From: Eukaryota sp. TZLM1-RC
Lineage: Eukaryota > Protista > Metamonada: BaSk clade
DNA length: 64,000 nt
Assembly (NCBI GenBank): GCA_040285825.1
Contig: JAUPSS010000009.1
Location: 434,001 to 498,000 of the forward strand
Direction: 5' to 3'
The notes below the pieces were generated by a model, which saw nothing but the letters and a program-made list of their open reading frames with translations, ran no database searches and was not told the DNA's origin. Position 1 is the first letter of the stretch. Each line of letters opens with the position of its first letter. Of this stretch, positions 1 to 64,000 are shown one piece after another. The position numbers and the translations under genes were made by a program.

Positions 1-1077
1 CAACGGTGGTTCATCTATACCAACAGCTTTCCTACTCAGATCAACTCTATCGGCAGCTTTGAGGCACATCATGTTAGCATTAAAAGCATTATAACCATAA
101 CCATCACTAGACCATGCAAATAGAGAATATTTCTTTGGCGAAACCAAACCATTCACTCTTCCGCCAGTCATTATGACAGAATTCTCAAGACTTCTTTTCT
201 TGAAGCCAGTCATGCCGTTTTTCGTATTACACAGCGAAATCTCATTATCGAGAGATGCAAAATAAATAATATTTGGGTCTGAATAGTCAAATGCAAGATG
301 AGAAAGTTCATATTTAGAAACATTCTTTACCCTTGAAACAATTGAGCACTTTCCTCGAGGATCAATTACAGAAATGGTTCGAGAAACACCACCAACAGCT
401 AGCATTGACGACGAAGAAGAAGTGATAGTGTAGAGAGGGTCAGAACAGATCTTGTGACGTGATACTTTTGGATTTTTGATCCGAAGGTCAACAGAAGTCA
501 AATGACAAGTCTCCAGTAAGTGAACAATATTAGAGTCTTGAATTGTGAAATTATAAATGCAGTCATGAAAGTGCTCTAGTCTCACTGAATCCTGTTCAAC
601 AATGTCATTAATGGCAAGACTTTTGTTGAATGTTGACGTGCTGAGTGATTGATTATTTGATAGGAATGAAACAGCATGGTAACCGGGAAAAGTTGTATCA
701 CCATGGTTATAAAGACTGGGAGACGTATCTTTTGTGTTTAAGTTGAGCAGACCTATTTCTCCTGATTGTGTGATTGCAAGAACATTTTCTGATTGACTTG
801 AGCACGATGTTATTGGAGTGGAGAGAGAAAAGAGCTTAGAATGTGTATATGTACTGGAAACAGTGGTGAGGGTTCGAGTGGAGGCTACGTTTTTAGGAGG
901 AGCAGGCTTATTGAGAGAACATTCAAAAAGAGATGATCCATTAGCCACGATAAAGTTAGATTCCTGGGTAAAAGCCAGTCTGGTAGCAAAAGGAAAGGAA
1001 GCTTCCACTTGCCCTACTGTTGGAACTAGATGATACGTTGATGCATATGGAAACATCTTGTTTAATAATGAAGTCAT
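1..1077 (-). CDS. Partial CDS running off the left edge; possible WD40/beta-propeller protein
   Basis: Manually checked minus-strand frame is open from ATG 1077 to position 1 (359 codons, no stop, hence absent from the ORF track); beta-strand-rich with SVDLR/ISVIDPR/FASLDNEI-type segments. Confidence 0.7.
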   Translation of the reverse strand, partial: MTSLLNKMFPYASTYHLVPTVGQVEASFPFATRLAFTQESNFIVANGSSLFECSLNKPAPPKNVASTRTLTTVSSTYTHSKLFSLSTPITSCSSQSENVLAITQSGEIGLLNLNTKDTSPSLYNHGDTTFPGYHAVSFLSNNQSLSTSTFNKSLAINDIVEQDSVRLEHFHDCIYNFTIQDSNIVHLLETCHLTSVDLRIKNPKVSRHKICSDPLYTITSSSSSMLAVGGVSRTISVIDPRGKCSIVSRVKNVSKYELSHLAFDYSDPNIIYFASLDNEISLCNTKNGMTGFKKRSLENSVIMTGGRVNGLVSPKKYSLFAWSSDGYGYNAFNANMMCLKAADRVDLSRKAVGIDEPPL

Positions 1078-1252
1078 TTCAACTAATTCACTTTCTCTTT
1101 AAACCTTAAAATCTAAACCAAAACAGAAGGAGATAGTCAACACAAAAATCATCATATAGGAGAAAAATGTACTTAAAGTTGACCCATAATAACAAGTGAC
1201 AAAAAAAGTTTTAGACAAGCTTTTATACAAAATAAATTTACTACAAGCTAAA

Positions 1253-2531
1253 TTATTCGGGTTCGTTTTCATAGCATAAAATGGCAAACACATCAGGGCT
1301 GCTAATCTTAAAGTATTTCTGAGCTCTAGAAGGCCATAAAACCCAGGAAATAACAAGTAGTGACAATAAATTGAAGAACCAAAGGGATCCGTCGACTATT
1401 TTTTCTTGATCATGTACAGGAATTAAAGACCCAATAAAGATAATAACAGGTGCAATCATGAACCAAAACACAAACAACAAACCACCACGATCATATAACT
1501 TTCTCTTTTCGGCAAATGACTCGGATGATCTGGTTTCTGCAAGATTTACCAAGAAATAAAACATGGCAACAATACGAAGACAAACAGAAACATAACCAAA
1601 AATGTTATCATAGCCAAACGTGTGAGTTGCGGGGTCAGTAGCCCATGTTTCTAAAAATAGCAACAAAAGCTCTACACCAACAAATGTACTCAAGAGGGTT
1701 ATTAGCTTAGTTTTGCCACTGAGAAGTGTTGTCGAGACAGCCCAGCCTTTAGAAATCAAAATCAAAAGCAGCATGACGCATAATTCAAAGGAGAGCATAA
1801 ACAGATCAGCTACAAAGTGGAGGAACCTAGTTTCACCACCAGAAGAGGCCAACTTGGCAAAGAAGGCAAAGAAGAACCAAACACCCAGAGCATAGGTTAC
1901 AATCGCTACGGTGAGAATAATGATGAGGGGGTGAAGGTAACTTGTTCCCCATTTGAAGAAGATGGCATAAACCTGCAGAAGGACAAGAATCAAGGAGGTG
2001 ATACCAAAAGCAAGGGAGAACTTACCCAGGCCATGGAGGTTAGCTCCAAGGTGTTGCTTCCACCAGTTTCCGGGATTGGTGAATTCAAGTTCATAGTCTA
2101 CGTCAATAGAGGCTTCAGGCTCACAACGAGCAAAGACAATGTAGAAGAAAGTGGGACGGTCAAGATATTTGGTATATGAGGCAATCTCGTCCGATTTATG
2201 ACTCTTGTGGATGGGAATCTTGCGCACAGCTTGATTCTTCTTGTCAAGACATGCAAGACGGTTATTATCATAGACGCGAAGCCAATTGTCGTCAGTATAT
2301 ATGAGAAGGTCCACAGGATCGCCATTGTTGGTGATGTCCATAGTAAGACCACCTTCGCCAGGTGGAAGGTATGCAAACTTATCTACAAACTTAAAGACAC
2401 CGCTAGTTCCTTTATCTTTGGTCAAAGTAATGAGAATCCATACCCTTCACTTTGACACGGCCAGAAGAAATCTTGGCAGATGCCAAGGAGAGACAAAGAA
2501 GAACGAGAACAAGAGAGTGAAGACGTTGCAT
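1253..2531 (-). CDS. GPR180/TMEM145-like 7TM protein with signal peptide; one 28-nt intron (2416-2443)
   Basis: ATG 2531 gives signal peptide MQRLHSLVLVLLCLSLASAK; splicing GTATGG..TGACCAAAG joins in frame to DKGTSGVFKFVDKF; LLILISKGW and LWPSRAQKYF motifs; 7 hydrophobic segments. Confidence 0.8.
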
Positions 2532-3039
2532 CTCAAGTTGTGTACAATTGTTTAAGCAATTTTAAAGGATACCCATTCACTACATGTTCATTCGACGTAA
2601 CCTATTTTTCTAGCACAAATTCTGATAACACACTCCCTAGTCTGTAGACAAGTGTTTCAAAAACTTACTTGAGCGAAACCTGAGATTTCTTTCATTGTCA
2701 GGACAATTTATAGTTTTTTTCATAAAAGAAATTATTCGTGTAACAAAAAGGTTCCACTCTTAATTTTCAGTCAGCTCTATGTTCCTCAAATTAAGTGGTT
2801 GAACAATTGTAAAGAACCTACTGTGAATTTAATTTATCATGCATTCCCCTTTGAAATTTACTCATGTTTTCAACTTTCTCAAGGTTTACTCACAGGCCGA
2901 AAAATACATGTAGCATCATTTGACAAAGACAATCATGATCTTCATCAATGGGCTACCTCACTTAAATACACCAACTGCTTTCACAGAACAAGGCCTCGCG
3001 ACTTGATGGATCTAAGGAAATCAACCAAATGCCACTAAG

Positions 3040-3108
3040 GTATACAAAGGAATAAAATACAAATTATACAAATTTGTATACAAAGGTATACAAAGGTTAA
3101 ATACAAGG
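3040..3108. repeat. Degenerate TATACAAAGG tandem repeats with a 16-bp palindrome (3065-3080)
   Basis: Several tatacaaa(gg) units and TATACAAATTTGTATA read directly. Confidence 0.6.
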
Positions 3109-3212
3109 ATGAAAATGAAATAAAGGTTCCTTTTTAAAAAAATTAGTGTCTGTTTACTCAGGTTCCTCATTCATTTCCTCAACAAAACTTCTGGGCAAAT
3201 TGATCTTTCCGG

Positions 3213-3612
3213 TCACAATTCCACTTTCTTCTTTATTTGAATATTTTTAGCAGGGGAAATATCTCTGTCATATACTATTTGACACTCAGTACAAATACGC
3301 ATCCGCCATGGGCCTGCTTGAGTATTCTCGGCCATGCAACAACTGGACACTTTGCTTGTATTAAATTCACTGGTTGACAAGTGTTTCACGTCCTTTTGAT
3401 AACACAACCATTTTCTGAAAGCCTTTGCTGATGCATATTGACTGACTTTTCGGCAATGAGAAGGGAAATAAGCAGAACCCACAGCAAGGTAGAGTTTTTC
3501 AGGATGTCCAGCCAGCCTTTGAAATTTGTTCAGACTCTCTCGGAACCGTCTCTCTTTTCGTCTGCGGTTTTCAAATTTAATTATTTTCCATTTTTGGCGA
3601 TTACTTTCCAAG
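3213..3612 (-). pseudogene. Fanzor1 (TnpB-like) C-terminal segment: RuvC-II, Zn finger, RuvC-III
   Basis: LAVGSAYF, SEFNTSKVSSCC, RICTECQIVYDRDISPAKNI motifs; joins in frame to the 10797 segment when LTR element 1 is removed. Confidence 0.88.
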
Positions 3613-3691
3613 TGTTGCCTAAAGTCTATTGTAGTAAAGAAAAGTCTGATTTATTTTCTATTCATATTATATAAGCCTTAGGGCGCCAACA
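3613..3691 (-). repeat. 3' LTR of element 1 (79 bp)
   Basis: Identical to 10718-10796; preceded on the minus strand by PPT AAAAAGGGAAGAAGCAG (3692-3708). Confidence 0.95.
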
Positions 3692-3813
3692 CTGCTTCTT
3701 CCCTTTTTCAAAATAAATCAGCTTATATGAATATGAAATAAAAACTATATACAATTAACAAAACAACTATAATAAATACATATAATCGATATAATATAAA
3801 TAATCGATATAAA

Positions 3814-6800
3814 CTAAGAATTAGCTCCTCTTCCTAATTCTATAACTGCGTCTAGGCCTCTTAGAAGGCGTAGACTCATTGGAGGTACTTTGTCGTCGAC
3901 TAGTGGTACGTTTTCCAATTTTCTTGTTATCCTTACTAAATAACTTATAAGCTTCTGAATGTTTAACCGAATGGAGTGGCTCTTCTGTTGTCTCACCGCC
4001 AAACCACTGAACAGTACAGAAACTACCTGAATCAGAGTGGTATTCTGAGAGGATTTTTCTCTATAACGTGTTTTTCGGAATCGCCTGCAGCGACTGCCTT
4101 GAGGAATTCAATGTCCTGTGGATTTTTCTGCGTTATAAATTTTGCAATCTTTCTTGGCAGCTTTTAATTCTGTGCCAGTAGTAAGATTCTTCAATAATAA
4201 AGTGGATTTGGAAGGAAGGTCAATAACTAAAAATGGTCCATTCCAAGATCCATGCAATTTATTATTTTGCTTGGTTTTACGTAAGACGTAGTCACCAATA
4301 TTAAATACTATAAAACACGAATTAGTATTATCTACTGAAGACGGAGTATTTAATGTTTGGTGACGCTCTGCTTCTTCCCTTTTTTTCTTGTAGACGAGTG
4401 TTTTTCATTTTGATGTCATCTAATAAAGGGATATTAGTTTCAAATTTGGATAAATTTCCTAATATATTAGCAGGGTCTGTTCTTGGACTAATCGAAGAAC
4501 CGAACATGAGTTCGTATGGGGTAAAACCAGTTTTTCTGCTTTTTAGTAGAATTTATTAATAGTTGGGATATAGGTACGTATGTAGACCAATTTCCGTAAT
4601 CATTGAAATCTATTAATAGTTTCCTTAAGCATTGAAGAACGTCTCTATGTTTACGTTCTACAAGTCCATTACTTTCTGAATAGTGGGGAATTGAGTTACT
4701 CATCTCAATCGCTAATCTGTTACACACTATTTTGAAAGTCTCATTGGCGAACTCAGGTCCATTATCACTATGAATTAACATAGGTATGCCAAAGATAGCG
4801 CAAACATTCCAAATCAAGGCATCTGCGGTTTCTAAGGCATTGAGTTCTTTTAGAGGGACTAAAATTGTATATCCAGTAAAAGAGTCTACAAATACTAATA
4901 GATATTTATTTCCTTCGTTGTCAGAATTTAGGGGTCCAATTGTATCGACATTTAATCTGGCAAAAGGACGATCTGCCCATAAAGATCCTGTGGAAGGTGT
5001 TTTTGATCTTTTAACTGGAGCCGTTTTTTTGACAAGTTGGGCATCTTTTGACATGATTAATAAGGTCCTTTCTCATATTGGGCCAGTAGAAATCACTTTT
5101 GGACAGTTTGTGTAAACTATCGTTTTTGCTGGGGTGACCAGATTGAACCAAACCATGTATTAATAATAGTGCCTGTTTTCTGAGGCTCTTTGGAATCAAA
5201 ATTTTGTTTTTATTATTTTTCCAAATTTGAGTGTTTACATCTAGAATTGCGTTATCAAATAAAGAGTCGTTGTTGTTTTTGGCTATTTGTTGTTCAGATC
5301 TTATCTTAGACAGCCAAGAAGAAAAAATAGGTAGGTCTTGGTGTCTACTTAGAGATGAGATTGAAGGGATGTCTTCAAGATCCGAATCAGAATCATCGTC
5401 TAGTGGAGGTATCTCGTAATTTGAAAGTAAAGTGTCTGGTATATTTATACTACAAATAGAAGGAGTTTCCTCGTTTTGATCCAAATCAATATTCCTCGAT
5501 AACATATCTGCCCAATGGTTGTCTTCACCAGGTTCGTGGACTATGTCAAAGTCGAATTCAGATAGTATCGGCAGCCATCTCTTTACAATTCTATTTTTCT
5601 CTGGGGCTGTAGCCAGGAATGCAATGTTTTTTATGATCTGTGAAAATTGTTAAATGTCTAGTTAACAAGTAGCTTTCTAAACAACTTTCAGTTAAAAATC
5701 AGAAGTATTGCGTATAATTCTGTTTGTAAGGTGGACCATTTTCTTTGTGTTTCTGTAAGTAATCTACTATAGAATGACAAAGGTTTCACTTTCCTTTTTA
5801 TTTAGCGGGGTTCCTGCAGGGGAGTAGGGTTCAATTTCTTGCCAAATAACACCTCCTACTGCTACATCTGAAGCGTCAGTACTTATCAATACTCGCTTGC
5901 CCGGAGCTGGTAATTCAAGGGGCATGTGGTTTACTATTAGGTCTTTTTATTTGTATTAAGTAATCGTCATGCTTGCAAGTCCATTTAATTATTCTGGGTT
6001 TTCCTTTAATTAGCTCGTTAATTGGAGCAATTAATTCAGAAATACCTGGAAGCCAATCTCTAATATAATTGATGGATCCTACCAATGAGCGAACTTCTTT
6101 CACTGTTTTTGGTCTAGGGATTCTCATCAAGGCTTCGATTTTTTTCTTACTTATAAATCTAGTTTTTATCCTGGAAGGTACTTCCTAAAATGTCGATAGG
6201 GTGTATTGATGTTACGAATTTACATTTACGTAAGCCTATATTTACACGTCTATTTCTGGCGCATTGGAGGACTCTTTGTAATCTCTTATAGAAATCTTCG
6301 AAAGTCGTTCCAACTATTATGATATCATCAATATATATAAAAACGCCATCAATTTGGAATATTTCCATCATTACATTTTTGGAAAACTGCTGGGATGTTC
6401 TTTAATCCGAAGCAAGCTCTTTTAAACATAATTGATCTTCCAGGGATTGAGATTGATGTTTTCTCAATATCCTTCTCAGCAACATTCATCTGCCAGAAAG
6501 CTTTTTGGTAAATCAAGCGTGGCGATGTAATTTGCTCTACTCAAAAATTCTAATATATCACTAATCCTAGGTAGATTAGGCTCTACTGAAATCGTATGGG
6601 CATTAACTCCATCTTTACCACTAAAGTCTCCAGTTAACCTGGGTTTTTGCCGTCAGGGTATATAACTAAGACAATAGGAGAGCTGAATTTATAATTAGAT
6701 TCAACTGCATAGCCCATTTCGATCAGTTCATCAAATATTTTGTTTGCTATTTCCATTTTGCTGGGATTTAACCGTCTAGCAGGTTTATGTACTATAGCAT

Positions 6801-7090
6801 TCTCATCTCTAAAGGGGATTGTTAGAGGATTACAATCGATTCCTTTTCTATTAGGAGTTTCACTAAAAACATCGCTGAATAATTTTAGTAGACTCGTTAA
6901 TTTTAATTTATTATTACTATCATCTAAATTTATCTCACATCCAGATCTTGCTAATTGCTCCTCAAAATCAGAAGGACTTGGTGATTGGTTATCTAAGTTC
7001 CCAATCGAATGTTGAGCGATCCTAGAGTCGAATTCTGATTCTGCATTTAGCAAAGTGCGGTGTTCTTTGTCTAATCTAATGAAAAGACCA
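3814..7090 (-). pseudogene. pol of element 1 (RT, RNase H, integrase, chromodomain), frameshifted
   Basis: ORF pieces contain FSSPIVLV, GVFIYIDD, RSLVGSINY, HGLVQSGH..CPTCQK, VDTIGPL, HSDNGPEF, SNGLVER. Confidence 0.92.
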
Positions 7091-10000
7091 TCATCCGTCT
7101 GAAGCCCAAGTGCTTTTTAACATGTCTGTCCCTATTAATAATTTGTTCGAACCCGGGATTATGGGAAGAGTATGTTTATAGTGAACTTGTTGCGCAATGC
7201 TTCCTACGTTGAACGACAGAATACCAGTTGCACTCCCTAGCGATTTTGTGGATACGTTATTAGCTGGTAAGAACTTAATAGTATCCTTGCTATTGATTGA
7301 CATATGGCATTGTTCAGCTAAATCTGCAGTAATAACTGAACAAAACGCAGCCGAATCTATAGTCGCAATCATTTTAATATCATTTATTGATATCTCCAGT
7401 CTTAGAAATGGAGAACGCTGGGACCTGACGTGGTTTTCACTAACCGTAGAATTAATATCAAAAATGCTATTGATATCAGAGCTGGTTTGGTGAATTTGTA
7501 GAGGAATTAAAAGATTTTGTTGAGCTGTTGGAAAGTTGTTGACTGGGTTTCCTAAATCGGTTGTTGATTGGTTGTGATTGATTGCGTTGATATGTACCCG
7601 ATTAGGAAAGTTGCCTGTCCTGCTGTTCCGGTTGCTGTTGTTGATCCGTCTGTGAGGAACCGTACTCGAACGGGTCGGTTTTGACTCAGTAGGGGATGCG
7701 TTTGATGATATGTCCTCTGTTGTGTTTATGTTATGTATAGGTCTGTACTGACCTCTTCCTTTATGACCTCTATAACGGCCTCCACGGCCTCTAAATTTGA
7801 ATCTATGTACACGTCTACCACGGCCACCTCGGCCCCTTTCTACACTGCCTCTACTAGCAGGCGCCTCCTGTTCTCCTAATCTGAATCTTTCTTCTTTGGG
7901 AACTCTGCTTCTAGCACAACGAGGATCTTTGCATTCGAATACAGTGTGGCCAACAGAATTGTTACCTTCGACGTTGCTGCAGAATGTACAGAATTTTGAC
8001 CCTTCTCGTTCATGCTTTTCAGGGATGTATTTGTGTTGAGGGGTTCCTCTTGACTTTCCACCTGATCGTCTTGCTCGTTTTGTTGGAGCCTGGGCTGATG
8101 GTGTTACTCCTCTTGAGTAAGTTCTCATTGCCGTGAGTCCCAAAGGAATATCTTCTTCGTTAGCCCTGTTCCTTAGTACATCCATTGTGGGCTTGTTTCC
8201 TGCTGTGTAACACCAAGCGAGGAAATGTCTTCTCGTTGTCGATATCAAATCGAGTAGAGTTGTTCTGTTCGGTGAGTCCCACAAGGATTCCCTAGTCCAT
8301 ACTGGGAGGAGTTCGCTTGATATAGCAAAGTTATCCAGACCCATAAGGAAGTACTCGGCTATTAGAGCGGGAGATATGGTTATCAACCCACTGCTTCCTC
8401 TAATTAAATCGGGGATGGTTAGGTCGGTCATGTAGGTGGTCATTCTCAAGACGTCTCCAAAATCTTCTACATAACGACCAAACTCGTTGTCAGCCTCATG
8501 CCTATTGTGGATTTTCCTCCAATTTATTCTAGGCTTCATTAGAGCTGTACAAGCCTCATGATATGATGTGAATTGCGTTCTTTTTAACAGAAATACCATG
8601 ACGTCGGCGTCGGTATAATCAACACCGAGTAAACCTTGACTCTGCCATCTAGATAGAAGGCTAGGGTCGATCATGCTGGATATTCCTGTGGGGCAAGTGC
8701 TCATCATCATGCTCCTAAATAAATCATAATGGTGGATTGGGGGTCCGAGCTTATCTGTTATAGCTGGATCAATCCTTACCAAAGGCTGTGTTGTATCCCT
8801 GGTGATCTCGTCGCGTATATGTTTGGGGAGATCTTTAATCCTATCTTGGGTTATTTCTGCTTGGCCTTCTCCAAATAGCTGGGTAGCTATCATAAAGGCT
8901 CTGGTCCAATCTGATTGACCTGGGGCTTCGAAGCTTCTATTAACTATCTTTCGCCCGTATTTATCCCAAGTTTGAAATTTTAAAAGAAAAGCTATGATAG
9001 ACATTTTGTTAATAGGGTCATCAGCGGATAATCGAGGTCTTTTATAGTCGATATCCTTAGACCGTGGATTAATCTGTCTATGAAGGCTACTAGCTATGCT
9101 CATGTCAATAGCTCTTCTTGAGGATTGTAGGTCCTCAATACGCATAGGTCTATCGGAAGAAGAGTCTCTTACTGAGGGTTGAGGAGGGGCCGTTTCTCCA
9201 ACGACTGGCCCGTTCAACTCAATGTCTTCTCCAATTTCACTTTCCATGGGTTGAGAGAAAGTTGGTTCTTCCTGAGGTGCAACGTCTTGTCTTGTTACAG
9301 GTTCCGGGACGTTCACTGTTGGAACATGATCGGGTATGCTGTCGATAGAGCAGACCTGTATTGGTTGGCTTTTTTCAGAAATTATAGGGGCTACAACAGG
9401 CAGTTTGGGAAGGTGGAGAGATGTGGATGGATCTCCCGTTACCCATTGTCTAAACTCTCGTTGTTTTGTGAACGAGTTACCATGTTGTTGGGTGTAGTTG
9501 TTAGGACGGCTCCTATACGTGGATACAGCTGATCGTTCCGTATGAATGTTATTTAGAGCGTCTGCATCAAACCAGGGGGTTACTGGTTCAAGCTTGTCTT
9601 GTTCACTACTATCCTCCTGCTCCATAAATTCCCTAAAATATGTGGGAGCACCCTCTGTCAGCTCCGTGTAATTATGGATTTCCGTATCAAAGTTAGGATC
9701 AAACCAGGCAGGCAATTTGGATTGTAGGATGTCTTCCGAGTCGGTCCTACTTCTCTGTTCGATGGAGAGAAACCTTATTCTCCTGCCGTATTGATCTAGG
9801 AAGGAGGCCTTCCAATCCAATCTATCTTTGATGGGAAGAGACATCAATTCATTGATTCTCTTGTCCATTCCAGAGATTCTGGGGCGGCGTTCTGCGTTAC
9901 GCCCGAATGTCTCTCTACTCAATTTATCGAGTGCCTTTATGAGTTCATTCCTTTCATTGAGGGGAATTTCCAATACCTTTTGGGTATCCCCAATCATTCC

Positions 10001-10640
10001 GAGGGTCTGAAAACCAACGTTTCTGCCTCTTTTTTTGAACGTAACTCCATAAAGGGGGAAGTTGCTCGAACAGACAGAAATCTGTTGGTTCGAGGTAAGC
10101 CTCCGCGTCCTCTCTTAATAACTTGTAGAACCCCTCAGAAGAGTCGTCTTCTCCCTCCATTTCATCTAGTTGAGATTGAATTTCTTCATATTCTCCTAAT
10201 GGGGAAGACGTGTCTAAGGTGGGATCTCCATCCGTTCCCTTTGAGACAGGTTCTAGAATTGGGAGGGGAGAGGGAGCCAGGTCCGTTCTCGTTGCCTCTT
10301 CCATTGCTTTGAGGGGAGAGGGAGCCGGGTCCGTTCTCGTAACCTCATCTGTTTCTTTTTTCCTGAGGGGAGAGGGAACCGGGTCCGTTCTCGTTGCCTC
10401 TTCTGTTTCTTTTTTTCTGAGGGGAGAGGGAGCCGGGTCCGTTCTCGTTACCTCTTCTGTTGTTGAAGATGGAGGGACCTCGTCCACTCTTTCATCTTCT
10501 TCTACATTAAGGGAGGGGGAGGTGGGATCCGGGTCCGTTGCCTCGTTGCCCTCTATATCATGTGTATGTGACGCTGGTACCTGCTGCATATTAAGTGGTG
10601 GATTAGAGTCAGAGATATCTGGTTGGGAGATGTCTGACAT
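7091..10640 (-). CDS. gag-protease of element 1 (frameshift near 9990)
   Basis: 228-aa plus 968-aa ORFs; CTFC..GH..C..C knuckle, RGG-rich tract, aspartic protease ATIDSAA..LLIGTD. Confidence 0.85.
10265..10462 (-). repeat. Four coding tandem repeats (48/54/54-bp period) encoding EE(A/V)TRTDPAPSPL
   Basis: ggggagag anchors at 10265, 10313, 10367, 10421. Confidence 0.9.
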
Positions 10641-10717
10641 GCTGTAAAGTGTCTGAAGATGTTCACTAATGCTGAAGTTATGGTATACCTTTTGACTTTA
10701 AAATGGCCAATAATTAT

Positions 10718-10796
10718 TGTTGCCTAAAGTCTATTGTAGTAAAGAAAAGTCTGATTTATTTTCTATTCATATTATATAAGCCTTAGGGCGCCAACA
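10718..10796 (-). repeat. 5' LTR of element 1 (79 bp)
   Basis: Identical to 3613-3691; contains TATATAA and AATAAA on the sense strand. Confidence 0.95.
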
Positions 10797-12162
10797 CAAG
10801 TACACTTTTCTCCTGACCAAATTCCAATGGTTCAAATATTGGTTGAAATTTTGAACGGAATATTGGTTGGGAGAGTGTTTACTGGGTGAAAGTTGTGTCA
10901 TGTATCTTCTGCCAGTTCGACAGGGGATAACTCGACATTGATTATCAATTAAGAAGAAACCGCATAATCTGGATTGGCCCAGATCAACGCCAATAAGGGG
11001 CCTTTCAGGTAAATATTCGATTGGATGTCTACGTCTTCGATGGGGAATTGTTATAGTGTCTTTCAACTGTGTTTCTCTGGTTTTGTTGGCATCGGAGTCA
11101 CTTTTCATTTCTTTTTTCAATCTTCGTTTCTTTTTCGGTGGTTCATCCAGCTCATTTGTGCTTTCTGAGTCATTATTTTTACCTTCAAAGGTCAAAAGCA
11201 GTTCATTACCATTAGTTTTCATTAAATTTTTTTAAATCTATTTTTCAAACTTTTTCTGTTGTTATTAAATTTTTGGTAAGAGCATTGTTTGAATATTGGT
11301 TTTACACATGTATTTTTGATAAACTTTGTTTTGGAAGATGATCCTTCAATAAGTGGAAATTTTTTCACAGAATGGAAAACATGTGAAGGAACTTCAAGAA
11401 ATTTAGAACCTTTATGAGAAGCTACAGGTATTATTCTAAATTTCTTCCAGCAATGCATATGAGAAAAGTAAGTGAGTAAGTATTGAGAAATTTTAATATT
11501 AAAGAGAAAAGGCTCACCAATTTCCTTCGATGAAAAGGTGATTTTATCATGTGAAGACAGTAGAGAGGCAGTGGCAGGAAATCTTTGAAGGAGATTCAAG
11601 ATAAACTTACATACATTTAATAAAAAGAATCTTTCTGTTGAATTATTCAGATTGAAATTGATGTAGTGTTCGAGAATAGAAAGAATAACTACTGCGGATT
11701 GCTCATCTTCTGTTATTGCATTAGCTTCTAGAGGTGCCAAGGGTTTATCTGGTTTAAGAGGGAAAAGATAATTGGCAAAGACATTCATCTTATCCAGGGC
11801 TCTACAATGAGCACGAATGAAGTTTCTTGTCCAGGATTGACAAATTTCAGATAAAATTGTCTTAACATTGGATGCCAATTGACAAGCCCGACAAGCAAAA
11901 TAAGGAGGAACTCTTTTTCTATCAATAAAATTACATCTCTGTTACTGCAGCCAAGCATTGAGGAAAATATTGATTAAATTTCTATAAGGAACTAAAGAAT
12001 TTTCCCATGAAAAAACAAGAGACCTGTCTTGTGGGCATTCAGGAAATAATCCACTGTAAAAGATATGGAATAATTGCGTTGGCCTTCAGATGTGGAAGGC
12101 TTTGGAAAAGAACCAGTGCTGATGACGGTCATAACAAGATACCATATATCTTGCTCCATTAA
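10797..12162 (-). pseudogene. Fanzor1 middle segment including RuvC-I
   Basis: LIGVDLGQSRL (RuvC-I), FRIIPV, NFNQYLNHW; frameshifts near 11222 and ~12000 and one in-frame TAA; bounded by the two LTR-element TSDs. Confidence 0.85.
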
Positions 12163-12307
12163 TGATGGTCTACGCTGGTTAGTGTCAGACATACAGAGTA
12201 AAAGTAATGAGATTTATTATAAAGAGGAATTGCATTCTCTCTTCTTAAATTAATAGGCGGAATACTAATAAACTATCTAAAACTATAAATACTATGCAAG
12301 ACTAACA
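12163..12307 (-). repeat. 3' LTR of element 2
   Basis: Aligns to 18007-18154; PPT immediately adjacent at 12308-12326. Confidence 0.92.
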
Positions 12308-15300
12308 CTGCCTTTTCCTCTCTTTCGAGCGACGAGCTCTGGAAGCTCTAGTCACAGGAGATGAACCATAGGAATTGGTACGCTTCTTGGGAGGAGCGGA
12401 TTTAGTACGGCGACGTGCTTTTGAAGTCTTGATGAAGTCTTTATACGCGGCAGTATTTTGAACTGTAGACACGTGTTCAGTGGTGATCTCTTTTCCAGGC
12501 CATTGCACTTGGCAAAAGTCACCTTCCTGACTGAGCACATTTTCAATGATGTGTTTTTCGACATCACCTGTAGCGACCCAGAAATGGAACTCATCGTTGG
12601 TGGGCAAGCTGGAGTGTCAGGGTGCTAAATGTTTGACGCTAGCTTGGACAATCGTACCGGTGCAGAGATTCTTAATATTCACAGACGAATTGGATACGAT
12701 TTCAGTAATTAGGAAGGGACCTCAATAGTCTCCATGAAGCTTAGCGGAGGAGCTGGAAGCTCGTAATACCAATTGACCAACTTCAAAAGGATTTGGAGAT
12801 GCTGATCTGGTTAGCTTGGAAGCTTTGGAAGCTTGATGGTGTGCTGCCTTTTCCTGTTTTTCTTTCAACCTTCGAAATTTAGATTGAATTTCTTGAATAA
12901 AAGTTGACTCGGACGTCGAGCTTTCAATGATTTCAAGAATTTTGCCAGGGTCTGATTTAGGAGACACATCTGAGCCAAAGATCACTTGGTATGGAGTGTG
13001 GTTAGTTATTGAGCTCTTAAAAGAGTTGATCAATAATTGCACATAAGGCAAGTATTCAGACCACACATCGTAGGCGTTGAAGTCTACGAGCAATTTCCGT
13101 AGGTTTTGCAGGATGTCTCTGTGTCGGCGCTCTACCAGGCCGTTGGACTGAGAAAACCTAGGTATTGACTTTGACACCTCTATGCCCAAGAATTTGCTTA
13201 GTTCGTCAAAGACAGCTTTGGAAAATTCGGGTCCATTATCGCTGTGGATTTGAAATGGAATGCCAAAGATGGCACAGACTTTATAATTTAATGCATCTGC
13301 AGTAAGATTGACATTTATCTTTTTTAAAGGCACGATGATCGTGAATCTAGAAAAGCTGTCAATAAATACGAGGATGTATTTATAGCCTTCTTTATCTTCT
13401 GGAAGAGGACCAATAATGTCGGCGTTTACGCGAGCAAAAGGTCTGTCAGCCCACAATGAACCGGTTGGGGGAACATGCAGTTTGGAAACTGGCTTAGTTT
13501 TCTGACAGGAGGGGCAATCTTGGACGTGCTTATTCTTGTCGGTGAGCATGTTAGGCCACCAATAGTCGCTGTTTCTGAGCTTGTCCAGGCTTTCAGCTTT
13601 GCTTGGATGGCCTCCTTGCAGAAGTCCGTGCAACAAGTTAAGGGTGTCCTTAATGAGTGATTTGGAAATCACTATCTTGTTGTCGTGAGTCATATATAAA
13701 TCAAGATTGTTGTTATGAACACAGTTGTTGAAAGAGGGGTCTTTGGAAGCTATGGCAAGCTTCTGTTCGGACCTAATCCTACAGAGCCATGGCTCGACAA
13801 TAGGTAGGTCGTTGGAACATCGTTCTCTGATGACCATGATACGTTCAAAGTTGTTTAAATCTTCTATGTAGTATCTTTCGTTTTCTGTTCCATCTATTTT
13901 ATCAATGTAAAATATTGGATCAAAATTTGGAGATATTTGATGGGACAAATGATTGATCTCTTGATGGTCTATAGGCGGAACTATTTGAGACAACATATCA
14001 GCCCAGAAGTTATCTTCCCCTTTGGTATGTACCAAATCAAAGTAGAATTCGGAGAATATGGGTAACCATCTGGTTACAATTCTGCTCTTCTCAGGAGTTG
14101 TGAACATGTAGGTAAGGTTTTGATGGTCTGTGAATATGACCAGTTTTCTTCCTTTCAAGTAGTTTTCGAAACCACTTTGAGTCAACATGAGTAAGATAGC
14201 ATAGAGTTCCTTTTGGTTTGTCGGCCAGTTCTTTTGCGAGTTGGTTAACAACCGGTTGAAGAAACTGATGGACCTACATTTCCTGTTGATCAGGGGGGTA
14301 CCGGGGTCGTCGACTTGTTCAATTTGTTCCCATATGACGCCGCCTACAGCTATGTTGGATGCATCGCAACTAATTAAAATTTGGCTTTCCAGGGGAGGTA
14401 AGCTGAGCGGCATGTGGTTCGCTATCAGTTGTTTGAACTTTCGGAGGAGTCCGTCGTGCATGTCGGTCCATTGAAGGCGTTGCGCGCGGGGTTTGGGTTT
14501 AACATTGGAGTTGTTTCTTAGTCAATCTGATGATAGGAGCGATGAGCTCAGATACCTGAGGAAGCCATTCTCTAATGAAGTTGACTGATCCTACGAGGCT
14601 GCGGACATCTTTGATGGTCTTTGGTCTAGGTAGATTCAACAAAGATTCAACGCGAGTGGGATCAATAGTCCGTTGTTTGTTTTGGAAAACACTGCCCAGT
14701 ATCTTGATGGGTGTCTGGAAGACATGAAATGGCACTTTGGAAGTCCCAAGGAAACTCTTTTGCATCTGGCTTGATCAAGGACGCGACGGAGGCGTTCAAT
14801 GAATTCGTCAAAGGTTGAACCTATGATTATGATGTCATCTATGTAAATGAAGACACCGTCTCCAGAGAAGATGTCAGCCATGACGTTTTGGAAAACGGCT
14901 GGGACATTCTTGAGGCCAAAGGCTGCGCGTTTGAACATGATACTTTTGCCAGTCCGTTTCAGCAATCTTGAGTTGCCGAAAGGCTTTGGGGAGGTCAGGG
15001 GTGCCTATGTAGTTCGCTTGGGAAAGAAATACCAGCACATCGGAGATCTTTGGAAGGTTGGGCTAAACAGGAATGGTGTTGGCGTTGACTCCGTCCTTGC
15101 CACTATAATCACCGGTAAGGCGGGGCTTACGGTGATCTGGGTAGACCACTAGACAGACAGGGGAGCTGAACTCATGGTTCGATGGAACAGCAAATCCTGA
15201 GTCTACGAGTTCGTCGAAAATTTGATTAGAATCTAGCCTGGCTAGATTCAGGGTTCTGGGGAGTCTTCTAACTCTGACGTCTTCATTGTAGAAGTTGATT

Positions 15301-18036
15301 TCCATGGGAGGGCAATCAATACCTTCAACGTGAGGCTTGAGGGTAAATACGTCTTCGAACTCTTTCAAAGTTTGAAGTAGGGACTTCTTGAAATGGTCGT
15401 TGTCGAGGTTGATGGTACAACCAGATGAGTTGATGTGTTGCAACCAACGTGTGGAAACGTTGACGACTTCTGAAGCTTGTGATATTCGATGATCGAATTC
15501 GGCTTCAGGTAATAGTGATGTGCGACAGGCGTCGTCCATTCTAATGTTAATGCCCTTGTTGTTCATCAGTCCAAGGTGACTCAACAAGTGAGCACCTATG
15601 AGAATGGTCTCATGTCCAGGAACGATGCTGAACTTGTGTTTCACATGTACAATCTGGGTAACACTACCTAGTCTAATGCTAAGGTTTCCAGAAGCAGTAC
15701 CAAGGGACTGTGAGGTGGTTCCATCAGCAATCGTGTAGGATATGGTTTCGTTGGAACGTGCCATGTTGCAATTAATGATGACATCTTCCGTAACTACTGA
15801 GCATGTTGTGCCAGAGTCGATTATGCCTTTAACTTCGACATTGTTGATCGAGAAGTTTAATTGTAGGCAGTTGGGTGTGGATTTTATGGATTGTACCATG
15901 AATATTGTATCAGAATCGTATTCAGCTTGTTCTGAGAAGAAATTAGCTTGAATGTTGTGTGTCTTGGTATGTTCCAAGTTGGCCAAAGGATTGATTAGGG
16001 AATCTTTCCATGTTGTGCTTTCTGTGTGGGGATGTGTTGTAGTTGTAGGGGGTATGGTTTCAAAAATGCGTAAATAGTGACGATAACGTTTATTGTATGA
16101 TGAAGAGCCTCTGCCTCTGCCGCGAGTGCCACTTCGACTACGGAAACCAGAATTTCTAGAACCTCTGCCTCGAGCTTGCTGTTGAGCTTGTTGCTCTCTC
16201 CACTTTTTGCTTCTTTGGCAGTCCTCACTAGGGCACCTTTCAGTCGGATGACCCATTTGTTAACAGAAATTGCATTGGACGTTGGACTTAGACTGAGTGG
16301 AAGACGGTTGAGTAGAGATTCCTTCTCGCCGTTGTTGTTTTAGGCGTCTGCCAGAGCTGGAACCTCTTGGTTTGGGGATAGCAGGGGGAGAAGGTACCGT
16401 CTGTCTGCGACGGTTCTCGGTCTGAAATGAGATTCTGTTCTGATACAAGAAGTCAACGTGATTGACCTCCTCCTTGAAAGATCTAGCATTACAGAAATTT
16501 TCGTATTCTATTTGGAGAACACTGAAAAATTCTCCTAGGGTGTGACCATTTGAGTAGTAATGGGAGGGATTGGACCAGATCCTGAGGAGTCTGTCCCTGA
16601 TGATGGTAATGCCGATGCTTTCGATGACGTGATGATCGGTATTCTATATATCCAGGGAAAACAGCGACGAGATGTAAAGCTCTTTGAAGATTACCGGATC
16701 TTCTGTGGTCGGGACCGCAGTATGATGCTATATGATCTGGACGTCTATTATACAGAAAGAGTCTTTCTCCGTATGTGGTTTCAGTGAACCCCCACCCTGT
16801 TCTGTAGTCTCTATCGATAAGGATATCTAGAAATGCGTTGTACCCAGGGCTGAACCTAGGGTAGGGGCAAGGGTTGTAGGCGTTGATAAAAAGGTTGTCT
16901 TCGTCTCCAGCGAAGCGTCTGAATACTCCCTCTCGTGTGGTTCTCATGAACCTAACTCCGGGTCTAGGGTCGTGAGTGGGTTCAGGATCATGTCTCGTGT
17001 TCGCTGGAGTAATTCTTTCATCGGAGAGGTATGGACCAATCCTTGGAGTGATCCATAATCCTAAGTCATTTTCGACTCTAGGACCGAAGAAAGGAGGACG
17101 CCCATTGCTCATCTTCGTGGGAGGGATGGCTTCGGGGTCTTCTGGAATTACTTGAGAATCCCTATATCGGGCATAAGGATTGTGCTAACGGGAAGCACCG
17201 TGATCATGAACGCTAGAACTAGCGTGGAAGCTAGGGTCGAGAGGTGTCTGTTCAGTAGAGCTGAATCTACTTGGAGCCTGAATCGCCCAATCAAGTCTTC
17301 TTCTGAGTTCCCCCATCCGTTGTTCACGGCAATGTTGAAAATCATCTCCAGTTCTAGACTCCTGGGGAGGAGCAGAAGATTGAGTTGTTGAAAATTCCGT
17401 AGCAGGTTCTACATAATCAATCAGATCTGAGAAGATCTGCTCATATCTCTTTCTTTGTTCTTCAGACAGATATGAAGGAAAATTCAGGGTGCTATGAGCG
17501 GGATCAATAGCATGAGGTGGGGAAACCGTCAGATTGTCAACTCCGCTTACTGTGGTTGAAGTAAGGGGAGATCCTGAAGCTGGAACAGCAGGATTTTGAC
17601 TTACTCTCTTTACAGTTGAAACTGAAGGAGGTTGATTGGAGGATGGAACCTCAGACTCAGGTCTAGGAGATGAAGTTGGGACTTCAGAGCTTCTCTGAGG
17701 GAGGGGAGAAGATGAGACTTCTGATACCCTGAGTGAAGAAGAAGAGGGAGGAGCTTCGGAATCCTCAGCATCTTCGTCGTCATAGGAGACCAACGAAGAG
17801 CTTCTTCCTTCCGAAGGAATAGAATCCTCTGGAAGGGAACTGTCTTCCTTTGGGATAGAACCTTCAGGGAGAGTGGCTTCAGAAAGCGCAGAAGCTTCTA
17901 CTGAAGAAGGGGGCACGGGAGCTGGGTCTGTGGTTAGTGGTGAGGAAGAGGGATCAGTCTCTTCCTCGTGGATCCTGCGTTGAGCCGTTGACGACCCAAT
18001 ACGTATTGATGGTCTAGGCTGGTTGGTGTCAGACAT
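12302..18036 (-). pseudogene. gag-pol of element 2, multiple frameshifts and stops
   Basis: Ser/Pro-rich N-terminus, CNFC..GH..C knuckle, protease, RT, RNase H, integrase (579-aa ORF), chromodomain-like HIIENVLS..QVQWPG..TEH. Confidence 0.9.
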
Positions 18037-18154
18037 ACAGAGTAAAGATAATGAGATTTATTACGAAGAGGAATTGCATTCTCTCTTCTTAAACTAATAG
18101 GCGGAATAATAGTGAACTATCTAAATGAACTATAAATACTATTCAAGACTAACA
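18007..18154 (-). repeat. 5' LTR of element 2 (contains gag ATG at 18036)
   Basis: Direct repeat of 12163-12307. Confidence 0.92.
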
Positions 18155-18338
18155 TTAAAGCTTTAAATGGCAACATAAAATTTGGAAGAAAAGATTGAAG
18201 TAATAAAGAAGCCTCATGACAGATTTCGGTGACCAAAGGAAGGTCAGTCCGAATTTGTTGCACCGCTGCAGGGGTCAGCAGCGAGTCAAGTGCACAAGAC
18301 CGAATGAATACACGTGACACAGAGTGGGTGTCTGTCAT
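18155..18338 (-). pseudogene. Fanzor1 N-terminal segment
   Basis: MTDTHSV..VTEICHEASLLL..FKAL joins in frame through the TTAA TSD to MEQDIWYLV at 12158. Confidence 0.75.
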
Positions 18339-18985
18339 GTAGTGAGAATAAACAGCTCATCTATCAATTTTACACTTGTCACCCCATTTTCGACTTGTGC
18401 TTGCCTGTTCTGGGAGGTTTTTAACCCTCAACTTGGTTTTGGGAGGTTTTCACTTTTCTCTCACTCGTAAACTAGGTTTTGGTTATCTCGCAACGGAACC
18501 TTGAATATACCTCTTTGCGCCAAAAGTGTTTCTCTTTCAATACTCTCTTTTAGTTTGGTCTATTGTTTTGTTTTTATGTATTGTCTTTTTCTCATTCATT
18601 CTTATTTCCCTCACTTACCTTTTTTTCCAAGTTTTAGTACTCCCCATGTACTCTTTTTATGTGTTTTTCTGCTCATCTTTGACTCTTTTTTTACCTTATA
18701 CCCGCAGTTGATTTCCTTTTTTAAACATTTGATGTACTCGTCCTAAAACCCTCCTCTCTCATCATCGTAAATGATGTTGTCCTCCATCATAATTATTTGA
18801 ATAATAAATATAAATGTGTATGTGTAATGTAGGACAGAGTTGTTTATTAACTTTTAAGTCACTATTATTTTGGGAACAATTCAATTTTTAACAAAACAAA
18901 CTAGTTTTGTATCGTAGTTGAAGTTGTACGGTAGTTGTAGTTTTTAAATACAGAATGCTTTTCGTCAAATAAATAAACCTATTTT

Positions 18986-20499
18986 TTGATTGATTTACTG
19001 AAATGTATTTTACTTTCGAATTGTCCAGTTTTTACAATAGTTGATGGTATTGAAATTCAAGCCAAATTATCTTCAATTGGTGCTATTCGTCATTTGGGTT
19101 CGTTTTTAGGAAGTAATGATGAACTTACCAAAGAATTGTTTGAAAAGTTGAAATCAATTTCCGAAAAAATTGACCGAATGATGACTTTAGATATACAAAA
19201 ACATATCAAATTTACCATTATAAGACTGTGTTTTAGTTCCAACTTTAATCATATATTTCGATCTACAAATCCTCTCGTCACTACACCTTTGGCCCAGAAG
19301 TTTTATGAATTACTTGCAAAAATTTTGTCACAATTACTGGGATGTAAAATGTTCCAAATTCCAGATCATGCTTCTCTTAGTTTACAATATGGCAGTTTAG
19401 GTTGGACAAAGGCTTCTATTCTTACTTCATGTGCTTTTATTGGTGGATGCAGAAATGCAATATTTGAGTTTTCTAAAAGATTTGCCGATTGGGAAGATTT
19501 AATAATGGCAACACAAGGTTCCACTGTTTTTGCATTAAATGATGAAATTTCAAAAATTGATGTGGAAAAATGGAGTCGATGCTTTCCCCAATCATTCAAT
19601 TGCAATATTTCAGAAAAGAATTTTTTATATTTAAAATACAGTCTTCGAACATTACAGAAACGATTGACTGGAATTTATGAAAATGATTTTTATAATAATA
19701 TATGCAGCTCGGCTGTTTTAAATCAAGATCTTCACTCTTTGTTATTGGAAAAGGGTGTTTGTAACCATTGTACCACGAAGATTTGGACTGTGTGCTACTA
19801 ATGAAGCATTTGTGAAAAATGAGATTATATTTGAATTTCCCCAATAATCAATTATTATTAAAAGAAGAATGTATTTGTTCGAATTCACCTCAGCTCACTC
19901 TGCGACATGCTCTGAATTGTTCGAAATTGATGACTTGTCGTTCTTCATTACATGATGCTGTTAGAGACACTGTTTTTAATATGGCACAAACTACAAGAAT
20001 TTCGTGTATCAAAGAACCTCTTCTGAAGGAAACATTGTCATTGAACAATTTTGGTTCTGATGATAGAGGTGATGTATACTGTGATTGGATTGATAACTCT
20101 GAAGCTGTTGTTGACTTTGTCTCATGTTATGTTGCAAATGACACTTTGGTTCACAAAAGAAAACTTAATCCTGTATGTGCTTTTGAATTTAAAGGAAAAG
20201 AAAAACATAGAAAATATGACAAAGATATCGAAGAGGCTAATGCTGGAAGAAATACACCACTAGTTTTTATTGCTTTTCCATTTTCGATAAACGGAAGACT
20301 ATCAGTAGAAACTTTTTTGAATGACTTCCAAAAAATGGTTCAAGAAAAAACAATGAAAAGATTTGATATTTTTTTATGGCGCTCTCGGATTCAATTTGCC
20401 ATTATTAATAGATTACCTCGGTTTTTCAATCGAATTAGAGAAGTTTTAGCTAGACAGCAAGCAGATCAAGATTTTGTAGATGAAATCTTGGTTCAATGA
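18986..20499 (+). mobile_element. 5'-truncated non-LTR retrotransposon (CRE/SLACS-like): RT thumb, Zn knuckle, restriction-like endonuclease
   Basis: RHLGSFLG, IRLCFSSNFNHIFR, QYGSLG, CIC..HALNC..HDAVRD, EP, RGD..VDF, KHRKY. Confidence 0.82.
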
Positions 20500-20805
20500 T
20501 TTTCGTCCCATTAGTTATGAATTAATTTTATTAAATGAGCATGTTCAATAAATATGATTGATTTAACTTGAGTAAATGGATTAGCTTAATCACTATGCTG
20601 TTGTGCATTACACAGTTGAAATTCAGTTGAAATCTCATAAGGGAGGCAGTATAGGTTGATGAAGAGAGGGAGTTGACAGAAAAATTCACGATTGGAGCAA
20701 CAGAAATTGAAAGAATTAGAACAGGGGGATATTCAACCAAACAGACCACCACAGTAAGTTAGAAAATTGAAATTTCTCAGTCATCAACATTGCATCCCCC
20801 AATTG

Positions 20806-21108
20806 ATGTCATCTTTCAAAGAATTGTTCTCAAATCAATACCAGGGAGCTATTGAAGAAATGTTCAATTTGTCAGAGATTCTAGGCGTGCCATCCTTACA
20901 TAAACCACTTGCAGCTTCTATTAAACCATTAGTAAGTAAGGAATCGAATCTTGAATCTATTCGCTCAGATCTTAATCGTATTGGTTTACAACTTCAGAAT
21001 CTGGACCCAGCAATGTCAAATGTTCCAGTTGTGACACAGGATGCTGCAAGAGCTGCCAACTATGTCAAGGGTACTCTGGCAAGATTCAATAAATCAGAAA
21101 ATGACTGA
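20806..21108 (+). CDS. Small hypothetical helical protein (100 aa)
   Basis: ATG 20806, coding-like composition, no recognisable motif. Confidence 0.45.
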   Translation: MSSFKELFSNQYQGAIEEMFNLSEILGVPSLHKPLAASIKPLVSKESNLESIRSDLNRIGLQLQNLDPAMSNVPVVTQDAARAANYVKGTLARFNKSEND

Positions 21109-21270
21109 TCCTATCATATTCTTATATCTTTATAATGACATTTTTGCCGCCTCACATTGAAGAATATCGATTAAGCTGTCAAAAGATAGAAATTGTGAAT
21201 AATACCAAAGTGGGTATCACTACCCGATATCAATGATACATCTCTACATTCTCATATTACTTTGTCAGCA

Positions 21271-22148
21271 ATGCTGAGGTATAAACTTGATCATGGAATG
21301 TATGGTGTTGGGAGTCTCGACTTAATTGAAATTGTGAAGTTCGCTGTCGTCATTGCCTTATGTAGGTTTCTTCTGTCCTTTTTTATACGATCTTTTTTGA
21401 GAGGGAGGTCATATCCTCTTTCAAAACTCACTGAATCAAGCTTTTATGCCATTTATTATTGTTTTATTACAGTTTTGCAATTCACGCTACTTTATCCTCA
21501 ACGGTGGTTCAAGCCTATCAACTGGACAGATACCGTGCCGCTCTTACGCTTTAATTATACTATATATGAGGTAAAACTAATCTATCTCATACAGATTGGA
21601 TTCTATTTACAAGGTATCATCGCCGTGTTTAGAGAGTCCCGAAACCGACGTGACTTTTCAATGATGATTACACACCATGTCTCTACTTCTGTGCTACTAC
21701 TGACGTCTCTATATTGCTCCAATGCGACTGAATATGGAACACTTGTGCTTTTCCTACACGACTTTTCTGATATTTCTCTATTTGTTGCCAAAACATTGAA
21801 CTATTTGTCATTTAATGCACTGGCAAATGTCGTATTTGTAGTATTTGCAGTCATCTTTTTCTTTTGTAGACTGATAGTTTTTCCGTGGGTCATAGGGGTT
21901 CTTCCAAGAGGTTCTACCAACTTGGTTCTTACCAATGGAAAGTCATCACTTCTACATGCGTGTGTTGATTTCGTTTTTGTTCTAATTATAGTTGTTTTTG
22001 GGGTTCTCCATTATTGATATTACAGTTCCTCCATATTAAATGGTTTCTGATGATTGTGCAGATGGTAAAGAGAAAGAAAAGGGATGGTAAGCTAAAGGGA
22101 GACATCAGATCACCAACAATTTCTAGCAAGACTGTCAAGAGTGAATAG
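21271..22148 (+). CDS. Ceramide synthase (TLC/Lag1 domain); 32-nt intron 21960-21991
   Basis: RRDFSMMITHH, LFLHDFSD Lag1 motif; splicing restores LQFLHIKWF..GDIRS C-terminus. Confidence 0.9.
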
Positions 22149-22322
22149 TACCATCTTCAGATCAAAATAGGCACTATGTAATGAAGATTAGAGTTGTGTA
22201 AAGTCTGATAAAACCTAATTATTCACAAATTATTTTGGAAATTAAGATAAAGGTTTAATACAATTGAATGAGAAACAAAAAAAACAAAAAATTTACATTC
22301 AAACAAAAAATACAAACTTAAT

Positions 22323-23114
22323 CTAAAAATACAAGAATGATGTAGATCCGAGCAAAACTTTGATGGGAAGAACCACTCCCAAACTTCCAGCAATTGGCAT
22401 AATAAAGTTGTCATCAAGACGAGAATCTGCGTACAACTCAGCTAGTGTAGCAAATAGAGCAGAAATTAAACCTGAAACAAGAGAGCAATGTACTGGAATT
22501 GCTAGGGTAAGTGAGGAGAAGACAAAGCCACTCAGAAAGCAAGCAATGAGACATCCCAAGGTACCTTCTAGTGTTTTCTTTCCTTTTATGCGGATCTTTC
22601 CAAATGCAACACCAGTAATTGCAGCAGCAACATCCCCAACAACTACATGTCCCATTCCTATGATGGCGGCAGCCGGAGGAAAGAATAGAACACTGAAAAG
22701 AGCCCCATTGGCGAAGTGGAATAATGCAGTTACGTCTAGAGTTAATAAGTAAAAGCTATTCAAACCGTGTCTTTCTTTCTTACGCATAACTCGTGAAAGA
22801 TACTTGAGACTGAACCTGTTGAAACATGGGAAAACAATGCGAAGAAGTTCAAAGAGTGCGAATGCTATGGAGAATAATGACGAGAAAAGAACGACGGTGG
22901 ACTTGGAGGCAACACCACCACGATAAAGGATGTAGTATAGAGAAGGATAACAAAAACCGTTAACATGGAATCCCTTACGGCGAATTTCATTTATAACCTT
23001 CTTACCAATAGCGTCACCAACGCTGTTTGGAAGTGAGATCAGTACAAAGCTGAGGGCAACATTTATCAAAATTGCAAGGCCGAAGGAAATCCAAGTGATT
23101 GATATTGAAGTCAT
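22323..23114 (-). CDS. CTP-dependent lipid kinase (Dgk1/dolichol/phytol kinase family)
   Basis: RRKGFH, GDVAAAITGVAFG, KKTLEG, LDDNF motifs. Confidence 0.85.
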   Translation of the reverse strand: MTSISITWISFGLAILINVALSFVLISLPNSVGDAIGKKVINEIRRKGFHVNGFCYPSLYYILYRGGVASKSTVVLFSSLFSIAFALFELLRIVFPCFNRFSLKYLSRVMRKKERHGLNSFYLLTLDVTALFHFANGALFSVLFFPPAAAIIGMGHVVVGDVAAAITGVAFGKIRIKGKKTLEGTLGCLIACFLSGFVFSSLTLAIPVHCSLVSGLISALFATLAELYADSRLDDNFIMPIAGSLGVVLPIKVLLGSTSFLYF

Positions 23115-23183
23115 AAGGGGGGAGGCTACTGCTAAAGAGTCTGTTGATTTCTTAATTTAATTTTTCAACCGAACATTGTGTTC

Positions 23184-23753
23184 ATGACTTCCAATTACAA
23201 ACAGCTGAAGGATGAAGCAAATATGCTTTTCAAGTCCAATGACTTGGACAATGCACTTGATCTTTACAAAAAATCTCTTCAACATCTTGACTGTTGTCCT
23301 CAAGAACCATCAGATGACTCAAACTTCCCCACTTATATACCTGAACATGCACCTCTTGCAGCAATTGTTCATAATAACATGTCATTGTGTTATCTCAAAC
23401 AGAATCAATACAATGAAGCCCTTAAACATTCAAGTGTTGCTATTCGGGATGATGCAGCAAAACCTAAGGCCCTTTACCGACAGGGAATGGCCCTTGCTGG
23501 TCTTGAACGCTACAGGGAAGCCGTCACCTCTCTAACAGAACATAAATCTCTAATGGCTGAAAGTAATGTAGATTCATTAATTTCTCGCTTTGAAACTCTG
23601 GCCCAGGAACAAGAGGAAAGACAAAAGAAGGAAGCTATTGATAAGTTGAAAGACTTGGGTTCATCTATTTTGGGTAAGTTTGGTCTTTCACTAGATAATT
23701 TTAAACTACAACAAGATTCTCAAGGTGGATATTCTGTGCAGTTTCAAAAGTAG
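23184..23753 (+). CDS. TTC1: Tetratricopeptide repeat protein 1-like
   Basis: Three TPRs plus C-terminal KLKDLGSSILGKFGLSLDNF..GGYSVQF. Confidence 0.85.
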   Translation: MTSNYKQLKDEANMLFKSNDLDNALDLYKKSLQHLDCCPQEPSDDSNFPTYIPEHAPLAAIVHNNMSLCYLKQNQYNEALKHSSVAIRDDAAKPKALYRQGMALAGLERYREAVTSLTEHKSLMAESNVDSLISRFETLAQEQEERQKKEAIDKLKDLGSSILGKFGLSLDNFKLQQDSQGGYSVQFQK

Positions 23754-24254
23754 TTTTTGCTCTAAAAGATTTGGTTTGAGTGTTTCTTTCAATATGATGG
23801 TCAATTTCTTCAAGTGTTTTGGTTAGTTCTTTTGTTCGTTACTTTCCTTGGTTATTGTTTTTGTAAACTTTAAGAATAAACGTTGAATGTCTCAACTTTA
23901 TATATTCATCAATACACAAAATGTGCTAGACAATGCATGGTTTAAGTTTAACGGTTTTTGAGTCTTATAAATGAAATTTCTGTGATACCGATCAAGTCAC
24001 CCTCGAATAAAACACTGCTGAAATTATGGATAAACTACACCTGGTGTGATCATTAAGAACAGTGTTTAATCAATCACAGTTTAAAGTTTTGGAGTTGAAA
24101 AACTAAGTTCATCAAATGGCAATAGTCACAATCAGAAACGAACTCAGTAAACACTGTTTTATCAACACCATCACAATAAGCCATAATTTTTCAATTCGTG
24201 ATTTGCTTCCAAACAGAGAAAAACCTCATTTCAAAGTTCCCTCTCAATTTAAAC

Positions 24255-26150
24255 ATGCTTACTGTCACTCTCCCCGATGGGTCTACTCGTGAAGTAGAGG
24301 CCAACTCTACCCCCTATGCACTTGCCAAATCAATTTCCAACTCTCTTGCTAAAACTGTCGTTGCTGCCAAGGTAAACGATGTCGTAGTCGATCTTACTCG
24401 CCCTCTAACCGAAAACTGCTCTATCAAGTTTCTCAAGTTTGATGACCCCGAAGGACACGAAGTCTTTTGGCACTCTGCGGCCCATGTTCTGGGTGAGGCT
24501 CTTCAACGTGTATTCAATGCAAAACTCTGTATCGGACCTGCCGTTGAAATGGGTTTCTACTATGATTGTCACTTTGATGGCAAGATTTCTGATTCCGATC
24601 TCCCCCGTATCCAAGCTGAGTGTGAGGCCATTGTGAAGGAACGTCAACCCTTTGAACGAATTGAAGCCACCAAGGAAGAATGTCTTGAAATGTTCAAGGA
24701 CAATCCATTTAAACTAGAAATAATTCAAGAACAAATTAAATCTGACGAAGTCATTACTGTTTATAAATGTGGGTCTTTCATTGATCTTTGCCGAGGTCCT
24801 CATTTACCCGATACTGGTTACATTAAGGCTTTTTGGGTCAACAGATGTTCAAGTGCTTATTGGAGGGGTGATCAGAGTAAGGAATCGCTGCAAAGAGTTT
24901 ATGGGGTTGCTTTTCCTGATAAGAAACAATTAAAAGAACATCAGAAAATACTAGAAGAGGCAGCAAAAAGAGACCATAGAGTATTGGGAAGCAAACAGAA
25001 GTTATTCTTTTTTTCGGATCTTTCTCCTGGCTCTCCATTCTTTTTACCTCATGGAACTCGTATTTATAGAAAATTAGAACAATTTATTCGTAATTTATAC
25101 CGCAAATATGGATATGATGAAGTACAGTGCCCCAATATGTTTGATCATTCATTATGGATAACATCGGGACATTGGCAGTTTTACAAGGATGACATGTTTA
25201 CTTTAAATGTTGATAAAAACGAGTGGGCCTTAAAACCAATGAATTGTCCTGGCCATTGTCTTTTATTTAAACATCAAAAACATTCATATCGTGAACTCCC
25301 TTTCCGTTGTGCGGAATTTGGGGTATTGCATAGAAATGAAGCATCTGGCGCTCTCTCGGGCCTCTCTAGAGTACGTCGCTTTGTCCAAGACGATGCACAT
25401 ATCTTTTGTCGTAGGGATCAAATCTATGACGAAGTTTTAGGTGTGTTGAGATTTGTTGAAGAAGTTTATGGAATTCTAGATCTTCCTGTTGAGTTTGTCC
25501 TCTCTACACGACCTGAGAAGTTCTTGGGTGATCTCAGTGTGTGGGAAGCTGCTGAAGACCAACTAACACAAAGTCTAAAGGACTTTGGTAAAGCTTTTGA
25601 TGTTGATCCTCAAGGTGGTGCTTTCTATGGTCCCAAGATTGACATCAATGTCACTGATGCCCTTAAACGTAAACATCAATGTGCAACAATTCAGCTTGAT
25701 TTTAATATGCCTGAACGATTTGATCTCACATTCAATGCTGAGGAAGGGTATGATCGACCAGTCATGATCCATAGAGCTATTCTCGGTTCACTAGAAAGAT
25801 TCATGGCGATGGCTCTGGAACATTTAGGAGGTAAGTGGCCTTTTTGGCTCTCTCCACGTCAAATCTGTGTTGTTCCTGTTTCCTCACCGTTTGATGGTTA
25901 TGCTGAAAAAGTACGTGATGTACTTCACAATGAAGGTTTCTTTGTTGATGCTGATTTAAGTAATAGAAAACTAGCAAAGAAAGTTCGTGAGGCTCAGCTT
26001 GAACAATATAATTATATTCTTGTGGTCGGAGCAGAAGAACAAGAGAAGGAGACAGTCAATATTAGAACCAGGGATAACGTGGTTCATGGAGAACGTACCA
26101 TTCAGGAAGCTGTTGGTGAGTTTAAGGAAGCTTTGGTTAACTTTAAATAG
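24255..26150 (+). CDS. TARS1: Threonyl-tRNA synthetase, eukaryotic cytosolic type
   Basis: TGS domain, HSAAH, DLCRGPH, KPMNCPGHC, FYGPKID, HRAILGS. Confidence 0.98.
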   Translation: MLTVTLPDGSTREVEANSTPYALAKSISNSLAKTVVAAKVNDVVVDLTRPLTENCSIKFLKFDDPEGHEVFWHSAAHVLGEALQRVFNAKLCIGPAVEMGFYYDCHFDGKISDSDLPRIQAECEAIVKERQPFERIEATKEECLEMFKDNPFKLEIIQEQIKSDEVITVYKCGSFIDLCRGPHLPDTGYIKAFWVNRCSSAYWRGDQSKESLQRVYGVAFPDKKQLKEHQKILEEAAKRDHRVLGSKQKLFFFSDLSPGSPFFLPHGTRIYRKLEQFIRNLYRKYGYDEVQCPNMFDHSLWITSGHWQFYKDDMFTLNVDKNEWALKPMNCPGHCLLFKHQKHSYRELPFRCAEFGVLHRNEASGALSGLSRVRRFVQDDAHIFCRRDQIYDEVLGVLRFVEEVYGILDLPVEFVLSTRPEKFLGDLSVWEAAEDQLTQSLKDFGKAFDVDPQGGAFYGPKIDINVTDALKRKHQCATIQLDFNMPERFDLTFNAEEGYDRPVMIHRAILGSLERFMAMALEHLGGKWPFWLSPRQICVVPVSSPFDGYAEKVRDVLHNEGFFVDADLSNRKLAKKVREAQLEQYNYILVVGAEEQEKETVNIRTRDNVVHGERTIQEAVGEFKEALVNFK

Positions 26151-27229
26151 TTTTAGTTTTGATTTAATATAGTTTATTTTGTTTTGTTTATCAGATGCAC
26201 TTATTGTATTTGGAAAATGCACACTTTAGAGAATAGTACATCGTCATGTCAGTTATTTGTGTCCAATTTCTCAGTATTTTGAATTTCTGTTTTATTCGAG
26301 AGAAATCAATAATAAATTTGAACTGATGACTCCCTGAATTGTTTGGGTTACTGCGCTCCCCATATACGACAACCTGTGATTTGAAACTCCTATGGAGGAA
26401 TGATTAACAGAATGAAAATAGAAAAGATTTTCGACTTGACACCAACACAAAATCCTTCTCCGAATGCAAATAAGAAAACACAACTAAAGTAATTTACTTT
26501 TCAGCGACTCGCTGCTCCCTGACAGGCACAAGAATTGAAAAAACTTTCAAAGGAAATAATTGCAAATACATCCAATATAACTGTAATAGAGAGGGAAAAA
26601 GCAACTTTTCTCACCATAGTGGATCTTTTTATTTCAATAATAAATTGAAGAGTCATTGAGTTGCAGAGATTCATGGTCAGAGAGAGGTTTGATGCAAAAT
26701 GGATCAATGAATTTGAAATTAAGTTTGGAGGTTCAAAGAATAACATAGCTTTGATGTATGAATAGAAGCAAACCAATTTCAACAAAGCATTGTGTTGTAC
26801 TGTGGACAATTAGTCTAGTACATTTATATTTATATAACATAGTTCACTAGTGATGGCCTTTATAAGGGCCGGTGAAATTCTAATAAATTATTCCTTATTC
26901 TTTGTTATCATATATGGATAAAGCATCAATTGGTCACCTACAAGGAATCTTGGTTATCGAAAGTTGTGTAAAACACAATTTCTTCTACATAGACATGGGC
27001 GTATGTCGAACAAGTTTTCGATGTTATGGATGTGTACTCGAGGGGAAAGAAGGCGAAAATGTAAATCAAAAATCAAATCAAATAGAATAGAATAACTCAT
27101 TCAAGAATTTCGTAGGAGAGCAAAGACACCAATTGTCTTTAAACATGGATTACTCACTTGTAAGCAGTGTAGATGTCCTGAAAATCATATGTTAATTTTA
27201 ATGTTAATTGATGGGAAAAATTTTTTTCT

Positions 27230-27490
27230 CTATTTAGTTCACTTGCTCCCACGGCTATACGGTTTTTGGCAGATTGTGAAATGATTGTAAAGAGAAGAAC
27301 TAACAGAAATTTCAACAGATTGTTTTGGCAAAATAGAATTGTGTTTTCTATATTTAAGGGGATGTTGAAGATGGTTTCTGATGCTTTAATTTCTCTTGGA
27401 TCTCACTATGAAAGAGTTGCATTTAGTTGTTTTGTTTTGGCAGAGCTGGATTATTTATATTTTGATTTATAAGTTTTTTAATAAATGATT
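27230..27490 (+). mobile_element. 3'-end fragment of a non-LTR retrotransposon (family ending LDYLxxDL*)
   Basis: Near-identical to 36308-36560 on the opposite strand; FWQNRIVFSIFKG. Confidence 0.75.
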
Positions 27491-27578
27491 CAAAAAAATT
27501 TGTGGGATATCAAACTTGGTTCTGGGAGGTTTTCACTTTTTCATTCATTTCACCAGCAATCCCAACAACTATTAGACG

Positions 27579-27989
27579 ATGTCTTCAGGTTCTAGTCATC
27601 CTCAACCCTCTCCTTCGCAACTCTGCCAAGACTGCCACCAGTTCTTTGGCTCTGCTGAAACTGCCTACCGTTGTAGTGTGTGTTACAAAAACTACCAACA
27701 ACGTCATCCTGAGTTAGTGTCAGGCACTTCTCCCACTCGTACGGAGTCTTCTCCGCCGGAAGCTGTGTCCCCTTCTCAACAGCCCGCAGTCGAGCAAAAG
27801 GACAAAACTCGTTGCTATTCATGTAACAAGAAGCTAAACCTTCTCGGCATTAACTGCCGCTGTGGTGCTGTGGTCTGCTCTACCCATAGAAACAGACATA
27901 ATTGTACATATGATTACCGTTCTGAGCAACAGGCCAAACTAAAGCAAGATATACCAAAGGTTGCACCAAGTTCGGTTTCAAAGCTATAG
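27579..27989 (+). CDS. A20/AN1 zinc-finger stress-associated protein
   Basis: CQDC..FFGS..CSVCYK and RCYSCNKKL..CRCG..CSTHR..HNC.YDY. Confidence 0.93.
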   Translation: MSSGSSHPQPSPSQLCQDCHQFFGSAETAYRCSVCYKNYQQRHPELVSGTSPTRTESSPPEAVSPSQQPAVEQKDKTRCYSCNKKLNLLGINCRCGAVVCSTHRNRHNCTYDYRSEQQAKLKQDIPKVAPSSVSKL

Positions 27990-28689
27990 AATTTGTTTTT
28001 GTTGGTTTTTTTGGTTTTTTTGCGTTTGAACAAAATAAATATTCTATTTGACATTTTTAACCCTTGGAAACATTGCTTGAGGTAGTAGCTTGAGATTCCC
28101 CAATGAAACCCCAAAATTTCAAATAAATTCCCATATCGCTTTCCTTTATCTATTAATTTCTTAAGTTTCTGTTCTTTATTTCTCTATAACGTTGCAAGTG
28201 TTCAGTTTTGGTAATTGAGTTTAGGGTAGGACCAGCTGCTGAGCAACTACAACATTCATGTTTAATATGAACGAGTACCCTGTACTAACTTCGTCACAAT
28301 CAGCACCACAACGAATTTCCTCCTGTATTCAACTGAATGTAAGATATAATTCACTGAAACAAATTATAAACTTGAATCTTTAGAAAATTTAGAGAAATTT
28401 TATCAAGATAGATAGCAAAATCCTAGGAAATACTCACTTGTTCTCAGATCAATGGTTATATTTTCTGTCTGCCTTGTTAGTTTTTTGCACTTCAGTTGTT
28501 CAAAAGAGTGTTCTCTTCAGTAGTGATTCTATTCTAGAGAAGTTGAGAGTACCAAAAATGTTGATTTGCATAACATAACCAATGCTACACCAGGAATCAA
28601 CATGGTGTTGTTGAATTCTCAGTGTCAAATAGTACTGAGTGGTTTAACTGAACTTTTATTGATCTTGCACACTTAATAATATTTATTCA

Positions 28690-29530
28690 TAACTAATGGG
28701 ACGAATATCATTGAACCAAGATTTCCTCTACAAAATATTGATCTGCTTGCTGTATAGCTAAAGCTTCTCTACCTTGATTGAAAAACCGAGGTAATCTATT
28801 AATAAGTGCAAATTGAATCCGAGAGCGTCATAAAAAAATATAAAATCTTTTCATTGTGTTTTCTTGAACCATTTTTTTGGAAATCATTCAAAAAAGTTAC
28901 TGCTTCTACTGATAGTCTTTCGTTTATCAAAAATGGGAAAGCTATGAAAACTAGTTGTGTATTTCTACCAGCATTAGCTTCGATATCTTTGTCATATACT
29001 CTATATTTTTCTTTTGCTTTAAAATCAAGAGCATCTACAGGATTAAGATTTCTTCTTCTGGTTTTTGAACCAAAGTGTCATATGCAACATTTCATTTCAA
29101 ATTAATTTCATTTTTTAAGTGTCATTTCAGGAGACAAAGTCAGCAACAGCTTCAGAGTTCTCAATCCAATCACAGTATGCATCACATCTATCATCAGAAC
29201 CAAAATTATTCAATGACAGTGTTTCTTTCAGCAGAGGCTAACGATAAGTTATCAATTTCAAACAATTCAGAGCATGTCGCAAAGTGAGCTGTGGTGAATT
29301 CGAACAAATACATTTTTCTTTTGATAATAATTGATCAATGGGGATATTCAAATAAAATCTCATTTTTGTTACAAAAGCTTCATTAGGTGCACACAATCCA
29401 AATCATCGTGGTACAATGGTTGCAAACAGTGAAGAATATGATGACTGGTTTTCAAAAACACCCTTTTCCAATGACAATGAGTGAAGATCTTGATTTAAAA
29501 AAGCCGATCTGCATATATTATAACTGAGTG
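28690..29530 (-). mobile_element. Degenerate non-LTR retrotransposon 3' fragment (same family as 18986-20499)
   Basis: Reverse-complement similarity to 19700-20520 (e.g. tagattacctcggtttttcaatc, aatcttggttcaatga). Confidence 0.8.
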
Positions 29531-29921
29531 GTCGCATTCAATTCAACCAACATCTATTCTATTTGGATAATCTTCAACAGTATTTTCTTTCACTGGTTCT
29601 CACCACACTTTTTGTCATTGTTGCTGCTTCTGCCTGATATGATCCAGTTTTCTGTTAGTTTGAGGCAATGTACAAATACAACTATTTTTTGATAATAAAC
29701 TTTCCGACAAATATTCACCAAATAAAATCATACATGGAAGATAATACACTTTCACTGCCACAACGAGAAAGAAATCAGTTCACGAAGGTTTTAATTTATG
29801 AATTTCGAATTTAAGCTTGTCAACTGCTGAGACATGTGGTTAATGAGCACTGTCAACTGCTCTGAGCCTTCCTGGACTGTTGAGCGTCGTTCCATAACTT
29901 CTCCTCTTAATTCCCAACCCA

Positions 29922-31910
29922 ATGCCCAAACTGTTTGTTAACAGAGTTCTATCTCCCTACTATCAGGGTACTGAGAACGTTCAGTCAACACTGGACAGGC
30001 TGCAAACAATATTCCTTGTGTTGCTGCCGATCTACGACATTCTTGTTCGTCTTTTTGACTGTCCAACAATCCAAAAGTGTTTCGACCAATAGGAATCTTG
30101 GTGTGAAATCAGTATCAAGTTCCTACCACAACCTTCTCCTCACCTTTTCTGGCGAGGTTTATGGTTGGGGGTGCAATGATAGGGGTCGAGTTCCGATCAA
30201 CGGACCTGAAACAATTCAAGTACCAAGTAGGTTACTTTTAACTAATATGTTTCCATTTCAGTTGGTGAATATCACTCCCTTGCACTCTCTTCTGATTGTA
30301 CATTATTTGGTTGGGACTGGCTCTACTAAGATTTCTTTTTTCTGTGCTCACGGAGATTCGGATCTTGTAGTAAAAGAGAAGAAGAAAGTTGGTCCAAATT
30401 TGGATTTATTAACTTTGATTAGTATTCTGGTGAAGGCCTGTTTCTCACAGGCAGGATTCCTGTCAATTGTTACATAAGGCCTAGAAATTCTCTGAATTCT
30501 CCTTTTTTACTCGATTTTGAGTTCCTATATGTTATTGATGCTAATGATGAAATCTGGAGGTTTGACAAGGGGCACGATGATGTTCCTTTCAATAACAAAC
30601 CCACCAAATGTTTAGGGTTGAGTAGTATTGTTTCTGTTAGTGGTTTTGATGGTATTTATGTTGCCATTGGCAAAAAGGGTAAAGTTTTTGTTTGGGGTGA
30701 TTTGAGTAGAATGAGTGATGTTTATGAAGATAGTGAAGAAACCAAGATGTATCGAAGCTTCTACTAATATAGAAGTTATTTCAGTTGGTTTTGATTATCT
30801 TTACGCTTACAACAAAAACTCTGTTTGGGCTTGGGGAAAGAATGATCAAGGTCAATTAGGTACAGGTGATTTGATTGATCGACATGAACCTGTTTAAGTA
30901 CTTGGATCTGAAATACTTGGCAGTGTCCAGTATCCCCAACAACCTTTGGATAGATTGTTCAGTGGTCTTATTAAGCTTGTTTATTGAGAATATTTAAATT
31001 ATTTGAAAGATTTATTTGGAAATCATCCGTATGTCAAAGCCAGATTTATCAGCAAATGCTTAATTAGCAATAGATTGGTTAATCTAGGTGAAACAGTGCT
31101 CAATAATTATTCTATTCGAGATTTGGTGTTTTTAAACCAATCTATTTGTGATTTACAATTGCGATTAACCACTGACTACAATGGTCCCAGAGTAATTAAT
31201 ATTAGAATTAAAAAACTTGATGTTTTCCATGATGAAGTTGATTATGATCCACAATTATTGTCGTTTTTCCCAAATGTTGAGGTTGTTAAGCTTGGTGGAT
31301 TTCTATCTCTCGAAAATCACCTAAATTTGGCACATTTGTCAAAGCTCAATTATCTAGAGCTTACTTTTCCTTTCAATATAGTGTTGGCGCCCTAAGGCTT
31401 ATATAATATGAATAGACAATAAATCAGACTTCTCTTTACTACAATAGACTTTAGGCAACAATAGAACAATTACCCACTTCACTAGTGAAGTTAGTACTTT
31501 ATTTATTTTTGTTTGTACAATACACTTATACTGAATTAAGCTATCCTACCTCGCTAAAAGAGTTAGTGATATTTGATAATGATGTTTCAGAACGAATAGT
31601 AAAAGGTCAAATTTCTTTACCTCAATTCATTGTCAGACTATATTTACTACTAGAAGATCTTGTTAATATTGAAATTAAAGTACCAAATTTGAAGGAATTG
31701 GTAATTCATGGTATGGTTCCTACCAATATCACTGAACAAAATTTTCCTTCATTGAAGTTCATTCAATTGATTAGACCAGAAGGGGTGAAGTTGTCAAAAA
31801 ATTTTAATGAAGATTAATTAAAATTTGTGAAATCAATCAAGAATGGTTACTTATATGAATTATCTTGTTTTCCATGGTTGGTAGAGTGTTCATTAAAACC
31901 CATTTAGATG
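29922..31910 (+). pseudogene. RCC1-repeat plus leucine-rich-repeat-like gene, degraded, with a solo LTR insertion
   Basis: GEVYGWGCND.G, VFVWG, VWAWGKNDQGQLGTGD; LPTSLVKL-type repeats; multiple stops and frameshifts. Confidence 0.75.
31382..31460 (+). mobile_element. Solo LTR of the element 1 family, TSD ATAG
   Basis: 79 bp, 2 mismatches to 3613-3691 (inverted); ATAG at 31378-31381 and 31461-31464. Confidence 0.95.
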
Positions 31911-32099
31911 AACCTGTCGAACAGTTGTAGTGACTTTGGATGTATTAATTTTTTTTGAAAAATTAATAAAGTCTCTTTGCATAAATTACAACATCTAATA
32001 AACATTGTGCTGAACAAATGGTTCAAAAATAATCTCTGGGACACATTTTGAGGCCTATTGATGGACTTGTTTGCTAGACAACCACCATTTTCACATTAC

Positions 32100-33921
32100 A
32101 AGTGTTAGTGAGTAAATTGACTTATAAATTGACAACTAAACAATTTTGCACCCAAAATGCACATACTCAAAATCAGGGAAAGTACACCGTGCTTATGAAA
32201 ACGTTGGGAATTATGCCCTTTTGTCCTCGATTATTTTACTACTAATTAAGTGGTACAGGATTCAAATTCCTGTACTTTTCATTTATGTGCAAAAAAGTAA
32301 TTTCATTTCATCTACTTTTGAATGGGTGACAAACACAAAACACCGCTGTCTACTGTATTTATGAATTTAGCCTTTGACAATTTCAAGACAAGTGTACGCT
32401 GATGATAGAGATATTTTGAATTCCCGGATACATGCACGTTAAACAAATTCAGCGATTCCTCATGTGTTGAAGTGGAACTTCACAGCCATGTGTCAGAATA
32501 CTGCCGTCAAAGAAGTAACCATTTGTATTGTTGGTCACATCACTATGCTGCATGTTGAGAACTTTTCCCAACTTTTTTAAGGATTATTTTCAATGAGTTT
32601 TAAGTATTGAGAAAAATTTTTGACCAGCATCGAATTCTTTTTCAATATTATCAACTATTGGTTTCACCATCTCGTGTTTTTCTGGCGAATAATGATTCTT
32701 TTTGACCTCCAAAGCAATGATGAACCAGCGGCAAAAATGTTGACAGAAGAGTTACTGAATATTGACCATTTAGGACGTGCGAAATGATACAAAATTGGAG
32801 TCAGTTTTTGGTAGATTGAGGGTAACTGAGGGTAATAGTGGTCAATATAAATGCCAGCCATTATTGGTCTTATAGTTTGAGCATTTTGGGCCGTTAGTTT
32901 ACCCTTAATTTTTTTGATCAGCTGTTGAAGAAAATCATTGACATCAGACTTGCTCTTTTTTGTTGTTTTAAATGACTATTTTTGTTAAATGTGTGATAAA
33001 TATGTCCTTCTCACAATTTTCTCAATATTAACTATTATATTTCAAATAACTGTTTGAACATTTAGGTCATGAACCAAATTTCTGAAACCACAATTGATAA
33101 TTTTCATTTAAGTTAACAGTTACTTGTTTTTACTTTAATAGCCTATAAATATCAGCTTTCAAGAAATAGTTTGTAGTTTCGAAAACCAAAAGAGCATCCT
33201 GAAGACAATACTGAAGCAATTCTTCGTCCCTAGAAGACCAAGCATCTACAATGGCCTCCAACATCAGTAACGACAAAAGTGATAATATAATCGGTGAATG
33301 TCACAAAATTTGTTTCTTCTAAGTAACCAATTGCGATAGATTTGAGTCGAACTCCGCAATCATTATAGCGATAAGTGTTGTAGTATTTGTTCAACAGAAA
33401 CGTTAGGTGGCTTTGAGAAAATCTTTGTCTTTTGACTCTCAATATCCTTAATGTGACCTAATTTTGTTAATTTTTTTAAAATGAATTTACCATCAATTGT
33501 TGACCTTTTAGAACTTAGGATCAAAATGGCGATAAATTGATTGTCTCTTTTGACTTCTTTTGACTAGTTTGTGTTTTGCGCTGTCTTTTTGATACCCAAA
33601 AGTGGCCAAAAATTTACAATATTTCACGTTTTGTCTGTACTCAATTTCAGAGTTTGTCTCAATGTCAACACACCAAAAATTGACATTATCGGAATGAAAC
33701 ATTTCTAATGAGTTAAGATCATTAGTGTGTTCTGCAGCTTCATCCAAATGCAGATCATCCTGTGGAAAACACTCATTAATAGACAATTGTGGAGTTGTCT
33801 CAGGTGATTCTCAAGTGTCACGAGGTTATTTGGTCTTTCGAGTAACTGCAGAAGCTCTACTTCTAGAAGTTGTTTTAAGTTTTGTAGTTGCAGAAATAGT
33901 TGATGTACGTTTAGATGTCAT
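32100..33921 (-). pseudogene. Highly degraded ORF, possibly a family-B DNA polymerase relic
   Basis: CVDIET (ExoI-like, 33655-33672), ELLQYCLQDALLV (ExoIII-like, ~33196-33210), later GIY..PSI and KGIIP-like pieces. Confidence 0.35.
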
Positions 33922-34633
33922 AAAAATTAAACAATAGTGAAGGAGTAAATGGAATTAAAAACTCATAATCAGTTTAATATAAAATGCGAAACTTTACGGG
34001 CTTTTTCAAGAACTTTTGTACAAAGGTTGTGAATTTAAATACAAAGTTTAGTTTGAAGTTTTATATGAATATGACAAGTCAGGTTACAGTTCTGGACAAA
34101 TTGTTCCTTCTTTTTTTACACCATATATGTTTTCGAAACTTCAACACTTAATGAAATGGAATCAAAACTAATGGGACTGAATTCAATGAAACAAGATTTG
34201 CTCTACCAAATCCTGATCTGCTTATTTTCTCGAAAAGAATAATTTCCCGAAAGATAAAAGATTAAACAATATGAACAATTGTATTGTGGGATTACCTAAC
34301 AAATTGTTATAAATGTATTAAAAAATGATATTTTTGTCGTGATTACTGATTCACAGAATAAAAAAACAAGGTCTTGTTCTTTTTGTTATGATTTTAATCA
34401 AATTGAAATGTATTGCATCAGTGACAGAATTCTGTTATTATTTCATTTTATATGAGTTATATGCTGATGACATTTAATGCGCCACTTGGGTCAAATCATT
34501 GAAGACGAACCAATGAAGAATATTGTTGAGAAATCGACATTATTTACGATATGGAGGATAAAAATAGATTTGACAATCATCTACATTCAAAAAACGCTGA
34601 TACTACCACTTGACATTGTTCTGCTTCTAACAT

Positions 34634-35881
34634 ATGTCATCAACTAAGAAAGACATTACCCCTGGTCAACGGGTCGTCCTAATTTTGAAGTTTCTCTGCG
34701 GATCTGGAGTCAGTCCTGACTTTCTTTTAGGTATATTCACTATTATTGTTGCTGCCGCTTTATGTGTTGTCTCCGTTTATAGTGTTGTCTTTAATAACCG
34801 AATTATCGGCATGTTGTCATTCTTTGTCTCTGCTCTGTTTTTCATGGTTTTTTTTGGTGCCAAATCGCTCTTTTACGAACCAGTAACTGCCATGTTGAAA
34901 GATCATACAGTCTTTGGACTTTTAGCATCGTTACTTATTATAGCAAATGGTCTCATTTTTGTAGGCAATGCTGTTTGGTTTATAAACTACATGGCCGGTC
35001 TCTTCTTTTACATAATGTTTGGACCCGTTGAGTGGTTTAGTTTTTGGAATATTCCATGCGCTTCAGGAAGCGGAACGTGTAATATCTATCATGATGTTCC
35101 GTGGTCTGACTTTAGTGGAGAATTCTGGTCATCAATGATGATGCTCTTCAGTCTTCAAATCTACGCAGCTGGTGGTTTAGTGGCCTTGCTCGCCTTTCCC
35201 GTCTATTCGTTCTTCATTTTGTTAGGTTTTGCGGTGTCCGATAAAACTGAAGATTTCTTTGGCGATGTGAATGATTCCCAGCAGTCTAGTGGCTGCTCTC
35301 GTTTTTTCCAGTTTGTGTTTTGCTCTAGCTTGCCGGGAAGATATGCCTGGATGATTTTGTTGAGTGCCCATGTTCCCATCTCTTTTATTTACAGTTTTAG
35401 ATACCAATGGCCTGAGTCATTTTACTTGCACGCTTTGATTCTCGGTTCGGGTATTGTTCACTTTTCTTTATGGTCCATTTCCCATTATGGGAAATCTGGA
35501 TTTGACTCAATTAAGGAGAATGTTTCAAAGATTGTAAATTACACATATCACCAGGGTTTTGTTTTTGTCGGATTTATTAGTTATCCCTTGATTCTTGGCT
35601 ATTTGGGTGTTCTTGTTACTTTACTTTACTTTTTGATTGACCCAAATGCAGATAGGTTCTTCTTCCTTGAAACAAATGACTTGGAATGGCCACTTTCCAT
35701 TTCTGTCCTCCTTTTGGCAATTGCCAATATTGGTATCGTTATGGCAATTGTTGGATTTATTGTTGGATTCATTTTAATGATAGTGAAAAAGGTTAAAAAT
35801 ACCATTAAACAGTATAAGCAATTTGAACGAGAGTACGTTGAGAATATGGAAAAAAAGACGGAAAACCCTATTTATGCTTAG
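34634..35881 (+). CDS. Multi-pass membrane protein of unknown function
   Basis: 415-aa intact ORF with ~9 hydrophobic segments and a charged C-tail. Confidence 0.8.
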   Translation: MSSTKKDITPGQRVVLILKFLCGSGVSPDFLLGIFTIIVAAALCVVSVYSVVFNNRIIGMLSFFVSALFFMVFFGAKSLFYEPVTAMLKDHTVFGLLASLLIIANGLIFVGNAVWFINYMAGLFFYIMFGPVEWFSFWNIPCASGSGTCNIYHDVPWSDFSGEFWSSMMMLFSLQIYAAGGLVALLAFPVYSFFILLGFAVSDKTEDFFGDVNDSQQSSGCSRFFQFVFCSSLPGRYAWMILLSAHVPISFIYSFRYQWPESFYLHALILGSGIVHFSLWSISHYGKSGFDSIKENVSKIVNYTYHQGFVFVGFISYPLILGYLGVLVTLLYFLIDPNADRFFFLETNDLEWPLSISVLLLAIANIGIVMAIVGFIVGFILMIVKKVKNTIKQYKQFEREYVENMEKKTENPIYA

Positions 35882-36307
35882 TTTTTTGTATATAATTTTT
35901 CTAATAAATATTATTTTGAGTGATTGGATTAATCTAAAATTGATTTATTAATAACAATTATAATCAATAACAATCATCATGAAGCTATTCAAGACATTCC
36001 AGACGGAAGTTTGTTCTCATTGAAGTTTGCGATGCTTTTAAATTTAATAGATGATGTCACAACAATATCTATCAAAACACCATCCATGGTGTATTGTTAT
36101 TCATATGACAGATAATTCTGGCACAATGCAGCTTTAAGACTTTCACCTGTGTGGTAACTAGTCAAAATAATGAACAAATTTCAAATTTCTCACTTCTACT
36201 TCAATCAGTCACAATGATGTCATAACATCATATCCATTCATACAGTAATATGTCACAGACCACATGTTTAAGGTGTGTATGCTTTTTTTTATTTTTTTAT
36301 TAAAAAC

Positions 36308-36780
36308 CTATAAATCAACATCTAAATAATCCATCTCTCCCAAAACAAAAACACTAGCTACAACATTCTCATAGGGAGATCCAAGAAAAAGCAAAGCATC
36401 AAAAACCATCTTCAACATCCCCTTAAAAAAAGAAAACCCAATTCTATTTTGCCAAAACAATCTGTTGAAATTTCTGTTAGTTCTACTCTTTACAATCAAT
36501 TCAAAATCTGCCAAAGAGCGTATAGCCGTTGGAGCAAGTGAACCAAAAAGAAAAAATACAAATGGATACAAATTGTATTTTGCATGCTGTTGACTGGACA
36601 ATTTGGACGACGGTTCATTGTATTTTTTGATTTTGAAATTTTCAGCATTTGAAAGAGGATTATGAATTTCTGAATTAACAAGCCTTTCATTTGAGGCATT
36701 ACAAGGATCAACAGACAATACATCCACAAAAGTGTATGCTGTATATTTTTGTTTCAGAATTTGAACATGGTCACAACAGC
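36308..36780 (-). mobile_element. Non-LTR retrotransposon REL-endonuclease 3' fragment
   Basis: VDVLSVD..KIKKY..PFVFFLFGSL..FWQNRI; followed by a T-run and AATAAA on the element strand. Confidence 0.8.
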
Positions 36781-37034
36781 AGCAATGGTCAACAGGGATG
36801 CTCGAGACCTGTTTAATTTGAGAATCAAATAACATAATACTTCGATTTCTATTTGAATACGTGCATTATTTAATGAATATAATCCTCTAAACATTATCAC
36901 TACTTTTGGATGAAAGTTTAATTTGAAAAGTACAGATGATTCTAAAAGTCTTAAAATGGCAAATCAACTCAAATGAAAAAATCAAATAAAATGGCCAAGT
37001 TTATCATGTACAATCAACAGAATTATTACAATAT

Positions 37035-37727
37035 TTACAGTTCTGAATCAAACAGAGACTTTACTCTAGCCAAATTGCTTAGTATATCAGTAAAATTGAA
37101 TGTCCTTCTTGACGAACGATAAGGATCATTGAACGATTGACCGTCTAAATGGCGGAGGGACCTTGCTGTTGCAAGATAATAATCATAATGATCCAAGAAA
37201 TACTGCTTCATTCTATCTAAAAAAGGTCCTCGGTAGTTTTCCACCATTTGGATCACAGCAACTCTGAGGGTTTCATGTGCCAACATCTGATTGTATGAAC
37301 GAATCTTATGCGTATCTGTAGTCGATTCCCACCCTGGTTCATTGACTATTGGATTAGAAGTCAGAATTAGACCTTGTATTGATCTCAAACACGACAAAAG
37401 GCTCATTGTGGCCACCCAACCAGGTCCTTGCCACGTCCCGAGAAAACTGACGCAGATTTTACCATCAGCATAAAGATTGGGATTGAACCGAACTCGTCCA
37501 TTGTCAGTTGTTAAGAATTTCATCACTGGTGGATTGAAGGGATAGTCTTCAGGAAATTTGACATCGAAATGAAAGAAGCCATGGGCATAAGGAGTTTCTT
37601 CAGGACCAATGATAATGGCTTCTGCTTCATGAACTGAATCATTCTTTCGCTGTGCCATTATGTGTGGGTCACGTGCCCTGTGTATTGCCACTAGATCGGA
37701 ATTGATGCGGCGAGCAGAAAGTGACAT
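37035..37727 (-). CDS. Ubiquitin-conjugating enzyme E2, UBE2Z/BIRC6-like
   Basis: GPEETPYAHGFF, RFNPNLYADGKICVSFLGTWQGPGW, NEPGWE; likely ATG at 37727. Confidence 0.92.
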   Translation of the reverse strand: MSLSARRINSDLVAIHRARDPHIMAQRKNDSVHEAEAIIIGPEETPYAHGFFHFDVKFPEDYPFNPPVMKFLTTDNGRVRFNPNLYADGKICVSFLGTWQGPGWVATMSLLSCLRSIQGLILTSNPIVNEPGWESTTDTHKIRSYNQMLAHETLRVAVIQMVENYRGPFLDRMKQYFLDHYDYYLATARSLRHLDGQSFNDPYRSSRRTFNFTDILSNLARVKSLFDSEL

Positions 37728-38410
37728 AACTAGAGGTTGGGCAATGGGATTGTATCGATCAAAAATTATGAACTTATTTAAACTTAAAACTTGTTCTATT
37801 ATACTTACCAATTATGGCAACTGCAGAAAGTCTAGATAACCAACATTGAATTCCATACTCTTCTTCTTCCCAATTTGTTCTCTTTCTTGGCAGAGTTTAC
37901 TTGTATTATAGACATGTAGTAGCTGCGACACATTATCACGTACACACAAAAAGAATGATGGAAATGCATGGTCTAACAGATCAACATTTTACGAATTATG
38001 CGTTGTTATGAGTAATTTAATTGAATAATTTCCTAGCAAAATTACATCAAAAGGGGAACTCTGCCGAAGAGTCATTATTTTTGAAGCAACTTTTTCATTA
38101 GGACCCATGAAAACAAACATGTTGTCTGTTTAAATTTCGGATATACATAAACGACCATTTGAATGGCTAAACTTCCTTAGACATCCCAACTTTCGGATCC
38201 ATCCATATGTATATTCAGAATACAACAATGCTCCGCAAAGCTTCATTCATTTACTTAACCATTGATTATGTTGTGTGATGTAAACTTGTATCTTTAAAAA
38301 CCTTCCTCAAAAATGAGAACAAGAATGTACAATCGGAAGACGTAGTGTACCAAAACTACAAAAAAATTGAATAAAAAATATTTACATAAAGAACATTAAA
38401 GAATAAAAAT

Positions 38411-39226
38411 CTAACTCAATGACACTGTGACCTTTCCAATCTTACCCCTTGAACTCAACCCTTTTGGTATCCTTGCCTTCACATGGGGACTTTTCAGTTT
38501 GTCTGGGAACACCCTGCTATCGGTGAAACTACCCAGAAAAGGACATGTAGAGGACTGTAGCCCAGGCAATGGGGAAACTTTATCTGTATCTTGCGTATCA
38601 AGAAACTCAGCATCAGATTGAAGGTCAGAAAGGGAAAGAGCGGAATCCACAGAGTTGTGGGAGGAAGAAAAAGACACTTTGACCCTGGGAAGGTAATCAA
38701 AGAGGCTCTGTTTGGCGGCTAGTTCTGTTTGGAGGTTAGTGTTATCAATTGAAGAGACAGTGAGTGCTTTTAAGGCAGAATTTGCCTGTAATACTCTGGT
38801 ATCATTGATGGTGAGTGATGGATTTCTGGTGATATTCAGATGCTGAAGATAAGACAGCGTGCAGATGCCATGAAGATGACAGAGTTGATTAAAAGAGACA
38901 TTAAGGTACTGTAAATTAGGAGCTTTTTTGAGACCAAATAAAGAAGTGAGTTTGTTATGGCTGAGGTTAAGCGAAGTGAGACTATATAGATCCGTGCTAG
39001 GGTTGAAAAGAGACAGTGAGTTGTGTGAAAGATCTAACTTCTTCAGAGTAGTGCAGAAACATATGTTGTATAGGGAGGTGATGTGATTAAAAGATAGATC
39101 TAGGTGAGTGAGATTGAAGTGGTGCAGAGAATGAACAGAAGTTAATCCATTATGACTGAGGTTGAGTATTTTGATGTCATGGGGACATGCTCTGCCATCT
39201 GGAAGCTTCAGAAGGTCCAGTATCAT
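38411..39226 (-). CDS. Leucine-rich repeat protein (SDS22-like repeats)
   Basis: Six LxxLxLSxNxL repeats. Confidence 0.85.
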   Translation of the reverse strand: MILDLLKLPDGRACPHDIKILNLSHNGLTSVHSLHHFNLTHLDLSFNHITSLYNICFCTTLKKLDLSHNSLSLFNPSTDLYSLTSLNLSHNKLTSLFGLKKAPNLQYLNVSFNQLCHLHGICTLSYLQHLNITRNPSLTINDTRVLQANSALKALTVSSIDNTNLQTELAAKQSLFDYLPRVKVSFSSSHNSVDSALSLSDLQSDAEFLDTQDTDKVSPLPGLQSSTCPFLGSFTDSRVFPDKLKSPHVKARIPKGLSSRGKIGKVTVSLS

Positions 39227-39268
39227 TAGTTACAGATGATGTTCATAACAAAGAAATCAGATTCCTTT

Positions 39269-40500
39269 TTACACTGGTGTAGATGGACTGAGTTTTTGAG
39301 AAGATTTTCTTCTTGTTGCCCTTTTTGAACTGTCATCAACCTTGGCTCTCTGTAGGTATACCGGTCTATCTCCACCCTTTTCATGTGCTTCCATCACTGC
39401 CAACATATTCAGCGAAGCATTCCGATCACAAACTTTCGCATGATTTACACATGGTAAGCCCATGACGAATAGACATCTCATGTCTCTTCCATGTTCTAGG
39501 ATTTCTGCACCATCGGAATGTTTCAACTGCTTTCTCTGCTTTCTTACAGTTGAAACAACAGCAATTGGTTCGAAAATCATCAATCAAAAAGACCTTATAA
39601 CCAGCCTTTTTATAGAATTCTCAAACATTTTTCTTTGGTGAATTTCATGTGTTTTCGTTGTTCCCAGTCTCCGATTCCGTCAACTACTTGACCTGGATCA
39701 CCAATTACTGATTTGAATCTCAGAATCATCTTCGCCTCAGATCTTGTGCGATTAATCTCAGCCCACCATCTTAGTTTCCTAAATTTTGATGATAGACTTC
39801 ACCAACAATGCTATTCACAAAATTCTTTTGTTTAATATATGCCATAAATCTATCAATCCTGCAGCTTTTGGAATTGAATTGGGATAAAGTTGCTTCCCAT
39901 TCTGCTACAGATTTAGTCGTGTGATCATCATTTCTCAAATTTAATGAATAATCAATTTCGTGGGGAATATTGATTTCTGGAGGTACTTTTCCTCTTAATA
40001 AACTAATAGTTCTTTCAGTCATTTGATTAATTTTACTGCTGTTTAAATCCATTCTTCGTTGTTGCTCTTCAGATGGATCATAATTGGATAGATCAATTAC
40101 TCTACCAGTGGAGTTACTTATTGTGATAAGAGTGTCATTCCGTATGCTGTCTCTTATTCTTTTGAATTTGGAACTTTTCGACTCAAATCTTTGTTGATTT
40201 TGAGTGTACCTGAAATGAACATATTTATCTCTCTGAGTTTTTTTGAATGCGTCATTGCAGTAGCTAAATTGGCAGAAAAATAGAGTAGATCAGATTTCCC
40301 TGGATCAGTAGCAGCAAGGGTCATATCTTGGAATTCAGAAGGATTGATGTTGGGGTCATCAATATATTTTTCTTTATCCTTCAATTCTTTTGCAGTTACT
40401 TTGTATTTTTTCAAGTCCATTCTAGATTGAATAAAACTTACTGCTATTCCATCAATCTCGATACTAGACATGAAGAACTTGGAATTTTCTGAATAAAGTC
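39269..40500 (-). pseudogene. Second Fanzor1 family (virus-like type), 5'-truncated and frameshifted
   Basis: SIEIDGIAVS, ATDPGKSDLL, RKLRWWAEINRTRSEAKM, GIGDWEQ, KAGYKVFLIDDFRTNCCCFNC, RNPR.W..HGLTMCKSC, DRNASLNM..G.RPVYLQR. Confidence 0.9.
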
Positions 40501-41029
40501 TTCAACCACTAATAGAAACCACATCACCTAAGCCTGAAAAATTATTTAATTTCTTAAATGAATAGTCTCATTTTATTGAATCTAGAATGGCAATTCTTGT
40601 CAATCAGATTTAATTGAGTCCAATTCAATAAAATTTACAATTAAGGCGATTTAGTGGTAGGGCTGTAGTTTGGCGGGGCTGCATTGTAGATGTTTTCAAT
40701 GTAAGAACTCTGATTGGCATGGCTCTGAACTAGAGCCCATCCCAAAAATAGAAAACGTTTTAATTTTATTTATAAAATAAAAATCATCTAGTTTGGTGTG
40801 ACCTCTGACAAGAACAAATCATCATCATCATCTTCAAGAAGTTCACAAGGTAATTTGAAAGCAAATAAAGGTGAGGGCAGATTTGTCAAAAAGACACATA
40901 AAAATTATAGAAATATCAGAAAATGAATCTACTCATCTTTTCTTTCGATTATACAAAGACAGTATTAGTTGTATTGGAACGCAATTTCAAAGGAGCAAGT
41001 TCCTGAAGAATTAAATAATGCCCAAGAAT

Positions 41030-41140
41030 TCGTCACGCGAAAGTCTGTGAAAAGAGATCGAAATGCTTCGCTGAATATCTTGACAGTGATGGAATCACAT
41101 ACAAGTGGTGGTAAACCAGTATACCTACAGAGAGACTGGA
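41030..41140 (+). pseudogene. Inverted Fanzor C-terminal fragment related to 39269-39430
   Basis: RDRNASLNILTVMESHTSGGKPVYLQR. Confidence 0.75.
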
Positions 41141-41199
41141 TCCAAAAGTTCAAAGGAGAGAAGGCGTTGATGAGAAATTCATAACCTCCAAAAATCACC

Positions 41200-41831
41200 A
41201 TGGAAACCACGAGCCTCACAGGTAACACTCGTTCACGCTTTGTTGATTACACCAATGTTCTCCGTAGAGTTGACAAGAACCATTTCTATATTGCCGGTGG
41301 TGTCTGTGCTGCAGTTATCTTGCTCATCATCATAATCAGTGCCGTTTCCGGATCAATCCAGGAACCCTACTTTCAATTAAAGGATGATGATTATGGTCAC
41401 ATCATGTCTTTCGACGTCAAGAATGGGAAGTACCACTATTCCACTCCTGAAGTCACTGAACTTTTGGTATCAGGCGTTCTTCATACTCTCCAAGCCAGTG
41501 ATCCTAATTCAATGTGCTTCAAGTCAGAAGATATGGATGCTGAACTCGCTCAAAAACTTGTAGACATGGTCACTATTCCCAAAGATGCTGAAAAGACAGG
41601 CAAGAAGACACTCATGGCTACTCAATGTACAGTGTACGCTCACGGTGATTACGTATGGTGCGTCAACAATAAGGGATTCATTATCGAGTCTTGTTATAAT
41701 GGTTTGTACTCTATTTAAATCTAACAACAGATTCTTGTAGCAAATTCTTTGATCATCGCAAATTGAAGAAAAATGATGACCGTTTTAATGTTGACAAGCT
41801 TTGCGAAAATGGCTTCCATGACCAAAACTAA
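41200..41831 (+). CDS. Type II single-pass membrane protein; 29-nt intron 41702-41730
   Basis: N-terminal TM helix, Cys-containing ectodomain; GTTTGT..CTAACAACAG intron extends the ORF to TAA 41831. Confidence 0.75.
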
Positions 41832-42390
41832 TTAGCAAATTTATTGTAACTATTGTGTTATTACTAAAGTATATTATGTAGTTGTTTTTATCTCAACAAC
41901 CGTTTTATATTGTGATAAGGCTGTTATAGATTTGATGTCTCATCATTGGGTGGTGCGAGAGGAATTTCTGCTGGTAGAAATTATAGTAAGAATCTTGGTT
42001 CATTAATCAAAAGCTAAAATATTAATTTCAACTATTTTGTTCTGAAATTCATCAAATGCTCCTGTATCAGTGCTTGAGTTGAACTATCTCAGACCCAAAC
42101 ACTCTTCGAATATACTATTATTTAATATGTTTTTCAAGAATTTTTAGTTAGGGTTAACCATCCAGGCTTGTTGTTTGTCGAAATTTTTTATGAATTCTCA
42201 AATCTTATCAAATCCAATTACACTAATACAAAAATTGGGAGGTTTTACAAGTCTTTAAAGGAGAAATCCATTATTATACCTGATAATGGGTTTAATTTTT
42301 TTAACTAAATTTTTATTGTTATAAAATACTGTCTAATATTCAATACCCTCCAAACAAGCATCACTATTATTAAACCTACTCACAGCAATT

Positions 42391-43330
42391 TCACTCATAT
42401 TCTACACTTATAGCTAAAACAGATTTAGAAATCATTGTTGGAATAGACTTGAAAATGCAAAAAACAATTCTAACCAGAAAGAGGAATATTTCTTTATGAG
42501 ATCTAATTTGCAAAACTGTCTTAAAATTTTCAAAAAAACAGTGCAATCCTGATGGACCATTATTGTCAGAAGGAGAAGTAGCATTCGGCACAAACTGATA
42601 ATTCACATGTTCGACTCTACCTGAAAATGCCAATGGTTCTTCATATTTTTTCATTTTACTTTTTTCGGAGTTAGATAGTGGCAATTTTTTTTAATAGCAG
42701 CAGAATTTTTGCAGACATCGATTGAGAGAATATCGACAAGGTTGAGAACACCATCGAGCGCTGGAGCAACTAAATCTGCCCTTCTTTCACCAAAAGGATC
42801 GTCAGTTTGATTCGGAGATAGCTTACGTACTAACGGTTCAATAAAAGCCTCAATATTGAAACTTTTACGCATAGCATACAATTGATCACGAACTGAATCA
42901 TGAACATTTGAGCGATAGGTAATAAAATATTTGCAGTTTAAAATATCTGAAAGTGTAACCACATTCTTACAGCGACAAATTAAATCATTTGGTAACGAGC
43001 AAGGCCATAAGAAACATCTCACTCTCATAGCTGTAATCCATTGGTGATCATTGAGTAGAAGCTGTAAATGTTGGCAATTTCGGAGATTAGGCAACTTTGA
43101 GCAACTGTCTTCAAGATCAATCAAAAAGTTTGCAAAAACGGGATTTTTTTCTTTAGCCAAGCTAAGACGTACAATATAATCCAAGTTTTCTAAGATTATT
43201 TTCTGCAATTTTGCAAAAGTCAGTGGTAAGGAGAGCAAGCTTCTTGAAGGAAGTTCCACAATAGAGGAAAAACATTGCTCAATATCCTGTTGCAAAGAAA
43301 TAAGAAACATTTCAAAAATTGGTGCAGAAA
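42391..43330 (-). mobile_element. Non-LTR retrotransposon 3' fragment (Zn knuckle plus REL)
   Basis: CRC..ILNC..HDSVRD, EP, RRADLV, VDILSID. Confidence 0.85.
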
Positions 43331-43429
43331 AATAGAATCGATGTTATGCTCAATCATCCAATGTCAAAATCCTGAACAAAATTAGTTGAGAAATAATTTA
43401 TGCTTCGAACATTAAAAAAACGAATGACC

Positions 43430-44340
43430 AAAATGTTTGAGATATAAAAGTAAAAAATGATAAAAAAAATGTATGAAGATGATTCTTTTGAAAATTTATG
43501 CAACCCGGCTGTTTTAGATCAAGATCTCTATTCATTACTATCCGAAAAAGATGTATGCGAGAACAAGTCAGCAGATTCACTACTACTCACAATTGTGTCG
43601 TAAAGGTTGGGCTATCAGAATTTTCACTGTTTGTGACCAATGTACCACGAAGATTTGAAATTTGTGCTTATAATAATCCTTTTGTAGCAAAAATGAGATT
43701 TTATCTGAATATCCCTATTGACGAACTTCTATTAAATGAAACATGTGTTTGTTCTAATTCTTTGCAGTTCACTTTACGTTATGCGTTTAATTGCCCCAAA
43801 TTGACAACTTATCGTTCCTCAATACATGAAGCTGTCAAGGACACTGTGTTTAATATGGCAAGAAATGCAAGATTACCGTGTATTAAGGAGTCGTTGCTTA
43901 GAGAAATACTGTCATTTAACTCTGAAGCTGTTGTTGATTTTGTCTCCTGTAAGGTTGCAAGTGACACTTTTGTTCAAAGAAAGAACCTTAATCCTGTAAA
44001 TGCTCTTGAAAATAAAGCGAATGAAAAACATAGAAAATATGACAAGGATATCAAAGAAGCTCATGCTGATAGAAACAAACCATTTATTTTTATGTTTTGC
44101 CATTTTCTAAAACCGAAGACTATCAGTAGAAGCAGGAACTTTTTTGAATGATTTCCAAAAAATAGTTCAAGAAAAAACAATGAAAAGAATTGGTATCTTC
44201 TGGTGGCGGTCGCTTATTCAATTTGCTATAATTAATAGATTACCTCTTTTTTTACAAATAGATAGAAGCAATAGCAAGAGAACAAATAGATCAGGATTTT
44301 GTAGAAGAAATCTTGGCTCTATGAAGTTGGACCTATGAGT
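43430..44340 (+). mobile_element. Non-LTR retrotransposon 3' fragment (family of 18986-20499)
   Basis: MRFYLNIP..CVCSN..HEAVKD..KHRKYDKDI, close paralogue of 19819-20499. Confidence 0.85.
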
Positions 44341-44977
44341 TATAATTTCATTTTAGTAAGTTTTGTAGATCAATAAAATAAAACTATCTATCAATGAAGG
44401 ATTTTAATGAAATGTTGATTGAAGTTCACTATTCCATGGTCGTCGATCTATCAGTTCCCCCACTATCCCACTACTCCAACCGCCGTAGCAGAGGCAAATG
44501 TGCTCGAGTGTTTTGGTAAAGGGATATTTCTCCATAGAGAAGTCAGTGGAAGATTGAAAGTGTACTTTTTTAACCCAATATTTTAAGCATTCAGAAGACC
44601 TCAGAAAAAGTCTCCAAATCCTACCTGTTTTGATTTGAGTCAACAAAAATTTGATTGTTGAAGTTAGGACTGTGAATGGGGTTGAATTATTGGAAATTGA
44701 CTTCAACATTTTAGAGAAGGTTTGCATTTCTAGTGAATTCTTTTTTAGATCCATTGAGATGTCGTAGCAATGTTAACCCTATTTGTTACCTTCGACAGGG
44801 CTTTGATTCATGCTGTAATTTAATAGAATTAATTTATTCAATCTTTTTTCGATGTTGTGATGGTTAAAAAAGCGACATTATTCCATAAATATAGACCATA
44901 AATGTTGAGAATTTGGGAGATTAGGCAACTTGAGCTACTATCTTCAAGATCAATCAAAAAGTTTGCAAAAAAGGATT

Positions 44978-47040
44978 GGGACAACACCAAAATCCACACG
45001 TACCACAATTTTTAATCAAAATCCACAAACATTTCTCAAAGTAATTTTCACAATCCACATCATCCAGAACCTGTGATGAAAATCCACATATGACGTGACC
45101 CAAATCTTTTCAAGTTGGTTGATCAAAATCATCTTTATTGAACACCTCTATTCAACTGCTTCTTATGAAACAATAAACTATTGATTAGGACAACCTCTTT
45201 TGTTATGGTTTACTTCTCCACATAAACCACACTTATAAATGCGTTTCTGAGCTGGCTCTAATGAAGTTTGAGATCTTCTGGGCTTACTTCCTGATTTTTT
45301 CTCTCTTGCATTCCTCATACGAACTTTCTTGGGTCTGCCCACTCTCGGCTTGGCAATTGGAGGTCCGCTAACATTTACTTCCGGTGCTCTTTCATCAGAT
45401 TCAACGTTACTCTCCAACGTAACATCATCAACAGATAATATTCTCCCCTCGTAGGCACGTAAATACCATAAAGAAGAGTGCTGTGGTGCACAGTATTCAA
45501 TTCCTCTTGAACCGTTCCTTGTCAAAAACATCAGCAAGTGAGCACATGGAATTCCTTCTTTCCCATCACAGCAACTACAACTCTTTTCCTCAATATCAAC
45601 GTTGAACACTCTACCACTGTCTATGACCTCAAACTCATCGTCATCAACTTCAATAGATCTTAAGTCACGCAACAACATCAACCTCTCCTCAAGATTCTTA
45701 ACAGCTCTTGGAACTAAAGGGAATTCAATCATTGCTCTTGCTTCTTTTCGTCTTGATACAAACCATCTTCCAAGCATTGCTCTGATACTATCAAACATTT
45801 GAACAATAGGTTGTTCTCTGGCTTCGTTGATAGCAGCATTGAGTGATTCCACGACGTTACTTGTGGTATGTCCCCACCTGTTTCCAGGAAAAATACACTC
45901 GACCCAATGTTGAGGATCTGCCGTCTTCTCGATATATTCCGCTGCCGTCTGTGAGACAATCGCCATTTCTTTTAGAATATCGTTGTAGTCATTGAGATTT
46001 TTTACTTTTGCTAGTCGAAAAATAAAGGGCCTAGCTTTTTTTGATCCTTTACCTGTTGCATTATCAGCAAGATGTTTTACACAGAATGCATGAGGACATC
46101 CAGGAAGTACAGCCTCCACTGCATTGATCAGACCTTTTTGCCGATCAGAAATGATTGAAGTACATGAGATAACAAATATGTTGCGAAGATGATCTAGAAC
46201 CCACGACCAAGTTGCTGTATTTTCAGTATCAACAACTCCAAACGCTAGAGGGAATGTCTGTCCATTTGCGTCAATTGTTGCAGCTACCAAGATTGTTCCA
46301 AGATACTGATTTTTGATGAAACAGCCGTCCAACTCGATCACAGGTTTACAATATTGCTGACCAGTAATGGATGCTGAAGACGCCAAAAAGCAACGACTAA
46401 AACGATCATCATCACCTGCTTCAACAAAAGCCACAGTTCCTGGCATTTTCTGTTTCAAACGTTCGAACTAACGAGGTAGTAGGCTGAAGGACTTCTCCTT
46501 GTCTCCATATAACAACATTTGTGCTTCTTTTACCACTCTAGAACATGCGTTATGATTGATTGGCATGTCAGACATCCTTTCCATTCTAGTTGGAGATACT
46601 GGTCCACAACGTCTGAAATCCTCTTTCAACATAAGAGCCACAATTTTCGCAGGAACGTGATTTTTTGATTGTGCTTGACAAGGTGTGTTGTGCTCCACGA
46701 ACTTCGTAACAATCCAAACATCGCAATCAAGAGACGTAGCAATAAAACGAAAGGGACACTTCTCATCATCACACTTGATTTCCCAGCGGGTCTTGTTGTT
46801 ATTTTGAGCAGGAGAGAACTCTTTGTTGATTTCAATACCATATTGATGCAGAGTTGTTATCATTTTGTCACGAGATTCGAAAGTATCGTTCACTGAGATG
46901 GATATAGGTTCAGAAGCTTTAAGTTTATTAAGATTAAGAGCAATAGTCATTTTTGTGGTTTTTGATGAAAAAGATGGGACTAATGTTGCTGTGGATTTTG
47001 ATGGAAATTGATTTAATCATGTGGATTTTGGTGTTTTCCC
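44978..47040 (-). mobile_element. Mutator-like (MULE) DNA transposon, ~23-bp TIRs, 9-bp TSD AAAAGGATT
   Basis: Left end GGGACAACACCAAAATCCAC; right end reverse-complements to GGGAAAACACCAAAATCCAC; TSD 44969-44977 and 47041-47049; subterminal AAAATCCACA repeats. Confidence 0.93.
45178..46950 (-). pseudogene. MuDR-type transposase with one in-frame TAG (46468-46470)
   Basis: MuDR N-domain, LDG..D.NGQ.FPLAF, ISDRQKGL, CVKH, TSNVVES.N, SWIM CSC..PCAH, C-terminal CGLC..H..C. Confidence 0.92.
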
Positions 47041-47532
47041 AAAAGGATTTTATTCTTTAGCCAAGCTAAGACGAAAAATATAATCCAAGTTTTCCAAAAC
47101 TTTTTAAGATTTCCTTCTGCAATTTTGCAGAAGTCAAAGGTAAGGAGAGCTTCTTGAAGGAACTTCCACATTATCAGAAGGAAAACATTGATACCAGATA
47201 TTTGGTGAAAAAGAATTTCAATTTCCTGTTGTAGAGAATTAAGATAAGAGCTGTCACAATTTTCAATGAGATCGATTTTGTTTGGAAGGCGATTCACAAA
47301 TTCAGAGATAAAATTTTTGCCACCTCCAATAAATGCAGCTTTACAAAGGTAGTTTGAATTATGAAAATCAACACCACCAAGATCTGTACCACAAAAAATG
47401 TGGCTTTGTAATTGAAATGCATCAATTTCAAATAATTTTGCTAAAAAATTGGTCCTTTGTGATTAAAATACCCGATAATGTGTTTAAATTAAGAGTGTAT
47501 AAAAGAACTAAAACTAACAAAAGATTGAAAAA

Positions 47533-48342
47533 CTAAATAAACGCATTAACAAAGTCCTGCTCAACTACATGTCTTTCTGGAGATGATACGACCAAAGAAT
47601 GTAAAGGAGCACCAAAATCAAAAGTACTTACAGAGTTGAAGTCACCAGCCTTGATCATTTGATCTTTGGCTCCAATACGAGCTACTCCGACAAATAGAGT
47701 AGAATCAGTAATGACCCCAAGCTTAAGTGTTTCTTCCAATTCCATCATTTGCTCCATAGCCTGATTAACCGTCATAAAACGAGGAGGTTCGTATTCTACT
47801 TTTTTACCTCCAGAACAAAGAGAAGCCAGTGTTGGTTCTTTCACCTTAATGTCAAGGAGACAAAGTGTATGTAGTCCTGCTGACATATTCTGGGCGATAC
47901 GCTGATAAAATGAGTCAGGCTTCCAAGAATCTGTGAAGAACGGAATTGTGACAGTATGTCCAAATTTGTAAAGGTCAAGTCCACAGCAAGCAACCGCGGA
48001 AACGATAGAAGCATTATGAAAAACTTCTACTTCAATTCCCAGTGACTTGGCTCTCAGGACTATATCATGATGTGTAGTGGCACAGAATGGATCTCCCACC
48101 ACAAGAAACGCAATGTTTTCCTTCAAAGCACGGTTGACTATTTCGTTGTTATCGCCTTCAACAAGTTCTCGGTCTGCTTGAACAACAGGAACTCCATAAA
48201 AGTCTTCAAGATTATCAGCATTATCAACAAAGATTGAGGTGTAGGCATCAAGATAAACACAAGAGCAAGTGCGTATCGATTCAAGAGCACGAACTGTTAT
48301 ATCCTTCTCATTACCAAGACCAAGACCAACAACAAATAGCAT
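47533..48342 (-). CDS. DPH5: Diphthine methyl ester synthase
   Basis: [51 protein letters not shown]. Confidence 0.97.
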
Positions 48343-48376
48343 CAGAAGATTTTATTTTCAAAATCACTATTATACA

Positions 48377-48919
48377 ATGCGTCCACTCTCTGAAGATGAG
48401 ACTCGTACAATGTTTGAAAAACTTGCCAAGTACATAGGGGAAAACCTTAAGCATCTTATAGAGAGATCAGATGGCATGTATTGCTTTCGTCTCCATGAAA
48501 ACAGGGTTTACTACTTCAACGAGTCTCTTCTCAAAGCATCAGCATCCATTAACCGCAAACAACTACTATCAATAGGTACGTGTATCGGCAAATTCACACA
48601 TTCTGGTCGATTCAACCTCGTTATAACTTGTTTAGAATACATTGCCCCCCACGCTCTCCACAAGGTGTGGGTAAAGCCTAGCTCTGAACTGTCTTATCTC
48701 TATGGTAACAATGTTTTGAAGTCTGGTTTGGGTAGAATTACAGAAAATACTCCGAAATATGCTGGTGTTGTTATATTCTCAATGTCTGACATCCCGTTAG
48801 GTTTTGGTGTTGCTGCAAGATCTACCATTGAATGTAGACGTGCTGACCCTGAAACTATTGTTGTGTTTCATCAAGCTGATGTCGGGGAATATCTTCGAGA
48901 AGAGAATGAGTTGATATAG
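48377..48919 (+). CDS. NIP7: 60S ribosome biogenesis factor NIP7
   Basis: [21 protein letters not shown] domain, [12 protein letters not shown]. Confidence 0.97.
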
Positions 48920-49989
48920 GTTGTTTCATTTAGTTTTTTTCAATATTGATTAGTTTTTGTAGAAGTGATATTTAGTAATTAAAACAGTATTTTAATTATT
49001 TAAATTTATTTATTTTTATTTATTTTTATTTGATTCCGAACCTATGCTCTAGTAAATCTCACTGCAGCCTTATTTTTTTTGAAAAATTAATACATTTACC
49101 ACTTCATTATTCTAAATACATTTCTATGATCTAGTATTCTGAGATACTCAGTTTGGAGCATTTTTGACTGATTACTGATTCGAAAGCAGTTGATTTTATA
49201 TAAAACTTGATAATAAATAGATAAAACATTGGTGAATTCCGTAAAGAATTCAGTACAACTCCTAAGCAGTTTTTCAAAAAAAATCCATGTTTACAATCTA
49301 AACTGATACCATCACAATGAGCTTATTGTATAGTTGAGATTCTCTTATTATATATTGAGACGATCTTTGGTTGGCTTTTTATTCAAAGTTATTAAATTGA
49401 CCTCCTGGAGCCTCCAGTTGAAGGGTCCCATTAATTATTTAACTAATTAATTGCCTTGTTTCAACTATGATCATATTTGTTACACTTTTAAAAAACTTAT
49501 TGTAATAAAATTCTGAAATGATAAATTGTGAGAATTTCACAATCAACATAATATAGTGGAAATTCTCACAGAATATGTTAAAACTGTCTAAGAACATGTT
49601 TCAAAGAAGAAAATCTTTATTATTTGTTAATCAAAAAGTGATCAATTACTTGACATTGCAAAGACGTGATCAAAATCTAATTTTGATTATTCGTAATCGT
49701 TTTATTGATATTGAATTGATAATACGCAACAAACAATACCCTAATAGGCTTGAAATGGCAAAATTGTTGTTTAATTGTGGGAAGAGAGAACGCTGTTGAA
49801 AAATGATGAAAGTGCCAACATTGGAAGCCAAGAAAACATGCATGAATCATCTATTTACGACCTGTTTGTGAATAACCGTCGTCTGTAAGAATACTCCAAT
49901 GATAGATATTCTCTGATAAAAATGTTTGCTAGAAAAATCTTCTTCCAAAAACAATTAAAAGACATCCATTCTAGTGCATATTATATAGA

Positions 49990-52059
49990 ATGGAAGAATT
50001 GGACCTGTCAAAAGGTGATACTCCGGTGCCACAACGGCCAACAAACAGAGCTGAACTACTCAAGCAAAGACATCAACTTAATGTTCAGCTATCTTCTCCA
50101 CGACAGCCTACTTCTGCCAGACAATCTGTGTCAGATGATGTTCTGCTACAGTCTCTTCTCACTTCCCTACGAGATACCTCTTCTCATTGGTTTAACCGTC
50201 TCACAGCCCTCCGTAAGCTCCAATCATTGCTCAAATCTTCCTCAATCGATGTACAGTCTCAATCCCAGTCCCTCTTTGACGTTGTTCTTCTTCAGTTTCA
50301 GGAGAACCGTCATTCACTAACTCAATCTGCTTTACTTACCCTCAACACTCTTTCTGACGTTCTCAAACAGTCCTTCCTACCCATAATAACTCCTCATCTC
50401 TCCTCCATCATTGCTTTATGCCGAAGCACTGATGCTGAGTCAGTGGTTTCCAATGCTGCACTCACCATCAAAAATGTTATTCAATCATGCTCTCTGAACC
50501 GCCAAGTACTGGATGCTCTTATCCACACCATCACCAACAATGATGTTCCTGCAGCTTGTAATGCTTGTTCACAGGCTTTGGTGTGCGGAATACGGAAGGG
50601 GATTGATTCGGAATTGATTGATGTTTTGATTGATTGGTTACGTCATGATTTTGAGCTGATTGAACAGTGTAGTTATAGAAAACCAATATACACAACACTC
50701 GTTGATTCGGGTCTTTGGAAGTCTTCTGAAAACGACGAAGGATCAAAAATGTCACCTGCTGATAGTAACATTGATCTTGCATTGGACCAGACTGAACCAA
50801 TGGAACCTTGTACCCCTCAACCTACTGTCCTTCAGCCCTTGGAGGTAGAGAAGGTGGATAAGAGTGGGGGTGGTAATGATGATTTGAATACGGGAGAGGA
50901 GAGGGCGGAAGAAACCGAGAGCAAGGTTTTGGAGATTCCTGTGGAAAAAGAAGAAGTTCCAGAAACAGTTCAAAATCAAATAGAGAATGTTTCAGAAGTC
51001 AAGCTGAATTCTGAACCTTTAGCTACCAATATTACATCAACAGAGGAAAGTGACAGCTCTAACAATAACCAAAAATACATTGATGAGCTTGAAAAAAGAA
51101 TTGAGCTTCAAGATTTACTTTCTCAGTATGAAGTAGCCTTTAATAATTTAATAGACAACCAAAATGAACTCGTTGCCACCAGTATGAGATCGTTATTAAT
51201 AGAAAATGGAGAGTTGAATTCTAAGTACGATGAACTTGAACTTTCTTTTAAGCAGCTTTCATTAAGATATGAAGAATTAAAACGACTTGTTGTCAATCTA
51301 AAAAAGAACGAACAAATACTACAATCAAGGCTAGCGGAAACAACAAACCATAAAGAAGCTTTAGATTCCAAGTACACTCATTTAAAAGAAAAAGCAGAAG
51401 CAGCTCTTGAAGAAGCAAAGAAGAGCACAGAGGTGTACAGGCAGAGAGAAGCAGTTTTGAAGGGGAAGGTTGGTGAGTTGGAGGTGTTGGTAGCTCAAAA
51501 AGATGAGGAAATCACTAGACTTCAAAAGAATATGTCTGGTTTTGAAAAGAAAATTAAGAATTTGACCTCTCAAAATGAAGAATTATCAAATGGTAAGAAT
51601 GATCTCGAACTAGAACTCACCAAGCTCAAAAGTCTCACACAATCAGCTCAAAATGATTTGAAAAATGCAGACTCACGTGTACAGGCAGCTGAAGCAAAAG
51701 TTGCTGCTGAAGTTGCTAAAACTAACGCCGCTCAAGATCAAGTTTCTGTTCTTGAAGGGAAAGTTTCCGTTTTAGAAAGTCAATTGCAGTCACAAATGGA
51801 AGATCTGTCTTCAGCAAAAACATTACAAGATGAGAATGCCCGTCTTAAAGGTAGATTATACGATTCGATGGAAAAAATCAAAGAATTAGAAAGTCGAGCA
51901 ATTGATTCTTCGCCTGTTACCAGTTCTTTAGAGGAACAACTTGCTGAAAAGGAGGCTGAATGTCAGCAGTTGTTTGTAATGTGTGAGAATATTGTAAAAG
52001 AGATGGAAGAAGTTACGGCTAAGAATAAGCAGCTTGAGGAACAATTAAAAACAAGTTAG
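49990..52059 (+). CDS. TOG/CLASP-N-like HEAT domain plus TACC-like C-terminal coiled coil
   Basis: W.NRLTAL..L, ENRHSLTQSALLTL HEAT repeats; SFKQLSLRYE..KKNEQ.L..KYTHLKEKAE and K..E..QL..MCE.I TACC signatures. Confidence 0.7.
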   Translation: MEELDLSKGDTPVPQRPTNRAELLKQRHQLNVQLSSPRQPTSARQSVSDDVLLQSLLTSLRDTSSHWFNRLTALRKLQSLLKSSSIDVQSQSQSLFDVVLLQFQENRHSLTQSALLTLNTLSDVLKQSFLPIITPHLSSIIALCRSTDAESVVSNAALTIKNVIQSCSLNRQVLDALIHTITNNDVPAACNACSQALVCGIRKGIDSELIDVLIDWLRHDFELIEQCSYRKPIYTTLVDSGLWKSSENDEGSKMSPADSNIDLALDQTEPMEPCTPQPTVLQPLEVEKVDKSGGGNDDLNTGEERAEETESKVLEIPVEKEEVPETVQNQIENVSEVKLNSEPLATNITSTEESDSSNNNQKYIDELEKRIELQDLLSQYEVAFNNLIDNQNELVATSMRSLLIENGELNSKYDELELSFKQLSLRYEELKRLVVNLKKNEQILQSRLAETTNHKEALDSKYTHLKEKAEAALEEAKKSTEVYRQREAVLKGKVGELEVLVAQKDEEITRLQKNMSGFEKKIKNLTSQNEELSNGKNDLELELTKLKSLTQSAQNDLKNADSRVQAAEAKVAAEVAKTNAAQDQVSVLEGKVSVLESQLQSQMEDLSSAKTLQDENARLKGRLYDSMEKIKELESRAIDSSPVTSSLEEQLAEKEAECQQLFVMCENIVKEMEEVTAKNKQLEEQLKTS

Positions 52060-52296
52060 TGTAACAAATAAATCTTTAATATATATATATATATAACTAT
52101 TGCCTAATTGAGCTTATTGCGGACCTCATTTGATCACAAACTGAGTCTTTATGAGCGTTGAAACTAGATTTATTTTTGAAAATATGCTGAATCAAGGAAA
52201 ACTGTAAAGTACAACCAAACTAAAAACTTTAAATAAATTTACAAAAAAGAATAGAATTACAAAAGGAAAAACAGCACCTTACAATTATTGAAAAAA

Positions 52297-52806
52297 TTAC
52301 CTTTGCGAGCTATAAACATTAACTAAATGAGCAGCAAACTTTGCCAAAATCACATTCTTAACAGAAGATAGTTCTTCAGGTTGGGGTTCAGCTACTCTAT
52401 GAACGGTAATGTCCAAATCTCTAGCCCATTTCGTCAGGTCCCTCTCAATGGTATGGTTTACCTCACTCTTGGTGGCCACTATGCAGGAGGTACAGTGAGG
52501 AGGAAGCGAGGTGTACAGAAGCTTGCAACGGTCTAGAGATTGTCGGTTGGAGAGATCTGTGAAGATGATAACAAAACAGGGATTCTCGAGTAGTGGGGCA
52601 TAATACTTGTTGTAAGCAAGATGGCCTGGAGTATCATGGATCAGAAACTCAATCTTAATGTGTTGTTCTGACGGTAGAGTAAATGAAGTGAAGGAGCAAG
52701 TGGTTGATGTGGTAGGTACGTAGTCAGAGGGTTCACCATTGTAAAAGACTGTCTTACCAGTGTAATCAGCACCAAGGAGGACCACCTTGGCACGTATTGT
52801 AACCAT
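52297..52806 (-). CDS. Divergent small GTPase, IFT27/RABL4-like
   Basis: MVTIRAKVVLLG..GKT, DY.PT, EFLIHDTPG, ATKSE; no prenylation motif. Confidence 0.6.
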   Translation of the reverse strand: MVTIRAKVVLLGADYTGKTVFYNGEPSDYVPTTSTTCSFTSFTLPSEQHIKIEFLIHDTPGHLAYNKYYAPLLENPCFVIIFTDLSNRQSLDRCKLLYTSLPPHCTSCIVATKSEVNHTIERDLTKWARDLDITVHRVAEPQPEELSSVKNVILAKFAAHLVNVYSSQR

Positions 52807-53774
52807 TGAATAATGAATGTTTATCTTAATTTCGATTCTTATTTGGATTTAATCAATTATCGCGTATTAAAAACAAGGAGCAACCATCAATTCTCCCCAT
52901 CAATTTGGTTTCTCACAATGTCTCATCAATTCATGAAAATTAATTCCATCATCAATTTTCTAGAAAGAGTAACAATGTTTCTTGTAACTAAAACAACAAA
53001 ATCCAATACTATTCCATTCAGTGGTATTGTGGTCAAGATTGTCAAAATTTGATTTGGTCTATTGTATGATAGAAGAGTTATCCTATTTGAAAGTTTGTTA
53101 CTGTGACTATTCGAAGATGAAGTTACTCTGAACGTGGTGATTTGTTGGAGTTCATATTATTGTTTATTACTACCAAGCAAACCTTAAAAAAATAAGAACA
53201 GTACTAAATCAAAGATTTTAAGGTTGGCGTCTTGTAATACAAATATATAGTGGTTGTCTTGAACGTTTTGCTTAATACAAATCTCCTTGTATGATCAACC
53301 CAGTATTTGACAAATGCTGGAGGAAGTGATGAAAACCCTTTTGCAGATCAAAATTTGTTTCTAGTCTCTAATTAAAAGTGATAAATAAAAGCAGTAATTC
53401 ATTGACAAATCAAAAGCCCAGTAGCTTGAAATGACTGAAACTACCAAACTTATGTTTCTATTCTCAGTAGAACTAACCATTAGTTGTTCAAAATCCAGAG
53501 ACAATGATATTCAAAGGGCTACTTTGCAACAACAAAGAAAGCCTATACAAGTCATCAAAGGTAAAGCCACAGTAGTACCAGAATTGGTGCAACAGCAAGG
53601 CTATACAAATGGTGTTGTACAGATGCAAAAGGAAACCTGACAGTAGTGTGTGAACCAGGACGACTGACACAATTACTAGTAGGATAGATTGTTTATGAAA
53701 GCTGTTGTACCAATAGAACAATCGAAAGAACGACCAGTTTAGAAAGAACAAAAAACAATGATATTTTATTGATG

Positions 53775-54620
53775 CTATACCAACTCATCGTCACCATCAC
53801 CATCAAGCATGTTGATAGGAAGTAAAACATCTTCATCAATTTCAGCTCTAACATGTGACCCCCACCCACTGACACAATTTGTATTGAATTGTCGTTGACC
53901 AACGGGAAAAAGATCGTAAAATGAGTCTTCCCATTGATTCAGAAACTCCAAACAATCTTCTTGATTTATGGAGTTTTCATATTCCATAACCATTATAAAC
54001 TTATTGCCCACTTCTTCTAGAAATAGGGACTGTGGGACATTATACAACCAGGGTAGAGGAAATGTTCTAGTGGGCGAGATGGTGTTGAGTGCCACAATAA
54101 TCGGTATTGTAGCATTGTGGACAGTTTCAGCTTCATCTACTGGTAGATAAGCAATGTTGAAATCTTCAAACAAATAACCGTGAGAATCCTCAATGTTAGT
54201 GAAATCATACCGTAACAGACCCAACTCTTCTGGGTCATTGTTGGTGATGTGTATTGCTGGGTCCTTAATAGTGAACGAAGTAACGGCGGCCACTATGTGC
54301 TCTTTAGTCATTCCAGACTCAATGTGTACATTTTGGAGCCGTTCAAGAATGGATGAGTCAAGTTCCTTCATCACATAAGAATAATCTTGAAGACTGTTTG
54401 AGTAGGGTAAAGTGAGATTAGTCTTACAAGGTATGTAGGAGATCATTGGTGGTAATAACGCGTAATAAGAGTTATCGTACGCCAAAGACAAAATATCAAA
54501 ACCAGTAGGCAAACTACCAAGGTTGGCATCGGATGGTAGACTCCATATAGCAGAGTCAACATCCACAGCGTCTGCCAAGACAGCAGGGAAGTGTTCAATA
54601 AACTGTGTCTTCAAGGTCAT
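53775..54620 (-). CDS. Hypothetical acidic protein
   Basis: 281-aa ORF with ATG start and coding-like composition. Confidence 0.6.
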   Translation of the reverse strand: MTLKTQFIEHFPAVLADAVDVDSAIWSLPSDANLGSLPTGFDILSLAYDNSYYALLPPMISYIPCKTNLTLPYSNSLQDYSYVMKELDSSILERLQNVHIESGMTKEHIVAAVTSFTIKDPAIHITNNDPEELGLLRYDFTNIEDSHGYLFEDFNIAYLPVDEAETVHNATIPIIVALNTISPTRTFPLPWLYNVPQSLFLEEVGNKFIMVMEYENSINQEDCLEFLNQWEDSFYDLFPVGQRQFNTNCVSGWGSHVRAEIDEDVLLPINMLDGDGDDELV

Positions 54621-56157
54621 AGTAGTAGTGGTGGAGCAGGGAAAGTCAAAATTTAATCAGTTAATATAATTATTATATTATAATATATTATTTGTGTTTA
54701 TAAAAAAAATTTATTTTATGTGTAATTACAAAACAAAACAAAACAAAGTCACATAAGAAACAAAATTATCCACATCAACTATTGAAGAATCCTTGGTTCT
54801 ACTTTGCTCTGTTTGTTACTGAAATGGTAACACTTAAACAATATTGATCTATATTTATATTGTTTTTACTATTTTATGTTTACAGATGTTGATTTCAAAA
54901 GAATCTGAACACAGTTTACCTTCTGAGTTGTTGAACATGGCAACCACAACTTGTGGCCCATCTGAAAAGTGAGAGTCAGATGAGACATATGACTATTTGC
55001 TGTAAAATGGGATCAAACAGTATCCCTCTGAAACCGAGTGATTTTTACATGATTAAAGTTCTAGCCACTTTATCATGCCTGACATCCATATTCTTTTGGC
55101 TTTAGCATTGAGTTGTAATAGTTTATCTCTCCGTAGCACCAGATAGCAGACTGATATTCACCAGTGATTAATGATTATACAACGATGAAGTACTGAAGGA
55201 TTAATTCATACGAAGTTATGACCAAAATTTGAATAGAAGCAAAATCTCTATGTGGTAATTTCAAGAAGTTTGTGCACACTATTATCTTCATATTCTTGAA
55301 CTAACTTGCTACACATTTTTCAAACCCGTTTCTCATTTTTGATAAAAATGTTGCTGATCAGGTTTGAGACAAACAAATAAAACTATAATTTATTCTATTC
55401 AAGATTTATTTATTAAGAGTTCGAAACCAAAAATGCTTTAAACTAATTTTTCTTCATTTTTTTGTGTGGCGTTGATTTGAACTGAGGAAGATAAAATCGA
55501 ATTAAAGTTGAACGTGAAAAACTATGATTGAAAATAGAAAATTTTTCCTTAAACAGAGCACCTATTATTAAGGGGTTTTTAGGCCCTCTTTATTTTTGTT
55601 GAGCTCTTTACGAAACTTTGGATGTCATCAAGCATAATGATACTTCCCTTTAAAATGTTGCTTCCATGGATGTTATCTCGCTCGTCGGTTCATTTCATTT
55701 ATGCAATCAGTTGCTCAAAAAATTGCAAATTCACCCCAAAATTTTGATTTTCATTTAAAAGCGAATAAATGTTCTCCAATTTACCATTCTTCCTACAACC
55801 CTGTTGTTAATGAATTGGATGTACCATTCTCAAATTCAGGAAATGATTGCTGGTTAGGTAATTTGTCTCGAATATCAATTGAATTACAAGGTATTCTGTA
55901 GAAAATGCAAATTAAACTTGATTTATTTTCTTTAGATTACAATAAGTTTATCATATTTTTCGTACTGTAAATTTGTGTTGCTGAAAGCACAATCCCTATT
56001 TTGAGAACGCATGCTCTTTCCATAACACCAGATTTTCGTCAATCCTTTAATTCATTGAGAAAAGAATTCTATTTTTTTCGTGGATGTGGATCCAGAAATG
56101 TTAAATAATCATCATTTTTGTCCAGCAAATTGAGCAGGTGTTGGCTCTACAATGGCT

Positions 56158-56210
56158 ATATTGTTTTGGGAGAGATGGATTATTTAGATGTTGATTTATA
56201 GGTTCTTTGA
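56158..56210 (+). mobile_element. ~50-bp 3'-terminal non-LTR micro-insertion
   Basis: gttttgggagagatggattatttagatgttgatttataggtt matches the reverse complement of 36305-36347. Confidence 0.7.
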
Positions 56211-56618
56211 TAGATTTATTTGAATTAGTAGAAGTGAGTAAAATCCGCACATTAATGAGTGTGATTGAATTTTCAAAAACTCTTACTGTTACTGACAGCC
56301 AACAATAGATTCTTTATCTTATTTGTTCTTGCTTGAAATGTACTGTAATTATTTAAAACACAATTGATAAATTTGTTCAACAACTGTTTAGGTCTTCTGT
56401 GATTGCTTAGGATTCATCCATCACTCTTCCATTTTAGAAGAATAACTTCCACAACTGAGTAGGTATGGGTGAATGACTTCAAAAATGGGGTTCCAATATA
56501 ACCAATTAACCAATGAATGATTAAAGAAAATTATTGATTGTCGATATGTCAATCAAGGTTTAAAAGAAAAACTGAAGATTAAATTTTATATTTATTAAAC
56601 AAAAATACAGGCAAAAGA

Positions 56619-59600
56619 CTAATCCAACGTAAGATAAGTCAGTAGTGATAAAGCTGGAACTTGCCGCAAAACTTGAATGGGGACAACGGATAAGATTAAT
56701 TGATTGAAACGTTGCTCAATCAAAATCTTTTTCACCACCCATTTTTTTAATATTAGAAAACAAACAAATAAAACTAATAGTGCAATAACAAATATCGTAA
56801 ACCTCATTGTTTCCATAGATTCTAAACTATTGTTATGAAATTGGTGAATTGTTTCAGTTAATTCATTCAAGTTATCGAAAAAGTCAAGAGCTAATTGACT
56901 AACATCAAAGAAAGTTTCGTGGGCTAAATTGGTTTGAAACAGGTGAAAATTTGACTGAAAATCAGAGAAATGTTGAAAATTTCGTTGAATCAATTCAGCA
57001 GGAAGGCCAACGATTTCTACTCCATCTACGACACCACCAACCAACAACGATTCTTGTGCATTAATCAACCTGTTCAGAGAAAGAGTTTTAGCTTCAATGG
57101 AGTGAATATCGTCAGCAAAAGATGCAGAGTAAGAATTACTGGCTTCAACTGCCATGACATTAAGAGCTAACATCGACTTGGAATAATTCGAAAATGCTTT
57201 TGACGAATTGAAAGAAAAAACACCAACCAATGCAAATGCAATAATCAATAAAAACGCCAGGATAAAAGAGGTTAACTTTACCTTCTTGAGTGACAAAACA
57301 TTTACCGCAAATCTCCACATAGAAAATGCAGGTTTCACATAATTATCAGGATATAACGACCTTGAACAAAGATAGAAAAACAACAAAAAGGGAGTACCGC
57401 TCAATGAGAGTAACATTATCATTTGAAATAAATTAAATGAAAATATAGTGGAAAAAGAATCATATATCAGAGGTATTTGAAGGGACAAATGGCTGCAAAT
57501 ACTGGAGATTTCAAATAAAATCTTGTCCAGCAGATATGTTATGGATTCTGAACTAATAACCTCAATCATGAGCTTCTGCTTGTCATCAGTTGACAAATTG
57601 AGATCAGAGTCAGCAGATGTCAGGAGAAGTGAATTTTCTGGAATATTCAAATAATGTGGAATTTTAGAGAAATCATAATCAATTTCTAATTTTTGGAATT
57701 TTTCTAAATGTGAAGAAATGAAAGTTTCAGCTCTCAGAAAAGAGCTCACAATTAATTGAGTAGAAAGGTAATAAAAACTGTCCTGAATTGTTTGAATTTT
57801 TGCAGTAACTAGTTCAAAAAGACCAAAAACATCAGGATTTTCCAAGACTTCTTGTGAAAAGTCAGGTGAATTGATTAAACTTTCAGCTGATTTTTGAGCT
57901 GAATTATGAGCTTCTATCACGTCATCAACTAGGCCAGAATGCAGGTCCCGATTAACATACAATCGAGAATAAAATGCCAAATCTGAAACATCTCGAGAAA
58001 AATCATTTAAATTTTGGATAAGTGAATGTACTTCTGCAATATTTGAATTTTTAAGAGGACACGTGGCCAGTACCCGACTTTGATTGAACGTCAAAAGTAT
58101 TCCAAGAGAAAATACAATACTGAGAATTAAACCTAAAATCGAGATAAAGCGCTGATGACGATACTGTTTCCTAATCAATTTTGATTGATTGACGTGCACA
58201 CAGGCAGGTCCTATTTTTAGCAAGGGTAATAATTTTGTAAAATGCCTGAAGACATGGAAAAAGGCAAATAGAAATCCTATTGTGAGAACAACCAAGAAAA
58301 ATTGAATAAAAACAAATCTGGTGATGTGTGATTGACACGTGTCATCGACTGTAGAGTCGTAGGAAGTCAAGAGAAGGTCAAAAGTGTCAGAAAGAGAGTC
58401 TATGATTGTATTAAACTCCAGTAGAAACTTATCATCAGTAACCAAACCTTCAATCAAATTTGATAGGTCTTCGGTATTCTTACTGGAATCTGATTGAAGG
58501 TCAGAATAAGTGGGTCGATGAGGAAACTGAATCAAATCTCGTGTGTAGTGGGGCTCAGTGGTGACGTTATACTCGAAATTTTCAAATTTTGAGTAGATTG
58601 AGCCAAAATTTCCAAAGTCAAGGCTGGTCAATGTATTAATGACCTCCTCATCAATCAAATATTGACTAAGCAAGACTGCAACTTTGCACGTGTGCTGAGC
58701 TGTCACCCAGGATTCAAGAGACTTCCGGAGACCCACTGGCAACTGATTAGAGACAGGGTCCGAAACTAAATGACTTCCAGCAAAGCTGATTGATCTCTTC
58801 ATTCGGGTAAGTAGTGATCTTTGCTCAAAAAATTGATGAAAGTCGTCTAAATAATGAGGAGTAATTGTAATGTTTCTAGTCAACAGCAGCAGATACCCCT
58901 GAGGACCCAAAATAGAGGATCGTAATGTATTGGCAAAAACATTAAACTCAGATAATGAGGCTTCCTTATATAAAATATGATTAAGAGGCTTGGAACTTTG
59001 GGGAAGGTACGTTTCAGGAACCAAACCAATTCTATTAGTAGGATCCACTCCATAATTAGAGAAATCAGAAAATAAATGTTGTTTTGAATAGAAATTGGAG
59101 AAGGAGAATAATAAAACAGTCGTTGAAATGAGCAAAACAACTACAATCAAAAGCAAAAGTTTGGTTGATTTCCGAACTTTTTTAATTCCAGAGCTCTTCA
59201 AAAGACTCATTTCACACTTGGAGAGATACTCAGTGTAGGCTGGATCATTATTAGCAAGCTCATCAATAACAAACCCTCCTTCCCCACTGCCTGCCCAATG
59301 GTCTATTAAATCAACAGAAGCAGGGCCAATGTAGCTACTTGACTCGTTTCCCAAAGATTCTTCAAACTCGGAAAACTTTACTGTTGATTGAAATTCTCTG
59401 CCATCTTGTGAGGTATCCACCCCATCTTCAGGAACCTTTGCCAGATCCATGGCGATCGACTTACCGCCAGGCAGGGAGACAAGAGCTTGTTTGTAGCGGG
59501 AAGCAAGGAGTTCGACAATAACAGAGGGGAGTTCATTGGAGAGAGTATGGAAAATTTCATTTCGAGTAATATTGACAACTTTTTGCGACGTGATGATGTA

Positions 59601-62492
59601 CTTCATCAAGTAGAAAACTCCAAGTAAAAGAAGAAAAACACAAGTAAATGTGACAAAAAGTTTAACATTAGAATAAACTTCATACAGTCCTAGAGTTTCA
59701 AAAATTTCAATTGAGATCAGAGCATCAGACAAAATTTGAGAGTAATTGATTAAATCAGAAATGGCAGGTTCAAAATCATCAGAATTTGAGTGATTATCGC
59801 TCAAATAATCAATTTCCTTTACAACTTTCGCTTGAAATTCAGTCATATTTCCACCAAACATTTCCAGTCCCGCTAACTCTTCTCCGTAGTTAGAACCAAT
59901 TCTTGAACTCAATAACAATGCTGACGCAGCAACGCTAGCCACCATATCTAGCTCACTCTCCAATCGTAAAGAAGGGGGATAAAGGGGAGAAGAAGAAGTT
60001 CTCGTGTTGAGAACAGAGAGTGAAAGAGAAGAGGTCAAGCCAAACCTGGAATTTCCAACAATGAATGACTGATGTTCTATTAAGCTTTGGTAGAGGGAGG
60101 TTAATAAAGAATTGGCTTGAATTATTAATTCTGAACCTGCATTGTTTTGAATTAAACTTTCTAATTCAAGAGTAACAGAGGAAATTCTCGAAGCAGCAGT
60201 AGAGCGACCTAAATGGTGATCATAAACTTCTTGATTGTAACCACCAGTAACCAAGCTATTGATGAATGAATAACCAATAAATAAGAAAAGAAAAGAAAAG
60301 AAAAGCAACACCATTGCCATATTAAAACGCTTTTTTGATGGTAATCCATAACGAACTTTCCTATCTTTATTAGGGATTTCAAAACAGTCAGGAATTGTTA
60401 TCGGAAATCTTCTAAATACAACGTTACCCACACCAGACCAGAGTTGTTTAATTAAATCATTATTATAAGAAAAAGTATTAGCAGAAGCTTCTTTTTTCTT
60501 CGTTTCTAATTGTTCTGGGGTTAGTATAACGCCAGCCAATGCATTCCCAATATCCACGGGAGTTTGCTTCGTATCTGTGTCAAAAGTTACAGCACCTTCT
60601 CTTTCACTATCCGAATGGTCAAAATCTTGGTCACGAACATCATACTCGGCTAGAGCAGCCGCTTCGTCTGCCAGGTTATCCTCATGACAGACTTCAGAGA
60701 GGAAGGATGAGTAGCTTTTCAGAGTGGTTAAAGTTTCTTGTGAAACAGCATCAGTAGTTCCACTAGACCTAGAATCAGCAGCAATGACTTTACCATAGAG
60801 TCGAAGGGCGGAACGTTGCGATGTAATTGCTTCGTATGTGTAAGATGAAATCTTGGTAATAGCAAATGACTTTGGCATCATCCCTAGCCAAAATAAAGCA
60901 AGATTCTTTAAACAATTCAAATGAAACCGATGAGCCCTAGTTGATGAAGAACCACCAGTTGAGTTGAAAGAAGCTAGTGAAGATCCAGCAGAACCATAAG
61001 AATCAAGAGAGCCGAATGAAGCATGCTGAGTGTCATCAGGAGCTTCATCAACCGCAGCAAGAGCATTGAGTCTTCGTGATCTGGTGTGCAAGCAGAACAA
61101 AGCAAACCGTACCCCCAGAGAATGCGTAATATTACCATTCGTGAGAGCGTGAATCTGTAGTAGAACGTATTTAGTATCTGATCGTCTGTAGAGAACAAAA
61201 CGCGAATAATCAAGTATCAACCAAGGGTCCGAACCGAAAAGATCACAACCATGATCAAAAATGGTTTCAGCAGTGTCTAGAGCATGGTTCTTAGCGTCCG
61301 TGATAGAGTCAAAGTATTCCCGCCAATGCCTCCATGGTCTGTACATAAGGAATCTGGTTTGAAGCTCAATTTCAAATGGTGCATCAAACTCAGAGATTTG
61401 ATCAGAGAAACAAGATTCTGAATCATTAATTTTAACAATTTTCTTATCCTTTTTGGCAGTTAACTGTTTGGTTTTCCGTTCCTTCAGCTTGACATCGCTA
61501 CAAGAGTGTTCTAAACATGATAATTCAAAAGGAGTTCTAACTGGAACGTAAAATCTAAACCGTTTGTAGAGCAGATAGCTGATGATAATTGAAAATAAAA
61601 CACCAAATACACAACCGAATAGAGGAAAGTAATTGCCAAATTCCCAATTAGGCACTAAACCGTGAATAAAACCAAAGAAAGTAGAAAAAGAAATGGTGAA
61701 AAAAAGCATAATAAAACCTGCATTGGGTAAAAAATAAAAAAAGGGCATTCTAGACCAAATTTTAAAAGCTCCGTAAAAGGAAAGAGCCAACAAAGCCAAT
61801 CGAGCCTCGTGACGATACCGGCCATAAAACAAAGTAAACATAATGACTGTAACAATTTTGATGAAATAAAGATAAATGAACGGTGACGTGTTGCAGCAGG
61901 CAAACCATTTCTTGCTCATTAAATCATCATTATGAACTAGAAAATGGTATAAGAAAGAGTAGAGAAATAACCCCAGCAAGGCGAGAATAGCAGTGACTAC
62001 GACAGGCGAAAAGGTGAGGGGGTCGTCTGGGAAGTGTAGGCGATGGCCATTAGTGAAAAAGATCTGAGAGAGAAACAACATAGAAAGAGGAATAAAAAGA
62101 GGGCGACAGATCAACCAAGCAGAGAATTGGAGCAATTTAGTAAAGAACGTAGGAGAAGAGAAGGGGGTAAGGGACTGTCCAACAATAAAGGAAAGATAGA
62201 TGATTGTACCACACAAAATGGCACACAGAAAGATCAGAAACGAAGCAAGGGATAGGTTGGAGCTCCAGATATCCTGTAGTAACGAATAACGAAGGTATTT
62301 GAGGAAGTTAAAGGGATAAAGAGAGTCATTCTGTGAATTGAGTAGTACAGCATGGGGAACAATTACAAAGAATAAGAGTTGAGCACATTCAAGAAGGGTG
62401 AATATCGTCTGTCTTTTATTGAGGCGAAGTGGATTGTTCGAAAGTAGCTCACAGACTGAAAAGACAGGCTGTAGTGCCCCTGAAACCGACAT
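56619..62492 (-). CDS. Large multi-pass membrane protein, TmcB (tiny macrocysts)-like
   Basis: 1957 aa; N-terminal TM bundle, helical H..C...FW..M..Y..FL.EV region, repeated TM-ectodomain-TM modules ending ILSVVP. Confidence 0.7.
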   Translation of the reverse strand: MSVSGALQPVFSVCELLSNNPLRLNKRQTIFTLLECAQLLFFVIVPHAVLLNSQNDSLYPFNFLKYLRYSLLQDIWSSNLSLASFLIFLCAILCGTIIYLSFIVGQSLTPFSSPTFFTKLLQFSAWLICRPLFIPLSMLFLSQIFFTNGHRLHFPDDPLTFSPVVVTAILALLGLFLYSFLYHFLVHNDDLMSKKWFACCNTSPFIYLYFIKIVTVIMFTLFYGRYRHEARLALLALSFYGAFKIWSRMPFFYFLPNAGFIMLFFTISFSTFFGFIHGLVPNWEFGNYFPLFGCVFGVLFSIIISYLLYKRFRFYVPVRTPFELSCLEHSCSDVKLKERKTKQLTAKKDKKIVKINDSESCFSDQISEFDAPFEIELQTRFLMYRPWRHWREYFDSITDAKNHALDTAETIFDHGCDLFGSDPWLILDYSRFVLYRRSDTKYVLLQIHALTNGNITHSLGVRFALFCLHTRSRRLNALAAVDEAPDDTQHASFGSLDSYGSAGSSLASFNSTGGSSSTRAHRFHLNCLKNLALFWLGMMPKSFAITKISSYTYEAITSQRSALRLYGKVIAADSRSSGTTDAVSQETLTTLKSYSSFLSEVCHEDNLADEAAALAEYDVRDQDFDHSDSEREGAVTFDTDTKQTPVDIGNALAGVILTPEQLETKKKEASANTFSYNNDLIKQLWSGVGNVVFRRFPITIPDCFEIPNKDRKVRYGLPSKKRFNMAMVLLFFSFLFLFIGYSFINSLVTGGYNQEVYDHHLGRSTAASRISSVTLELESLIQNNAGSELIIQANSLLTSLYQSLIEHQSFIVGNSRFGLTSSLSLSVLNTRTSSSPLYPPSLRLESELDMVASVAASALLLSSRIGSNYGEELAGLEMFGGNMTEFQAKVVKEIDYLSDNHSNSDDFEPAISDLINYSQILSDALISIEIFETLGLYEVYSNVKLFVTFTCVFLLLLGVFYLMKYIITSQKVVNITRNEIFHTLSNELPSVIVELLASRYKQALVSLPGGKSIAMDLAKVPEDGVDTSQDGREFQSTVKFSEFEESLGNESSSYIGPASVDLIDHWAGSGEGGFVIDELANNDPAYTEYLSKCEMSLLKSSGIKKVRKSTKLLLLIVVVLLISTTVLLFSFSNFYSKQHLFSDFSNYGVDPTNRIGLVPETYLPQSSKPLNHILYKEASLSEFNVFANTLRSSILGPQGYLLLLTRNITITPHYLDDFHQFFEQRSLLTRMKRSISFAGSHLVSDPVSNQLPVGLRKSLESWVTAQHTCKVAVLLSQYLIDEEVINTLTSLDFGNFGSIYSKFENFEYNVTTEPHYTRDLIQFPHRPTYSDLQSDSSKNTEDLSNLIEGLVTDDKFLLEFNTIIDSLSDTFDLLLTSYDSTVDDTCQSHITRFVFIQFFLVVLTIGFLFAFFHVFRHFTKLLPLLKIGPACVHVNQSKLIRKQYRHQRFISILGLILSIVFSLGILLTFNQSRVLATCPLKNSNIAEVHSLIQNLNDFSRDVSDLAFYSRLYVNRDLHSGLVDDVIEAHNSAQKSAESLINSPDFSQEVLENPDVFGLFELVTAKIQTIQDSFYYLSTQLIVSSFLRAETFISSHLEKFQKLEIDYDFSKIPHYLNIPENSLLLTSADSDLNLSTDDKQKLMIEVISSESITYLLDKILFEISSICSHLSLQIPLIYDSFSTIFSFNLFQMIMLLSLSGTPFLLFFYLCSRSLYPDNYVKPAFSMWRFAVNVLSLKKVKLTSFILAFLLIIAFALVGVFSFNSSKAFSNYSKSMLALNVMAVEASNSYSASFADDIHSIEAKTLSLNRLINAQESLLVGGVVDGVEIVGLPAELIQRNFQHFSDFQSNFHLFQTNLAHETFFDVSQLALDFFDNLNELTETIHQFHNNSLESMETMRFTIFVIALLVLFVCFLILKKWVVKKILIEQRFNQLILSVVPIQVLRQVPALSLLTYLTLD

Positions 62493-62619
62493 TCAGGCCG
62501 TGGATCACACTCAAAATGAAAGATGAATTTGTGAATTCTCCCAATTATTTCTGAATTAATTTTAGATTTATTCAAAACCTATAAATCAACATCTAAAAAA
62601 TCCGTCTCAGAAATATTTA

Positions 62620-63494
62620 ATGTTTTTGAAAACTTGGATTTTACTGTACGTCTTAGCTTGGGTAAGAAAAAAAATCCCGTTTTTGGGAACTTTCTAATTG
62701 ATCTTATTGAAAATAGCACAAGTTGTCTCATTGCCCAGATTCCAAGTGCTTATAGTTTATTGTAAAATGATCATCAATGGACATCTGCCTTAAGAATGAG
62801 GTGTTGATTTGGCCGTGCAGTGTGACAAAATGATTTGATTTGTCGTTGTGCTATCAATCTGAATCATTTATTGAATTGCAAATTTAATAATAGATATCGC
62901 TCAGTTGTTCACGATGCTGTCATAGATCAACTATTTGCTATGTGCAAAAAATCATCACATTGAAGCTCTTGTTAAGCCATTTGTAAGTAAGTTGTCACCC
63001 AAAAATGAAGATGAAAATACTTTTGGGAAACGCCGTGCTGATTTAATTACTCCTGGATCTCATGATGTGATCAAAGTGGCTGTTGTTGCCAATGTTGATG
63101 TTTTTAAGGATTCAGCAATTGATTTTGCTAAAAAAGACGAAATTCCGCTTTGCTTGGTTGGAAAGACCAAAATGAACAAATTCAATGAACCCTTATCTCA
63201 GCTAGAACGTGTTGAGCATGTAAAGTATCAGCTTGTTCCATTTGCTGTTTCTCTTTTTGGGAACATTGCACTATCTTGCATTAAATTTCTCCAAGGTTTC
63301 CGAAGTTTAATAAAAGAAAGAGCAGCAAAAGAACTGAACTTCAATTTCTAGCACAATATAATTGTTTTCAGTATTCTCAAAGCAATTCCAGAAATTTTGA
63401 CCAAAGCACTGTTACAATTAGGAATAGAGTATGAAAATCGCGCATTGAAGAGATTTGATGATGTTGATGCGTGTATTGAGGATATTGAGTTCTA
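62620..63494 (+). mobile_element. Degenerate non-LTR retrotransposon fragment (42391 family)
   Basis: LLNCK..HDAV.DQL, RRADLI, K..KF.EPL, PFAVSLFG. Confidence 0.8.
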
Positions 63495-63599
63495 GTTTTT
63501 TGTGGAATGTATTGTCACAGTTAGATATAAATACTGTTTTTCAAAACGGACAGTTTTTTGAATGATTTTTAAATAATGGTTCAAGAAAAAAAATGAAAA

Positions 63600-63915
63600 T
63601 ATTTAAGATCGTAAGAGAGATAAATATACTGAGATATTAAATGATTTAAATAAGAACCTTTATTCGAAGTTTTCGTTTGTTCCTTTTGCCTTTTCGATTT
63701 TTGGCAACATTGGACAATCCGCAATGAATTTCATCAATGATTTTGGTAATTTATGTCGTTCAAGTGGTAAGAATTTTGCAGAGAATTTATGGAAAAATCG
63801 TATCATTTTCGCTTTGTACAGAAGTGTTCCCAAGTACTTGAGTTTAATGATGTCTAAACTTTATAAGGATTCATCAAGAGTTGGCGTGGAGAATTTAGTT
63901 TCTTATGTGTTTTAG
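63600..63915 (+). mobile_element. Further non-LTR REL 3' fragment
   Basis: KY..FSFVPFAFSIFGNIG..LWKNRIIFALYR. Confidence 0.7.
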
Positions 63916-64000
63916 TTTGTTTTGTTTTTATTTGATTCTTTATATAAAATATTTAATTACTTATTTTGACGATTTATTATTGTATTTATTGAATTTGGAC

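Follow-up and report, generated by a model that had tools for sequence, protein, structure and literature searches.

A conserved palindrome at the primer position of two metamonad Ty3/gypsy retrotransposons: a possible tRNA-free start of reverse transcription

Two retrotransposons in the window

The stretch of DNA analysed here, which we call the window, comprises 64,000 nucleotides of a contig of Eukaryota sp. TZLM1-RC (JAUPSS010000009.1). It contains two LTR retrotransposons, both on the minus strand. Element 1 occupies positions 3613-10796. Its 5' LTR (10718..10796) is 79 bp long, runs from TG to CA and is identical to the 3' LTR (3613..3691), which a polypurine tract adjoins upstream (about 3692-3708); the target duplication is the 4-bp CTTG. 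The gag-protease region (7091..10640) starts with MSD... 78 nt past the LTR, and reverse transcriptase (RT), RNase H and integrase (3814..7116) are spread over several frames. The gag-protease region has frame breaks in the window copy and is unbroken in relatives of 99% identity. A solo LTR of the same family lies on the plus strand at 31382..31460, with its own 4-bp target duplication. It fixes the end of the LTR independently, giving three different flanks in all. The family is multi-copy, with clusters of 43 and 10 sequences at 99% identity. With its identical 79-bp LTRs and a 43-member protein cluster at that identity, it is young and compact. The LTR (10718-10796) is very short and has a partial internal repeat: GACTTT and CAATA occur at LTR positions 46-65, and again from position 66 across its end.

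Element 2 occupies positions 12163-18154. Its LTRs, of 148 bp (5', 18007..18154) and 145 bp (3', 12163..12307), are about 91% alike, the target duplication is the 4-bp TTAA, and a purine tract adjoins the 3' LTR. In both elements the domains follow the gypsy order of protease, RT, RNase H and integrase. Together with the LTR pair, the 4-bp duplications and the polypurine tract, this identifies them as Ty3/gypsy LTR retrotransposons; the best solved relative of a homologous protein (P0010) is Ty3 Gag-Pol (E 1.8e-62). The two elements share 37% and 62% protein identity in their two main segments and 63-69% DNA identity in their conserved parts, and their LTRs are essentially unalignable save for one weak 23-nt match.

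Among 77 pol homologs, the close ones (about 41-94% identical) all come from Eukaryota sp. TZLM1-RC, GEM-RC1 or TZLM3-RCL, labels that we take to denote cultures of the anaerobic metamonad Skoliomonas. Relatives in metagenome and genome contigs are only 23-36% identical, and none was found in viral contigs. Pfam Chromo has no match in ten family proteins or pieces. A chromodomain-like conserved stretch, unrecognised by Pfam, is present at the integrase C-terminus (12302-12616 and about 3820-4120, minus strand); it aligns at 11% probability only.

A TnpB/Fanzor-like nuclease gene appears to have been interrupted by the insertion of Element 1, its two pieces lying at 3213-3612 and 10797-11941 on the minus strand. 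The downstream piece has a match to Pfam Cas12f1-like_TNB (E 2.8e-6) and a weak one to a Cas12m chain. The upstream piece has no Pfam match and contains an IGVDLG motif, presumably RuvC-I. Another repeat has dispersed copies at 18977-20566, 28654-29521, 34116-34230 and 43097-44378; it has no useful Pfam match, and we take its frames to be the C-terminal part of a non-LTR element. A MULE/Mutator transposase with a SWIM finger lies at 45178-46467 on the minus strand.

A palindrome across the end of the LTR

We number the junction with the last LTR base as 0. At the position of a primer-binding site, Element 1 has a perfect 12-nt palindrome from -1 to +10 (10708..10719, minus strand). An earlier note on this DNA had placed such a palindrome at the terminal CA of the LTR, within a longer bulged stem; this is confirmed, and the sense-strand sequence given there from 10731 to 10694 is an exact match to the minus strand. 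The stem (10694..10731) joins U5 to the leader. Its outer part has 7 bp (-13..-7 with +18..+24, or 10725-10731 with 10694-10700), its middle part 3 bp (-6..-4 with +11..+13), and its bulges are one of 4 nt on the 3' side and one of 2 nt on the 5' side at -3/-2 (10720-10721), with the palindrome at the top.

Element 2 has a perfect 12-nt palindrome in the same register (17997..18008, -1 to +10) and an equivalent bulged stem (17983..18020), which lies inside the gag reading frame. Since its gag start codon is within the LTR (18036 on the minus strand, with the LTR part running 18036-18007), this palindrome is translated. An unpaired 5'-side bulge lies directly ahead of the palindrome in both elements. 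Counting both strands of the window, a perfect 12-nt palindrome starts at 2 of the 8,794 CA sites, and both of these are the 5' LTR ends.

Conservation, covariation and family variants

The junctions of the two elements align without gaps. Among 16 base pairs derived from Element 1, 13 are kept in Element 2, seven unchanged and six by double changes; the three broken pairs are at -9..-7. Where the 5' base of a pair has changed, the pair is compensated in six of eight cases (binomial p 0.004 to 0.02). Shifting the register by 1 to 6 bases leaves at most 6 pairs, and a scan of 127,912 windows reached 13 pairs at one other place only (41983). A pair counter found the covariation equalled in 10 of 500 shuffles, a modest figure as it is based on two DNA sequences only. 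The earlier note would have given up its reading if the stem were not conserved across copies; the stem is held in Element 2 with compensating changes. The central pair of the palindrome, which would be loop in a lone hairpin, is itself altered on both sides, from AT in Element 1 to CG in Element 2.

Could all this be a matter of DNA? The site might be a footprint of copying back from U5, or a palindrome resembling an LTR junction that is meant for integrase, with no role in RNA. The leader from +9 to +24 is indeed a degenerate inverted copy of the U5 end, and the 2-nt gap would prevent a second full integrase end from forming. However, the bulge and the register are common to both elements despite their otherwise unalignable LTRs, and such a signal offers no primer. 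We give this explanation very little credence.

Family variants were sought in contigs from three DNA runs that were compared with each junction; the runs possibly include the window's own sample, so that the variants lend no independent support. Of the 70 sites from 17976 to 18045, 31 have substitutions in Element 2 contigs; the palindrome and bulge, 14 bases together (17997-18010), are free of them. The hypergeometric probability of this is 8e-5, a figure that ignores coding and integrase constraint. Conservation at the Element 2 site can be mimicked by protein constraint because the site is coding. Its peptide, SIRIG, is found in 7 of the 11 Gag homologs that extend to this segment (out of 13 non-self homologs), and the other four differ by one residue; the residues preceding SIRIG are freely variable. 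The best-covered Element 2 variant, with depths of 30, 15 and 5 across the three runs, has changes at -9, +18 and +19, all unpaired, and a 3-base insertion, and its outer stem stays readable. Contigs of depth 2-7 have single stem pairs broken at 17986, 17995, 17996, 18011, 18017 and 18019 (+21, +12, +11, -4, -10 and -12). One low-depth contig (record 1, depth 2.8) appears to have gained pairs at -8/+15 and -9/+16.

For Element 1, among 40 of 41 substitutions listed, the sole one within 10694-10728 is at 10714, in one contig, and with this change the palindrome centre would admit a G-U pair. A variant of the LTR in this family, itself well covered, differs from -11 outward; its coverage excludes the leader. 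The palindrome site is real and conserved.

A similar site in a separate gypsy clade

The exact site of Element 1, CAATA-NN-TATTG, is absent from all 89 distant loci. Nevertheless, a separate gypsy clade represented in metagenome contigs has palindromes at a comparable place. An LTR-end motif lies upstream of gag at 19 loci of this clade (L005, L006, L007, L010-L014, L017, L019, L020, L024, L027, L028, L034, L036, L040, L043 and L069), and 18 of them carry a perfect 12-mer; here the motif was chosen after the palindromes had been seen, a number of the loci are almost the same in sequence, and L006 is the only one with a proven LTR end. The motif has 38 matches. After 22 of them, which belong to the 18 loci, a perfect 12-mer starts at +1 or +2. 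The others are that of L013, which has a 10-mer, one 3' LTR end, and 14 within reading frames. The 12-mers represent 8 distinct sequences, all with a self-complementary centre, covarying and without TGG. Several of the loci have a predicted 5'-side bulge ahead of the palindrome.

Compared with the window elements, this clade has only 23-29% pol identity, and its palindromes start at +1 or +2 and not at -1. A quick tree places the palindrome-bearing clade as a well-supported group and the relatives of the window elements as a separate, long-branched one; it was built from homologs only, leaving out the window's own two frameshifted copies, and its long stem renders the placement uncertain. Similar palindromes upstream of gag, with other flanks, are present at L022, L056, L062, L064, L067, L068 and L070.

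tRNA and other known primers

Neither element has a canonical primer-binding site, as there is no TGG within a few bases of the 5' LTR. The earlier note's statement that none lies 0-3 nt from the LTR is thus borne out for Element 1, whose first TGG is at +9; that of Element 2 is likewise at +9. There are no tRNA genes within the window, and Rfam has no match between 3000 and 19000.

The common position of this TGG raises the question of whether a host tRNA or half-tRNA might prime there, or within the palindrome, with the stem as a U5-leader helper. Priming by half-tRNAs is known in several copia lineages (PMC6317226). If synthesis started at +9, however, 8 extra bases would be left past the CA. 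Past the TGG the two elements have wholly different sequences, each of which pairs with the U5 of its own element. Because the palindrome centres differ, no single tRNA half could be a perfect fit to both elements. Base 16, counted from the TGG, is moreover C or T and not the G that would face C61 of a tRNA, which is invariant. Priming by a tRNA or half-tRNA is, in our judgement, very unlikely.

Self-priming of the Tf1 type was considered and rejected: the longest upstream LTR complement is 4-6 nt, against about 9-11 nt required. The earlier note had denied any complementary LTR segment outside the palindrome. That holds in so far as there is no Tf1-type self-primer, but it goes too far for Element 1, where two short upstream matches to the leader exist, one of 6 nt to +19..+24 and one of 5 nt to +6..+10, neither adjoining the LTR end. 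The Element 2 LTR has no leader match of at least 5 nt. Applied to a control, the intact gypsy element at L039 (122-592, 593-605), the same test found an 11-nt Tf1-type self-primer match. A split primer drawn from the partial repeat of the Element 1 LTR (46-65) was also rejected, as the start would be at +5 and Element 2 has no counterpart.

Possible priming within an RNA dimer

What, then, might the palindrome do? We consider it nearly an even chance that these elements start reverse transcription without tRNA, from paired RNAs of which one is nicked near the 3' edge of the palindrome and primes on its partner. The palindrome and the stems beside it would hold two co-packaged RNAs together, and one of these would then be nicked near the 3' edge of the palindrome, opposite the conserved 2-nt bulge. 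This step is suggested by analogy with Tf1, whose primer is made by RNase H cutting an RNA duplex (PMC7175516). The nicked end would serve as primer for minus-strand DNA, with the partner RNA as template and the bulge opposite the nick providing unpaired bases for the RT start. A nick after +10 would be opposite the 2-nt bulge and put the DNA start at -2; a nick after +8 would put it exactly at the LTR end.

Two features of the site would make sense under such a scheme. The end of a primer must be base-paired at the LTR boundary, and a palindrome lets the same segment of a second RNA serve for this. The palindrome includes the CA, so that plus-strand synthesis, in copying the RNA primer, would rebuild the terminal CA and with it the LTR end. 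The extended dimer comes out 12 and 16 kcal/mol lower than two separate hairpins in the predictions, although folding programs favour dimers for any palindrome. Counting against the scheme are the stem pairs broken in low-depth Element 2 contigs, the altered palindrome centre of one Element 1 contig, the four Gag homologs that differ from the encoded peptide, and the poor hairpin and ordinary junction stability of Element 2.

The same nick could also be made in a single RNA that folds back on itself. The cut would fall opposite the bulge, where the palindrome ends on the 3' side, and the 3' arm of the hairpin would prime on its own U5. Here too the bulge is at the expected start of synthesis, and the LTR end would be recovered when the CA-containing palindrome is copied. 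For the ancestors of LTR elements and for some chromoviruses, priming by a hairpin has been proposed (PMC3601003). The hairpin of the Element 1 monomer is well predicted: its 42-nt junction folds better than 997 of 1000 shuffles, and its pair probabilities are 0.73-0.99, with the innermost tested pair (+3/+6) at 0. The stability of the whole LTR plus leader is ordinary, 93 of 200 shuffles being equally good. The Element 2 monomer, on the other hand, folds differently. Its junction stability is unremarkable (125 of 1000 shuffles), and in a 161-nt context the hairpin is outcompeted, with a pair probability of about 0.02. After a fold-back nick, moreover, the second strand transfer would lack an overlap, unless it drew on a partner RNA that had stayed uncut. 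Above all, a loop needs no self-complementarity, and symmetry at the centre is nonetheless found in both elements and in all 8 distinct 12-mers of the other clade. It is mainly because of this symmetric centre, needless in a hairpin loop, that we prefer the dimer, and a lone hairpin seems to us unlikely. Among the routes that the earlier note had offered, the intermolecular one fits somewhat better than the lone hairpin.

If dimers form, they need not prime. The palindrome might be a signal for dimerisation or packaging only, the primer being something else, such as a host RNA, a bipartite site or a protein. The energetically favourable dimer speaks for this, and palindromes are described as driving dimers in retroviral dimer initiation sites and in the Ty3 initiation complex (PMC5445492, PMC5371799). 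Skipper elements likewise have no known primer (PMC5006619). Against this reading stands the position of the palindrome, held to the exact base at the end of the LTR, which is where a primer has to work. Dimer initiation palindromes sit in loops and are additional to a primer site (PMC5445492); that of the window elements is the top of a stem at the primer position and not an extra loop. A role as such a signal alone is distinctly unlikely in our view.

Significance

For LTR elements that lack both a tRNA site and a Tf1-type primer, the GalEa and Skipper papers both state that no model fits (PMC5445492, PMC5006619). What is added here is a compensated structure in a fixed register, which makes the mechanism of priming testable. 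Dimer and hairpin predict different primer junctions and different results when RNAs are mixed, so that a direct test is possible. The site also bears on the proposal that hairpin priming preceded tRNA priming (PMC3601003).

Comparison with known systems

The earlier note spoke of a different priming route. This was overstated, as there is a published precedent in the Conserved Hairpin Site of fungal GalEa copia elements (PMC5445492), and the feature is present in other gypsy lineages too. GalEa elements, which have no primer site, possess a 10-nt palindrome taking in the last A of the LTR, so its centre is at +4/+5; 5 of 8 folds show a bulge or loop at the junction with the LTR; and no known priming model fits, in the view of the authors (PMC5445492). 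The window elements share with them the lack of a tRNA site, a palindrome that contains the last base of the LTR and is centred at +4/+5, and a predicted larger hairpin with a bulge at the LTR junction. They differ in being Ty3/gypsy and not Ty1/copia, in having a 12-nt palindrome that takes in the whole CA, and in a palindrome stem that pairs with U5 with compensating changes. A second, downstream repeat (CHSeq2, an inverse-complementary 9-mer) is reported for GalEa, and table MOESM4 includes families without it (PMC5445492). In the window elements the best equivalents are 5/9 in Element 2 and 6/9 plus one G-U in Element 1, which is doubtful, and we do not count CHSeq2 among the shared features.

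In Tf1/sushi elements an upstream LTR segment complements the site (PMC7175516, PMC4600332, bioRxiv 10.1101/2022.12.06.519325). The window elements resemble them in their Ty3/gypsy enzymes, in flanking U5-leader duplexes, in a start that is free of tRNA (proposed here for the window elements) and probably in an RNase H cut of an RNA duplex. Unlike Tf1/sushi, they have no complementary upstream LTR segment and no clear chromodomain, and the Tf1 site is non-palindromic. Skipper of dictyostelids is, like them, a protist Ty3/gypsy element with neither TGG nor a Tf1-type complement, for which the authors find that no priming model fits (PMC5006619). Skipper carries a polypyrimidine tract where the window elements have a palindrome; such a tract after the 5' LTR is absent from the latter.

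The literature that we searched, which left subscription papers and Repbase Reports outside its coverage, describes no such site in a gypsy element. Priming without tRNA, from structures or palindromes adjoining the 5' LTR, has reportedly been proposed for Tca3/Tcd3 of Candida, and self-priming by a palindrome is said to be described for diatom elements in Repbase Reports.

A broader suggestion may be offered tentatively. Reciprocal priming within an RNA dimer, in which one genome is nicked opposite a bulge at the palindrome edge and primes on its partner, could be a third general way for LTR elements to start, next to tRNA and Tf1 priming, one that arose or persisted separately in the present flagellate gypsy lineage, in a second gypsy clade and in fungal copia elements. 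Whatever its mechanism, the site of the window elements works like the GalEa site, and it does so outside the GalEa family and outside the Tf1 group.
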